Assembly (NCBI GenBank): GCA_944382925.1 | Contig: CALWNX010000025.1 | Coordinates: 1 to 51,460 of the forward strand | Length of the DNA stretch: 51,460 bases | DNA from: an uncultured Clostridia bacterium | GTDB lineage: Bacteria > Bacillota > Clostridia > Peptostreptococcales > Anaerovoracaceae | Direction: 5' to 3' | Shown: in pieces, positions 1-51,460 of the stretch | Layout: each line of letters starts with the position of its first letter | How positions within the stretch are numbered: the stretch's first letter is position 1 | Made by a program: the position numbers and the translations under genes | The notes under the pieces: generated by a model | Database searches by the model: none | Seen by the model: the letters and a program-made list of their open reading frames with translations, nothing else | Told to the model about the DNA's origin: nothing

Positions 1-1
1 T

Positions 2-724
2 GCCGGAGAAAAAGAGAAGCTCAAACAGCGCTTTGACGAAAACTGCGGGCAGGAGGACGATGAGGAAGACGAAAAGAAGGGCAAGCCGGTACTGAAGATC
101 GTCATCATCATCCTGGCCGTGCTGGTCGCGCTGGAAGTAGCGGTGATCGGCATCAAGCTGGCCGCGCCGGAAAGCGGCATCGCCCGGAGCATAGACGGCT
201 TTATCGCCCAGGTGACCGGCGTCTTTAGCGGCGGCACAGACGAGGGCGATGAGCAGGAGCCGGAACCGACAGTGACCACATCCTTTATTACCGAATATAT
301 CAACGAAGCCAGCGCGCAGGGACAGACTGCCAACATCGGCAGCATCCTCGAAAACGCCGAGCTTACGTACGATCCTGCCAAGAGCTATGCTTTTGACGAG
401 ATCGCCGAGTCCGCAGAATTCCAGAACGGAGTGTGGCGGACAGCAGACGACGGCAGCGAGACCTATGTAGGACAGCAGATCGTCGGCAATATGATCGCTT
501 ATTTCAACGCCATGAAAGACGAAGGTACGCTTCCTGAGGGCGTCGTGGGCATCAACAGCCTGGAGATCGGTCAGATCAAAACCGGCGAATCCGGCTACTA
601 TGTGCTCACCAGGCTCACCTACGCCAACGAAGACGGCAGCGAGACGAGCGGCTATTACTCAGTTTACCTCACGGTGACCGACGACAAGATCGCCGTGAAA
701 GAGATTAAGGAGGAAAACATATAA
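2..724 (+). CDS. hypothetical membrane-anchored protein; 5' end lies upstream of the window
   Basis: The frame is open from base 2 (AGEKEKLKQRFDEN...). It has a charged linker, one TM helix (VLKIVIIILAVLVALEVAVIGIKLA) and a ~170-aa soluble domain. The TAA stop at 722-724 shares its last base with the ATG of the next gene. No family recognised. Confidence 0.55.
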   Translation, partial: AGEKEKLKQRFDENCGQEDDEEDEKKGKPVLKIVIIILAVLVALEVAVIGIKLAAPESGIARSIDGFIAQVTGVFSGGTDEGDEQEPEPTVTTSFITEYINEASAQGQTANIGSILENAELTYDPAKSYAFDEIAESAEFQNGVWRTADDGSETYVGQQIVGNMIAYFNAMKDEGTLPEGVVGINSLEIGQIKTGESGYYVLTRLTYANEDGSETSGYYSVYLTVTDDKIAVKEIKEENI

Positions 725-3609
725 TGGAAAAAGTCAATCGCAAGGTATCGATCATACTGCTGGTAGTGATACTGCTGATCGGTGCTTTTGTGGCTCTGAT
801 CGGATTTATCGCCGATTTCATGTGGTTCAGAGAAATGGGCTACCTGTCCGTTTTCTTCAAGCAGCTGGTGACGCAGCTGACGGTAGGCATCCCGACCTTT
901 CTCGTGATCACGGTGCTGGTATTTCTGTATCTGAGCATGCTTAAGAAAGGCTATTTTTCGCAGATAGCCTCGTCCGAGATGACCGACATGAAAAAGCTGC
1001 GCCGCACGACGCTGCTGCTGTCGGTAGCCTTCGGCATTTTCGCCACCGTAATGACGGTATGGCAGCTGTGGCTTGACATTCTCAAATTCGCCAACAGCAC
1101 GGATTTCGACATCAGCGATCCGCTGTTTGGTTTTGACATATCGTTCTACATCTTCAAGCTCGATTTCCTGACGCAGATGAACGAGATCCTCATCGGTATC
1201 ATCATCGGCTTTGTAGCGCTGACGGCGCTGTATTACATCATCCTGATGACGGTGAGAACCCCGGATGTGTTCAAGGAAACGGTGCCGCCGGAGGCCGAAA
1301 ACGTCGACGGCGAAGATTATCAGGCCGGCGGCGCAAACGCCGGACAGGGACGCGGCGGCGCGGCCGGAGCGGGAGACATGTTCGGCAAGTTTGCCGAAGC
1401 GTTTACCGGCAAGAGGTACGAAAGGCCGGTCAGAGCGAAGAAACAGTTCGACGACCGCAATTTCAAGCAGCTGATGAAGATCGCCTCCGGCAAGATCAGC
1501 GTCCTGGGCTTTATCTTCTTCCTCATGCTGGGCGTGAACTTTTTCCTGCAGCAGTTTGACCTGCTGCACACGCACACGGGAGCCGTTTACGGCGCCGGCT
1601 TTACCGACGTCAACATCACGCTCTGGAAGCTGCGCCTCCTCTGCGTGCTTTCTGTGGCGGCGGCGGTGCTTTTCATCGTTTTCATGAAGAAAAAGAATTA
1701 CAAGAAGCTGCTGGCGGTGCCGGTGCTGATGATTGCAGTCGGTCTGGTGGGCAGCGGCGCAGAATTTCTGGTGCAGAAATTCGTGGTTGAACCTGATGAG
1801 CTGAGCAAAGAAAGCCAGTACCTCGAAAGGAACATCGAGTACACGCAGTACGCTTATCAGCTGGACGACGTTTCGATCAGAGATTTTGCCGCCGACAATA
1901 CGCTGACGGCTTCTGACATCAACGACAATACCGAGACCATCAACAATATCCGTATCAACGATTTCGACCCGACCAAGCAGTTCTACAACCAGACGCAGAG
2001 TATTCGTCAGTATTACAGCTTCAACGACGTCGATAACGACAGATACATGATAAATGGTACTTATACGCAGACCTACCTGGCGACCAGAGAAATCGACGAG
2101 ACCAAGATCGGCGACTCCTGGCTCAACCGTCACCTCAAATATACGCACGGCTACGGCGTGACGATTTCCCGCGTAAATCAGGTGACCGGCAGCGGCCAGC
2201 CTGACGTGGTGGTAGGAAACATCCCGCCGGAATCATCCGTCGAGGGACTTGAGATCACCAGACCGGAGATCTATTTCGGCGAGCTTTCCAACGAATATAT
2301 CGTAGTGGGCACGGACGAGACTGAGTTTGACTATCCGTCCGGCGACAGCAACCAGTATACGCAGTACGAAGGCACGGCGGGCATCAACATGAACCTGTTC
2401 AACCGTCTGGTCTTCGCCATCAACGAGCGCAGCTTCAAGCTGCTGGTGTCTTCCAACATCGACAGCGATTCCAAGATCATCATCCACCGCAACGTCATGG
2501 ACAGGATCAGGACCATCATGCCGTATCTGAGCTACGAGAACGATCCTTACATGGTGACCGTGGACGGCAAGCTGTACTGGATGGTCGACGCCTATACGAC
2601 CAGCACCAATTATCCGTACGCGCAGCCTAGCGACGAGTACGGCACCAACTACATCAGAAACTCCATCAAGGTCGTAGTAGACGCCTATAACGGCGACGTG
2701 GATTTCTACGTGGTAGACGGCGAGGATCCGATCGCGCAGACCTACACCAAGATCTATCCGAAGCTGTTCAAGAGCTTCGACGAGATGCCGGAAGGTCTCA
2801 AGGCGCACATCCGCTACCCGAATTCGCTCTTTAAGACTCAGGCCAACATCTACGCCAGGTACCACATGGAAGACATCAGCGTCTTCTACCTCAACGAGGA
2901 CCAGTGGGATATTGCCTACGAGATCTACGGCACCAAGCAGATTCAGATGGAGCCTAACTATTATATAGCCAAACTGCCGGGCGAAGAAAAGGCCGAGTTC
3001 TTCAACTCGATTCCTTACACGCCGAAGACCAAGAAAAACATGACGGCGCTGTTCGTGGCCCGAAACGACGGCGAGCATTACGGCGAGCTGGTGCTCTATC
3101 AGTTCCCGAAGAGCAGAACCATCTACGGACCGGAACAGGTGGAGGCGCAGATCGACCAGAACACCGAGATTTCCAAGGAATTCTCGCTGTGGAATTCCTC
3201 CGGCACCACCTACAGCCGCGGCAACATGTTTATAATCCCGATCAATTCGTCGATCCTTTACGTAGAGCCGGTATATCTGGAAGCCACCAACTCCAGTATT
3301 CCTGAGGTGAAGAGGATCATCGTGGCCTATGGCGACAAGATCGCCTATGAGGAAACGCTGGCCGAATGTCTCGTATCGCTGTTTGGCGATCAGGCTGAAG
3401 AGGGCGTAGACAACGGCGGCGAAGGAACCGGCGACGAAGGCGGCCAGGGCGAGGGTCAGACCGGCGAGCTGACGCAGCAGGAGCTGATCGACAAGGCTGT
3501 GAGCGCCCTCGAAAACGCACAGAACGCGCAGCAGTCGGGCGACTGGGCCGGCTACGGCGAATACCTTGAGGAGCTGGAAGAAGCGCTGAACCAGCTTTCC
3601 GCAGAATAG
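724..3609 (+). CDS. UPF0182 (COG1615) family large membrane protein
   Basis: 961 aa. Multi-TM N-terminus, then a large soluble region with motifs I associate with UPF0182 (HLKYTHGYGV, LYWMVDAYTTSTNYPYAQP, NYIRNSIKVVVDAYNGDVDFYV, IRYPNSLF). AAGGAGG SD upstream of the ATG. Gly/Ala-rich insert and acidic Gly-rich C-terminus. Confidence 0.85.
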   Translation: MEKVNRKVSIILLVVILLIGAFVALIGFIADFMWFREMGYLSVFFKQLVTQLTVGIPTFLVITVLVFLYLSMLKKGYFSQIASSEMTDMKKLRRTTLLLSVAFGIFATVMTVWQLWLDILKFANSTDFDISDPLFGFDISFYIFKLDFLTQMNEILIGIIIGFVALTALYYIILMTVRTPDVFKETVPPEAENVDGEDYQAGGANAGQGRGGAAGAGDMFGKFAEAFTGKRYERPVRAKKQFDDRNFKQLMKIASGKISVLGFIFFLMLGVNFFLQQFDLLHTHTGAVYGAGFTDVNITLWKLRLLCVLSVAAAVLFIVFMKKKNYKKLLAVPVLMIAVGLVGSGAEFLVQKFVVEPDELSKESQYLERNIEYTQYAYQLDDVSIRDFAADNTLTASDINDNTETINNIRINDFDPTKQFYNQTQSIRQYYSFNDVDNDRYMINGTYTQTYLATREIDETKIGDSWLNRHLKYTHGYGVTISRVNQVTGSGQPDVVVGNIPPESSVEGLEITRPEIYFGELSNEYIVVGTDETEFDYPSGDSNQYTQYEGTAGINMNLFNRLVFAINERSFKLLVSSNIDSDSKIIIHRNVMDRIRTIMPYLSYENDPYMVTVDGKLYWMVDAYTTSTNYPYAQPSDEYGTNYIRNSIKVVVDAYNGDVDFYVVDGEDPIAQTYTKIYPKLFKSFDEMPEGLKAHIRYPNSLFKTQANIYARYHMEDISVFYLNEDQWDIAYEIYGTKQIQMEPNYYIAKLPGEEKAEFFNSIPYTPKTKKNMTALFVARNDGEHYGELVLYQFPKSRTIYGPEQVEAQIDQNTEISKEFSLWNSSGTTYSRGNMFIIPINSSILYVEPVYLEATNSSIPEVKRIIVAYGDKIAYEETLAECLVSLFGDQAEEGVDNGGEGTGDEGGQGEGQTGELTQQELIDKAVSALENAQNAQQSGDWAGYGEYLEELEEALNQLSAE

Positions 3610-3643
3610 CAACTAGTAACAAGTAAAACGGAGGTCAACACAA

Positions 3644-5563
3644 ATGCTGGATTTTGATTTTGAACGCATGCTTTTCAAAATACCGCCAGACAAGCACACC
3701 AGAGAAGATATAACCCACATCCTGGGAGAGCATCCCGAGGTCCAGTTCGTCTCGCTCGTCGGCCTCGACATCGCCGGCAACGATACGGACGAACGCATCC
3801 CGGTGCAGCTTTTTATCGACGACATGGACGAGATGCTCGAGCACGGCGTGCAGACTGACGGGTCCAGCGTGCACCTGCCGAAGATCGCTGAATTGAACAA
3901 TGCCAAGGTGGACATGATACCCGACAAGAGCGTCAACTGGTATGTGGACTACAACTTCGACAACGTTTCCCCCAAGACGGGACTGCCTGTAGGCACCCTG
4001 CGCATTCCGGCCTTCCTCATCCACAACGATAAGGCGGAGGTCGGCGCGCGCGTGATCTTAAGGGACGCGGTGGCATATTTCAAGAGCGAGCTCATGGCTC
4101 TCCTGCGGGAGAACCCTTACGTGTTTGAATATATCAACGGCGCCGACAGCGCCGACGACATCGAAGAGATCGTCATCACCAGCGCCACGGAGCTGGAATT
4201 CTGGGTGCGCACTCCTGAGGACAAGGCTGACAAGGAGCAGCTTTCGACCTCGCAGGAGCTCAAGGAGCAGTACTGGAAGCGCACCTACGGCCCGGTGCGG
4301 ACGGCGCTGGAAAAGACGCTGGAAATCCTCGATTATTACGGCCTGGAAATGGAAATGGGCCACAAGGAGGTTGGCGGCGTCAAGTCCAAGATCACCCGCT
4401 CCGGCCGTCATGACCACATCATGGAGCAGCTGGAAATAGACTGGAAGTACGCCGACGCCATGCAGGCGGCCGACAACGAGAAGCATGTCAAGTACGTGGT
4501 GCGCGACGTCTTTAACCAGGTCGGCCTTTCGACCACCTTCATGGCCAAGCCGGTCGAGGGCGTAGCCGGCAACGGCGAGCACACGCATCTGGGAGTCTGC
4601 GCCCGCACCAGGGACGGCCGCCTCATCAGCCTCTTTGCCGCCTCGGAACCGGAGGAAGACTTCCTCAATCCGATCGGCTTCGGCAGCCTGATGGGCATCC
4701 TCAAGAATTACGAAGCGCTCAATCCTTTCGTCAGCCCGAGTATCGACGCCCTCAACAGGCTCAAGCCCGGCTATGAAGCGCCGGTCTGCATCGTGACCTC
4801 GCTGGGCCACAGCGCGCACGAGCCTTCCCGCAACAGAACCATCCTCGTGGGACTGGTAAGAGACGAGCGAAAACCGCTGGCAACCAGATTTGAGCTGCGT
4901 TCCCCGAACCCAAAGTCCAACACGTATCTGGTATTGGCCGGCAGCTATATGGCGATGCTCGACGGCATCAGAAGCGCCCTCAGAGCGCAGAAAACGCCGA
5001 AGGAGCTGGAAAAATCGCTTTCCAAGAAGGTGGGCGAGGAAGATTTCTACCTGGAGACCGACAGGCAGTACAGGAGCGAAAAGGACGTCTTTGAGGACTA
5101 CACCGAGGAGGAGAGAAGCGCCCGCTTCGGACGCGCTCCGGCGACCGTGTGGGAGAACATCCAGGGCTTCGTCAGATACCCGGAAAAGGTGGCCGCCATC
5201 TCCGGCGACGGCAAGATCTTTTCGCCGGCTTCAATCGAGTCCTACGCAGCCTATGCCGTCAACCAGTGGAAGACCGAGCTGCACAACCGCGTGATACCCG
5301 ATTACATGCGCGACATCCGCGAATATACCAGACATCACGGCGACGACGCCACAGACTACGACATCGACAACTGGGCCAAAATCAACGAGCTCAAGTTTGA
5401 GATCGCCAAGAGCAGTCTTTCTAAAAAGAGCCTTCTGGCCAGAACCAAGGAGGCGCTCGACGAAGGCCGCTTCCAGGAGGCTTCCGACCTTCAGCTGGAG
5501 CTGGCCGCCAAGATGCTTAAGCTGCGCAGCATGTACAGCCTCTACAGAAAGAATTTGTTTTAA
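3644..5563 (+). CDS. glutamine synthetase, long (type III-like) form
   Basis: 639 aa. GS catalytic-domain signatures (MEMGHKEVGG, GNGEHTHLGV, RFELRSPNPKSNTYL) plus N- and C-terminal extensions. GGAGG SD. Confidence 0.75.
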   Translation: MLDFDFERMLFKIPPDKHTREDITHILGEHPEVQFVSLVGLDIAGNDTDERIPVQLFIDDMDEMLEHGVQTDGSSVHLPKIAELNNAKVDMIPDKSVNWYVDYNFDNVSPKTGLPVGTLRIPAFLIHNDKAEVGARVILRDAVAYFKSELMALLRENPYVFEYINGADSADDIEEIVITSATELEFWVRTPEDKADKEQLSTSQELKEQYWKRTYGPVRTALEKTLEILDYYGLEMEMGHKEVGGVKSKITRSGRHDHIMEQLEIDWKYADAMQAADNEKHVKYVVRDVFNQVGLSTTFMAKPVEGVAGNGEHTHLGVCARTRDGRLISLFAASEPEEDFLNPIGFGSLMGILKNYEALNPFVSPSIDALNRLKPGYEAPVCIVTSLGHSAHEPSRNRTILVGLVRDERKPLATRFELRSPNPKSNTYLVLAGSYMAMLDGIRSALRAQKTPKELEKSLSKKVGEEDFYLETDRQYRSEKDVFEDYTEEERSARFGRAPATVWENIQGFVRYPEKVAAISGDGKIFSPASIESYAAYAVNQWKTELHNRVIPDYMRDIREYTRHHGDDATDYDIDNWAKINELKFEIAKSSLSKKSLLARTKEALDEGRFQEASDLQLELAAKMLKLRSMYSLYRKNLF

Positions 5564-5593
5564 ATCGCTCAGGGCGTAGAAAAGAGGATAAAA

Positions 5594-6868
5594 ATGTTAG
5601 ACATTAGGAGAATCAGAGAAGATTATGAAGGCGTCAAAGCCGCAGTCGAGAGGAGATGCAAGGGCGACTTCGGCCTCAGCAGAGTGCCGGAGCTGGACGC
5701 CAGACGCAGGGAGCTGCTGGTCAAGGTGGAGCAGATGAAAAATCGCCAGAACACGGTTTCCAAGGAAATTCCCAAGCTGAAGAAAGCCGGCGAGGACACC
5801 TCGGCGATCATGGCGGAGATGAAAGAGCTTTCGGCCAGCGTCAAAGAGCTCGACGGCCAGGTAGCAGAGATCGAAAAGGAGCTGCGCGAGGTGCTGCTGG
5901 GCGTTCCGAACACGCCGTACAAGGATGTGCAGACCGGCGAAGACGACAGCGCCAACGTGGAGTTGCGTAAGGTGGGCGAGCCGACGGCCTTTGATTTTGC
6001 GCCGAAGGCGCACTGGGACATCGGCACCGACCTCGACGTGCTCGATTTTGACAGAGCCGCCAAGATTTCCGGCGCCAGATTTACGGTCTACAAGGGTCTG
6101 GGTGCCAGGCTGGAAAGGTCCGTGATCAACTTCATGCTCGACCTGCACACCATCGACCAGGATTACAAGGAAATCTTGCCGCCGTTCATGGTCAACAGAG
6201 CGGCGATGACCGGCACCGGCCAGCTGCCGAAGTTTGAAGAGGATATGTTCTACGTGCCGCAGAAGGATTTCTTCCTCATCCCTACGGCCGAGGTGCCTGT
6301 CACCAACCTGCGCGCACAGGAGATCATGCCGGAAGCCGAGCTGCCTGTATATTACACGGCCTACACGCCTTGCTTCCGCGCGGAAGCCGGTTCTGCCGGC
6401 CGGGACACCAGAGGTCTGATCCGCCAGCACCAGTTCAATAAAGTGGAGCTGGTCAAGTTCGTCAAGCCGGAAACGTCCTATGACGAGCTCGAAAAGCTGA
6501 CCGCCGACGCCGAGGAAGTGCTCAAGCGTCTGGAGATCCCGTACAGGGTGGTACGCTTAAGCAGCGGCGACTTGGGCTTCTCTTCGGCCATGACCTACGA
6601 CATCGAGGTCTGGATGCCGAGCTACGGCCGCTACGTGGAAATTTCTTCGTGCAGCAACTTCGAGGATTTCCAGGCCAGAAGAGCCAACATCAGATACCGC
6701 AACGAGGAAACCGGCAAGGCTGAGTTCGTGCACACGCTCAACGGCTCCGGACTGGCTGTGGGCCGCACCGTGGCCGCCATCCTCGAAAACTATCAGCAGG
6801 CGGACGGCTCGGTAGTCATCCCGCAGGCCCTGAGAAAATACATGGGCTGCGACGTGATCGGCAAATAG
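5594..6868 (+). CDS. serS: seryl-tRNA synthetase
   Basis: 424 aa. N-terminal coiled-coil arm ([10 protein letters not shown]...) and class II core motifs ([39 protein letters not shown]). Starts only 30 nt after the GS gene. Confidence 0.95.
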
Positions 6869-6880
6869 CTAGGTTCTTTT

Positions 6881-6940
6881 GCCCGGGCGCTTTCGCCCGG
6901 GCGCTTTCGCTGGGACTTTTGCCCGGGGCGCTTGCCCGGG
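6881..6940. repeat. GC-rich tandem repeat (GCCCGGGCGCTTTC, ~14-bp unit, ~4 copies)
   Basis: Two perfect copies followed by two degenerate ones. The GCCCGGGC core is itself palindromic. Confidence 0.8.
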
Positions 6941-6976
6941 ACCCGCGATTTCCCTCTCCTTGCTAAACCTGACATG

Positions 6977-7172
6977 TGAAAGGGAATACCCCCTTGCTTT
7001 TGCCGGCAAAACAGTCAAAAAAACAGGCTGAAAGAGACAAATTCCTGCCTCGGGCAGGCTCTTTCAGCCTCATTTTATTCTTGAGCACCGAAATAAAAGG
7101 CATTAGAGAATAAAATTTTGTCCTCTCTTCCCCTGCGGCGGTGACTCGCAGCAAAATGAGGATAAATTCTTG
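6977..7172 (+). repeat. family-1 intergenic element, copy A
   Basis: The 61-nt core (7073-7133) is 59/61 identical to 32062-32121, and the flanks are ~70% alignable. Sits between two GC-rich tandem arrays. Confidence 0.6.
7025..7082 (+). terminator. terminator-like hairpin embedded in family-1 repeat copy A, ~155 nt downstream of serS
   Basis: AGGCTGAAAGAG (7025-36) pairs with CTCTTTCAGCCT (7059-70), with inner pairing CCTGCC/GGCAGG. Followed by CATTTTATTCTT. Confidence 0.5.
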
Positions 7173-7175
7173 TCC

Positions 7176-7259
7176 CCTGGGCAGCACCGAACCCTGGGCA
7201 GCACCGCATCCTGGGCAGCACCGCATCCTGGACAGCACCGTACCCTGGGCAGCCTGCCC
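7176..7259. repeat. GC-rich tandem repeat (CCTGGGCAGCACCGNNN, 17-bp unit, ~4.9 copies)
   Basis: Read directly from the sequence: copies start at 7176, 7193, 7210, 7227 and 7244. Confidence 0.9.
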
Positions 7260-7335
7260 AAAATAATTCAGTTGACGAGCGCGGTGAGCTCTGATATTAT
7301 CAGTAATATAACCATGCTTTTTCGCCGGGGATTTA

Positions 7336-7364
7336 TTGACACTTCGGTGAAGAAGTTATAAAAT
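7336..7364 (+). promoter_or_regulatory. candidate sigma-A promoter of the peptide ABC operon
   Basis: TTGACA (7336-41), 17-nt spacer, TAAAAT (7359-64). A second candidate is TTGACG (7272-77), 17 nt, TATTAT (7295-7300). Confidence 0.4.
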
Positions 7365-7401
7365 AAATAAGTCTAAAACACGAAAAAATTGGAGGCGCGA
7401 C

Positions 7402-8337
7402 ATGGTAAAATATACCGTCAAGAGACTGCTGCTCCTGATACCAATCCTACTTGGCGTGGCATTCATCATTTTTACTATCATGGATTTTACGCCGGGTGAT
7501 CCGGCCATCCGTATCCTGGGGCCGGAGTCCTCTGTCGAGGCTCGTGAGCAGCTGCGAGTAGAGCTGGGCCTTAACCAGCCGTTTCTGATCAGGTTCTTTG
7601 AATATATCAAGGATATAGTTTTGAACCTTGATTTCGGAGAATCCTACAGGACAGGCAATCCTGTATTTGAGGACGTATTCGCCAGAGTACCTGTCAGCTT
7701 GACCCTGGCCTTTTCGGGCATGGTGCTGGCTACTGTGATGGGACTCCCTCTGGGCGTTTACTCCGCTGTTAAACAGTATTCCAAATCAGACAGCTTCCTG
7801 CGTGTAGCGTCCACGGTGCTGGTAGCGATGCCGACCTTCTGGCTGGCCATGCTGCTGATTCTGGTATTTGCGCTTTACCTCGGCTGGCTGCCTTCCGGAG
7901 GCGTTACTGCTGGCTGGATGAGTTACATACTTCCGACCATTACTGTAGGCGTGCCTTATGGTTCCAAAATCCTGCGTATGACCAGATCTACCATGCTGGA
8001 AGAAATCCGCCAGGACTATGTCAGGACTGCAAGAGCCAAGGGTGTGCCGGAAAAGGTTGTAATTTATAAGCATTCTCTGCAAAACGCTCTGCTGCCGGTT
8101 ATCACGACAATTGGTACGTCCTTTGGAGCTATCATGGGCGGTTCCGTTATTGCCGAAAGCGTGTTCAACATGCCGGGCCTGGGACAGCTGATCGTTCTTT
8201 CCATTGAAGCTAAGGATACGCCATGCGTTCTGGCCTGTGTTCTGCTGCTGGCGTTCTTCTTCGCGGTCGTTATGCTGCTGGTAGACCTGTTCTACGCATT
8301 CGTCGACCCGCGTATCAAGGCTAAGTACTCAAAGTAA
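7402..8337 (+). CDS. peptide/nickel (Opp/Dpp-type) ABC transporter permease
   Basis: 311 aa. Typical OppB/DppB N-terminus (KRLLLLIPILLGVAFIIFTIMDFTPGDP) and EAA-loop region (DYVRTARAKG). Confidence 0.9.
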   Translation: MVKYTVKRLLLLIPILLGVAFIIFTIMDFTPGDPAIRILGPESSVEAREQLRVELGLNQPFLIRFFEYIKDIVLNLDFGESYRTGNPVFEDVFARVPVSLTLAFSGMVLATVMGLPLGVYSAVKQYSKSDSFLRVASTVLVAMPTFWLAMLLILVFALYLGWLPSGGVTAGWMSYILPTITVGVPYGSKILRMTRSTMLEEIRQDYVRTARAKGVPEKVVIYKHSLQNALLPVITTIGTSFGAIMGGSVIAESVFNMPGLGQLIVLSIEAKDTPCVLACVLLLAFFFAVVMLLVDLFYAFVDPRIKAKYSK

Positions 8338-8361
8338 CGGACAGGAGGGCAAGTATCTGAT

Positions 8362-9276
8362 ATGGCAAAGCTAACATTCAAAAGTCAGAAGAGAAAAGAG
8401 AACGAAGAATTTGCTCTCGCCTATACCCGCGGGCACAGCATGACGGCGGATATATGGCGGAGATTATTAAGAGATAAGAGCAGCGTTGTGAGCATGGGTT
8501 TTCTGTGCATCATCTTCCTGCTGGCGATATTTGCGAATCTGCTGTTTGACGAGGCCCTGGTAACAGCGCAGGATTACAGCGCTACCAACCAGCCGCCATC
8601 GTTTGAGCACTGGTTCGGTACAGACCTCTACGGCCGCGATATCTTTATCCGTATGGTCTTTGGCTCCAGAGTTTCGTTGGCTATCGGTATCATCACCATG
8701 GCGGCCAGCATGATCATCGGCGGCCTGCTGGGCGCAATTGCTGCATATTTTGGCGGCAAGCTCGACGGCATCATCATGCGTGTGACCGACATGTTCATGG
8801 CTATTCCGGAAACGTTGCTGGCGCTGTGCGTAGTGGCAGCCATGGGAGCAAGCGCCGTGAGCCTGATCGTGGCGATGACGGTGGCCTCCATACCGGGCAA
8901 CTGCCGACTGGTGCGCTCTACGGTGCTGGGCATAGTCGATACTGAATATGTCGAAGCGGCCAGAGCCAGCGGCATGCGCAATCTCGGCATCATCATCAAG
9001 GAGATCATTCCCAACTCGCTGGGACCGATCATCGTCGTATCGACGCAGGGTATCGCCAACCTGATGCTGACTGCTTCCAGCCTCAGCTATCTGGGCATGG
9101 GTATTCAGCCTCCTAACCCTGAATGGGGCGCTATGATCGCCGAGGCCAGAGAATACCTCAGAAGCGATCCGTACATGTGTATCATACCTGGTATCGTTAT
9201 CGTACTTACCGCTCTGTCCTTCAACCTTCTGGGCGACGGACTGCGTGACGCGATGGACCCTCGTCTGAAAGACTAG
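8362..9276 (+). CDS. peptide/nickel (Opp/Dpp-type) ABC transporter permease
   Basis: 304 aa. OppC/DppC-like ([33 protein letters not shown]). Confidence 0.9.
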
Positions 9277-9332
9277 ACGGCAGGAAACCGAGATTTCCGG
9301 GCAAAGACTGAGAATTAAGGAGAATGATACTG

Positions 9333-10340
9333 ATGAGTGAAAAGCTTCTCGATATAAAAAATCTGAAGGTGCAGTACAAATCCGGCAATGTGCCGGTCTG
9401 CGCCGTCAACGGCATTGATCTTTCGCTGAACAAGGGCGAGACGCTCGGCCTGGTAGGCGAAACAGGTGCCGGCAAAACGACAACTGCGCTGGCAATCCTG
9501 CGCCTGTTGCCGGAACGCACGGGCCTGATCCCGGAGGGCAGCATTACCTTCGACGGCCAGAATCTGCTGGAAATGTCCGAAGAAGACATGCGTACCCTGA
9601 TCAGAGGAGAAAAAATCTCCATGATCTTCCAGGATCCGATGACTTCACTGAATCCCGTTATGACTGTAGGCGAACAGATCGCCGAGGCCATCGAATATCA
9701 CAACAGCACCAGAGAGGGAGAGGAAAAGATCCCGGTTGACGAAAGGGTCAACGAGGTGCTGGAGATGGTAGGTATACCTGCCTCCCGTAAGGATGAATAT
9801 CCGCATCAGTTTTCCGGCGGTATGAAGCAGCGTGTGGTAATCGCCATGGCGCTGGCCTGCGAGCCGGAGCTGCTGATTGCCGACGAGCCGACCACCGCCC
9901 TTGACGTAACCATTCAGGCTCAGGTGCTGGCAATGATGAGCGAGCTCAGAGACAAGCTGGGCACCGCCATGATTCTTATCACGCACGACCTGGGCATCGT
10001 AGCCAGCATCTGCGATAAGGTGGCTATCATGTACGCCGGCAAGATTATCGAGGCCGGCAGCCTTGAAGATATCTATGTAAGCAAGGAGCATCACCCGTAC
10101 ACGGTCGGACTTTTCGGAGCCATCCCTAATCTGAAGGTAGAGACCAGACGGCTTTCGCCGATAGAAGGCCTGATGCCTGACCCGTCGGAGCTGCCGAGCG
10201 GATGCTACTTCCACGACAGATGTCCGCACTGCATGGAGATCTGCAAACACGAATATCCGGATGTGTACACAGACGGCACGCACAGCATAGCCTGCCATCT
10301 GTTCACGAAAAAAGGCGTGCAGGAGGATAAAGATGAATAA
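9333..10340 (+). CDS. peptide ABC transporter ATP-binding protein (OppD/DppD-like)
   Basis: Walker [10 protein letters not shown], signature FSGGMKQR, Walker [13 protein letters not shown], and a C-terminal oligopeptide-type Cys cluster. The ATG at 9333 has better SD spacing (AAGGAG 9317-9322) than the track start at 9324. Confidence 0.9.
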
Positions 10341-19934: not shown

Positions 19935-20911
19935 TGGAAAAGAAAACTTACAGTAATTTAGTAGTTTCATCAGCGCCTCATATCGTAAGCAACATGGACA
20001 CCAGCAGGATCATGATGATGGTGATCCTGGCCCTCATGCCTTCGCTGTTTGTGAGCATCTACGTGTTCGGCTTCAGAGTGCTGACGCTGACGCTGGCCTG
20101 CGTCGTAGCTTCCGTTTTCTTCGAGTGGGCCTGGAACAAGCTGATGAAAAGACCACAGACGGTCGGCGACCTCAGCGCTGTGGTTACGGGCGTGCTGATC
20201 GCCTTCAACGTTCCTTCGGGACTGCCTTACTGGATCGCCGTTTTAGGTTGCTTTGTCGGTATCGTGATCGTAAAGCAGCTCTTTGGCGGTCTCGGCAAGA
20301 ACATCGCCAATCCGGCTATCACGGCCAGAATCGTGCTGTTCCTGTCCTTCGCTACTGAAATGACCACCTGGCCGCTGCCGAGAATGGCCGTAGACGCCAC
20401 CTCGACCGCCACCCCGCTGGGAATCCTCAAGGAAGGCGGCGGAGATCTGCCGAACAACCTGGAAATGTTCCTCGGCTTTATCGGCGGTTCCATGGGTGAG
20501 GTCAGCGCCATCGCGCTCCTGGTCGGCGGTCTGTTCCTGATCTGGAAGAAGATCATCAGCCCGATCATCCCGGTATGCTTCATCGGCAGCGTGTTCGTAT
20601 TCGCCGCCATCTATTACGGAGTGACCGGTACGGGCGACGCTCTGGACATGGCTGTCTTCCACGTACTGGCCGGCGGCGTTATGCTCGGAGCCTTCTTCAT
20701 GGCGACCGACTACGTGACGACTCCGCTGCTTCCGGCCGGAAAGGTCGTATTCGGTATCGGCTGCGGCCTGATAACCATGATAATAAGACTCTGGGGTCAG
20801 TACCCTGAGGGCGTTTCCTTCTCCATACTGATCATGAACTGTCTGACACCGCTTATCAATAACTTCTTCCAGAAGAGAATGTATGGAGGTGCGAAGAAAC
20901 ATGAAAAGTAA
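19934..20911 (+). CDS. rnfD: Rnf complex subunit D
   Basis: The ATG at 19934 overlaps the rnfC stop by 1 nt (MEKKTYSNLVVSSAPHI...). Polytopic NqrB/RnfD-like, with a TSTATPLG flavinylation-type motif. The upstream part of the track ORF lies inside rnfC. Confidence 0.93.
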   Translation: MEKKTYSNLVVSSAPHIVSNMDTSRIMMMVILALMPSLFVSIYVFGFRVLTLTLACVVASVFFEWAWNKLMKRPQTVGDLSAVVTGVLIAFNVPSGLPYWIAVLGCFVGIVIVKQLFGGLGKNIANPAITARIVLFLSFATEMTTWPLPRMAVDATSTATPLGILKEGGGDLPNNLEMFLGFIGGSMGEVSAIALLVGGLFLIWKKIISPIIPVCFIGSVFVFAAIYYGVTGTGDALDMAVFHVLAGGVMLGAFFMATDYVTTPLLPAGKVVFGIGCGLITMIIRLWGQYPEGVSFSILIMNCLTPLINNFFQKRMYGGAKKHEK

Positions 20912-21473
20912 TACGTTTAAAGAATACATCCAGCCGGTCGTAGTCCTGGTGGCTATCTGTCTGGTGATCACCTTCGCGCTGGCTTATGTCAATTCAATCA
21001 CCGCGCCGATCATCGCCGACAACACCAAGAGGGCGCAGGACGCGGCCAGAGCTGAGCTGCTGCCGGCGGCCGAAACCTTTGAGCAGTACACCGGCGATCT
21101 GGTAGTGCTTTCGCCTGACAAGGTATATGTATCGGACTGCTACATAGCTGAGGGTGCGGGCATGGTAGTGACCGTAGAATCTTCCTCTTACGGCGGACTT
21201 CTGACCGCTATGGTCGGCATCGACAGCGAGGGCGCTGTGACCGGCGTACAGGTAACGGCTCACAACGACACCATGGGTCTGGGCACCAAGGCGCACACGC
21301 CTGACTACCTCTCCCAGTATCAGGGAGTGACGGAGCTGGCCGGCGCCGACAGCATCAAGGGAGACACCTCCGTTTCGTTCATCAGCGGTGCGACGATCTC
21401 CTCCAACGCCCTTTATCAGGCCGTATGCGCAGCGCTTGAACAGTATCAGGCGATCGAAGGAGGTGCTAACTAA
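20901..21473 (+). CDS. rnfG: Rnf complex subunit G
   Basis: N-terminal TM anchor and FMN-binding domain with SGATISS motif. GGAGG 10 nt upstream of the ATG at 20901. Confidence 0.9.
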   Translation: MKSNTFKEYIQPVVVLVAICLVITFALAYVNSITAPIIADNTKRAQDAARAELLPAAETFEQYTGDLVVLSPDKVYVSDCYIAEGAGMVVTVESSSYGGLLTAMVGIDSEGAVTGVQVTAHNDTMGLGTKAHTPDYLSQYQGVTELAGADSIKGDTSVSFISGATISSNALYQAVCAALEQYQAIEGGAN

Positions 21474-22225
21474 TGAAAGAAAAAGTAAATAGATTAGCAG
21501 TCTTCACCAAGGGCATAATCAAGGAAAACCCGAACCTGGTATTGTTGCTGGGTACATGTCCGACGCTGGCGACCACGTCTTCGGCCTTCAACGGCATGGG
21601 TATGGGTATCGCCGCCACCGTCGTGTTGATCTGCTCCAACATCGTAATATCGATCTTAGCCAAGGCAATTCCTGACAAGGTCAGGATCCCGTGCTACATC
21701 GTAGTTATCGCCGGCTTTGTAACGCTGGTACAGTTCATCGTACAGGCCTTTGCCGAGCCGCTGTATAACTCGCTGGGCGTGTTCCTGCCGTTGATCGTAG
21801 TAAACTGCATCATCCTCGGCAGAGCCGAAATGTTCGCCAACAAGAACGGCGTGCTGGATTCCGCTCTCGACGGAGCCGGCATGGGTCTGGGCTTTACGCT
21901 TTCGCTGACCCTCATCGGTGCGGTAAGAGAGATCATCGGTTCCGGCACCATCGGTTCCGGCTTCTTCCTCGGCGGCGACGAGCTGGCCGAAAAGCTGACC
22001 ATCGCCCTGCCGTTTATTTCCGAGCATCCGATGATGATCGTGGCGCTGGCTCCGGGCGGATTCTTCATCTACGCCTGCGCTATCGCCGTTGTCAACAAGA
22101 TCCTCACTTCCAAGGGCAAGAAGCCGAGAGAGTTCAGCTGTCAGGGCTGCGCGCTGGCTTCCATCTGTCAGCAGGAGAAGTGCATCAAGGAATTGGATAA
22201 ATTAGAGAAAGGAGCTGAAAACTAA
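21473..22225 (+). CDS. rnfE: Rnf complex subunit E
   Basis: 250 aa. Polytopic NqrD/RnfE-like (NPNLVLLLGTCPTLATT). Start overlaps the rnfG stop. Confidence 0.92.
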   Translation: MKEKVNRLAVFTKGIIKENPNLVLLLGTCPTLATTSSAFNGMGMGIAATVVLICSNIVISILAKAIPDKVRIPCYIVVIAGFVTLVQFIVQAFAEPLYNSLGVFLPLIVVNCIILGRAEMFANKNGVLDSALDGAGMGLGFTLSLTLIGAVREIIGSGTIGSGFFLGGDELAEKLTIALPFISEHPMMIVALAPGGFFIYACAIAVVNKILTSKGKKPREFSCQGCALASICQQEKCIKELDKLEKGAEN

Positions 22226-22800
22226 TGGGAGAGTATATAACTATTCTGATTGGTATAATCTTAGTTAACAACTATGTTCTCGCTCAGTTCCTCGGTATCT
22301 GTCCGTTCCTCGGCGTATCGAAAAAGCTGGATTCGGCTGTCGGCATGGGTGTGGCCGTTATCTTCGTAATGGTTCTGGCTACCGCCGCCACCTATCCGAT
22401 CCAGATGCTGCTCAACGACCTGAACATAGGTTACCTGCAGACCATCGTGTTCATCCTCATCATCGCTGCCCTCGTGCAGTTCGTGGAGATGGCACTGAAA
22501 AAATTCATTCCGTCGCTGCATAAGGCCCTGGGCGTGTACCTGCCGCTGATCACCACCAACTGTGCTGTTCTCGGCGTGTGCATCAACAACATCGATTCGG
22601 GCTACAACTACATGCAGTCGCTGGTCAACTCGTTCGGCGCAGGCGTCGGCTTCCTTCTGGCCATGGTGATCTTCTCCGGCATGAGAAGCAAGCTCGAAGG
22701 AAACGACAAGATCCCGGCGCCTTTCCAGGGAGTTCCGATCACCATGACCTCGGCAGCCATTCTGTCGCTGGCCTTTATGGGATTCGGCGGATTAGTGTAA
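22225..22800 (+). CDS. rnfA: Rnf complex subunit A
   Basis: 191 aa. NqrE/RnfA-like (VNNYVLAQFLGICPFLGVS). Start overlaps the rnfE stop. Confidence 0.93.
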   Translation: MGEYITILIGIILVNNYVLAQFLGICPFLGVSKKLDSAVGMGVAVIFVMVLATAATYPIQMLLNDLNIGYLQTIVFILIIAALVQFVEMALKKFIPSLHKALGVYLPLITTNCAVLGVCINNIDSGYNYMQSLVNSFGAGVGFLLAMVIFSGMRSKLEGNDKIPAPFQGVPITMTSAAILSLAFMGFGGLV

Positions 22801-22817
22801 GATAGGAGGCGAAACAA

Positions 22818-23684
22818 ATGAGTGAGATTATGATACCGGTATTGCTGGTAGTCGCGATGGGTTTCGTCTTTGCCGTGATCCTGACTATCGCTTCCAAGAT
22901 ATTCTTCGTACCTGTAGACGAGACCGTTACCAACCTCAGGGCTGAGCTGCCGGGCGCCAACTGCGGAGCCTGCGGCTTTGCCGGCTGCGACGATTACGCG
23001 GCGGCCCTGGCTGCTGATCCTTCGATCGGCGCCAACAAGTGCCCGGTCGGCGGTGCTGACGTAGCCGCCAAGCTGGCTGCGATCCTCGGCATCGACGCCG
23101 GTTCAACCGAGCCGCAGGTAGCTGTCGTAATGTGTAACGGCAACGCTCAGGCCGCCAAGAAGCTGATGGAATATCAGGGCCTTTCGACCTGCACGGCTGC
23201 CAAGCAGCTGTTCGGCGGCGACAACATGTGCCCTTACGGCTGTCTGGGTCTGGGCGACTGCGAGGCCGCCTGCGCTTACGACGCCATCCATGTCTGCGAC
23301 GGCGTGGCGGTAGTCAACAGAGATGCGTGCGTGGGCTGCGGCGTCTGTGCCAAGACCTGCCCTAACCACGTGATCAGAATTGCTCCGGCCAAGAACAAGG
23401 TAGTTGTTCAGTGCCATTCCAAGGACAGCGGCGCCAAGACCAGAAAGGCCTGCACCAACGGCTGCATCGCCTGCAAGAAGTGCGAGAAGGTCTGCAAGTT
23501 CGAGGCGATCAAGGTCGAGGACAACCACGCCATGATCGACCCGGAAAAGTGCAAGAACTGCGGTCTGTGCGCCAAGGAGTGTCCGACGGGCGCGATCAAC
23601 AACATGAGAGCAAAGAGAAAACCGGCAGCTTCTTCCGCTCCGGCTTCCTCCGCTCCTGCGGCTGAAGAAGCAAAAGAAGCGTAA
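22818..23684 (+). CDS. rnfB: Rnf complex subunit B (polyferredoxin)
   Basis: N-terminal TM helix, a CGACGFAGC motif and several CxxCxxCxxxCP clusters. Ala/Ser/Pro-rich tail. Confidence 0.92.
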   Translation: MSEIMIPVLLVVAMGFVFAVILTIASKIFFVPVDETVTNLRAELPGANCGACGFAGCDDYAAALAADPSIGANKCPVGGADVAAKLAAILGIDAGSTEPQVAVVMCNGNAQAAKKLMEYQGLSTCTAAKQLFGGDNMCPYGCLGLGDCEAACAYDAIHVCDGVAVVNRDACVGCGVCAKTCPNHVIRIAPAKNKVVVQCHSKDSGAKTRKACTNGCIACKKCEKVCKFEAIKVEDNHAMIDPEKCKNCGLCAKECPTGAINNMRAKRKPAASSAPASSAPAAEEAKEA

Positions 23685-23720
23685 ACCAACCTTTCTAATA
23701 TGATAAAAATATGATAAAAA

Positions 23721-23752
23721 CCACCCGCACCAAAGACGGCGCGGGTGGTTTT
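23721..23752 (+). terminator. intrinsic terminator of the rnf operon (hairpin copy 1)
   Basis: CCACCCGC...GCGGGTGG stem followed by TTTT, 37 nt after the rnfB stop. Confidence 0.8.
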
Positions 23753-24216
23753 GACTGTGGACAAACTCCGCTGCAAACAAATCCCGCCGCAGACAGCCCC
23801 GCCAGACCTGAGTCAGCTCGATGTTGGCTTTTTGCTGCGCCTGAGCCAAAACAGACAACGTCGGCGGCCGATGCCATTTCGCCCGTATGTTGTAATTAAA
23901 GAGCGAGCTTGGTTTTTGTTACAACATTTTTGCGGCGAACCGTACCCACACAGTCAGTAAAAGCAACCAATGTTGTATTTTTGCGGCAAAGCTGCACTGG
24001 TTACAACATTTTGGTTGTAATCACGGCAGGAATTTGCAAAATATTACAACATCGCGCCCAAGTCGCTCGCAAAAACGGCCCGGCTGACGCTCAATTGTTG
24101 TAGTTTTTTGTTTATAGGCAAAAAACTACAACATTCACCATTAAACGAAGAGAAAACCAGCAGCATCCCCAGATAAATTCACTAATGAAGTTGCCTGGGG
24201 GTTTGTCGACACTCTG
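23753..24216 (+). mobile_element. family-2 non-coding TIR element (MITE-like), full-length copy E
   Basis: Inverted ends GACTGTGGACAAACTCC (23753-69) and GGGGGTTTGTCGACACTCTG (24197-216). Abutted on both sides by a 30/33-identical copy of the rnf terminator hairpin (23719-52 and 24217-49). Confidence 0.55.
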
Positions 24217-24301
24217 AACCACCTCCGCCAAAGACGGCGCGGGTGGTTTGTTCTGTTGCTCAAACTTGGTTTTTGGCTAACAAAAAGCGCGCACTACGGC
24301 C

Positions 24302-24991
24302 TTAAGGCTCGGGCACCGGGTCCATGGTCGCGGCCATCTCCCAGAGCACATCCATATCGCAGGTGCCCTGCAGCATGTAAAAATCAGTGCCGTCGGTCCA
24401 GAAGAGGGCGTTGGTCCCTTCCTTGCGGTAAGAGTAACCTTTAAAGCCGTTTATGGAAACCTCTCTGAAGTCGGCGTTTTCGTTGTCGATGCCAACTGTA
24501 GAATTTGTGATGCCGTAGGAACGAATATAGAGAATAAGGTATCCTTTTTTGTCAGAACATTCAAAGCCAAAAGAGGCATCATCGTTATATTCTTTATCAA
24601 TTGTGTAACCGCCCGGAATCTGAGGATCTAATGAAACCGGCGGCAGCTCTCCCTCTCTTTCAAAAGTAACATCCAGCGTACCATACAGATCATTTTGCGT
24701 TTCGTTCCACTGTATCTTTGGCTCCGTCGACGCCTTTTCCGGTTGAGACTTTACCGCGGCGTAACAGGTGACAGCAAAAAGCATCAGAGCGATGAGAACG
24801 ATCAGAGCTCTTCTTATGCGGCGGCGGCCGACGCTGACGTAGCGATAGCCGGACTGCCGCGTGAGACAGGCGATCTTGTCGCTGAACGCAGCAGAAAATT
24901 CGTGATCCTCGTATGGATTTGCAAAGTTGTCCAGCCAGGCAAATTCATCATTGAGCGCCTGGCGGAGAGCCGATCGGTATGTATTGTTCAT
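24302..24991 (-). CDS. membrane-anchored anti-sigma-like protein (DUF4367-like C-terminal domain)
   Basis: 229 aa. One TM helix (ALIVLIALMLFAVTCYAAV). Start overlaps the stop of the upstream ECF sigma gene by 4 nt (ATGA). Confidence 0.6.
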   Translation of the reverse strand: MNNTYRSALRQALNDEFAWLDNFANPYEDHEFSAAFSDKIACLTRQSGYRYVSVGRRRIRRALIVLIALMLFAVTCYAAVKSQPEKASTEPKIQWNETQNDLYGTLDVTFEREGELPPVSLDPQIPGGYTIDKEYNDDASFGFECSDKKGYLILYIRSYGITNSTVGIDNENADFREVSINGFKGYSYRKEGTNALFWTDGTDFYMLQGTCDMDVLWEMAATMDPVPEP

Positions 24992-25527
24992 AATTCATAA
25001 CCTTCTTCGATAAGCAGATGGCGCAGCATCAATCTGGCGCGCTGGACGCGCTTTTTTACGCTTTCAAGAGAAGCGCCAAGCAGGCTGGCTGTTTCCCCCA
25101 GAGAATAGCCGTATACGTGGTAAAGATAGAGCGCGTCGCGGTAAATATCCGGCAGCTTGAGGATACATTCGGTCAGCTGCTTTTCCGCAACCTGTTCAAA
25201 CAGCTCGTCGATATTGCCTCTTGTGCGGTCAAGAAACTCGAGCTCTTCTTCAAAGCCATGGCAGGCTTGTTTTTTCATCGTCAACGCTGCATTTCTAGTA
25301 ATAATAACCGTAAAATTCCTCGTTTGGGGACAAGAAACTTCGCCGACTTTGTGCATGTTACGGGCGATGCGCAGCAGCGCTTCCTGCACGGCGTCCTCTG
25401 ACAGCTGTTCGTCGCCCAGGATCTGCCGCGCAATATAGAACATCAGCCGGCTGTAGCGTTCGTAAAGCGCGGCGAATTTTGCCCTGTCTTCATCTGTGTC
25501 GATCATTGCCAGATATAGCGAAAGCAT
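24988..25527 (-). CDS. ECF-type RNA polymerase sigma-70 factor
   Basis: 179 aa. Region 2 (EDAVQEALLRIARN) and region 4 HTH (YGYSLGETASLLGASLESVKKRVQRAR). AGGAGG SD. Confidence 0.85.
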   Translation of the reverse strand: MLSLYLAMIDTDEDRAKFAALYERYSRLMFYIARQILGDEQLSEDAVQEALLRIARNMHKVGEVSCPQTRNFTVIITRNAALTMKKQACHGFEEELEFLDRTRGNIDELFEQVAEKQLTECILKLPDIYRDALYLYHVYGYSLGETASLLGASLESVKKRVQRARLMLRHLLIEEGYEL

Positions 25528-25680
25528 CTGATAATTCCTCCTGCCAAGCTTCTGCTCTCATTATAGCTGATATGTAAACAGAAATAAACTTAAATATTTT
25601 ATTTTCTCCTGTCCCTAAATGCCGGCGAAGGTGGTTTATATGGATAAAGGGGTCAGATTGTTAGTGGAAAGAGGGGAATC

Positions 25681-25788
25681 ATGATGGGAAAAACGAGTCA
25701 CGTTAAAAAAAGCACAAAAATTATCATAATCGTTTGCTGCGTGATCGTTGTATGCGCCGTTGTTTTCAAATTATGCGAAAGCAACTGA
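25681..25788 (+). CDS. candidate 35-aa small membrane protein (below ORF-track cutoff)
   Basis: ATGATGGGAAAA...AACTGA encodes MMGKTSHVKKSTKIIIIVCCVIVVCAVVFKLCESN. Lys-rich N-terminus plus one hydrophobic helix. AGAGGGG SD 5-6 nt upstream. Lies upstream of a membrane-protein gene. Confidence 0.35.
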   Translation: MMGKTSHVKKSTKIIIIVCCVIVVCAVVFKLCESN

Positions 25789-25898
25789 TTTTTAGTCATC
25801 AGCTTTGTGGGGGGGCGGGAAACCTTAACATTACATAGAACAATGACAAGCGGGACCCCGCCTCTCGCAGAAACAAGAACAGAAGGGGAGGGACAGCG

Positions 25899-26444
25899 AT
25901 GAAAACTCTGTTAAAAAAATACGCGCCGCTCAAATGGTATATATGCCTGCTCATAATTCTGCTTGCAACCAGCATAGTGGGCATCGTGTATGTGGTTTAT
26001 GTCAACTTCTACTTTTGCGAAACCCTGATATACACGGGAACTCCTCCTTTTACCTGGGGTGTGGATGAAGGCTGGGGCACAAACGTTTTATTCTATCTGG
26101 CAGACGCCGTATTTACGTGGATGATGTGGCTTTCCATGGGGCTGATATTCCGCGCTCTGAAGAACAACTCTATAGTCGATAACAGATTCCTTAACGTGCA
26201 GTTTCCGATTGCCGGCGCTGTATTGCTCATATATTCCGGATTTTGCACAGAAGTATTTAAAAATCAGGTGCTGCGCACCTTTGAGGAGCACCCGGCGCCG
26301 TTCATATACGAAGGCGGCGAAGTAACGGTTGCGTCCTTGTTCTTTCCGCTGATAATTATGAGCATTTTGTTTTTGTATATAGGAATTTTTCAGCTTCGTT
26401 ACATCAAAAAAAGCAAGACACAGGAGTGTTGCCTGAACAATTGA
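25899..26444 (+). CDS. hypothetical polytopic membrane protein
   Basis: 181 aa with 4-5 predicted TM helices. GGGGAGGG SD. Visibly lower GC than the surrounding genes. Confidence 0.6.
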   Translation: MKTLLKKYAPLKWYICLLIILLATSIVGIVYVVYVNFYFCETLIYTGTPPFTWGVDEGWGTNVLFYLADAVFTWMMWLSMGLIFRALKNNSIVDNRFLNVQFPIAGAVLLIYSGFCTEVFKNQVLRTFEEHPAPFIYEGGEVTVASLFFPLIIMSILFLYIGIFQLRYIKKSKTQECCLNN

Positions 26445-26470
26445 ATTTTAAAAAGCAAATATGGTATAAT
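26441..26470 (+). promoter_or_regulatory. candidate sigma-A promoter of the amidohydrolase gene
   Basis: TTGAAT, 18-nt spacer, TATAAT with an extended TG (TGGTATAAT). Confidence 0.5.
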
Positions 26471-26528
26471 CATAATGATAGCGTTTTAAGCTTTCAGAAA
26501 ACATGATAAAGAGAGGACAGACGCAATT

Positions 26529-28151
26529 ATGAAAACCATTTTGTTTAACGGCAAGGTGCAAACTGGCGACGGCGGGTACTGTGAGGCGCTGCTGATGGAA
26601 GACGGCGTGATCACGGCCGTGGGCACGAACGCAGAAATCCTGGAGCTTGCAGATGAAAACACAAAGAGCCTGGATCTTGGCGGCAGGCTGGTGCTGCCGG
26701 GCTTCAACGACAGCCACATGCACTTTTTAAATGTGGGATACAATTTTTCTCAGGTCGACCTCAGCAAAACGAAATCTATTGCTGAGGCGCTTGAGCTGTG
26801 CAGAGAATACATACGCCAAAATAATGTGGAAAAAGGCCGCTGGGTGCAGTGCTTCGGCTGGAATGAGGACAACTGGAGCGACAAACGCCCTCTCGACCGC
26901 CGCGATCTCGATCAGATCTCGACGGAGCATCCGATCCTGGCAGCCAGAGTCTGCACGCACGCGACAGCCGTCAATTCAAAGGCGCTTGAGCTTTTAAACA
27001 TCAGAAAAGGCTCTCCGCAGCCGGAAACAGGCGCGTTTGAGGTGGACCGGGACGGCGAGCCGACCGGCATGCTCTACGAAATGCTTTCTCAGGTGAGCAG
27101 CATCATTCCGGAGCCGACCGTAGAGGAAATCAAAAAGATGATCGCCGACATGGGCCGGGCGGCTTCCGCCAAGGGGCTTACCTCCGTGCAGTCAGACGAT
27201 CTTGAAAGCGTGCCGGGCAATAATTTCCGCAACGTGATCACCGCTTTTCAGGAGCTGGCCGGCGCTGGCGAGCTGCCGGTGCGCGTCTACGAGCAGTGCC
27301 GTCTGACGGATATGGCAGCGTACAGACGTTTTGCTGAAGCCGGCTATCGCGTCGGTATGGGCAACGATGTTTTCCGTCTCGGAGCCCTGAAAACTTTCTG
27401 CGACGGTTCGCTGGGCGCGCGTACCGCCTGGCTCAAGGATGACTACAGCGATGCGCCGGGCGTGAAGGGCATCAGCATTTACGAAAAAGACGAAGATCTG
27501 GAGGAGCTGGTGCAGGCGGCTCACGATGACGGCATGTCCGTGGCTATTCACTGCATAGGCGACGCTGCGGCTGAGCAGGCGGTCAGAGCTATCGAAAAAG
27601 CCATCGCCCGCAATCCGCACACGCATAACCGCCATGGCATCGTCCACGCACAGATTCTCAACGCCGATCTGATTGAAAGAATCAGGGCGGCCGGCATCAT
27701 CGCCTATATTCAGCCTGTCTTTCTCGAATATGACCTGCACATCGCCGAAGACCGCGTGGGTAGCGAACGTCTCAAGGACAGCTATGCTTTCCGCCAGATG
27801 TACGAGAAAGGCATCAAGGTGCCGTTTGGCACCGATTCGCCGGTAGAAGATTTCAATCCGCTGAAAAACCTCTACTGCGCCGTGACCGGCAAGGATTTTA
27901 ACGGTTATCCGCCGCAGGGATGGCACAAGGAAAAGCTGTTTACGCTCGCGCAGGCCGTGGAGTGCTACACGCAGCATCCGGCTTACGCATCCTTTGAAGA
28001 AGAGAAAAAGGGCCTGCTTGCGCCCGGCTTCCTGGCCGATATGGTTGTCTTTGAGCAGGATCTGTTTGCGATCGCACCGGAGGAAATCAAGGACGCCGAG
28101 GTTTACATGACGATCATGGGCGGAAAGATTAGATACAAAAAAGGTGAGTAA
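26529..28151 (+). CDS. metal-dependent amidohydrolase (Amidohydro_3 / YtcJ-like)
   Basis: 540 aa. LPGFNDSHMHF metal motif near the N-terminus and AIHCIGD / GIVHAQ / FGTDSP downstream motifs. Confidence 0.85.
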   Translation: MKTILFNGKVQTGDGGYCEALLMEDGVITAVGTNAEILELADENTKSLDLGGRLVLPGFNDSHMHFLNVGYNFSQVDLSKTKSIAEALELCREYIRQNNVEKGRWVQCFGWNEDNWSDKRPLDRRDLDQISTEHPILAARVCTHATAVNSKALELLNIRKGSPQPETGAFEVDRDGEPTGMLYEMLSQVSSIIPEPTVEEIKKMIADMGRAASAKGLTSVQSDDLESVPGNNFRNVITAFQELAGAGELPVRVYEQCRLTDMAAYRRFAEAGYRVGMGNDVFRLGALKTFCDGSLGARTAWLKDDYSDAPGVKGISIYEKDEDLEELVQAAHDDGMSVAIHCIGDAAAEQAVRAIEKAIARNPHTHNRHGIVHAQILNADLIERIRAAGIIAYIQPVFLEYDLHIAEDRVGSERLKDSYAFRQMYEKGIKVPFGTDSPVEDFNPLKNLYCAVTGKDFNGYPPQGWHKEKLFTLAQAVECYTQHPAYASFEEEKKGLLAPGFLADMVVFEQDLFAIAPEEIKDAEVYMTIMGGKIRYKKGE

Positions 28152-28517
28152 ATGGCAGAGATAAAAAAAGAAAAGGCGGACTTCAGCCGCAGCAATCTGC
28201 GCAGCCTCGACGTTTCCAGAGACGAGCACATCGTCAGCCTGGACTGCCGGGAAAATCCGCTCATTTTTATAAAGAGCAACGTGCCCGCAGCGCCCGCGTC
28301 TGCGCGGGGCGAATTGATCCTGCGTGCCTGCAAGGGCGGAACGGTCGGCCTGCAGTACAGCCCTTTGGAGGGGCAGAATTATTATGCTTACGCCGACGAA
28401 GGCTACAGGTTTGAGGGCTGGTACGATGTGCTCGGAGACCGTCTTTCGCGCGAGGCCGTCTGGCACGACGCCTATGGCACTGCCCGCGAGATTTTCGCTA
28501 TGTTTGTGAAAGCGTGA
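28152..28517 (+). CDS. hypothetical 121-aa protein with LRR-like and Listeria-Bacteroides-repeat-like (GYRFEGWYD) segments
   Basis: The ATG immediately follows the amidohydrolase stop. Resembles a fragment of a larger surface-protein repeat architecture. No signal peptide. Confidence 0.4.
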   Translation: MAEIKKEKADFSRSNLRSLDVSRDEHIVSLDCRENPLIFIKSNVPAAPASARGELILRACKGGTVGLQYSPLEGQNYYAYADEGYRFEGWYDVLGDRLSREAVWHDAYGTAREIFAMFVKA

Positions 28518-28528
28518 GTTTGTAACAA

Positions 28529-29347
28529 TCAAAGATAAAAACTGTTTTCTGCCCTGTCTGCGTACATCGCTTCGAGCTCCTGCTTGTGATAAAGATAGCC
28601 GGGATCGCTGAAATAGCGGGCGCCGGCCGGGCAGTTTTCTATGCAGGCGTTGCATTTGATGCAGATGCCGCTGCGCTGGCGCGGATCTTCCGCAGCGATC
28701 GAACCCATCGGGCAGACGCGGGCGCAGAGGCCGCAGCCGATGCAGGAAGGCGAAACCTGCGGTACCACCTTGCGGATGTCGATCGGTTCGCCCCGGCGGT
28801 CGCGCGGCTGGTAATAGCCGCCGTATTCCGGGCCCGGTTGACCGGGAACGGACAGCGTTTCTGCTTTGTGCGCGCCGGAAGCGATCTTCTGCGCTGCTTT
28901 GGCCGCAAAGGCTTTTATCTCTGCAAAGTCGGCAGCATCCGGCCTGCCGCAGCCGAGCGTATGAGAAAACGCATGCCGGCAGACGGCCGCGCCGCCGGCG
29001 GCGACAGAAAAACCCCGCGACGCAAGAAGCTCGCAAAGCTCCCGCAGCGCGTTGTCAAAAGCGCGGTTGCCAAAAGTCACGAGCGCGATGGCCGCCGCGC
29101 CGCGGCCTTCGATCGTATGCAGGTATTTGAGCAGCACGTTCGGTACGCGGCCGGCATAGGTCGGCACGCCGAAGACCACGATGTCTTCTTTGCTGACAGG
29201 CGGAAAGCTCTGCCGCGCTGCCGGCAGTGTGAAATCGTAGATGCAAATGTCCGCACCGCCGCCGGCCTCTGCCAGTGCGCCGGCGCAGGCTGCGCACACG
29301 CGGGCGGTATCGCCCAGCGGACTGAAAAATATTTCCCAAATTTTCAT
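28529..29347 (-). CDS. EFR1-type flavodoxin-like / 2x[4Fe-4S] ferredoxin fusion
   Basis: Starts at the ATG at 29347 (MKIWEIFFSPLGDT) with a GGGAGG SD. Flavodoxin-like N-terminus (VVFGVPTYAGRVP) and C-terminal CIGCGLCARVCP and CIKCNACIENCP motifs. Confidence 0.7.
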   Translation of the reverse strand: MKIWEIFFSPLGDTARVCAACAGALAEAGGGADICIYDFTLPAARQSFPPVSKEDIVVFGVPTYAGRVPNVLLKYLHTIEGRGAAAIALVTFGNRAFDNALRELCELLASRGFSVAAGGAAVCRHAFSHTLGCGRPDAADFAEIKAFAAKAAQKIASGAHKAETLSVPGQPGPEYGGYYQPRDRRGEPIDIRKVVPQVSPSCIGCGLCARVCPMGSIAAEDPRQRSGICIKCNACIENCPAGARYFSDPGYLYHKQELEAMYADRAENSFYL

Positions 29348-29436
29348 GATGGCCTCCCTGCAGTCTCTTCGGTTCATGCCTTTTCCGATCATGCCTTTTC
29401 GGCTTTTCACCGCTCTTTTCTAAAAAAGCACTTCTC

Positions 29437-29672
29437 AAGTTGAATTTTGCAGAATTTTTCACCTCTTTTCCGCGAATCGCTGCTTCTGCAAGTTGAAAGT
29501 CAATGCTTTCTTTTCTTTTAGACGTGATTGCGTTGTCAAAGAGAAAAGGAAAGACTCATGTGCAAGGTGATAAAACCACGTTTTCAACTTGGCCGTGCTC
29601 GATACCGCAAGATAGAGGAGAAAAATTCTGCAAAATTCATCTTGGCAAGCGGCATTTTGGGGGTTTGGTGGA
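29437..29672 (+). repeat. family-2 element, 5'-truncated copy G
   Basis: AAGTTGAATTTTGCAGAATTTTTC...GCAAGTTGAAAG aligns at ~75% with 14613-14690 of copy C. An internal inverted copy (GAAAAATTCTGCAAAATTCATCTT) is present. The right end GGGGGTTTGGTGG resembles the TIR. Confidence 0.4.
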
Positions 29673-29680
29673 GAAAGCAA

Positions 29681-29814
29681 GCTTGCCGGCATCCGCAAGC
29701 CGCCGGCAACCCAAGCCGCCGGCATCCTCAAGCCGCCGGCAACCCAAGCCGCCGGCAACCCCAAGCCGCCGGCATCCGCAAGCCGCCGGCATCCCCAAGC
29801 CGCCGGCAGCGCCC
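29681..29814. repeat. GC-rich tandem repeat (GCCGCCGGCAWCCNCAA, 16-17-bp unit, ~8 copies)
   Basis: Contiguous head-to-tail copies ending at the stop codon of the Gx-transporter gene. Confidence 0.9.
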
Positions 29815-30390
29815 TTACACGTTCAGGTGCGGCAGCTTGTCGTAAAGTACGGCCGCGACAATACCGATGAGAATCCCGCTGATGAGCCCGGAAAACAGCA
29901 GCACCGCGAAATACGACATCAGCTTGAAGTTGGACATAATCAGACAGGCGACCAGCAGCTGACCCAGATTGTGAAAAACGCCGCCCGCCATGCTGACGCC
30001 CACCATGCTGAAAAGCCCCGTGCGATAAAGCAGGTACATGACCACGATGCTGAGAACGCCGCCGGCGAACGAATAAATCGCCCCGAACAGGCCGGTGAAC
30101 AAAAGCCCCGTGATGAGGATGCGCACGCAGTTGATGATAAAAGCGTACTTGAAGCCCAGACGGTAGATGGCGATCACGATCACCAGATTGGCAAGCCCCA
30201 GCTTGATGCCCGGAATCGGTACCGGCAGAGGAATCAGCGCCTCAATATACGAAAAGATCATCGCCATCGCCGCCAGAATAGCGCTGAGGGCGAGCCGCTT
30301 GGTGCGCAGAGCATAAGTGCGCGCCTTGGGTTTCGGCGAAGGCATGGACGACGGCCTCTGCGCCGCCGGCTTTTTATCCGGTGATGACAT
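29815..30390 (-). CDS. Gx transporter family protein (Hpre_diP_synt_I-like membrane protein)
   Basis: ~190 aa, polytopic (LSAILAAMAMIFSYIEALIPLPVPIPGIKLGLANLVIV). Sits in the conserved trio with the NusG-II protein and ApbE. Start uncertain (ATG 30390 or GTG 30399). Confidence 0.7.
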   Translation of the reverse strand: MSSPDKKPAAQRPSSMPSPKPKARTYALRTKRLALSAILAAMAMIFSYIEALIPLPVPIPGIKLGLANLVIVIAIYRLGFKYAFIINCVRILITGLLFTGLFGAIYSFAGGVLSIVVMYLLYRTGLFSMVGVSMAGGVFHNLGQLLVACLIMSNFKLMSYFAVLLFSGLISGILIGIVAAVLYDKLPHLNV

Positions 30391-30742
30391 CGACCTCACC
30401 CCCTTCGTCCGAGGTGATTTCCACGATCACCCGGTTGGGCAGACAGACGATAGAATCGTTGGTCTTTGCGATCGGCCGCGTGTTGACGCAGACCTGATTG
30501 GCGCAGTCCGAATAAGTCATTGAAACCACACCGTCTTTTATGGTAATATTATTGGTGTGACCCTGCTGACGGACCTCGATCACACGGTCCTCGGACAGAG
30601 GATAAATGCCGTAGACTTCGTTGTCAACCGTGACCACTACGTTGTCACCCTCGGCGCTGTCGCCCAGAGAAACGACAGAAACGGCCAGTCCTGTTATTAA
30701 GATCACCAGAAAGAGGACAATATCCGCTTTTTTTATCATCAT
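30374..30742 (-). CDS. NusG domain II-containing (DUF1312-like) small membrane-anchored protein
   Basis: ~122 aa. N-terminal TM anchor, then a beta-rich domain (NNITIKDGVVSMTYSDCANQVCV). Start is the ATG at 30742 or 30739; the track uses the TTG at 30751. Confidence 0.65.
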   Translation of the reverse strand: MMIKKADIVLFLVILITGLAVSVVSLGDSAEGDNVVVTVDNEVYGIYPLSEDRVIEVRQQGHTNNITIKDGVVSMTYSDCANQVCVNTRPIAKTNDSIVCLPNRVIVEITSDEGGEVDVITG

Positions 30743-30764
30743 AAGCTCCAAAGGTAATTAAGAT

Positions 30765-31868
30765 ATGAAAAAACTCACAAGAGCAATAATTCTCAGCTTT
30801 ATCCTTGCACTGCTTATTATACCACAGGCGGGCTGCAATGCCCAAGCCCCAAAAAACTATCAGGGGATTTCCAAGACCAGCTTTCACCTGGACACGGTCT
30901 GCACGATCACCGTCTATTCCCTAAAAGACGGGACGCTTGAGGCGTCTGGCAGCCAGGAACAGGAGCAGGAAGTGCTGCAGCTGATCACCGAAGCCTTCAA
31001 GCTGTGCGACGATTATGAAAAACAATTGAGCAGAACCATCGAGGGCAGCGATATTTACAGAATCAACCACGCCGGCGGCCAGTGGGTGGAGGTGGAAGAG
31101 GACACCATCGAGGTGCTCGAAAAGGGTCTCCGCTACGGCGAGCTTTCCGGCGGTCGCTTTGATATTACGATCGGCGACGTCTCCGCCCTGTGGGACTTTC
31201 ACGAGGAAGACGAGGAAGGGCAGCGGACAGGCACGTTGCCGGACGAGCAGCAGCTGGCCGAGGCCGTGACCCACGTCGACTACCGCAACATCGAGATCGA
31301 CGGCCGGCGCGTCAGACTCAAGGATCCTGCCGCCACTATCGATCTGGGAGGCATCGCCAAGGGCTATATTGCCGACCGCACGGCTGAATTTCTGCAGGAA
31401 AAGGGCGTCACCAGCGCCATCGTCGACCTGGGCGGCAACATCGTCATCATCGGGCAGAAAGGAACTTCTCTGCAGGACGGCGCCGGAAGCGACTTTTCCA
31501 TCGGCATCGCCTCGCCTGTCTCCGGCCGCGGCGAGCTGCTGGGAGCGGTAACCTGCAGCGACAAGACCGTCGTCACTTCCGGCACTTATGAAAGATATTT
31601 TGAGATCGACGGCGTGCGCTATCACCACGTGCTGGACCCGGAAAACGGCTACCCGTTCGCCACGGATCTGCTGGCGGTCACGGTCATCGGCGAGCGCGGC
31701 ATGTCGGCTGACTGCGACGGCCTCAGCACGACCTGTCTGGCTTTGGGCAGCGAAGAGGCTGCCGCTCTGATCAGGGAGCTGGCTGAGACGGAAGACATCG
31801 GCGCGGTGCTGGTCGATGAAGACGGCGAGGTTACGGTCATCAACGTAGACGGCTATACGGAAGCTTGA
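30765..31868 (+). CDS. apbE: FAD:protein FMN transferase (ApbE family) lipoprotein
   Basis: 367 aa. Lipobox-like LIIPQAGC. ApbE motifs (FDITIGD, IDLGGIAKGY, SGTYERYF...HHVLDP). Confidence 0.9.
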   Translation: MKKLTRAIILSFILALLIIPQAGCNAQAPKNYQGISKTSFHLDTVCTITVYSLKDGTLEASGSQEQEQEVLQLITEAFKLCDDYEKQLSRTIEGSDIYRINHAGGQWVEVEEDTIEVLEKGLRYGELSGGRFDITIGDVSALWDFHEEDEEGQRTGTLPDEQQLAEAVTHVDYRNIEIDGRRVRLKDPAATIDLGGIAKGYIADRTAEFLQEKGVTSAIVDLGGNIVIIGQKGTSLQDGAGSDFSIGIASPVSGRGELLGAVTCSDKTVVTSGTYERYFEIDGVRYHHVLDPENGYPFATDLLAVTVIGERGMSADCDGLSTTCLALGSEEAAALIRELAETEDIGAVLVDEDGEVTVINVDGYTEA

Positions 31869-31926
31869 CCGCCGCTGCGAAGGCCGGATCGCCGCGACTC
31901 CCTCTAAACAGGCAAGATCAGGCCTG

Positions 31927-32157
31927 CAAGGGAAGAGAGGACAAAATTTTCTCCTCTAACTGACGGCAATGATCCGTGCAAGGGAATTTTCTGGCTTTTC
32001 TGCCTGTCAAGCAGCCAAAAAACAGGCCGATTCCTGCCATAAAGAAGCTCTGCAAGCCATGTTTTATTCTTGAGCGCCGATATAAAAGGCATTAGAGAAT
32101 AAAATTTTGTCCTCTCTTCCCTTGGAGCGGTGAGTTTGATTAAAAAGAGGGGAAATT
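31927..32157 (+). repeat. family-1 intergenic element, copy H, with 33-bp terminal inverted repeats
   Basis: CAAGGGAAGAGAGGACAAAATTTTCTCCTCTAA (31927-59) versus TTAGAGAATAAAATTTTGTCCTCTCTTCCCTTG (32092-124): 31/33 complementary, 132-bp spacer. Confidence 0.65.
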
Positions 32158-32181
32158 CGCGCGCCGCTTCCATCCAGAACC

Positions 32182-33567
32182 TCACGCGCGCCAGAGCGAA
32201 AGCAGCGCGCGGATAGTATCTGTCAGCTTTGCGAGCGGCACAGAGTTATAATAGAAGATGAGGGCGCTGCTCTCCTGATCGGAAATATCCGCGACGGGAG
32301 CCATGTGTACGCCGACGGACTTTGCCAGGGCGCAGAGCTCGTCGGCTCTTTTTTTGCTGCGCACGCGCAGGATGAGGTTGATGCCGGATCTGGTGTCCAC
32401 GGGACGGACCAGCTCGCGGCCATAAGCGTCAAAGGCCGCCAGCGCCGTCTGCAGCTTCTGCGCATAGAGCTTGCGCAGGCGACGAAGCCCCGTATAGTAA
32501 TAGCCCCTTTCCATAAAAAGCGCCAACGTCAGCTGCTCCGCCTTGGAACAAGTCTGGCTGTAGCGTCCCCTGATCTGCGCGAAGACTTGGGCCAGCGCGG
32601 GCGGCAGCACCATGTAGGAAATTTTGATGGCCGCAAAGAGAGTCGACGAGAAGGAACCCAGATAGACCACCAGCCCGGCGCGGTCCAGGCTTTGCAGTGC
32701 CGGCAGCGGTTTGCTGAAATAGCGCAGCTCGCTGTCGTAGTCGTCTTCGATGATCACGCTTTTGTTTTCGGCCGCCCAGGCCAGCAGCCGGTAGCGAGCC
32801 GCGGCCGGCATGACCGCTCCGGTCGGGAACTGGTTGGAAGGGCTGACGTAGACGGCGGAAGAAATGTTGACCGGCAGACGCGAAATATCGATGCCGTCGC
32901 TGTGGACGGGGATGTGCGAGATGGCAAAGCCGCTGTCGCGGAACATGTTCTGCACCGGCAGGTAGCCGGGGCTTTCCAGGGAAACGTGATTGATGTCAAG
33001 GCGGGCGAGGATGCGGCAGAGCTGCGCCGTGATCTGCTGCGTGCCGGCGCCGATGACGATCTGCTCGGGACTGGCCGTCACTCCGCGCGAGGAATAAAGA
33101 TACCTGGCTATCTCTCTGCGCAGCGGCAGCTCGCCCTGTGGGTCGCTTTCGCAGAGCAGCTGCTCGTAATGCTCGTTGAAGACGGCGGCGCTGCATTTCT
33201 TCCATTTGTTGAAATCGAAGCAGCAGCTGTCGTAAAGATAAGACGGCGCTTCGGCACGGGCTTGCGCATCACCGGCATACGCCCGGCCGCGGGCGTCCCC
33301 GCTTTCTGCGGCAGGCTGAAAAGCCGCCGCCACATAGTAGCCGGACTGCGGGCGGCTGGCGATGTATCCCTCCACCAGCAGCTGGTTGTATGCCTGCTGC
33401 ACGGTGGTGACGCTCAGAGCAAGATCGCGGGCCAGGGCGCGCAGCGAAGGAAGCTTTTCGCCGGCAGCCAGCGAACCGGCGGTGATGCGCTGCTTGATGC
33501 GTTCATATAACTGTATATACAGAGGAATGGATAAACTGTGATCTAATTCGATAATTATCGGCTTCAT
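32182..33567 (-). CDS. MocR/PdxR-type GntR-family regulator with aminotransferase-like domain
   Basis: Starts at MKPIIIELDHS (ATG 33567, AAAGGGGAA SD). Winged HTH (LPSLRALARDLALSVTTVQQAYNQLLVEGYI) plus a ~350-aa fold-I PLP domain. Confidence 0.9.
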   Translation of the reverse strand: MKPIIIELDHSLSIPLYIQLYERIKQRITAGSLAAGEKLPSLRALARDLALSVTTVQQAYNQLLVEGYIASRPQSGYYVAAAFQPAAESGDARGRAYAGDAQARAEAPSYLYDSCCFDFNKWKKCSAAVFNEHYEQLLCESDPQGELPLRREIARYLYSSRGVTASPEQIVIGAGTQQITAQLCRILARLDINHVSLESPGYLPVQNMFRDSGFAISHIPVHSDGIDISRLPVNISSAVYVSPSNQFPTGAVMPAAARYRLLAWAAENKSVIIEDDYDSELRYFSKPLPALQSLDRAGLVVYLGSFSSTLFAAIKISYMVLPPALAQVFAQIRGRYSQTCSKAEQLTLALFMERGYYYTGLRRLRKLYAQKLQTALAAFDAYGRELVRPVDTRSGINLILRVRSKKRADELCALAKSVGVHMAPVADISDQESSALIFYYNSVPLAKLTDTIRALLSLWRA

Positions 33568-33683
33568 AAGCTGTTCCCCTTTAAACTGTATATGTAAAAA
33601 TAAATAATTTTGCATATTTTAATAATAACATTATGGGTGTATTATAATACAGTAAAAAAATTATTGCAAGCGAGGACATGACA

Positions 33684-34268
33684 ATGAATGACAGCAAGAG
33701 AAAAATGAACGGAAACGACAGGACCGGAATTCTGGTGATGACGGCGCTGATGATCTGCCTGGTGATGGTCGCCACCCTGAGCATCAGGATTCCCAGTCCG
33801 TTTACGCAAGGATACGTACATCTGGGAGACACGATGGTGTTCCTCTCGGTGCTGCTTTTAGGCAGAAATCGCGGCGCGCTGGCAGCCGGCCTCGGCTCGG
33901 GTCTGGCTGACGTGGTCGGCGGCTATGTGGCCTACGCGCCCTTTACTCTTGTGATCAAGGGGCTGATGGGCTTCATCATGGGCGCCTTCATCGCCGCCTG
34001 CCTCAAAAAACAAAAGCACCACGCCAGGATCGGCTCGGTGCCTGTAATAGAGATAATCGGCATGGTGCTGGCCGGGATCGAGATGGTCATCGGCTACGCG
34101 CTGGTCGACGGAATGCTGGCCGGAAACCTCATCACCGGCTTTCTGGGCGCGCCTTTTAACGTCGGCCAGTTCGTGGTGGGGCTGATTCTGGCCACGCTGC
34201 TGGCGATGGCGCTGTATAAGACGCCGGCCAGAAAATACTTCGTCTATCGCCTCGACGAAATCAAATAA
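33684..34268 (+). CDS. ECF transporter S component (vitamin-type substrate-capture subunit)
   Basis: ~194 aa with 5-6 TM helices (GYVHLGDTMVFLSVLLLG, GSGLADVVGG). Divergent from the MocR regulator. The ATG at 33684 has better SD spacing than 33678. Confidence 0.7.
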   Translation: MNDSKRKMNGNDRTGILVMTALMICLVMVATLSIRIPSPFTQGYVHLGDTMVFLSVLLLGRNRGALAAGLGSGLADVVGGYVAYAPFTLVIKGLMGFIMGAFIAACLKKQKHHARIGSVPVIEIIGMVLAGIEMVIGYALVDGMLAGNLITGFLGAPFNVGQFVVGLILATLLAMALYKTPARKYFVYRLDEIK

Positions 34269-34280
34269 GCGGGTCGCTGA

Positions 34281-35423
34281 TCAGACCAGGCCGTACTTTA
34301 CCAGAAATCTGGCCGCGGCCAGCTGCTGCGAAAACAGGCGCACGAGGCTGCGGCTGAGGAAAAGACTGCCCGCGCCTTTTTCCTTCAGATTGTCGGCGAT
34401 GAGAAAGCAGATGATCTGCGCGTTGGAAAGCTCCCGCAGCCGCCTGATGAGACCGGCGGTGCCGGGGATATTTAAAGGATCGCGCTTGAAGCCTGCGATC
34501 GTACCCTCAAGCTGCTTGCGGGCCGGCAGACAGACGGCGGCAAGCTTTTCCAGAAACAGCTCCCTGGTGTAGATCAGCGCCGGATCGAGGCCGAAGACAT
34601 AAGCAGCGGCGTCAGCCAGCTTTACGTCGGCCTTGCCGAAAGCGCCGGCGGCAAAGGTATAGTAGCTGCCGGAAAAGATGCCCAGCGCTTTCATCGCTTC
34701 CAGATAACCAAGGCGCATGATGCGTTTTGAATTGTGTACATCAAAGATAAGCGTGCTCCCCAGCTCCCACTTTGACTCGACAACGGTCAGGTTTGGAGCT
34801 TCTTTGAGCGGCTGACTGTTCAGGATGCCAAGAGCGTTGAGCTTGACGGCGATCACGCGTCCGGCGCCTTTTGCCAGCGCCATACCGACCGGCAGCACAT
34901 CGGCGTAGCCGCCGTCGATATAGTCGCGCCCGTCTATTTCATAGGCGTGCAGAGCCGGAAACACCGAGGAGCTGGCCATGATGTAGTCGATCAGGCGGCC
35001 GCGCGGAATATCCTCGCGAAAGAGGCGGTGCGGCTTAAGCCCCAGCTTTTCCACCACCACCAGACCGTACTCGATCGGTGAACGGCGCACCCTGTCCTCG
35101 TCGATATATTTTTCCAGCAGCTTCTTGAGCCCGCCGGCGCTCACGCCGCCCCGCAGGATCACTTCCCGCGCGTAATCAAGCGGCTGACCGCCCTCCGGCA
35201 CGTCAAAGACCATGTGCGTCTCGATTTCCCGCCACAACGCGATGGTGGCCTCAAGATCCCCCTGGCAGACCATGGCGCCGTTGATCGCCCCTACGGACGC
35301 GCCGGTGACGATGTCGATGCCGGTTCCCGTTTCTGCCAGCGCCTGCCAGACGCCGGCCTCATAAGCCCCGCGGGAACCGCCGCCGCTGAGAACGAGGGCG
35401 GTCTTTTTGTGTTCATATGCCAT
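34281..35423 (-). CDS. patatin-like phospholipase family protein
   Basis: Starts at MAYEHKKTALVLSGGGSRGAYEAGVWQAL (oxyanion GGGxRG), with GASVGAING (GxSxG) and a DGG motif. AAAGGAG SD. Confidence 0.85.
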   Translation of the reverse strand: MAYEHKKTALVLSGGGSRGAYEAGVWQALAETGTGIDIVTGASVGAINGAMVCQGDLEATIALWREIETHMVFDVPEGGQPLDYAREVILRGGVSAGGLKKLLEKYIDEDRVRRSPIEYGLVVVEKLGLKPHRLFREDIPRGRLIDYIMASSSVFPALHAYEIDGRDYIDGGYADVLPVGMALAKGAGRVIAVKLNALGILNSQPLKEAPNLTVVESKWELGSTLIFDVHNSKRIMRLGYLEAMKALGIFSGSYYTFAAGAFGKADVKLADAAAYVFGLDPALIYTRELFLEKLAAVCLPARKQLEGTIAGFKRDPLNIPGTAGLIRRLRELSNAQIICFLIADNLKEKGAGSLFLSRSLVRLFSQQLAAARFLVKYGLV

Positions 35424-35559
35424 GATGCGCTCCTTTCTCTTACTATTTAATATATCCAAAAGGCTACCAAAAATCTACTGAAAATGTTATAATATACATG
35501 CCGTCGCGCGGCCGCCCAAAAGAGGCGCGGCCAAAAGAGGCGGCAGAAAGAAGGAGTTT

Positions 35560-36291
35560 ATGGATAGGAGATTGCAGGACATCCTCAAAAAATCAAGCTC
35601 GGTCGTGTTTTTCGGCGGCGCCGGAGTTTCCACCGAAAGCGGTATTCCTGATTTCCGCTCGGAAAAGGGGCTCTACAAGGCCCGGCAGGAATACGGCTAC
35701 CCGCCGGAGGAGATCCTTTCGCGGACTTTTTTTGACCGCCACACGGAAATATTTTTTGATTACTATAAAAAGAACCTGATCTATCTGAACGCCCAGCCCA
35801 ACAAGGCGCACAGAGCGCTGGCGATGCTGGAGAAAAACGGCCTGCTCAAGGCGGTCATCACGCAGAACATCGACGGTCTGCATCAGAAAGCGGGCAGCCG
35901 CAAGGTCTACGAGCTGCACGGCAGCGTCCTGCGCAACTACTGCATGGACTGCGGCAAGTTTTATGACACCGCCTATATCATGGATGAGGCTAACTGCCGC
36001 GGCGGCATACCGCGCTGCCGGGAGTGCGGCGGCATCGTCAAGCCGGACGTGGTGCTCTACGAGGAAAGCCTCGACACTTCCTGCCTGACGGGGGCGGTAG
36101 AAGCGATCGAAAGAGCCGAAACGCTGATCATCGGCGGCACCTCGCTGGCCGTTTATCCGGCGGCAGGTTTGATAAGCTATTTTCGCGGGAATAATTTAGT
36201 GTTGATAAATAAAGAGCCGACGCCTTACGACAGCAGGGCGGATCTGGTGATAAACGACTACATAGGAAAGGTTATGGAAATAAACGAATGA
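35560..36291 (+). CDS. cobB: NAD-dependent protein deacylase (Sir2/CobB family)
   Basis: 243 aa. GAGVSTESGIPDFRS, QNIDGLH, and a Zn ribbon (CMDCG...CRECGG). Confidence 0.9.
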   Translation: MDRRLQDILKKSSSVVFFGGAGVSTESGIPDFRSEKGLYKARQEYGYPPEEILSRTFFDRHTEIFFDYYKKNLIYLNAQPNKAHRALAMLEKNGLLKAVITQNIDGLHQKAGSRKVYELHGSVLRNYCMDCGKFYDTAYIMDEANCRGGIPRCRECGGIVKPDVVLYEESLDTSCLTGAVEAIERAETLIIGGTSLAVYPAAGLISYFRGNNLVLINKEPTPYDSRADLVINDYIGKVMEINE

Positions 36292-37052
36292 ATATTTTAG
36301 TAGCAAACGACGACGGCATCAAGGCCCGCGGCCTGGCGGAGCTGGTCAGGGCTCTTGCCGGCGCCGGCAATGTTTACGTGGCTGCGCCCGATTCGCAGCG
36401 CAGTGCCAGCAGCCATGCGCTCAGCGTCAACGATGAACTCACGATGACAAAGGTGGATTTTGCCGGGGCGGCCATGGCCTTCAAGGTGAGCGGCACGCCG
36501 GCGGACTGCGTCAAGCTGGCGCTTTATGTGCTGCGCAAAAAGGGCATCGACATCGATGTCGTCTACTCCGGCATCAACCACGGCGGCAACCTCGGCACCG
36601 ATACCATGTATTCTGGTACTGTATCGGCGGCGGCCGAGGGGCTTTTCAACGGACTGCCGGCCGTAGCCGTTTCCGTCAACGACCACCAGGCTGCGTACTT
36701 TGAAACCGCCTGCCGCCTGGCGCTTTCCGTGCTGCCGCACGTGCTGCAGGATAAGGCCAGACTGGGCGTGGTGAGCATCAACACGCCGAACCTGCCGCCA
36801 GAGCAGATTCGCGGCGTAAAGACAGCCGTGCTCGGCCCGGTCAAGTATCACGAATGGTTCAACGTGGTCAGAGACGAGGGCGAGAAGGTCACCTACAGCT
36901 ATTCCGGCACGCCGAAAAACATGGACTGCTGGAGCGCGGAGACGGACGCGCGCCTCGTGCGCGAGGGCTATGCGACGATCTCTTCCGTCAAGTACGATCA
37001 GAGCGACGCAGAAGGAAACGCCGTCATTGAAAAGTGGGAGCTGGAGCTCTAG
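36288..37052 (+). CDS. surE: 5'/3'-nucleotidase SurE
   Basis: 254 aa. MNILVANDDGI N-terminus and SGINHGGNLGTDTMYSGTVSAA. Start overlaps the cobB stop (ATGA). Confidence 0.9.
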   Translation: MNILVANDDGIKARGLAELVRALAGAGNVYVAAPDSQRSASSHALSVNDELTMTKVDFAGAAMAFKVSGTPADCVKLALYVLRKKGIDIDVVYSGINHGGNLGTDTMYSGTVSAAAEGLFNGLPAVAVSVNDHQAAYFETACRLALSVLPHVLQDKARLGVVSINTPNLPPEQIRGVKTAVLGPVKYHEWFNVVRDEGEKVTYSYSGTPKNMDCWSAETDARLVREGYATISSVKYDQSDAEGNAVIEKWELEL

Positions 37053-37084
37053 GCCGCGGCAGATTTTCAACAGAGGAGGTAAAA

Positions 37085-37639
37085 ATGAGCGAGATCATAA
37101 GATTCACTAAAGAGGATACAATACTTGTCATCATAGATATGCAGGAGCGGCTGCTGCCGGCCATGTGCGAGCGCGAGCGCACGGAGGATCACACCCTGCG
37201 GCTGGTGCGCGGGCTCAATGTGCTGGGCGTTCCCAAGCTGGTCACCACGCAGTACGCCAGGGGACTGGGGCAGACGGTTGAAACGCTGGCCGCAGAGCTT
37301 GCAGACTGCCCGATCTTTGACAAGACGGCTTTCAGCGCCTACAAAGACGAGGCTTTCCGCGCGGCTCTGGAAAAGACCGGCCGCAAAACCGTAATTCTCA
37401 GCGGCGTGGAGGCGCACGTATGCGTGCTGCAGACCGCGCTCGATCTGATCGAACACGGCTACCGGGTGGCGCTGGCCATGGACTGCGTCAGCTCCAGAGC
37501 GGCCGAAAGCGTGCGCATAGCCGAAAAGACGCTGATGGCGGCAGGCGCCGTGCTGACGAGCTGCGAGAGCATTCTCTTCGAGCTTCTGGGCAGCGCTAAA
37601 GCGCCTGAATTCAAACAGATTTCTGCGATAGTAAAATAG
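37085..37639 (+). CDS. isochorismatase-family hydrolase
   Basis: Starts at MSEIIRFTKEDTILVIIDMQ (GAGGAGG SD). VILSGVEAHVCVLQTALDL contains the catalytic Cys motif. Confidence 0.8.
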   Translation: MSEIIRFTKEDTILVIIDMQERLLPAMCERERTEDHTLRLVRGLNVLGVPKLVTTQYARGLGQTVETLAAELADCPIFDKTAFSAYKDEAFRAALEKTGRKTVILSGVEAHVCVLQTALDLIEHGYRVALAMDCVSSRAAESVRIAEKTLMAAGAVLTSCESILFELLGSAKAPEFKQISAIVK

Positions 37640-37646
37640 GGGTATC

Positions 37647-38594
37647 ATGGTATTAGCGAACGACTTTGACAATTTGACAGATAAAGATATAGAACTTCTG
37701 AACACTTACTTTGACGGCTTTGACTATCAGTCGTCGAGCCACACTTTTCTGGCCAACTACATCTGGCGCAACACGCACAAGCTTTCCTGGCAGATCGTGG
37801 ACGGCTATCTTTTCGTGGCCGGCCTGGGAAACACCGAGCCGGAGGAAGAGGAGTATTTTGCTTCCTTCCCGCTGACTTGCGATGGCAGCTATGAGCCGCA
37901 GCGCGTGCGCACGGCCGTCGCCAAGGTGAAGGAGATTTTCGCCGGCAAGGGGCAGGAATTTCACATGGGACTGGTGCCCGCTCCGCTGGTGCCTGCCTTT
38001 CGGGAAGCCTTCGGTGGCGAGGCGGAGCTGACGCACGACCGCGACGACGACGATTACGTTTACCTCAAGAGCGATCTGGTGACGCTGGGCGGCCGCAAGC
38101 TGCATCAGAAGAAAAACCATCTCGATTATTTCCTGCGCAACACGGAATTCACTTACGAGGAAGCGACGCCGGAGATGGTGCCGGAGATCATGGATTATGT
38201 CTACAGCAAGAACGAGTACAAGCTGGGCGAAACGCCGGAGGAGTGGAAGACGATCCTGGAGATGGAGACGGTCGCCATCGGCGAATTGCTCAAGTTCGTG
38301 GGCAAGGGCCTGCTTTCTGGTGTGATCAGGATCGGCGGCAAGATCGAGGCGGTGACCCTGGGCGAATTTGCCCGCACGAACAGCCGCGAAACCGTCATCG
38401 TACACGTGGAAAAGGCCGACGACCGCATACGCGGGCTCTATCAGGCGATCAACAACGAATTCTGCAAGCGTCTGCCGCCGGAGACGATCTACGTCAACCG
38501 CGAGGAGGACATGGGTCTTGAGAATCTCCGCCAGACTAAGCTTTCCTACAAGCCGTACAAGCTGGCGGAAAAATTCGCCGTCACTTTCAGATAG
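37647..38594 (+). CDS. DUF2156 (lysyl-PG-synthase C-terminal-like, GNAT fold) protein
   Basis: 315 aa. N-terminal pattern typical of the family (LNTYFDGFDYQSSSHTFLANYIWRNTHKLSW). Confidence 0.7.
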   Translation: MVLANDFDNLTDKDIELLNTYFDGFDYQSSSHTFLANYIWRNTHKLSWQIVDGYLFVAGLGNTEPEEEEYFASFPLTCDGSYEPQRVRTAVAKVKEIFAGKGQEFHMGLVPAPLVPAFREAFGGEAELTHDRDDDDYVYLKSDLVTLGGRKLHQKKNHLDYFLRNTEFTYEEATPEMVPEIMDYVYSKNEYKLGETPEEWKTILEMETVAIGELLKFVGKGLLSGVIRIGGKIEAVTLGEFARTNSRETVIVHVEKADDRIRGLYQAINNEFCKRLPPETIYVNREEDMGLENLRQTKLSYKPYKLAEKFAVTFR

Positions 38595-38685
38595 GTTCTT
38601 TCTGACGGCTGACCGCTGGCCGGCCGCCTGGCTGATTGGCCGTCGGCCGCGTGATTGTTAATTTAACTACTTTCGCCGTAGCCCT

Positions 38686-38713
38686 TTGAATTTAGACATC
38701 GTTATGATAAAAT
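38686..38713 (+). promoter_or_regulatory. candidate sigma-A promoter of the thiolase gene
   Basis: TTGAAT, 16-nt spacer, TAAAAT with an extended TG (TGATAAAAT). Confidence 0.4.
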
Positions 38714-38810
38714 AGCTATGATGGAAGTTTGCGGCGCCAAACTGGCGGCAGATTTCAGACAAAAGTATGGCATAAGGTAAATCAAATATTATCTTAAGGA
38801 GGATATACGA

Positions 38811-39989
38811 ATGAAAGAAGTTGTAATCGTAAGCGCTGTAAGAACACCTATGGGCAGCTTTGGCGGGTCACTGAAGAATGTTCCTACCAGAACGCTGGGA
38901 GCCATCGTTATCAAAGAGGCTATCAAGAGAGCCGGCATCAAGCCTGAGATGGTTGAAGAGGTTATCATGGGTACGGTACTGCAGGGAGCCCTGGGCCAGA
39001 ACGTAGCCAGACAGATGACTCTTGACGCGGGACTGCCTAAGGAAGTGCCTGCGATGACTATCAATAAAGTCTGCGGTTCCGGTCTGAGAGCCATCGAGCT
39101 GGCTGCCCAGATCATCAAGGCCGGAGACGCCGACATCCTGGTTGCCGGTGGCGCTGAGAACATGTCCGCTGCCGCCTATGCGATCCCTTCCGCCAGATGG
39201 GGAGCCAGAATGAACGACACCAAGCTGATCGACATGATGACCAACGACGGTCTGACCGACGCTTTCTATCATTATCACATGGGCATCACTGCTGAGAACG
39301 TAGCTGAGCAGTGGGGCATCACCAGAGAAGAGCTGGACGAGTTCTCGACCGTTTCCCAGAACAGAGCTGAGGCTGCTATCAAGGCCGGCAAGTTCAAGGA
39401 CGAGATCGTTCCGGTAGAGATCCCGCAGAAGAAGGGCGATCCAGTCGTATTCGACACCGACGAATTCCCGAGATTCGGCACTACCATCGACAAGCTGGCC
39501 AAGCTGAAGCCTGCTTTCAAGAAGGACGGTATCGTAACTGCCGGTAACGCTTCCGGTATCAACGACGCCGGCGCTGCCGTAGTAGTAATGTCCAAGGAAA
39601 AGGCTGACGAGCTGGGCATCAAGCCGATGTGCAAGATCGTTTCCTACGCTTCCGCAGGCGTTGAGCCTTCCATCATGGGCGTAGGTCCTGTTCCTGCTTC
39701 CGAAAAGGCTCTCAAGAAGGCGGGCCTGACCATCAAGGATATGGATCTGGTAGAAGCTAACGAAGCCTTCGCCGCTCAGTCCCTGGCTGTTAGAAAGGAC
39801 CTCGGTCTGGACCCTGAAAAGACCAACGTTAACGGCGGAGCCGTTGCCCTCGGTCACCCGATCGGAGCTTCCGGCTGCAGAATCCTCATCACTCTGCTCT
39901 ACGAGATGATCAAGAGAGATTCCAAGTACGGCCTGGCCACCCTCTGCATCGGCGGCGGCATGGGAACTTCCCTCATCATCGAAAGATAA
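38811..39989 (+). CDS. acetyl-CoA C-acetyltransferase (thiolase)
   Basis: 392 aa. [19 protein letters not shown], active-site [33 protein letters not shown]. Confidence 0.95.
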
Positions 39990-40072
39990 TCAAGCGACAG
40001 CCACAAGGCACGCAGCAACCGCGGCCCGGCTCGCCGGCAGGCGAGGCGGGCCGCGCTCATAATGAAGACAAA

Positions 40073-40107
40073 CCCCAGGAAGCTTCACCAAGCTTCCTGG
40101 GGTTTTC
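40073..40107 (+). terminator. intrinsic terminator after the thiolase gene
   Basis: CCCCAGGAAGCTT-CACC-AAGCTTCCTGGGG (13-bp perfect stem) followed by TTTTC. A GC-rich hairpin at 40021-40054 precedes it. Confidence 0.85.
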
Positions 40108-40180
40108 TGCTGCTCGTTTGCGGGCCGGCGGGTGCTTCGGGACGGCGCTTGCTTCTGGCCGGCGAGGGGCTTCGGGCCGG

Positions 40181-40337
40181 CAAGGGGCAGGACAAGATTT
40201 TCTTCTCTAATGCCTTTTCCTTGCGGGCTTAAGAATAAAAGTGGGCCAAGTCAGTAAGAATTTGCTTCTCAAAGCCCGTTTTTTTTGCCTTGCTTGCAGG
40301 CGCAGAATCAGCGCCGGGGAGGAGAATTCCTGTATCA
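40181..40337 (-). repeat. family-1 intergenic element, copy J (inverted, more diverged)
   Basis: The reverse complement aligns with A and H along ~155 nt (for example GGACAAGATTTTCTTCTCTAATGCCTTTTCC...AAGAATAAAAG), with the core at ~75%. Confidence 0.55.
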
Positions 40338-40339
40338 GC

Positions 40340-40424
40340 CACTCCGCACCCGCAACTGCGCCCGCCACCCGGCACTCCGCGCCCGCCGCTGCGCCCGCCG
40401 ACGCGTCCGCTACCCGGCGCCCGC
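40340..40424. repeat. GC-rich tandem repeat (~33-bp unit CACTCCGCRCCCGCNRCTGCGCCCGCC..., ~2.5 copies)
   Basis: Direct reading. A similar ~34-bp two-copy array (GGCCGGCGRGKGCTTCGGG...) lies at 40119-40190 on the other side of family-1 copy J. Confidence 0.7.
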
Positions 40425-40531
40425 AAATCATCTACCCATTTCTATTCGGCCATGATATAATTTTGGCAAACATGTCACAAAACAGCCGCCCGCTTGTTTA
40501 ATATATAGAGAAGAGAAAGGAGGGAGCAGGT

Positions 40532-41149
40532 GTGAAGACGATTGGCAGCCGCCGCCACCGCCCGGAGCGAGGGCAAAGCGCCGAGCAAGATCGCCGCCCG
40601 CGCCCCGGCCGCCGGCAAAGCGCTGAACAGGGCCACCGCCCGGAGCGCGGGCGCATCGCGGAAATGTACGAGCGCTACTATAACCGGCTGATGGTCATCG
40701 CCTGCTCCTACACAGGCGAGCGCGCGGCGGCCGAGGATCTGGTGCAGGAGGCCTTTCTCAAGGCGATCCTTTCTTACCGGGCAGAAGGCAGCTTCGTCAG
40801 CTGGGCGGGCAAGGTAATCAGAAACGACTATTTCAACAGCCGCAGACGCGAGCAGCGCCTGCAAGCTGGAGACATCGGCGAAATGCCGCTTGAGGCCGGC
40901 GTAGATCTTCTGCAGGACTACATTGAAAAAGAGGAGCGGGTGAGAATGGCGGCGATGATAGCCTCGCTTCCTGAACGGTACCGGGATGTGATGATCGACA
41001 GCGTGTACCTGCAGGAAGACAATAAGACGATCGCCGCTTCCCGCGGTATCAGCGAAGAAAATGTGCGCCAGCTCAAGTCACGGGCTAAGAAAATGCTCGT
41101 GCAGATGAAAGAAAAAGACGAAGGGGAAAATGAAGGAGGGCGAAGATGA
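40532..41149 (+). CDS. ECF-type sigma-70 factor with a 44-aa Arg/Pro/Glu-rich N-terminal extension
   Basis: GTG at 40532 preceded by a strong SD (AAGGAGGG, 7-nt spacing). The core begins near MYERYYNRL (40664), which has no SD. Region 2 is EDLVQEAFLKAI; region 4 is IAASRGISEENVRQLKSRAKK. Confidence 0.8.
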   Translation: MKTIGSRRHRPERGQSAEQDRRPRPGRRQSAEQGHRPERGRIAEMYERYYNRLMVIACSYTGERAAAEDLVQEAFLKAILSYRAEGSFVSWAGKVIRNDYFNSRRREQRLQAGDIGEMPLEAGVDLLQDYIEKEERVRMAAMIASLPERYRDVMIDSVYLQEDNKTIAASRGISEENVRQLKSRAKKMLVQMKEKDEGENEGGRR

Positions 41150-42132
41150 AAAATATAGATGAAAAGCCGAGAACAGCGGCTGACGATTTCGACAGATATA
41201 TAGAAAAGACCATCAATCTGAGGATCAGAAAGATAGCGCTGCAAACCTTTGCCTGCATCATCGCAGCGCTGGTGCTCATCTTTTTCGCTCTCAGCCCGCT
41301 GATGAACCTGGCCTTTCCGAACGCCGCCAAGCTCAACGAAAGCGAAGACGGGCAGGAAAGCAGGCTGATGGAGATCATGAGCGCCTATTGCCAGACTCTG
41401 TATCCCAACAACGAAGTCTTTTCCCTCGAGGTGGAAAAAGAAGGCTTCGGCTGCTATACGCTGCACCTGCAGATCATCGATCACAGCGTTCCTAGCTTCA
41501 GCGGCCTGAAAAATGTGGATATGTCCATGAAGCTTGGCCGGCTCTCGGTCAAGGACGACCCGCAGCTGCTGATGACCTTCAAGCTGGGCAAATTCTACAA
41601 TCAGTACAGCGAGGATGTGTTCGCACCGCCGGAAGAGGCGCTCGCCGCGCTGGCCGCGCTGCCGGACGAAAGCTTCGTCTATGTAAACGTTACGCAGCAG
41701 GAAGCCGCCGCGGTCACGGAGGTGGCGGAAAAAGCCGGCGGACTGCTTGAGTGGCTGCAGATTTACGTGCCGGGAGACGGTTTTCAGCCGGGGGTGCGCA
41801 TAAACTTTGAAAGCGGCCGGGAAGCTTCCGGGCCGCAGGACGGCGGACGCCAGGCGCCGAACGAGGCGGAGCTTAGGGAAAGATGCCTTGAAAATCTGCG
41901 CTTGCTGGACGAAAACTACGATTTGTGGAAGGATATGGGTCTCTACAGCAATTCCACCGTTTTCGGCGCGCGCACAGATCTCTTGAGCGAGCTGATCGGA
42001 AAAATCGAAAACGCAGACAGCCTGCAGACGAAAAATTACTGCCTGGCCGGCAGTAAAGAAGAAGTTCTCGCCTATCTGCAAGATACGGAGGGCTGTTATC
42101 TGAGCGTAGAAAACAGCCCGGCCGTGTATTAA
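41146..42132 (+). CDS. putative anti-sigma factor (single-pass membrane protein with ~250-aa extracytoplasmic domain)
   Basis: Start overlaps the sigma gene stop by 4 nt. TM helix FACIIAALVLIFFALSPL. Function inferred from position only. Confidence 0.5.
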   Translation: MKNIDEKPRTAADDFDRYIEKTINLRIRKIALQTFACIIAALVLIFFALSPLMNLAFPNAAKLNESEDGQESRLMEIMSAYCQTLYPNNEVFSLEVEKEGFGCYTLHLQIIDHSVPSFSGLKNVDMSMKLGRLSVKDDPQLLMTFKLGKFYNQYSEDVFAPPEEALAALAALPDESFVYVNVTQQEAAAVTEVAEKAGGLLEWLQIYVPGDGFQPGVRINFESGREASGPQDGGRQAPNEAELRERCLENLRLLDENYDLWKDMGLYSNSTVFGARTDLLSELIGKIENADSLQTKNYCLAGSKEEVLAYLQDTEGCYLSVENSPAVY

Positions 42133-42148
42133 ATGGCAGGCGCGAGAA

Positions 42149-43015
42149 TCAGGCCTTGCCGAGATATTCCTCCAGCGTCAGCCCCTGGCTCATGATTTCC
42201 TGAGCGGCCTCGACGCCAACGTAGCGCAGATGCCATGGCTCATAGGCGTAGCCTGTGATATCGGTCTTGTCCTTCAGGTAGCGTACGATGAAGCCGTATT
42301 CACTGCAGTGATCGTTGATCCACTGGCCCTCCGGATAGTTGATAAAATCCTGGCTCAGCCCGTAGTTCATGGATTTTGACGTGACATCGACGGCCCAGCC
42401 GGTATGATGCTCACTTCTGCCGGGATAAGCCGAACGCAGATTAGCCCACTCGGCTCCATACGTGGCGACGTAGTTATGGTAGATCGAAACCTGCGTGTCG
42501 TATGAGCGGTACGTCGAGCAGATCATAAAATTAATCCCCTCATTTTTGGCGTCTTCGAGCATTCGCAGATAGGCGTCGTAAGCCTCGCGTTTGAAATATA
42601 GGCCCTGATTAGTAGAAAGCGAGCCGTCGACCGGAACCATGTCAGTCGGCACGTAATCCGCTGAAACAGCGTGCTGCTTGTTGACGAGCACCAGAAGATT
42701 GCCGTTGTCGCTTGTAAGCGTATCAAGAGGCTCAGGTATGCCATAAGCGGTCGAGCCGGTTGGCACGGCAGGCTCCTTCTGCTGTTCTTCATATTCTGCC
42801 ACGCGCTCTTCTATTTCTTCCATAGCACTTTCGCGCACGCTTGCCGCCGCATAAAACAGCTCCTTCAGGCAGCTTGCAGGCACTCCCTCTGCGCTTTTTT
42901 CGGCGCCGCCGGTGCTTTCTGAAGAAGCCTCCGTCTGAGCGTTTGTGCTACAGCTGCACAGAGCTAATGCCATTATCGCACAGCACAGGATTATCGTTTT
43001 TCTCAGATCTTTCAT
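42149..43015 (-). CDS. D-alanyl-D-alanine carboxypeptidase family (VanY / peptidase M15B) lipoprotein
   Basis: Starts at MKDLRKTIILCCAIMALALCSCS (ATG 43015, lipobox). SEHHTGWAVD and EPWHLRYVG zinc-site motifs. The longer track ORF (to 43276) has no supporting SD. Confidence 0.8.
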   Translation of the reverse strand: MKDLRKTIILCCAIMALALCSCSTNAQTEASSESTGGAEKSAEGVPASCLKELFYAAASVRESAMEEIEERVAEYEEQQKEPAVPTGSTAYGIPEPLDTLTSDNGNLLVLVNKQHAVSADYVPTDMVPVDGSLSTNQGLYFKREAYDAYLRMLEDAKNEGINFMICSTYRSYDTQVSIYHNYVATYGAEWANLRSAYPGRSEHHTGWAVDVTSKSMNYGLSQDFINYPEGQWINDHCSEYGFIVRYLKDKTDITGYAYEPWHLRYVGVEAAQEIMSQGLTLEEYLGKA

Positions 43016-43100
43016 CACACGTTTCCTTTCTATGCTTACAGTATAATTTCTTTCTGCTGTTCTTGTCAATTCCCTGATATATAAAGGCGGATAAATCTGC

Positions 43101-43129
43101 TGGATAAATCGCGCCGCAGATGATATAAT
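43101..43129 (+). promoter_or_regulatory. candidate sigma-A promoter of glnS
   Basis: TGGATA, 17-nt spacer, TATAAT with an extended TG (TGATATAAT), 31 nt upstream of the ATG. Confidence 0.5.
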
Positions 43130-43159
43130 CCTAAATAGAACAGATTTGGAGGAAATAAA

Positions 43160-44794
43160 ATGGCTGACAATTTTATTCAGGAAATCATCGAAAAAGACCT
43201 GCAAACAAAAAAATACGGAGAAAAGGTGCACACGCGCTTCCCGCCGGAGCCGAACGGATATTTGCATATCGGACATGCCAAGTCGATATGCCTTAATTTT
43301 TCCACCGCAGCCAAGTACGGCGGCAAGTGCAATTTGAGATATGACGATACCAATCCTGTCAAGGAGGATGTCGAATACGTCGACGCCATCGAGGAGGACG
43401 TAAGGTGGCTGGGCTTCGAGTGGGATCAGCGCCTGTGGGCCTCGGACTACTTTGAGCAGATGTACGAGGCGGCTGTCGAGCTGATTAAGAAAGGGAAGGC
43501 TTTCGTCTGCGATCTGAGCGGCGAGGAAATCAGGGCTTACCGCGGCACGCTAACCGAGCCGGGCAAGGAGAGCCCGTACCGCAACAGGAGCATAGAAGAA
43601 AATCTCCGCCTTTTTGAGGAAATGAAGGCCGGCAGATACGGCGACGGCGAGAAGGTTCTCCGCGCCAAGATCGACATGGCCTCGCCTAATATCAATATGA
43701 GAGATCCTGTCATCTACAGGATCGCCCACGCTTCGCACCACAACACCGGCGATAAATGGTGCATCTATCCGATGTACGACTTTGCCCATCCGATCGAGGA
43801 CGCCATCGAAGGCATCACGCACTCGATCTGCACGCTGGAGTTTGAAGACCACCGTCCGCTTTACGACTGGGTGCTCAGAGAGGTGGGCTGGTGGCCGCAG
43901 CCGCCGCAGCAGATCGAATTCGCCCGCCTTAACCTGACCAACACTGTGATGTCCAAGCGCTATCTCAAGGCGCTGGTCGAAGAAGGGGCCGTTGAGGACT
44001 GGGACGATCCGCGCATGCCTACCATCGCCGGCATCCGCCGCCGCGGCTATACGCCGGAGGCAGTGCGCAATTTCTGCGAAGCCATCGGCGTGGCCAAGGC
44101 CAACAGCACGGTCGACATTTCCCTGCTCGAACACTGCGTGCGCGAAGACCTGAAAGAAAAGGTGGAGAGCCGCAACGTCATCTTCGACCCGATCAAGGTC
44201 ATCATCACCAACTATCCGCCGGGTCAGTCGGAGCTCTGCGAGATCGAAAACAACGCGCAGGCGCCGGAAATGGGCACGCGCCAGGTCAGCTTCTCCCGCG
44301 AGCTGTGGATCGACGGCGCAGACTTCATGGAAGAACCGCCGAAGAAATATTTCCGCCTCTTCCCGGGCAACGAGGTGCGCCTCAAGGGCGCGTATTTCGT
44401 GACCTGCACGGACTTTGTCAAGAACGAGGACGGCAGCATCAAGGAAATCCACTGCACCTACGACCCGGAGACGAGAAGCGGCAACGGCTTTGAAGGCCGC
44501 AAGGTCAAGGGCACGATCCACTTCGTAGACGCCGCCACGGCCGTACCTGTCACGGTGCGTCAGTTCGACTACCTGTTCGTCGAAAACGAGCAGGGCGAGA
44601 TGGTCGCCAATCCTGATAACATCAAGGTTTCAACCGCCTACGCCGAAGCCTCGCTGGCCGCCGCCGAAAAAGGCGAGCGCTTCCAGTTCTTCCGCCACGG
44701 CTATTACGTGGCCGACAGCAAGCTGCACACTTCTGAGAAGCCGGTCTTCAATGAGATCGTCGGCCTCAAGAGCTCGTGGAAGCCGGCCAAATAA
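43160..44794 (+). CDS. glnS: glutaminyl-tRNA synthetase
   Basis: 544 aa. HIGHAKS and VMSKR class I motifs, with overall GlnRS length and architecture. Confidence 0.95.
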
Positions 44795-44820
44795 GCGTTC
44801 TTCATTGTAAATACGGCCCG

Positions 44821-44946
44821 CCGCGCCGCGCCGCTGACAAAAATTGCGCCCGGCCGAAGCCGGCCGCGCTCGGATGAAGCCGCCTGCGCCGCGCCGCTGA
44901 CAAAAATTGCGCTCGCCGAAGCCGGCCGCGCCGCGCCGCTGACAAA
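44821..44946. repeat. GC-rich repeat array containing CGCGCCGCTGACAAAAATTGCGC (2 full copies + 1 partial)
   Basis: GCTGACAA starts at 44833, 44896 and 44938. Intervening CCGAAGCCGGCCGCG blocks are also repeated. Confidence 0.75.
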
Positions 44947-44989
44947 TTTTGAAATTTTTTTGAAAAATGTCACGAAATTCAGGTAAAAT

Positions 44990-45038
44990 CGGCTGAATTC
45001 TTTTGAAAAAGACTAAAAACTGTAAAAATTCGCTTATT
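44990..45038 (+). promoter_or_regulatory. second copy of the CGGCTGAATTC-N19-CTGTAAAAATT motif, ~340-380 bp upstream of P1
   Basis: CGGCTGAATTC at 44990-45000 and CTGTAAAAATT at 45020-45030, compared with 47856-66 and 47885-95 (spacers 19 and 18 nt). Confidence 0.35.
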
Positions 45039-45371
45039 TTTTAAAAAATATCAGCAAATTCGTCGATTTTGCTGACAAAATTTTAGAAAAAACATATTTT
45101 TTACAACTTTCACTTCAGGTTACCCTGATCAGAGCACCATTTCTGGCCATTTGCTGACAAATTTCGGGACAATATGAAAAAAAGTCAGCTCTGCCGCGCC
45201 CGTCTGCTGACAAAACCGGCGCAGGCCGCACCCGGCCGCCGCGCCCATCTGCGGCACCCGGCCACACCCCGCCGCGTCCGGCCGCGGCTTCGGAAAGAGC
45301 CTGCAGAAAAATGAAATTATCCATGCAAAATCGCAGCGCAAGCCACTTGGCATGCAATCCGCGTTTATAAT

Positions 45372-45388
45372 TGGCATGTAATTTGCAT
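45372..45388 (+). promoter_or_regulatory. sigma-54 (-24/-12) promoter P1
   Basis: TGGCAT-GTAAT-TTGCAT matches TGGCAC-N5-TTGCW. GG (45373-74) and GC (45385-86) are at canonical spacing. Lies 73 nt upstream of the ATG at 45460. Confidence 0.75.
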
Positions 45389-45459
45389 TTATTAAATTGC
45401 AAGAACTAAAATCAACATACAGCTACCTTTGTTATCAGAGGTAAATCAGGAGGTAAAAA

Positions 45460-46404
45460 ATGAACAAAGAAAAATTTGACATCGATGCGATCCCTGGTGA
45501 AAGATGGTTTCCGAAAGAGAGCACATTTGAAGAAGACATGACGGAATACTGGGGCGATTTCGGCGTCTGCTCCGAGGTAGACACGCTCAGGGCGGTGCTG
45601 CTGCGCCGGCCGGGCAAGGAAATCGAACATTTCGACGCTCGCGAGGTACGCTTTTCCGATGAACCGATAGATGTAGAACTGATGAGAAAACAGCACGACG
45701 AGGTCGCTCAGATATACAGAGATTTCGGCGCCAAGGTTTATTACGTGGAAAACCAGCGCGAGGACAGGCCGAACGCTATTTTCTGCCGGGACCTCATGTT
45801 CATGACCCCGGAAGGCGCGATCCTGACCAGACCTGCCATGGCGGCCAGAAGAGGCGAGGAAAGATATATTGCCGAGGCGCTGGGAAAGATCGGCGTACCG
45901 ATCGTGAGAACGATTTCCGGCGACGGCATGTTTGAAGGCGCCAACGCCATGTGGGTAGACCGCCACACCTGCGTGGTATCGACTGGCAGCCGCTGCAACA
46001 GAAGCGGCTTTGAGCAGGTGAAGTACGAGCTCGAAAGAATGGGCGTCGAGGTATGGCACATGCAGCAGCCTTACAGCAACATCCATATCGACGGCCTCAT
46101 GAGCCCGGCCAGCAACGACACCATCCTCATCCATGCGCCGCAGGTGCCTTATGACATCGTGGACATGCTGAAAAAGAAGGGCTATAAGATACTGGAAGCC
46201 CCTTCTAGAACCGAAGTCAGAGAAACCTTCGCCTGCAACTTCGTAGCGCTGGAGCCGGGCTACATCCTGATGCCGGAGGGCAGCCCTCGCACGCGCGAGC
46301 TGCTGGAAAAGAACGGCATCAAAGTCAAGACGGTCAATATTTCCGAGATCATGAAGGGCAAGGGCGCGCTGCACTGCATCACCGCTTATCTTAAGAGAGG
46401 TTAA
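45460..46404 (+). CDS. guanidino-group-modifying enzyme superfamily protein (short arginine deiminase / amidinotransferase / DDAH-like)
   Basis: 314 aa. FCRDLMF (Asp), NIHIDGLMS (His) and C-terminal GKGALHCIT (nucleophile Cys), arranged as in ADI/DDAH-fold enzymes. AGGAGG SD. Sigma-54 promoter 73 nt upstream. Confidence 0.75.
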   Translation: MNKEKFDIDAIPGERWFPKESTFEEDMTEYWGDFGVCSEVDTLRAVLLRRPGKEIEHFDAREVRFSDEPIDVELMRKQHDEVAQIYRDFGAKVYYVENQREDRPNAIFCRDLMFMTPEGAILTRPAMAARRGEERYIAEALGKIGVPIVRTISGDGMFEGANAMWVDRHTCVVSTGSRCNRSGFEQVKYELERMGVEVWHMQQPYSNIHIDGLMSPASNDTILIHAPQVPYDIVDMLKKKGYKILEAPSRTEVRETFACNFVALEPGYILMPEGSPRTRELLEKNGIKVKTVNISEIMKGKGALHCITAYLKRG

Positions 46405-46428
46405 GCGCAGCGGACAGGAGGTCAGGCT

Positions 46429-47850
46429 ATGCTCAGCAGATATGTAGAACAGCTTCTGAATATCTACAATTACATCGACGGGATCATCATTACCGACAAG
46501 GACGGATATGTCGAGTATTACAAGAATTTCCGCCCTGATTTGAACAACCTCAAGGAATCTGAGGTGCGCCGCAAGCATATCACGGAGGTCTATCCCGATC
46601 TGACTGAGGAAACCAGCAGCATTCTCAAGGTGCTGAAAACCGGCAAGCCTATCTCCAACGAATTTCAGGTGCTCAAGACCTTTAAGGGGCAGAGCATCAA
46701 CGCTATCAATTCTACCCTGCCCATCAGGCAGGACGACGAAATCATCGGCGCGGTAGATGTATCCCGCTACCTTGATCCGCCGTACCAGCGGCAGGACATC
46801 GTCATTTCCCTCAAGAAGAACGTCGCCGCCACCAACCTTTATACGGTCGACGACATCATCACCCATTCGCGGGAAATGGAGATGCTCAAGGAGCGCATTC
46901 CAATGGTAGCGGATACCGACTCTACCGTGCTGATCTACGGCGAAACCGGCACCGGCAAGGAGATGGTCGCGCAGTCCATCCACACCTCCAGCCGCCGCCG
47001 CGGTCATAAGTTCATTTCGCAGAACTGCGCCGCGATCCCGGCCAACCTGCTGGAGAGCATTCTGTTCGGCACCGTCCGGGGCAGCTACACGGGGGCGGAA
47101 AACAAGCCGGGGCTCTTTGAGGTCGCACACGGCGGCACGCTCTTTCTCGACGAGATCAACTCGATGGAAAAAAGCGTGCAGTCCAAGATCCTCAAGGCCA
47201 TCGAGGAAAAGCAGGTTACGCGCCTGGGCGGCTATGAACCGATCAAGACCGATGTCAAGATCATCTCGGCGATCAACAGCGATCCGCTCAAATGCGTGGA
47301 AGAGGGGCGCATCAGGAACGACCTCTTCTACCGCCTCAGCGTTGTGCAGCTCAACATACCGCCGCTCAGACGTAGGCGCGAGGACCTGTTCCACCTGGCG
47401 GACAGCTTTATCGCTGAATTCAACAGGAGCATGCACCGGGACATCATGGGACTTGACGAAGAGGTCAAGGAGCTTTTCAGCGCCTACGACTGGCCCGGCA
47501 ACGTGCGCGAGCTACGCAACATCATTGAGGGCGCCTTTAACGTGGCCGGCAGCCGCTTCATTCAGGTCGGCGACTTGCCTGCATACCTGACCAGAAGGCT
47601 CTTTTCGCGGCAGACGGCTGACTATCCGCAGGCGGGCCTGCAGGCGCAGAGCGGAAACGAACCGGAGACCTGCCTCACGCTCGAGCAGGCCGTGCAGCAG
47701 TACGAGCGGGACTTTATCCTGCGGGCCATAAAGGCCACGGACAGTCTGGTAGAGGCCGCCGCGCTGCTGGGGCTGAGCAAGCAGAACCTCAACTACAAGC
47801 TGCATAAGCTGGGCATCGGCAAGGAGGAAACGCAGCGGCCAGGCAAATAG
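46429..47850 (+). CDS. sigma-54-dependent transcriptional activator (PAS-like sensor + AAA+ + Fis-type HTH; RocR-like architecture)
   Basis: Walker A GETGTGKE, GAFTGA-variant GSYTGA, GGTLFLDEI, WPGNVRELRN, and C-terminal HTH (EAAALLGLSKQNLNYKLHKLGI). ~150-aa N-terminal PAS-like domain. Confidence 0.9.
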   Translation: MLSRYVEQLLNIYNYIDGIIITDKDGYVEYYKNFRPDLNNLKESEVRRKHITEVYPDLTEETSSILKVLKTGKPISNEFQVLKTFKGQSINAINSTLPIRQDDEIIGAVDVSRYLDPPYQRQDIVISLKKNVAATNLYTVDDIITHSREMEMLKERIPMVADTDSTVLIYGETGTGKEMVAQSIHTSSRRRGHKFISQNCAAIPANLLESILFGTVRGSYTGAENKPGLFEVAHGGTLFLDEINSMEKSVQSKILKAIEEKQVTRLGGYEPIKTDVKIISAINSDPLKCVEEGRIRNDLFYRLSVVQLNIPPLRRRREDLFHLADSFIAEFNRSMHRDIMGLDEEVKELFSAYDWPGNVRELRNIIEGAFNVAGSRFIQVGDLPAYLTRRLFSRQTADYPQAGLQAQSGNEPETCLTLEQAVQQYERDFILRAIKATDSLVEAAALLGLSKQNLNYKLHKLGIGKEETQRPGK

Positions 47851-47855
47851 GACTA

Positions 47856-47927
47856 CGGCTGAATTCACAAAGAAAATCCTGCATCTGTAAAAATTTTCTT
47901 TACTAATTCTGTAAAGATAGTTTTTAC
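47856..47927 (+). promoter_or_regulatory. candidate enhancer (UAS) for the sigma-54 activator upstream of P2
   Basis: CGGCTGAATTC (47856-66), then two CTGTAAA-N7-TTTAC dyads (47885-47903 and 47909-47927), roughly 95-120 nt upstream of the predicted start site. The first part is repeated upstream of P1. Confidence 0.45.
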
Positions 47928-47986
47928 CGGTACAGGATTTTTTTACTGTTTAAAGCTGAAAGCAGTCTGCATTATGGCTTTCAGGC

Positions 47987-48002
47987 TGGCATAAAATGTG
48001 CA
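47987..48002 (+). promoter_or_regulatory. sigma-54 (-24/-12) promoter P2
   Basis: TGGCAT-AAAAT-GTGCA. GG and GC are at the same spacing as in P1. Lies 42 nt upstream of the ATG at 48044. Confidence 0.6.
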
Positions 48003-48043
48003 ATAAGATTAAGATATAAAAACAATGCAAAGGAGGAAGCAAG

Positions 48044-49441
48044 ATGCCAACGTTAAATGACAAGAAAAAGAAAAAGCTCGCTTTTCCGAGCAGCATCCTG
48101 ATGCTGTTTATCATCATCGTCATTATCACGCTGCTGACCTGGATCGTTCCCGGAGGAAGCTATGAGCGCGTCCTCGATGAGAGCACCGGCCAGACGACAG
48201 TAGTACCGGGCAGCTTCGAGTACACCGAGAAAACGCCTGTAGGCCCATTCGACATGTTTGTAGCCTTGCCGAAGGGCTGTATACAGGTAGCGCAGATCCT
48301 CTTCATCATGATCTTCGCTTATTACTGGACTTATTCGGTAATGCAGTCGGGAGCTCTTTCCGCTCTGTTCAACCGGCTGCTGACGGGCAAAACCAAGGAA
48401 AACAAGTTCTTCATTCCGATCTGTATGACCGTCTTTTCCCTGGCCGGCTCGACCTACGGCGCCATGGACTCCGTCTGGGGTCTGATTCCTGTGTTCACGG
48501 CTTTGGCCATCGCGATGGGCTACGATGCGCTGGTAGGCGTCAGCATCACCGCCGTGGCAACCTTTACCGGCTTTGCCGCTGCGACTACCAACCCGTACAC
48601 GATCGCGGTCGCTCAGTCGATCAGTGAGCTGCCGCTTTATTCCGGCCTGGGCCTCAGATGGGTGGTATGGTTCGTATTTACAGGTACAACTATTCTCTTT
48701 GTCATGAGATACGCCTCCAAGATCAAGAAGGACCCGACCAAGAGTCTGGTATACGGACTTGACTATTCGGACTTCAAGCTGGACGACACGGTTGAGGAAT
48801 TCACCACCAAGCACAAGGTCATCCTCTTCGGCATGCTGGTAACCATCGGCATCATCGTCTGGGGTACGCTGGCGGCAGGTTGGTATCTGGATGAGATGAG
48901 CGCCACCTTTATCATTTCGGCCATCATCACCAACATCATCGCCGGCAAGAAGCCTGAGACCATGGTAGATTATCTGGCGACGGCCCTGGCAGGCATGGCC
49001 AAGGCGATGCTGGCGGTCGGCTTCTCGCGCGCCATCCTGGTTATCATCACCGAGGGCAACATCCTCGATACCGGTATCAACTTCTTCACCGGCTTCATGG
49101 AAGATATGCCGCAGTGGCTGGCAGGCGAAATGATGCTGGTAGTACAGAACATCATCAACTTCTTCATTCCTTCGGGAAGCGGTCAGGCGGCGGCCATCAT
49201 GCCTATCATGACCCCGATCGCAGACCTCGTGGGCGTGAACAGGCAGATCGCGGTACTGGCATACCAGTTCGGCGACGGCTTCTCCAACATGCTGTGGCCG
49301 ACTGCCTCCTGCGTAATCATGTGCAGTATCGCCAAGATTCCTCTGAACAAGTGGTACAGATGGTTCCTGCCGCTGTTCGGTATCTTCTTCGTCCTGCAGG
49401 TGATCTTCATCTTTATCGCTACGATGATCAACTACAGCTGA
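48044..49441 (+). CDS. YfcC-family transporter (DcuC-like fold; putative basic amino acid antiporter type)
   Basis: 465 aa with ~11-12 TM helices. N-terminus (KKKLAFPSSILMLFIIIVIITLLTWIVPGGSYE) is typical of YfcC proteins. Second sigma-54 promoter 42 nt upstream. Confidence 0.75.
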   Translation: MPTLNDKKKKKLAFPSSILMLFIIIVIITLLTWIVPGGSYERVLDESTGQTTVVPGSFEYTEKTPVGPFDMFVALPKGCIQVAQILFIMIFAYYWTYSVMQSGALSALFNRLLTGKTKENKFFIPICMTVFSLAGSTYGAMDSVWGLIPVFTALAIAMGYDALVGVSITAVATFTGFAAATTNPYTIAVAQSISELPLYSGLGLRWVVWFVFTGTTILFVMRYASKIKKDPTKSLVYGLDYSDFKLDDTVEEFTTKHKVILFGMLVTIGIIVWGTLAAGWYLDEMSATFIISAIITNIIAGKKPETMVDYLATALAGMAKAMLAVGFSRAILVIITEGNILDTGINFFTGFMEDMPQWLAGEMMLVVQNIINFFIPSGSGQAAAIMPIMTPIADLVGVNRQIAVLAYQFGDGFSNMLWPTASCVIMCSIAKIPLNKWYRWFLPLFGIFFVLQVIFIFIATMINYS

Positions 49442-49465
49442 TAAAACGCTCGAAAGGATTTCGCG

Positions 49466-50644
49466 ATGAAAGACGAAAAAGAATTGCGGGCCCGCCTCTT
49501 CGAGGCGCTGGCCAAGTTTGAAAAGGAAATATATGCGCTCAGCGATTTCATGGCCGCAAACCCGGAGCTGGGGAGAGAGGAGTTTAAGGCTTCGGCGGCG
49601 ATCGTGGAGCTGCTGCGCAAAAACGGGATTGAAACGGAAATTCCGTTCGATGGTTTTGAGACCGGCTTTTGCGGCCGCATCAATCCGGATAAGAAAAGAA
49701 GAGCCGCGCTTTTAGCCGAATACGACGCTCTGCAGGGCATGGGTCATGCCTGCGGACACTGCGCCAGCGGCAGCGCCAGCGTGTGGGCCGCCCTTGCTCT
49801 CAACGAGCTGCGCGATGAGCTCGACTTCGGTATCGACATTATCGGTACGCCTGATGAGGAACGCCGCGGAGCCAAGTGCTACATGGCTGACGATGGCATT
49901 TTCGATCATTACGATTTTGCCGCCATGGTCCACATGGGGCCGGTGAGCACCGTGGACGCCAAGATGATCGCGCTCGACGGCCTCAACATCAGATGGCACG
50001 GCAGAGCGGCTCATGCCGCCTCTGCTCCGCAGGAGGGCATCAATGCCTTCAATGCGGCCCGTCTCTTCTTTGACGCTGTGGACATGATGAGACAGCACAT
50101 TGTGCAGGAAGCGCGCCTGCACGGTTATCTGCGCAGCGCCGGCACGGCTGCCAACATCGTGCCGGATCTGGCCGAGGTCACTTTCCTGGCCAGAGCACCT
50201 AAGCGCAAAGATCTCAACGGCATTACCGCCTGGGTCAAAGACTGTGCGCAGGCAGCCGCCATGGCCACCCACGCGACGGTCGAGATCGAGCCTTCCGGCT
50301 TGCCGTTCCACGAGCTTTACATCAGCGAGGCCGGCCGCCGGCTGATGGAAGAGTGTTTCGCGGACCTGGGCATTGTCCCTGACAATGGAACGGTTGGCAT
50401 GACAGGCTCTTCCGACATCGGCAACGTGGATTATCACTGCCCTGCCTTCCATCCTATCATGGGTATCGGCCGGCCGTATCAGTGTCACACCGTTGAATTC
50501 GCCGAGGTCATGCAGACCGATGAAACGCATGCGGCCATCAAAAACGCCGCCAGCTATCTGCTGACCCTGTGCGCCAAGCTTTATGCAGATCAGGAGCTCC
50601 TTGCCGCGGTGCAGGAAGAGCACCGTGCATATAGAAACGCTTGA
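49466..50644 (+). CDS. M20-family amidohydrolase (aminoacylase/AbgA-HipO-like subgroup)
   Basis: 392 aa. MGHACGHCASG metal-binding motif, GTPDEE, and an HGRAAHAASAPQEGINA dimerisation-domain motif. Confidence 0.8.
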   Translation: MKDEKELRARLFEALAKFEKEIYALSDFMAANPELGREEFKASAAIVELLRKNGIETEIPFDGFETGFCGRINPDKKRRAALLAEYDALQGMGHACGHCASGSASVWAALALNELRDELDFGIDIIGTPDEERRGAKCYMADDGIFDHYDFAAMVHMGPVSTVDAKMIALDGLNIRWHGRAAHAASAPQEGINAFNAARLFFDAVDMMRQHIVQEARLHGYLRSAGTAANIVPDLAEVTFLARAPKRKDLNGITAWVKDCAQAAAMATHATVEIEPSGLPFHELYISEAGRRLMEECFADLGIVPDNGTVGMTGSSDIGNVDYHCPAFHPIMGIGRPYQCHTVEFAEVMQTDETHAAIKNAASYLLTLCAKLYADQELLAAVQEEHRAYRNA

Positions 50645-50701
50645 TCACCCACAATTGTATCAGGCAAAGCAATTTGCTTGTACATCTTTTTCTTGTAGTT
50701 A

Positions 50702-50735
50702 GCAAAGGGATGGCCTTGGGGCCATCCTTTTGCGT
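50702..50735 (+). terminator. intrinsic terminator after the M20 amidohydrolase gene
   Basis: GCAAAGGGATGGCC-TTGG-GGCCATCCTTTTGC stem-loop with a T-rich 3' side. Confidence 0.7.
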
Positions 50736-50887
50736 AGACTGTAGACAAATCCCCAAACAACTTCATTTGTGAATTTATCCGGGGGTGCTGGCTTTCTCTT
50801 CGTTTAATTGGTAAATGTTGTAGTTTTTTTGAAGATGTGAACTTCTGTTAGAGAACATATACAACTGAATACGGATTTGTCTGATGG
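50735..50887 (-). repeat. family-2 element, short (153-bp) internally deleted copy L, inverted orientation
   Basis: TAGACTGTAGACAAATCCCC plus the next ~75 nt align at ~85% with the reverse complement of 24118-24216. The other end is GGATTTGTCTGATGG (50873-87). Confidence 0.45.
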
Positions 50888-50888
50888 C

Positions 50889-50947
50889 AAGCACTTGCAA
50901 CTATCCGAGAAAAGAACGGATATATGCAGGTGCTTTTCTTTTTGAAA
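50889..50947 (+). terminator. second terminator-like hairpin after the short family-2 copy
   Basis: AAGCACTTGCA...TGCAGGTGCTT (11 bp including one G-U pair) with inner TATCCG/CGGATA. Followed by TTCTTTTTG. Confidence 0.45.
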
Positions 50948-51308
50948 AAATCAGAACACAGTGTCCAAAATCGGCTATCCGCACGGGCTGTAAGGTAGGG
51001 GGCAAGTCTGCCCATATGTACCTTGAAAACTTCACAGCAGCCGTCAGAGGGATACCTGCCGCAACGGACAGCAGGCGATGATATGAGCCTGCCCATTGCT
51101 TAATCCATGCACAGCATAGACAGTGAAAACGTCGCTTTGGGAAAGCGTGGAACCGTATGGAATGGCTGTGCTTACATATCCCCGTCCTTGTGGCAGGGAT
51201 ATAAAAAATTTTAAGGAGGTCGAATGCCTATGGACAAGTATGCAACAACCAGACGAAAGCGGAAGGAGGACACCCATGCAAAAGCTGAACATGAATATAA
51301 CTGAATTT

Positions 51309-51460
51309 CTAATTGTTTTGAAGCAATACTCGAACTGCTTGCGGCGTTTCTCCAAATCTCTGCTGAAAGATATGGTAGAAATTTGATACTCCATGATAGC
51401 CAACTGCTTTTGCGATGTCGCCAGTGGACATATCGCTTTTTTCAAGAAGCTCCAGAGCAA
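51309..51460 (-). CDS. AraC-family transcriptional regulator, C-terminal end only (continues beyond window)
   Basis: The minus-strand frame reads ALELLEKSDMSTGDIAKAVGYHGVSNFYHIFQQRFGETPQAVRVLLQNN*, the classic second HTH of AraC/XylS. Stop codon at 51309-51311. The track ORF 51044..51460 is in a different, non-homologous frame. Confidence 0.7.
   Translation of the reverse strand, partial: ALELLEKSDMSTGDIAKAVGYHGVSNFYHIFQQRFGETPQAVRVLLQNN

Follow-up and report, generated by a model that had tools for sequence, protein, structure and literature searches.

Miniature elements without a transposase gene, probable derivatives of IS1182-family insertion sequences, between duplicated terminator hairpins in an uncultured Clostridia lineage

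For insertion sequences of the IS1182 family, ISfinder gives direct repeats of 0-60 bp. According to two papers (PMC3098183; PMC4923244, citing Siguier 2015), members of this family insert into palindromes or terminator hairpins and are flanked by long direct repeats of variable length; in a review table, the mechanism of the family is given as unknown (PMC6199540). All insertion sites of ISCbo5 bar one are hairpins at the ends of genes (PMC3098183), the hosts of this IS1182-family element and of ISBma2 being Clostridium botulinum group III and C. novyi. In staphylococci, IS1272 and TnSha1 (also IS1182 family) target terminator hairpins without a consensus in the primary sequence, and a single hairpin has been described to receive several insertions independently, in either orientation; for IS1272, removal of part of the hairpin and no duplication was reported (PMC4923244). 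Duplication of the target hairpin is already documented for the IS1182 family (PMC3098183, PMC4923244) and, independently, for IS1630 of Mycoplasma fermentans, which belongs to the IS30 family: inverted repeats are duplicated there over 19-26 bp (PMC2853133), and a second study describes 27-bp inverted repeats with duplications of 16, 23, 25 and 26 bp and none at some copies (PMC3317919). IS1630 works alike with a transposase of a different family and is therefore to be seen as an analogue of the elements described below, not as a relative.

Two further groups have to be considered here. The ends of IS1202-family elements likewise contain TGT and their target duplications can be long; the lengths are fixed within the groups of this family (5-6, 16-17 or 27-28 bp; bioRxiv 10.1101/2022.12.17.520857). 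Classical bacterial miniature inverted-repeat elements (MITEs; Correia, RUP and MITEAba12, for example) are, like the elements of the present study, small, transposase-less, bounded by inverted repeats, intergenic and present in several copies, show strong folding and have the termini of a parent insertion-sequence family; however, they duplicate 2-9 bp, the elements presented here 29-33 bp. A review on MITEs from 2024 mentions neither a link to IS30 nor long target duplications (PMC10969869), and in the literature searched we found no description of transposase-less miniature versions of IS1182-family elements.

The DNA analysed (in the following, the window) is a complete contig of 51,460 bp, the host of which is probably an uncultured gut bacterium of the Anaerovoracaceae; a protein from an Anaerovoracaceae MAG is among the members of the 90%-identity cluster to which its RnfA belongs. 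It represents ordinary chromosome, with genes for UPF0182, a glutamine synthetase-like protein, SerRS, an Opp transporter and M20 peptidases, the rnfCDGEAB operon, pairs of ECF sigma and anti-sigma factors, GlnRS and others. Behind the rnf operon (locus A), the following features were recorded:

23719..23751, no strand: left copy of the rnfB terminator hairpin (copy 1 of the target-site duplication), 13-bp stem with one mismatch, loop AAAGAC
23752..24216, plus strand: A-type element (putative MITE), 465 bp, GC 47% against 55% for the window, without coding capacity
23752..23766, plus strand: terminal inverted repeat of the left end, TGACTGTGGACAAAC, degenerate relative to the family terminus CAGACTGTAGACAAAC
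23752..23799, plus strand: conserved left-end module, common to the B-type element (45/47 identical)
23821..24135, no strand: A-type interior with the 8-mer ATGTTGTA/TACAACAT in six copies, both orientations
24167..24200, no strand: right-end subterminal stem-loop (CCCCAG...CTGGGG) with the palindrome AAyTTCAyWWrTGAArTT inside it
24201..24216, minus strand: right terminal inverted repeat GTTTGTCGACACTCTG (reverse complement CAGAGTGTCGACAAAC)
24217..24249, no strand: right copy of the rnfB terminator hairpin (copy 2 of the target-site duplication), 30/33 identical, loop orientation unchanged

The left hairpin copy lies downstream of the rnfB stop codon (position 23684), and its 33-mer (AACCACCCGCACCAAAGACGGCGCGGGTGGTTT, 23719-23751) occurs twice on the plus strand of the window, the second time with three mismatches, and nowhere else in it, with no occurrence expected from shuffled sequence. 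The 33-bp duplication reported in the initial annotation is hereby confirmed, and because the asymmetric loop has one orientation in both copies, the repeat is direct and not inverted. The right copy is situated 52 nt downstream of the stop codon of a convergent DUF4367 gene (position 24302), in the position of a terminator. Also the description of the intervening DNA as a non-coding insert with imperfect inverted ends at the rnf terminator proved correct (TGACTGTGGACAAAC, GTTTGTCGACACTCTG); the layout stands, while the length has to be corrected from 464 to 465 bp. The right end was not accepted as coding, as the frame varies between the copies at loci A, B and C (for the latter two, see below). 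The interior contains a perfect hairpin with a 15-bp stem (24096-24133), and the palindrome of the subterminal stem-loop is kept in all three of these copies. Intact or internally deleted, the element is found at the rnf locus in all conspecific contigs that extend beyond the left hairpin, with the exception of L006; in many strains, 357 bp including the right hairpin have gone by a deletion between 11-bp repeats. Since its termini are decayed and its flanking duplicates have diverged (3/33), the rnf copy probably is an old and immobile insertion.

Two other loci of the window carry related DNA:

14483..14511, no strand: left hairpin copy of locus B, behind an M20 peptidase gene, sequence AAGCTCCGGGGCAGTTATGCCCCGGAGCT
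14513..14963, plus strand: B-type element (putative MITE), 451 bp, with A-type termini and end modules and an unrelated interior containing GTTGAA(A)/TTCAAC repeats
14965..14993, no strand: right hairpin copy of locus B, 27/29 identical in the window, 29/29 in strain L023
50704..50730, no strand: third target hairpin (locus C), behind a second M20 peptidase gene, a single occurrence in the window
50735..50835, minus strand: partial A-type copy at locus C (right end, inverted), about 100 bp, ending in the loop of the internal hairpin

The earlier claim of a second locus at about 14.5 kb, with the same ends and a different duplicated hairpin, was borne out (hairpins 27/29, ends 45/47). At locus B of strain L023, the right hairpin repeats the left one directly and without a mismatch, so the mismatches in the window represent later decay. 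A- and B-type elements agree over ~47 nt at the left end (45/47) and over ~45 nt at the right end, and their interiors are non-alignable; the left module reads CTCCGCTGCAAACAAATC, the right module contains AACTTCATTTGTGAA, and of a 40-nt stretch of the left module the window has exactly two copies (none expected). Among the contigs listed for the adjacent TetR protein (10 of 22), all ten carry the B-type element, two of them complete and eight broken within it; such breaks are to be expected, because the element is a repeat. Elements A and B both lie between convergent genes (rnfB and the DUF4367 gene, which encodes an anti-sigma-like protein; the M20 peptidase and TetR genes), and a shared terminator is therefore expected at such sites.

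The partial copy at 50735-50835 was missed in the initial annotation. Complete or longer copies exist at locus C in L016 and L018, and the copy of L016 possesses both termini, yet one hairpin only. A fourth locus (D) was reached by a pattern scan of metagenomes (contig L013), which returned two real matches and one chance match. Here, alleles with and without the element exist: L036 and L040 are empty, with a single hairpin that is directly followed by flanking DNA in L036, and L037, L038 and L032-34 are occupied. In L037 and L038, the same hairpin as in L036 is followed by CAGACTGTAGACAAACTCC..., and L036, L037 and L038 encode an identical PepSY protein (P0123) next to the locus. From the occupied allele, the right terminus and the second hairpin are missing, together with about 25 nt of flanking DNA (truncated in 3/3 contigs found). 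A count of further copies, each checked for a duplicated local hairpin on its sides, had been proposed earlier; with the third copy of the window and locus D it increased the number of loci to four, two of which (A and B) retain both hairpins. The flanking duplication measures 33 bp at A (30/33) and 29 bp at B (27/29) and is lost or absent at C and D; these one-hairpin copies could correspond to the outcome seen with IS1272 or to a later deletion.

The proposal that the hairpins come from the target and are not part of the element is supported, because four unrelated hairpins are found at the four loci, because locus D, the decisive case, is polymorphic, and because between rnfB and the DUF4367 gene of a sister species (RnfB 88% identical) there is one single hairpin, with another sequence, and no element; they are thus target DNA that was duplicated upon insertion. 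Several loci, two subfamilies, contig breaks within the element and the complete lack of coding capacity likewise support a mobile and non-autonomous element. The empty sites that had been suggested to be sought in relatives are present at locus D and, in the sister species, at the rnf position; an exact empty site for the rnf or the 14.5-kb locus was not among the conspecific contigs available, which are occupied or broken inside the element. Four hallmarks of a MITE are found together here: a size of a few hundred bp without a transposase gene, termini shared with insertion sequences, a distribution over more than one unrelated locus along with presence and absence alleles, and a target-site duplication.

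Domain searches (Pfam included) revealed no transposase or recombinase in the open reading frames of the window, and tblastn of four IS1182 transposases against the elements and the window gave no significant match, so that the absence of a transposase from the window, noted from the beginning, is confirmed. An open reading frame or remnant of the NF033551 or DDE_Tnp_1_6 plus DUF772 type is absent from the elements and from the window; for this reason, the element was filed as a derivative and not as an insertion sequence. Scans for the patterns of the left module and of the right end, exact as well as degenerate, gave no real match in GTDB representative genomes and IMG/VR, and blastn of the whole elements against PLSDB gave none either. 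The sole search revealing IS1182 termini was a relaxed blastn (E<=10) of the isolated 48-nt left end against PLSDB: the left terminus matches exactly over 18 nt in 31 plasmids of Enterococcus faecium, where the match coincides with the left end of an element annotated as IS1182 family. As a bare BLAST result, this match has an E value of about 10; it is convincing because it falls exactly on the termini of the insertion sequence, at both ends, and because the same hairpin duplication accompanies it. The 1.5-kb E. faecium element begins with CAGACTGTAGACAAAC... and ends with ...GTCTACAGTCTG, and at the first site examined a perfect direct duplication of a 47-bp hairpin lies on both sides of it.

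The termini of the miniature elements (CAGACTGTAGACAAAC) are those of annotated IS1182-family elements in Enterococcus and Listeria. CAGACTGTAGACAAA is found at both ends of the Enterococcus element, of ISEfa7 and of the Listeria element (14/15 at the right end of the latter), and the terminus of an Aminobacter element (CAGACTGCTGACAAACCCC) is nearly the same. Protein identities of these relatives are 76% (ISEfa7), 60% (Listeria) and 40% (Aminobacter); the reference transposases reach 455-466 bits with NCBIfam NF033551 (IS1182 family; cut-off 270) and match Pfam DDE_Tnp_1_6 and DUF772. WP_002287937.1 is one IS1182-family transposase that goes with these termini. Direct hairpin duplications of about 21-47 bp surround seven of the nine IS1182-family insertions examined. 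At five of six Enterococcus sites, perfect direct duplications abut the termini (47, 27, 22, 21 and 22 bp, counting one or two bases that are ambiguous with the element terminus; 45, 25, 21, 19 and 21 bp when determined by script with these bases left out), the sixth showing a partial hairpin on one side. Perfect direct duplications were likewise found in Listeria (21 bp) and Aminobacter (25 bp), and the duplicated unit at the Enterococcus, Listeria and Aminobacter sites is a stem-loop each time; next to the ISEfa7 copy, a hairpin is present at one end only, the neighbour at the other being an IS256 element. Full-length IS1182 relatives also possess an analogous stem-loop just inside the right terminus.

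Compared with this clade (ISEfa7-like, Listeria and Aminobacter elements), the window elements have the same terminal 15-19 nt at both ends, and it is over these 15-19 terminal nt only that they are identical to known IS1182 elements. Both they and the clade, as well as ISCbo5 and ISBma2, are located at gene-end stem-loops without sequence consensus, with the whole stem-loop directly duplicated and the length of the duplication following the palindrome; the duplications of the window (29-33 bp) fall inside the range of the relatives. In contrast, the window elements measure 451-465 bp instead of about 1.5 kb and carry neither a transposase gene nor a remnant of it, their interiors, of one kind in each of the two subfamilies, bear no relation to the insertion sequences, and their host belongs to an uncultured Clostridia lineage of ~55% GC. 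IS1272 and TnSha1 likewise target terminator hairpins with little specificity for the primary sequence; however, two loci of the window have complete duplications, whereas IS1272 is reported with none. As to a longer copy bearing a transposase gene, suggested earlier as a partner, full-length IS1182 relatives share the termini; an autonomous IS1182-family element with the 47-nt left module of the miniature elements gave no match in GTDB representatives, IMG/VR and PLSDB.

Since the termini match those of IS1182-family insertion sequences with the same layout of hairpin, insertion sequence and hairpin, the element most likely is a transposase-less MITE of an IS1182-family insertion sequence, which targets and duplicates terminator hairpins (probability roughly 0.85). 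The initial suggestion of a mobile element, or of a partner in trans, that cuts around terminator stem-loops gains support from the IS1182-family termini and from this layout. All that the MITE would have kept are the parts required by a DDE transposase acting in trans, namely the ~15-bp termini CAGACTGTAGACAAAC together with the neighbouring end modules, to which such a transposase would bind; we infer mobilisation in trans by an IS1182-family transposase. A transposase of the IS1182 clade presumably picks palindromes able to form a stem-loop, which in practice would be intrinsic terminators at gene ends. In a staggered attack, each end of the element may be joined to one of the DNA strands, at either foot of the stem, and repair of the single-stranded gaps would then copy the whole hairpin and yield the arrangement hairpin-element-hairpin, the duplication having the length of the palindrome at the site (29-33 bp in the window, about 21-47 bp in full-length relatives). 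An extruded cruciform, in which the two feet of the stem are spatially adjacent, could serve as the substrate. As the duplication varies from about 21 to 47 bp and always coincides with a palindrome, the simplest model is one in which the secondary structure of the DNA is recognised. After such an insertion, each of the convergent genes would keep a complete terminator, and the insert might be transcriptionally insulated and of low cost.

Other transposition systems could in principle have produced the same picture. Mobilisation by an IS30-family transposase of the IS1630 type would fit the phenotype, as terminator inverted repeats are targeted and 16-26 bp duplicated there, and the left end of IS30 begins with TGTAGA, resembling TGTAGAC inside the terminus in the window. 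This similarity comprises 6 nt only and is 4-5 nt out of register with the real terminus, whereas IS1182-family elements with the same duplication match 15-19 terminal nt at both ends; we therefore consider an IS1630-type origin highly improbable and demoted the IS30/IS1630 family to an analogue, with which the termini (the IS30 left end being compared) share the hexamer TGTAGA only. The IS1202 family was rejected as well, because the repeats of the window (29 and 33 bp) and of the relatives (about 21-47 bp) track the size of the palindrome; in contrast to IS1202, the duplicated unit always is a palindrome here. A cassette that a site-specific recombinase moves or inverts (inverton, Xer/dif-like or integron-like), recombining at the hairpin or at the inverted ends, would be in line with conserved ends and interchangeable interiors, with the inverted rather than direct copy of the left hairpin that forms the right hairpin of locus B in L022 and L029, and with L006, where the rnf hairpin is joined via a hybrid terminus to the inverted right end of the other subfamily. 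For the latter, independent insertions into one hairpin, as IS1272 and TnSha1 make them in both orientations (PMC4923244), may be the explanation. Against such a cassette, no orientation polymorphism was seen among the contigs (A-type in a single orientation in 8 contigs at the rnf locus, B-type in one and the same orientation in the 10 contigs listed at the TetR locus; minor orientations could escape assemblies), the sequence as well as the stem and loop lengths of the hairpins vary between loci, so that a common core site is missing, and it is DDE transposases that are encoded by the full-length relatives sharing these ends, with no recombinase in the window. We regard a recombinase cassette as very unlikely, too.

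The element could also be no mobile DNA at all, and instead a resident locus (a small RNA or a regulatory region) between two independent terminators that are similar by chance. Folding of the elements is stronger than that of shuffled sequence (z = -5.3, -3.6 and -4.1), their neighbouring genes are convergent, and essentially all contigs of the species contain the copies of the rnf and 14.5-kb loci. Strong folding, however, is what inverted termini and internal inverted repeats bring about in any MITE. The same ends at no fewer than four loci (>=4) with unrelated hairpins, presence and absence alleles at one locus, a sister species without the element and termini that are those of insertion sequences argue against a resident locus, and neither a promoter-like site (promoter scan of the A-type) nor an Rfam match was found (none at gathering score in the window; sub-threshold, chance-level ones only in 23650-24300), which makes it extremely unlikely. 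A reading that would be compatible with an IS1182-derived MITE is a later domestication, with the interiors as functional modules (for instance protein-binding arrays or RNAs) kept under selection between the duplicated terminators. It would account for the 8-mer ATGTTGTA/TACAACAT, strongly enriched in the A-type (six copies within 465 bp, three across the other 51 kb), for the A-type interior conserved between loci A and C, for the apparent fixation of loci A and B in the species and for the similarity of part of the B-type interior to the intergenic region 29405-29510. Considering on the other side that many strains have lost the right 357 bp of their rnf copy without a sign of counter-selection, that interiors are rearranged between strains (L016), and that no promoter or known RNA family was detected, domestication seems unlikely.

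We therefore favour the IS1182-derived MITE. What is new here are the non-autonomous, MITE-type relatives of the IS1182 family. The odd-looking duplication of about 30 bp is the signature of a known, poorly studied mode of transposition, and for annotation a simple rule can be given, namely to look for a local terminator hairpin that is present twice with CAGACTGTAGACAAA termini in between. The miniature elements could be used as minimal substrates when asking whether the transposase recognises secondary structure in DNA. More speculatively, and with considerable doubt on our side, transposases of the IS1182 type might be structure-specific, producing a palindrome-long duplication from a short spatial stagger, with the 450-bp MITEs as their minimal natural substrates, perhaps retained as terminator-insulated modules that move between distant Clostridia (L012). 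The elements illustrate how mobile DNA can settle between convergent genes and leave a complete terminator to each of them.

In many conspecific strains (contigs L001, L002, L005 and L007), the rnf locus differs from that of the window by a 357-bp deletion between 11-bp direct repeats CTTGGTTTTTG (window 23908-24275), through which two-thirds of the rnf element, on its right side, and the right copy of the hairpin have been lost. In another of the contigs compared, L004, the left module of this element is interrupted after ...CAAACAAATCC by the insertion of an AT-rich IS256-family element with a Transposase_mut domain (1327-2339); the same contig has one copy of the 11-mer AATATGATAAA vs two in the window (23697-23718).

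Two further contigs join the rnf hairpin to the B-type element, which in the window is found at locus B, between the M20 peptidase and TetR genes. The last 60 nt of L006 (ERZ28614075 scaffold_76450) run from the rnf hairpin through the family terminus into the right end of a B-type element, so that this hairpin is joined to the other subfamily than in the window and in the opposite orientation. A k-mer chimera is unlikely for this junction, because the exact shared sequence amounts to only 14-17 nt, and L006 may represent an independent insertion into the same rnf hairpin. The second contig (L012, ERZ779877 NODE-10480) is Clostridium-like, has a GC content of 25% and contains YtfJ, ScpA, RecX and MarR genes; at its positions 3480-3960, the rnf hairpin is found together with 20 nt of the sequence that natively lies downstream of rnfB and with about 420 bp of a B-type element. 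On one side this segment is bordered by a MarR gene that has a TGACTGTAGAC motif overlapping its stop, and on the other by a truncated AbiEii-like ORF. A low-coverage chimera and a transfer between distant lineages are the two explanations for it.

At locus B itself, the TetR-side hairpin of L022 and L029 is an inverted, not a direct, copy of the M20-side hairpin (compared with window 14964-15008), and the inverted copy takes in 9 nt of the outer flank (GCCTAGGCTCC...), which suggests gene conversion between palindromic duplicates. Part of the B-type interior (about 70-110 nt, window 14581-14690) is roughly 75% identical to the intergenic sequence 29405-29510, which precedes a minus-strand gene whose start lies near 29350, and TTCAACTTG motifs are present in both.

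A third hairpin in the window is followed by a third element copy, which is of the A-type and inverted (50704-50835; the locus is also present in L016, L017 and L018). In the window this copy breaks at about 50835, inside the loop of its internal hairpin, and the sequence from there to 51460 is unrelated to the element. It contains an ORF of 26 codons, equipped with a strong ribosome-binding site (approximately 51225-51305), and, on the minus strand, the sequence coding for the C-terminus of an AraC-type regulator. Assembly may have produced this break by joining sequences at a repeat close to the contig end.

Just outside the left terminus of this third copy, at a distance of 20 nt, L016 has one end of a separate MITE-like repeat family with the ends GCARGGGAAGAGAGGACAAAATTTT and AAAATTTTGTCCTCTCTTCCC, which occurs in the window as follows:

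31927-32127, copy of about 200 bp, between convergent ApbE and GntR-aminotransferase genes
about 7100 (7100-7150), partial copy, 139 nt, 78% identical

Two arrays of 16-17-nt tandem repeats are also found in the window:

7176-7260, CCTGGGCAGCACCGCAT repeated 4-5 times, intergenic
29685-29834, GCCGGCAWCCNCAAGCC repeated 7-9 times, inside an ORF without a Pfam match

The intergenic region before an arginine-deiminase-like gene contains several copies of GCCGCGCCGCTGACAAAAATTGCGC / GCTGACAAA (44816-45225) and a predicted, textbook sigma-54 promoter TGGCATGTAATTTGCA (45372-45387), with a sigma-54 activator gene following at 46429-47850.

In L036, which carries an empty allele of locus D, a large serine recombinase gene (Resolvase, Recombinase, Zn_ribbon_recom, DUF4368; 6072-6999) lies 2 kb from the empty site and has no evident connection with the element. 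The left ends of two full-length IS1182-family relatives (ISEfa7, L050, and a Listeria element, L051) repeat their own terminus internally and inverted, about 30 nt from the left end (CAGACTGTAGAC...GTCTACAGTC); with this arrangement, the left end can itself form a hairpin, a property of possible relevance to a hairpin-recognising transposase.

Follow-up and report, generated by a model that had tools for sequence, protein, structure and literature searches.

Within a 51,460-nt stretch of DNA from a gut Clostridia bacterium (the whole of which is referred to here as the window), four genes and two -24/-12 elements lie together in a sigma-54-controlled locus, where an uncharacterised mini-ADI-like enzyme, D, is encoded with its own activator and a transporter/peptidase pair. 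The existence and placement of these genes and elements are confirmed, and profile searches bore out the four gene identities proposed in an initial annotation. The features, all on the + strand, are:

45372..45387, +, P1, predicted -24/-12 element TGGCAT-N5-TTGCA (TGGCATGTAATTTGCA), with the D start codon 72 nt downstream
45460..46404, +, open reading frame for D (A-type), 314 aa
46429..47850, +, open reading frame for EBP, a sigma-54 enhancer-binding protein, 473 aa
47887..47946, +, candidate enhancer (UAS) of tandem inverted repeats GTAAA-N7-TTTAC, with repeats at 47887 and 47911 and a one-mismatch copy at 47930
47987..48002, +, P2, predicted -24/-12 element TGGCAT-N6-TGCA (TGGCATAAAATGTGCA), with the YfcC start codon 41 nt downstream
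48044..49441, +, open reading frame for a YfcC/DcuC-family membrane transporter, 465 aa
49466..50644, +, open reading frame for an M20D-type metallo-amidohydrolase, 392 aa
50656..50733, +, two consecutive stem-loops 3' of the M20 stop codon (MFE -41.1 kcal/mol, z = -5.1)

The proposal that P1 and P2 head two separate transcription units is supported, with putative operon boundaries. The 24-nt intergenic gaps contain AGGAGG or AAAGGA ribosome-binding sites; the EBP gene, for example, starts 24 nt past the D stop codon, with AGGAGG 7 nt before its ATG. The double hairpin after the M20 gene, with a terminator-like site at 50661-50680, is likely to mark the end of a unit.

Both promoters had been proposed at the outset, and they are the sole matches to TGGCAY-N6-TGCW when both strands of the window are scanned (0.65 expected; two or more matches in 11 of 100 shuffles). 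Each is intergenic and on the coding strand, one upstream of D and the other upstream of YfcC, and a looser scan of the window adds a single match, which is intragenic, at 13922. Chance is further excluded because 45 such sites precede D-family genes, by 18-182 nt, in 39 related loci, with only 124 matches in total in 1.02 Mb. The nearest relative, L005, carries TGGCACGACTTTTGCT at the position equivalent to P1, and promoters occur at the position equivalent to P2—3' of the EBP gene and UAS—in seven related loci. These comparisons support P1 and P2 as real sigma-54 promoters. rpoN was not found within the window, and the host presumably possesses sigma-54.

In EBP, residues 1-135 form a PAS-like sensor; next comes an AAA+ domain with a Walker A motif (GETGTGKE) and a sigma-54 contact loop (GSYTGA), and the C-terminus is a Fis-type HTH. 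The AAA+ and HTH parts of the layout first suggested for it were found directly (Pfam Sigma54_activat, 208.8 bits; AAA_lid_14, 78.9 bits; HTH_8, 19.9 bits, slightly below its cutoff of 22); PAS is sub-threshold in the window protein (PAS_4, E = 0.0044) and recognisable only via orthologues, 20 of 25 of which match PAS_4. The initial likening of EBP to RocR did not hold: its best NCBIfam model is PrdR, at 327.9 bits, below the cutoff of 795.

The UAS repeats keep a 24-nt phase, with those at 47887 and 47911 placed 100 and 76 nt before P2, and three of the four hits in the window fall in this region (0.65 expected). Equivalent arrays lie 3' of the EBP stop codon in L005, L010, L014, L019, L038, L045, L062, L071 and L082-84. 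A total of 50 perfect GTAAA-N6/7-TTTAC sites occur in 1.02 Mb; 35 of them follow an EBP stop codon by no more than 250 nt and none precedes an EBP start, a roughly 40-fold concentration of the arrays directly 3' of EBP genes. The tandem repeats are a conserved candidate enhancer of this activator family. At P1 no proximal enhancer was found, and for this reason control of P1 by EBP is only presumptive.

Profile and fold comparisons confirm the suspected pentein (ADI/DDAH/amidinotransferase) fold of D, although no curated cutoff is reached, and place D in a clade that is highly conserved but uncharacterised. D matches Pfam ADI (69.9 bits) and DDAH_eukar (62.5 bits), yet stays far under the cutoffs of all NCBIfam equivalogs (ADI, 69.8 against 489; DDAH, 97 against 340), the best curated profile being the dimethylargininase model NF045660 at 97 bits. 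Matches to arginine dihydrolase, ArgZ and CtlX models are weak (E 1e-12 to 1e-4), those to ArgZ and CtlX scoring below those to ADI and DDAH. Foldseek gives a probability of 1.0 to DDAH, ADI, NnhA, AGAT and ArgZ at 14-21% identity, about equally distant in fold space, and also matches AgrE; the AF2 model is of only moderate confidence (pLDDT 68), with poor active-site loops. The homologues of D (n = 1245) are 72-93% identical across families, and public annotations label them 'amidinotransferase'. A stand-alone ArgZ-like C-terminal-domain protein is encoded elsewhere in the window, at 15871-16968, 30 kb from the locus.

The motifs FCRD, HID and GALHC, noted earlier in D, are present and fall at catalytic positions when aligned with solved structures of ADI and DDAH. 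Cys306, His209 and Glu159 are predicted to be catalytic, Asp111 and Asp211 to bind the guanidino group, and Arg130, Arg178 and Lys301 to serve in carboxylate binding or gating. The active-site residues match those of P. aeruginosa ADI one-to-one (E159=E224, R178=R243, H209=H278, D211=D280, K301=R401, H305=H405 and C306=C406), while Lys164 and Glu65 of DDAH correspond to ADI-type Asp211 and Arg110. The mapped residues are invariant among 65 A-type and 39 B-type homologues. The A and B paralogues, both catalytically intact, differ at pocket positions 162, 206-208 and 301. D keeps an ADI-type active site without the ADI helical insert: only 56 residues separate two aligned blocks that lie 146 residues apart in P. 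aeruginosa ADI. Relative to DDAH, D has 70 additional conserved residues at its N-terminus, which are similar to the same end of ADI (4bof).

The transporter (Pfam DcuC, 260.4 bits; NF008611 YfcC, 292 bits against a cutoff of 500) is classed with the ArcD-like 'basic amino acid antiporter' carriers, and shares 54-60% identity with YfcC of the pentein-containing operons L085-L087. Its partner matches Pfam Peptidase_M20 and M20_dimer and exceeds the cutoff of TIGR01891 (157.9 bits against 153.75). It carries the metal motif GHACGH, and its PDB matches are HmrA (3ram, 4e-54) and 'Xaa-Arg dipeptidase' (8xzc/7yh4, ~1e-44); it is a putative aminoacylase or dipeptidase. Its subfamily is that of the N-alpha-acyl amino acid (M20D) enzymes and not the carbamoylase or allantoate amidohydrolase branch, which matches at only E ~1e-3 to 1e-4.

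Amino-acid-fermenting Clostridia encode D in some 80 species-level genomes, most often as a pair of paralogues (A and B) accompanied by a PAS-type sigma-54 activator; the B paralogue, which most genomes possess, is missing from the window, whose D gene is of the A type. Compared across these 80 genomes, the quartet of D, EBP, YfcC and M20 singled out by the initial annotation is shared only by L005, which has lost P2 and the start of the YfcC gene. Conservation thus does not extend to the quartet but to D-EBP(-D) and to YfcC-M20D(-pentein), each as a unit. D loci elsewhere have other partners (M28 with NhaC-like, Amidohydro_3 with deacetylase-like, APC, Opp), and YfcC-M20D pairs of the window type accompany pentein enzymes of other kinds, with GntR or AsnC as the regulator. 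Since D-EBP is conserved separately and YfcC-M20D travels elsewhere as its own cassette, the quartet is a rare recombination of two modules. For M20D orthologues down to 51% identity the YfcC gene is always adjacent, and at 60% identity or more YfcC-M20D-pentein operons are found in 5/5 loci; at 50-55% identity the pair stands alone or with unrelated partners in L088, L092 and L093. In C. difficile, a yfcC and M20D gene lie behind a lysine riboswitch (PMC11477304), a link between the pair and basic amino acids.

The reading preferred here, held at a probability of about 0.5, is that an arginine-type dipeptide or N-acyl conjugate is imported and hydrolysed, and then deiminated, by the products of two sigma-54 units under the locus-encoded activator. 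The PAS-AAA+-HTH activator would govern both units: P1 would drive D and the activator gene, giving positive autoregulation, and P2, with its proximal GTAAA-N7-TTTAC activator sites, would drive the carrier and M20D. The carrier would take up arginine itself or, with more likelihood, a dipeptide or N-alpha-acyl conjugate containing an arginine-type amino acid, which M20D would set free. In D, Asp111 and Asp211 would hold the unsubstituted guanidinium while Arg130 and Arg178 hold the alpha-carboxylate; Cys306 would then attack the guanidino carbon, assisted by His209 and Glu159. Ammonia would leave, and the citrulline-type product would be metabolised or exchanged elsewhere. The substrate of D and the order of the steps are proposals. 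This logic of import, deacylation and deimination, put forward in the initial annotation, is strengthened because the orthologous YfcC-M20D pair is pentein-linked in all five of its closest loci and D loci elsewhere carry other transporter/metallohydrolase pairs; the amidino transfer offered there as an alternative is the least likely chemistry for D. Evidence against the preferred reading includes the scores of D far under the curated ADI and DDAH cutoffs, its roughly equal distance from five pentein families, the merely moderate model confidence, the failure to find OTC or carbamate kinase for a citrulline product in the window or in L001-L084, the lack of rpoN in the window, the missing B paralogue and the lack of a proximal enhancer at P1.

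Of the other readings, the strongest, still an unlikely one, makes D a DDAH-type enzyme for methylated arginines (MMA/ADMA to citrulline and methylamines) freed by M20D from host or diet peptides, in a form of methylarginine scavenging. P. aeruginosa DDAH (1h70/3rhy) is the best sequence and fold match to D and nearer to it in size than ADI, with the Cys-His-Glu triad and two alpha-carboxylate arginines conserved; in L086, L090 and L091 the orthologous YfcC-M20D pairs adjoin near-threshold DDAH genes (NF045658, 402.7 bits; cutoff 450), and Mycoplasma hominis DDAH feeds citrulline to energy metabolism (PMC9301678). Identity to DDAH is only 19-21%, however, with scores of 69-97 bits against cutoffs of 340-450 (less than a third of the dimethylargininase cutoff), and DDAH has no counterpart of the N-terminal segment. 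The replacement of the DDAH-specific Lys164 and Glu65 should make D clamp an unsubstituted guanidinium, and D is only 24-26% identical to the DDAH-like proteins of the YfcC-M20D operons. Ranked behind this, and likewise unlikely, is an arginine dihydrolase route independent of OTC and carbamate kinase, in which D alone (ArgZ/AstB-like) or with a second hydrolase converts arginine to ornithine, CO2 and 2 NH3, YfcC serves as an ArcD-like arginine/ornithine antiporter, and ornithine enters a Stickland-type fermentation. Scans of the window and of related loci L001-L084 revealed neither OTC nor carbamate kinase, in keeping with the earlier statement that this is not the arc pathway. The weak but real matches to ArgZ, CtlX and arginine dihydrolase, the Foldseek matches to ArgZ and AgrE and the ArgZ-like protein in the window also favour this route, as do YfcC-type carriers acting as ArcD in streptococci (PMC4129364); two intact paralogues with differing pockets in most genomes would fit two successive steps. 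The window, however, has the A paralogue only, the ArgZ and CtlX scores fall below those of ADI and DDAH, the M20 protein is not of the carbamoylase branch, and the distant ArgZ-like gene has no sigma-54 element.

It is improbable that the two units serve no common pathway, a generic YfcC-M20D cassette for scavenging basic amino acids or dipeptides having landed 3' of the activator and displaced an ancestral D-B/peptidase/transporter operon. The restriction of the quartet to the window species and its nearest relative, the damage to P2 and YfcC in L005, the pairs that stand alone or with unrelated partners and the lysine riboswitch in C. difficile would all suit such an event, but the closest YfcC-M20D orthologues are all pentein-linked, and the pair shares a regulator with D because it directly follows the conserved enhancer array and a sigma-54 promoter. 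A biosynthetic role for D as an amidinotransferase, with arginine as amidino donor and an amine as acceptor, is very improbable: the public annotations point that way, Foldseek matches AGAT, SxtG and HsvA as strongly as ADI, and D shares their His-Cys motif, but P. aeruginosa ADI has this motif too. D is only 14-16% identical to amidinotransferases, its setting is catabolic (sigma-54, transporters, peptidases, amino-acid fermenters), and acceptor-related or biosynthetic genes are absent from every locus.

Among known systems, ADI (ArcA) shares the pentein fold, although at ~410 aa it is longer than D. In the streptococcal arginine deiminase system, ArcD, a carrier of the DcuC/YfcC type, forms an operon with the dipeptidase ArcT, proposed to supply arginine from peptides (PMC4129364); this carrier and metallopeptidase resemble the D locus, but ArcT is annotated as an Xaa-His dipeptidase rather than M20D, arcB and arcC are not near D, and ArgR, FlpS or CcpA-type regulators take the place of sigma-54 and EBP. 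The YfcC-M20D cassette of C. difficile (CD3100-3099) and the GntR-DDAH-YfcC-M20D-pentein operons (L085-L087, L090, L091) hold an orthologous pair, 54-66% identical, which associates with a guanidino-modifying enzyme; these cassettes are linked to GntR/FCD, AsnC or a lysine riboswitch, whereas the window pair has a sigma-54 promoter and the D/EBP module, and their pentein enzymes are of other clades, 22-26% identical to D. In the sigma-54/EBP amino-acid operons of Clostridiales (PrdR, OrdR, LeuR and others; Nie et al. 2019, PMC6615313), the EBP gene also lies beside its target operon, with -24/-12 promoters and an upstream palindromic UAS in amino-acid-fermenting hosts. The D/EBP locus differs in its target enzyme family, in an enhancer always downstream of the EBP gene and in a second promoter, P1, with no proximal UAS; it is not among the regulons reconstructed there, where amidinotransferase, dimethylarginine, M20 and citrulline go unmentioned. 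As initially stated, no described pathway was found to match the locus. D represents a widespread, uncharacterised enzyme family, and its module and the YfcC-M20D module share one logic, from transporter to amide hydrolase to guanidino-group hydrolase; the most likely role of the locus is that arginine-like compounds are imported, released and broken down.

Four genes, all on the forward strand, make up the locus, and ORF calling placed them in the order and at the coordinates that the initial annotation had proposed:

45460–46404, forward strand, D, a pentein-fold enzyme of 314 aa
46429–47850, forward strand, EBP, a sigma-54 enhancer-binding protein of 473 aa
48044–49441, forward strand, YfcC, a transporter of 465 aa
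49466–50644, forward strand, M20, an amidohydrolase of 392 aa

The gap between D and EBP is 24 nt, and that between YfcC and M20 is again 24 nt; ribosome-binding sites (AGGAGG and AAAGGA) lie inside these gaps, and two stable hairpins are found 3′ of the M20 gene (MFE −41.1 kcal/mol, z = −5.1). On the strength of these features, the proposed division into two transcription units is sound at the sequence level. An Rfam scan gave no credible match in 44700–51460, and a riboswitch is therefore absent from this region. A 674-aa antisense ORF (45412–47436) was rejected as an artefact arising opposite GC-rich coding sequence.

The strict −24/−12 pattern TGGCAY-N6-TGCW occurs just twice in the 51,460-nt window, at 45372 (P1) and 47987 (P2), on the forward strand in both cases, against an expected count of 0.65; two or more matches were seen in 11 of 100 shuffles. 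Both elements are intergenic, 72 nt upstream of the D start codon and 41 nt upstream of the YfcC start codon respectively, and the sigma-54 promoters predicted ahead of genes 1 and 3 are the sole strict matches; a looser pattern added one further match, which is intragenic. In 1.02 Mb of related loci TGGYAY-N6-KGCW occurs 124 times. At 45 of these sites, spread over 39 loci, a D gene starts 18–182 nt downstream, and further sites stand before Amidohydro_3, APC, OppA and NhaC-like genes. No RpoN box was found in the window or in the fetched related loci.

A degenerate duplicate of P1 (TTGGCATGCAATCCGCG, 45347–45368) lies 24 nt upstream of the real element, with a good −24 half and no TTGC −12 half. 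The 577-nt spacer between glnS and P1 (44795–45371) is rich in repeats, with six copies of GCTGACAAA, some arranged as GCTGAC-N25-GTCAGC palindromes, and GC-rich 56-nt direct repeats. It carries an indel of ~86 nt in a contig of the same species (L003) and is wholly missing from the nearest relative, L005 (UMGS207), where P1 directly follows the glnS stop codon. Since the GCTGACAAA repeats are absent from L005, they were rejected as an upstream activator site.

Gene 2 had been described as a RocR-like activator of PAS–AAA+–HTH layout. Its AAA+ domain is clear (Pfam Sigma54_activat, 208.8 bits, with AAA_lid_14 also matched), and contains the Walker A motif GETGTGKE and a GAFTGA-type loop in the form GSYTGA, the commonest variant among related EBPs (38 of 62). 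The two flanking domains fall below threshold. HTH_8 reaches 19.9 bits, slightly under its cutoff of 22, while full-length alignments to the NtrC, NifA and PrdR models extend to the C-terminus; residues 1–135 are PAS-like, with PAS_4 at a sub-threshold E = 0.0044 for the window protein alone and matched in 20 of 25 orthologous N-termini (best 2.7e-7). Searching PDB sequences with a profile of the sensor domain gave no significant match. The closest curated model is PrdR (NF041552); the score is 327.9 bits where 795 is required, and the first 136 profile positions are unmatched, so the protein falls outside the PrdR equivalog. Cognate −24/−12 promoters and an upstream activator site accompany the gene, both identified in silico only. 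By its domain content, the product of gene 2 can be regarded as a bona fide enhancer-binding protein.

The candidate activator site is a tandem palindrome, GTAAA-N7-TTTAC, found upstream of P2 at 47887 and 47911 with a one-mismatch copy at 47930, in a 24-nt phase. The array accounts for three of the window's four matches to this pattern, the expected number being 0.65. In L005, L010, L014, L019, L038, L045, L062, L071 and L082–L084, too, tandem palindromes with N6 or N7 spacing are found in the interval from the EBP stop codon to the sigma-54 promoter that follows it. Of the 50 perfect GTAAA-N6/7-TTTAC sites across all loci, 35 are located in the 250 nt that follow an EBP stop codon, regions that make up ~1.6% of the loci sequence, and none of the 50 lies ahead of an EBP start. 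Because of this clustering, the array is taken to be the candidate binding array of the activator. Near P1, no such site was found even with one mismatch allowed, and no genome compared has an array within 200 nt of a P1-type promoter, the kind upstream of an A gene (the D type of the window) that itself comes before the EBP gene. P1 would either be served from the array ~2.5 kb downstream, or respond to another site or activator. At the level of sequence the locus can firmly be read as a regulatory module of the sigma-54/EBP type, in which two promoters are combined with a single conserved candidate enhancer.

The fold and family of D were examined by profile and structure searches. D scores above the Pfam gathering cutoffs for ADI (69.9 bits) and DDAH_eukar (62.5 bits), and has the five-fold beta/alpha propeller of the pentein superfamily. 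With an AlphaFold model (pLDDT 68, pTM 0.73, active-site loops below pLDDT 50), Foldseek matched P. aeruginosa DDAH, NnhA, P. aeruginosa ADI, AGAT, SxtG and ArgZ, with probability 1.0 and a query-normalised TM of 0.61–0.74 to DDAH, ADI, NnhA, AGAT and ArgZ. The E-values are all similar (1e-12 to 1e-15) and identity is just 14–21%; D is thus a pentein fold without a close solved relative, and it falls far under every curated NCBIfam equivalog cutoff. For the ADI equivalogs TIGR01078 and NF002381 it reaches 69.8 and 76.1 bits against 489.1 and 414.

The catalytic motifs noted from the sequence hold up on alignment: Cys306, His209 and Glu159 correspond to Cys249, His162 and Glu114 of DDAH and to Cys406, His278 and Glu224 of ADI, and are invariant in 104 homologues. 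HMMER alignment to P. aeruginosa DDAH further pairs N105 with D60, F108 with F63, R110 with E65, D111 with D66, R130 with R85, R178 with R132 and D211 with K164. Alignment to P. aeruginosa ADI (1rxx, chain numbering offset +3) pairs R178 with R243, D211 with D280, K301 with R401 and H305 with H405. D has the two guanidinium-clamping aspartates and the carboxylate-binding positions of ADI (Asp211 = Asp280, Arg178 = Arg243, Lys301 = Arg401). Asp111 and Arg130 were assigned from the DDAH alignment, and the motif N-x-x-F-x-R-D, read straight from the sequence, we take to be equivalent to ADI Asn160, Phe163 and Asp166. These residue maps give D the catalytic Cys/His/Glu, two alpha-carboxylate arginines and the ADI-type pair Arg110 and Asp211. 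D differs from ADI in lacking the helical insertion of ~85–90 residues: the two aligned blocks are separated by 146 residues in the P. aeruginosa enzyme and by 56 in D, which agrees with the reported shortfall of ~100 aa (314 aa against ~410). ‘Mini-ADI’ is a fair structural description of D, not a claim of membership. D is firmly predicted to be a pentein-fold cysteine hydrolase whose ADI-like pocket suits L-alpha-amino acids that carry a guanidino or ureido group free of substituents.

The protein collection contains 1245 homologues of D, and among the best 120 identity never drops below 77%. When representatives were searched exhaustively, 2741 clusters had E < 1e-3 and 175 had E < 1e-30, most of them 300–330 aa long. 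The names that homologues carry, where given, are always generic (‘amidinotransferase’, ‘arginine deiminase-related protein’ or ‘N-dimethylarginine dimethylaminohydrolase’). A scan of species-representative genomes yielded 80 D loci. Copies occur in Emergencia timonensis and Senimuribacter (three each), in Ihubacter, Bacilliculturomica, Aminicella, Acidaminobacter and Sedimentibacter, and in many Oscillospiraceae, Eubacteriaceae and Anaerovoracaceae MAGs. The clade is strongly conserved, at 72–93% identity across families. By tblastn with the four window proteins, two paralogues are present in 48 of the 80 loci, type A being 72–93% and type B 61–68% identical to the window D; an EBP homologue is present in 56, and the EBP together with both paralogues in 44. 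All catalytic and substrate-binding residues are kept in both types. Near the active site A and B differ at 162 (N or M), 206–208 (SNI or GHA) and 301 (K or R in A; F, Y or W in B), and they are consistently unlike at 179 and 259 as well. Owing to the consistent differences adjoining the active site, A and B are predicted to be two enzymes of related but distinct specificity. In four Oscillospiraceae MAGs (L068, L073, L077 and L078) a lone A-type gene has no EBP nearby; some of its neighbours, read from translations only, look like enzymes of methylthioadenosine salvage (a purine nucleoside phosphorylase, an MTA/SAH-deaminase-like amidohydrolase and an MtnA-like isomerase), and an M20 and a carboxyltransferase lie there as well.

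YfcC and M20 in the window's arrangement are shared among the 80 loci by L005 alone. Clustering of the locus ORFs and annotation of recurrent clusters gave the following partners.

Recurrent neighbours of D genes, with the number of loci where counted
NhaC-type Na_H_antiporter protein, 563 aa: 23 loci
Cytoplasmic M28 peptidase with PA domain, 587 aa: 12 loci
Amidohydro_3 protein, 542 aa: 10 loci
Polysaccharide-deacetylase-like protein, beside Amidohydro_3: 10 loci
APC permease: 8 loci
Opp/Dpp ABC systems

The usual orders, with E for the activator, are E-D-D-M28-NhaC, D-E-D-M28-NhaC, D-D-Amidohydro_3-deacetylase-Amidohydro_3-E-E and Opp-E-D-D. Transporter, metal-dependent amide hydrolase and D enzymes keep recurring together, and the window shows this combination with other parts.

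The window's own parts belong to the families first assigned to them. The transporter matches Pfam DcuC at 260.4 bits, which places it at family level, and stays below the YfcC equivalog (NF008611, 292 bits against 500), and the hydrolase passes the M20D model (TIGR01891, 157.9 against 153.75 bits) with an M20_dimer domain (34.5 bits). The latter is closest to S. aureus HmrA (3ram, 4e-54 over residues 25–387) and next to chains deposited as ‘Xaa-Arg dipeptidase’ (~1e-44). The pairing was followed through the contigs of nine M20 homologues.

Contigs of nine M20 homologues, with identity to the window M20
L085, L086, L087, L090, L091: 60–66%; YfcC, M20D, a 284–291-aa ADI-like pentein, a second M20
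L092: 55%; AbgT, M20D
L088: 54%; sigma-54 EBP, MBL-fold protein, CitMHS/DcuC-type carrier (37% to the window YfcC), M20D
L093: 51%; YfcC, M20D alone
L089: 50%; no carrier of the YfcC family and no pentein

In the five loci at 60–66% the YfcC is 54–60% identical to that of the window, the second M20 has ~555 aa (382 aa in L087), and a regulator of the GntR/FCD or AsnC type precedes the operon. A 258-aa protein just short of the DDAH equivalog cutoff (402.7 against 450) is also encoded in three of the five, and agmatinase-family genes lie near the L086 and L087 operons. Below 60% identity the pentein is gone. The GntR/AsnC-(DDAH-like)-YfcC-M20D-pentein-M20 operon recurs in other anaerobes, one Synergistaceae genome included, and looks like an undescribed guanidino or methylarginine pathway. 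These neighbourhoods argue firmly that the YfcC–M20D pair is habitually linked to pentein enzymes of D's kind. In L005 (10500–10690) the enhancer array is retained, and P2 and approximately the first 30 YfcC codons are absent, through either gene decay or a fault in MAG assembly.

The origin of the locus was considered from its surroundings. An upstream block at 32182–39989 (GntR-aminotransferase, small protein, patatin, SIR2, SurE, isochorismatase, LPG-synthase-C protein and thiolase) directly adjoins E-D-D-M28-NhaC loci in Anaerovoracaceae, indicating a family-level affinity of the window's organism. This block is shared, and locus and flanks have equal GC content; recent horizontal transfer was rejected on these grounds. 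The locus looks like a local remodelling of an ancestral D/EBP locus, in which YfcC-M20D appears to have taken the place of the B paralogue and M28/NhaC, with the enhancer and promoter ahead of it retained.

Elsewhere in the window (7402–14442), a 492-aa M20 peptidase comes after the two permeases, two ATPases and family-5 binding protein of a peptide ABC transporter of Opp/Dpp type, which makes a further transporter–M20 pairing. A stand-alone ArgZ-like C-terminal-domain protein (365 aa) lies directly upstream of an Orn/Lys/Arg decarboxylase (506 aa) at 15871–18511; this pair is possibly linked to ornithine or arginine metabolism, and a pattern scan of the window found no sigma-54 element near it. 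A 540-aa Amidohydro_3 protein (26529–28151), 19 kb from D and preceded by a sigma-70-like, not sigma-54, context, is 47–52% identical to those flanking D-D pairs elsewhere. A complete Rnf cluster (RnfC, D, G, E, A, B) and the flavin transferase ApbE (18624–23684 and 30765–31868) are consistent with an amino-acid-fermenting anaerobe. Divergence from the same-species contigs L001–L004 starts ~190 nt past the M20 stop codon. From there (50836–51460) GC falls to 43–47%, and the reverse strand holds the C-terminal end of an AraC-type HTH regulator, which ends near 51316 and runs off the window; judged by this comparison, the region is a strain-specific insertion or replacement boundary.

The reading we prefer, to which we give a probability of about one half, is that the locus imports an arginine-type compound, probably as a dipeptide or N-alpha-acyl conjugate, that M20D would free the compound from its conjugate and that D, by its predicted activity, would deiminate it; the activator may sense the compound or its product and autoregulate via P1. 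It is improbable, though worth keeping in mind, that D is a methylarginine hydrolase. D reaches only 69.1, 97.3 and 37.3 bits against DDAH equivalog cutoffs of 450, 340 and 300 (NF045658, NF045660 and NF045659). P. aeruginosa DDAH makes room for N-methyl groups via Lys164 and Glu65, whereas D has Asp211 and Arg110 instead, the ADI residues at both positions where DDAH and ADI differ. A dihydrolase route independent of ornithine carbamoyltransferase and carbamate kinase (OTC and CK), with YfcC acting as an Arg/Orn antiporter, is rather doubtful. The OTC absence claimed in the initial annotation extends to L001–L084, where no OTC-like protein or motif was found; D scores 46.5 against 450 for arginine dihydrolase, 42.9 against 1025, and 21.4 against 334 for CtlX in the ArgZ/CtlX comparison.

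That D/EBP and YfcC-M20D are functionally unrelated neighbours is unlikely. Two published cases agree with the neighbourhoods seen here. In C. difficile, yfcC and an M20D amidohydrolase gene form an apparent operon after a lysine riboswitch (PMC11477304). The ADI system of Streptococcus suis has an ArcD of DcuC type, whose gene is co-transcribed with that of the dipeptidase ArcT, and the authors suggest that ArcT supplies arginine from peptides (PMC4129364). Two different pentein clades have been recruited to the same carrier–hydrolase pair, and this is the strongest argument that the units in the window serve one pathway for a basic guanidino-type amino acid. An amidinotransferase activity for D, suggested by some homologue names and by the fold match to AGAT, is very improbable.

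More broadly, and tentatively, the D clade (A and B together) may be a new functional class of penteins within an undescribed, widespread catabolic system of amino-acid-fermenting gut and sediment Clostridia, acting on conjugated or modified guanidino amino acids. This is one joint claim, whose parts are the PAS-EBP, the pair of sigma-54 promoters and a single enhancer downstream of the activator gene. Host or dietary protein might supply such substrates, among them arginine in methylated, glycated or peptide-bound form; the choice of conjugate would depend on interchangeable transporter–amidohydrolase cassettes, and P1 would be activated from the enhancer ~2.5 kb downstream.

Full-text literature searches found no paper on the D clade, the quartet or the GntR-DDAH-YfcC-M20D-pentein operon, and neither the literature nor curated profile libraries held a described pathway or a characterised D member, in line with the original failure to match the locus to one. 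A paper on Clostridiales sigma-54 regulons does not include a D/EBP regulon (PMC6615313). Sigma-54 amino-acid catabolic operons in Clostridia, pentein hydrolases and M20D/YfcC cassettes are known kinds; what is new is the D clade, the fixed link between this clade, a PAS-EBP and a downstream enhancer, and the modular exchange of the transporter–hydrolase unit. Several carriers are in culture, including Emergencia timonensis, Senimuribacter, Ihubacter, Aminipila, Acidaminobacter and Sedimentibacter, which makes the system readily testable.

Much of the nitrogen and energy economy of the gut runs through arginine and its derivatives (citrulline, ornithine and methylarginines among them), which also affect host nitric-oxide biology. 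Should D be a compact hydrolase of arginine or modified arginine, it would be an unrecognised entry to arginine catabolism, and one invisible to pathway predictors built on arcA, rocF or speA models. The fixed enhancer behind the activator gene, together with two sigma-54 promoters, offers a testable case of enhancer placement in Firmicutes, and the swap of the downstream operon shows the re-use of sigma-54 modules.
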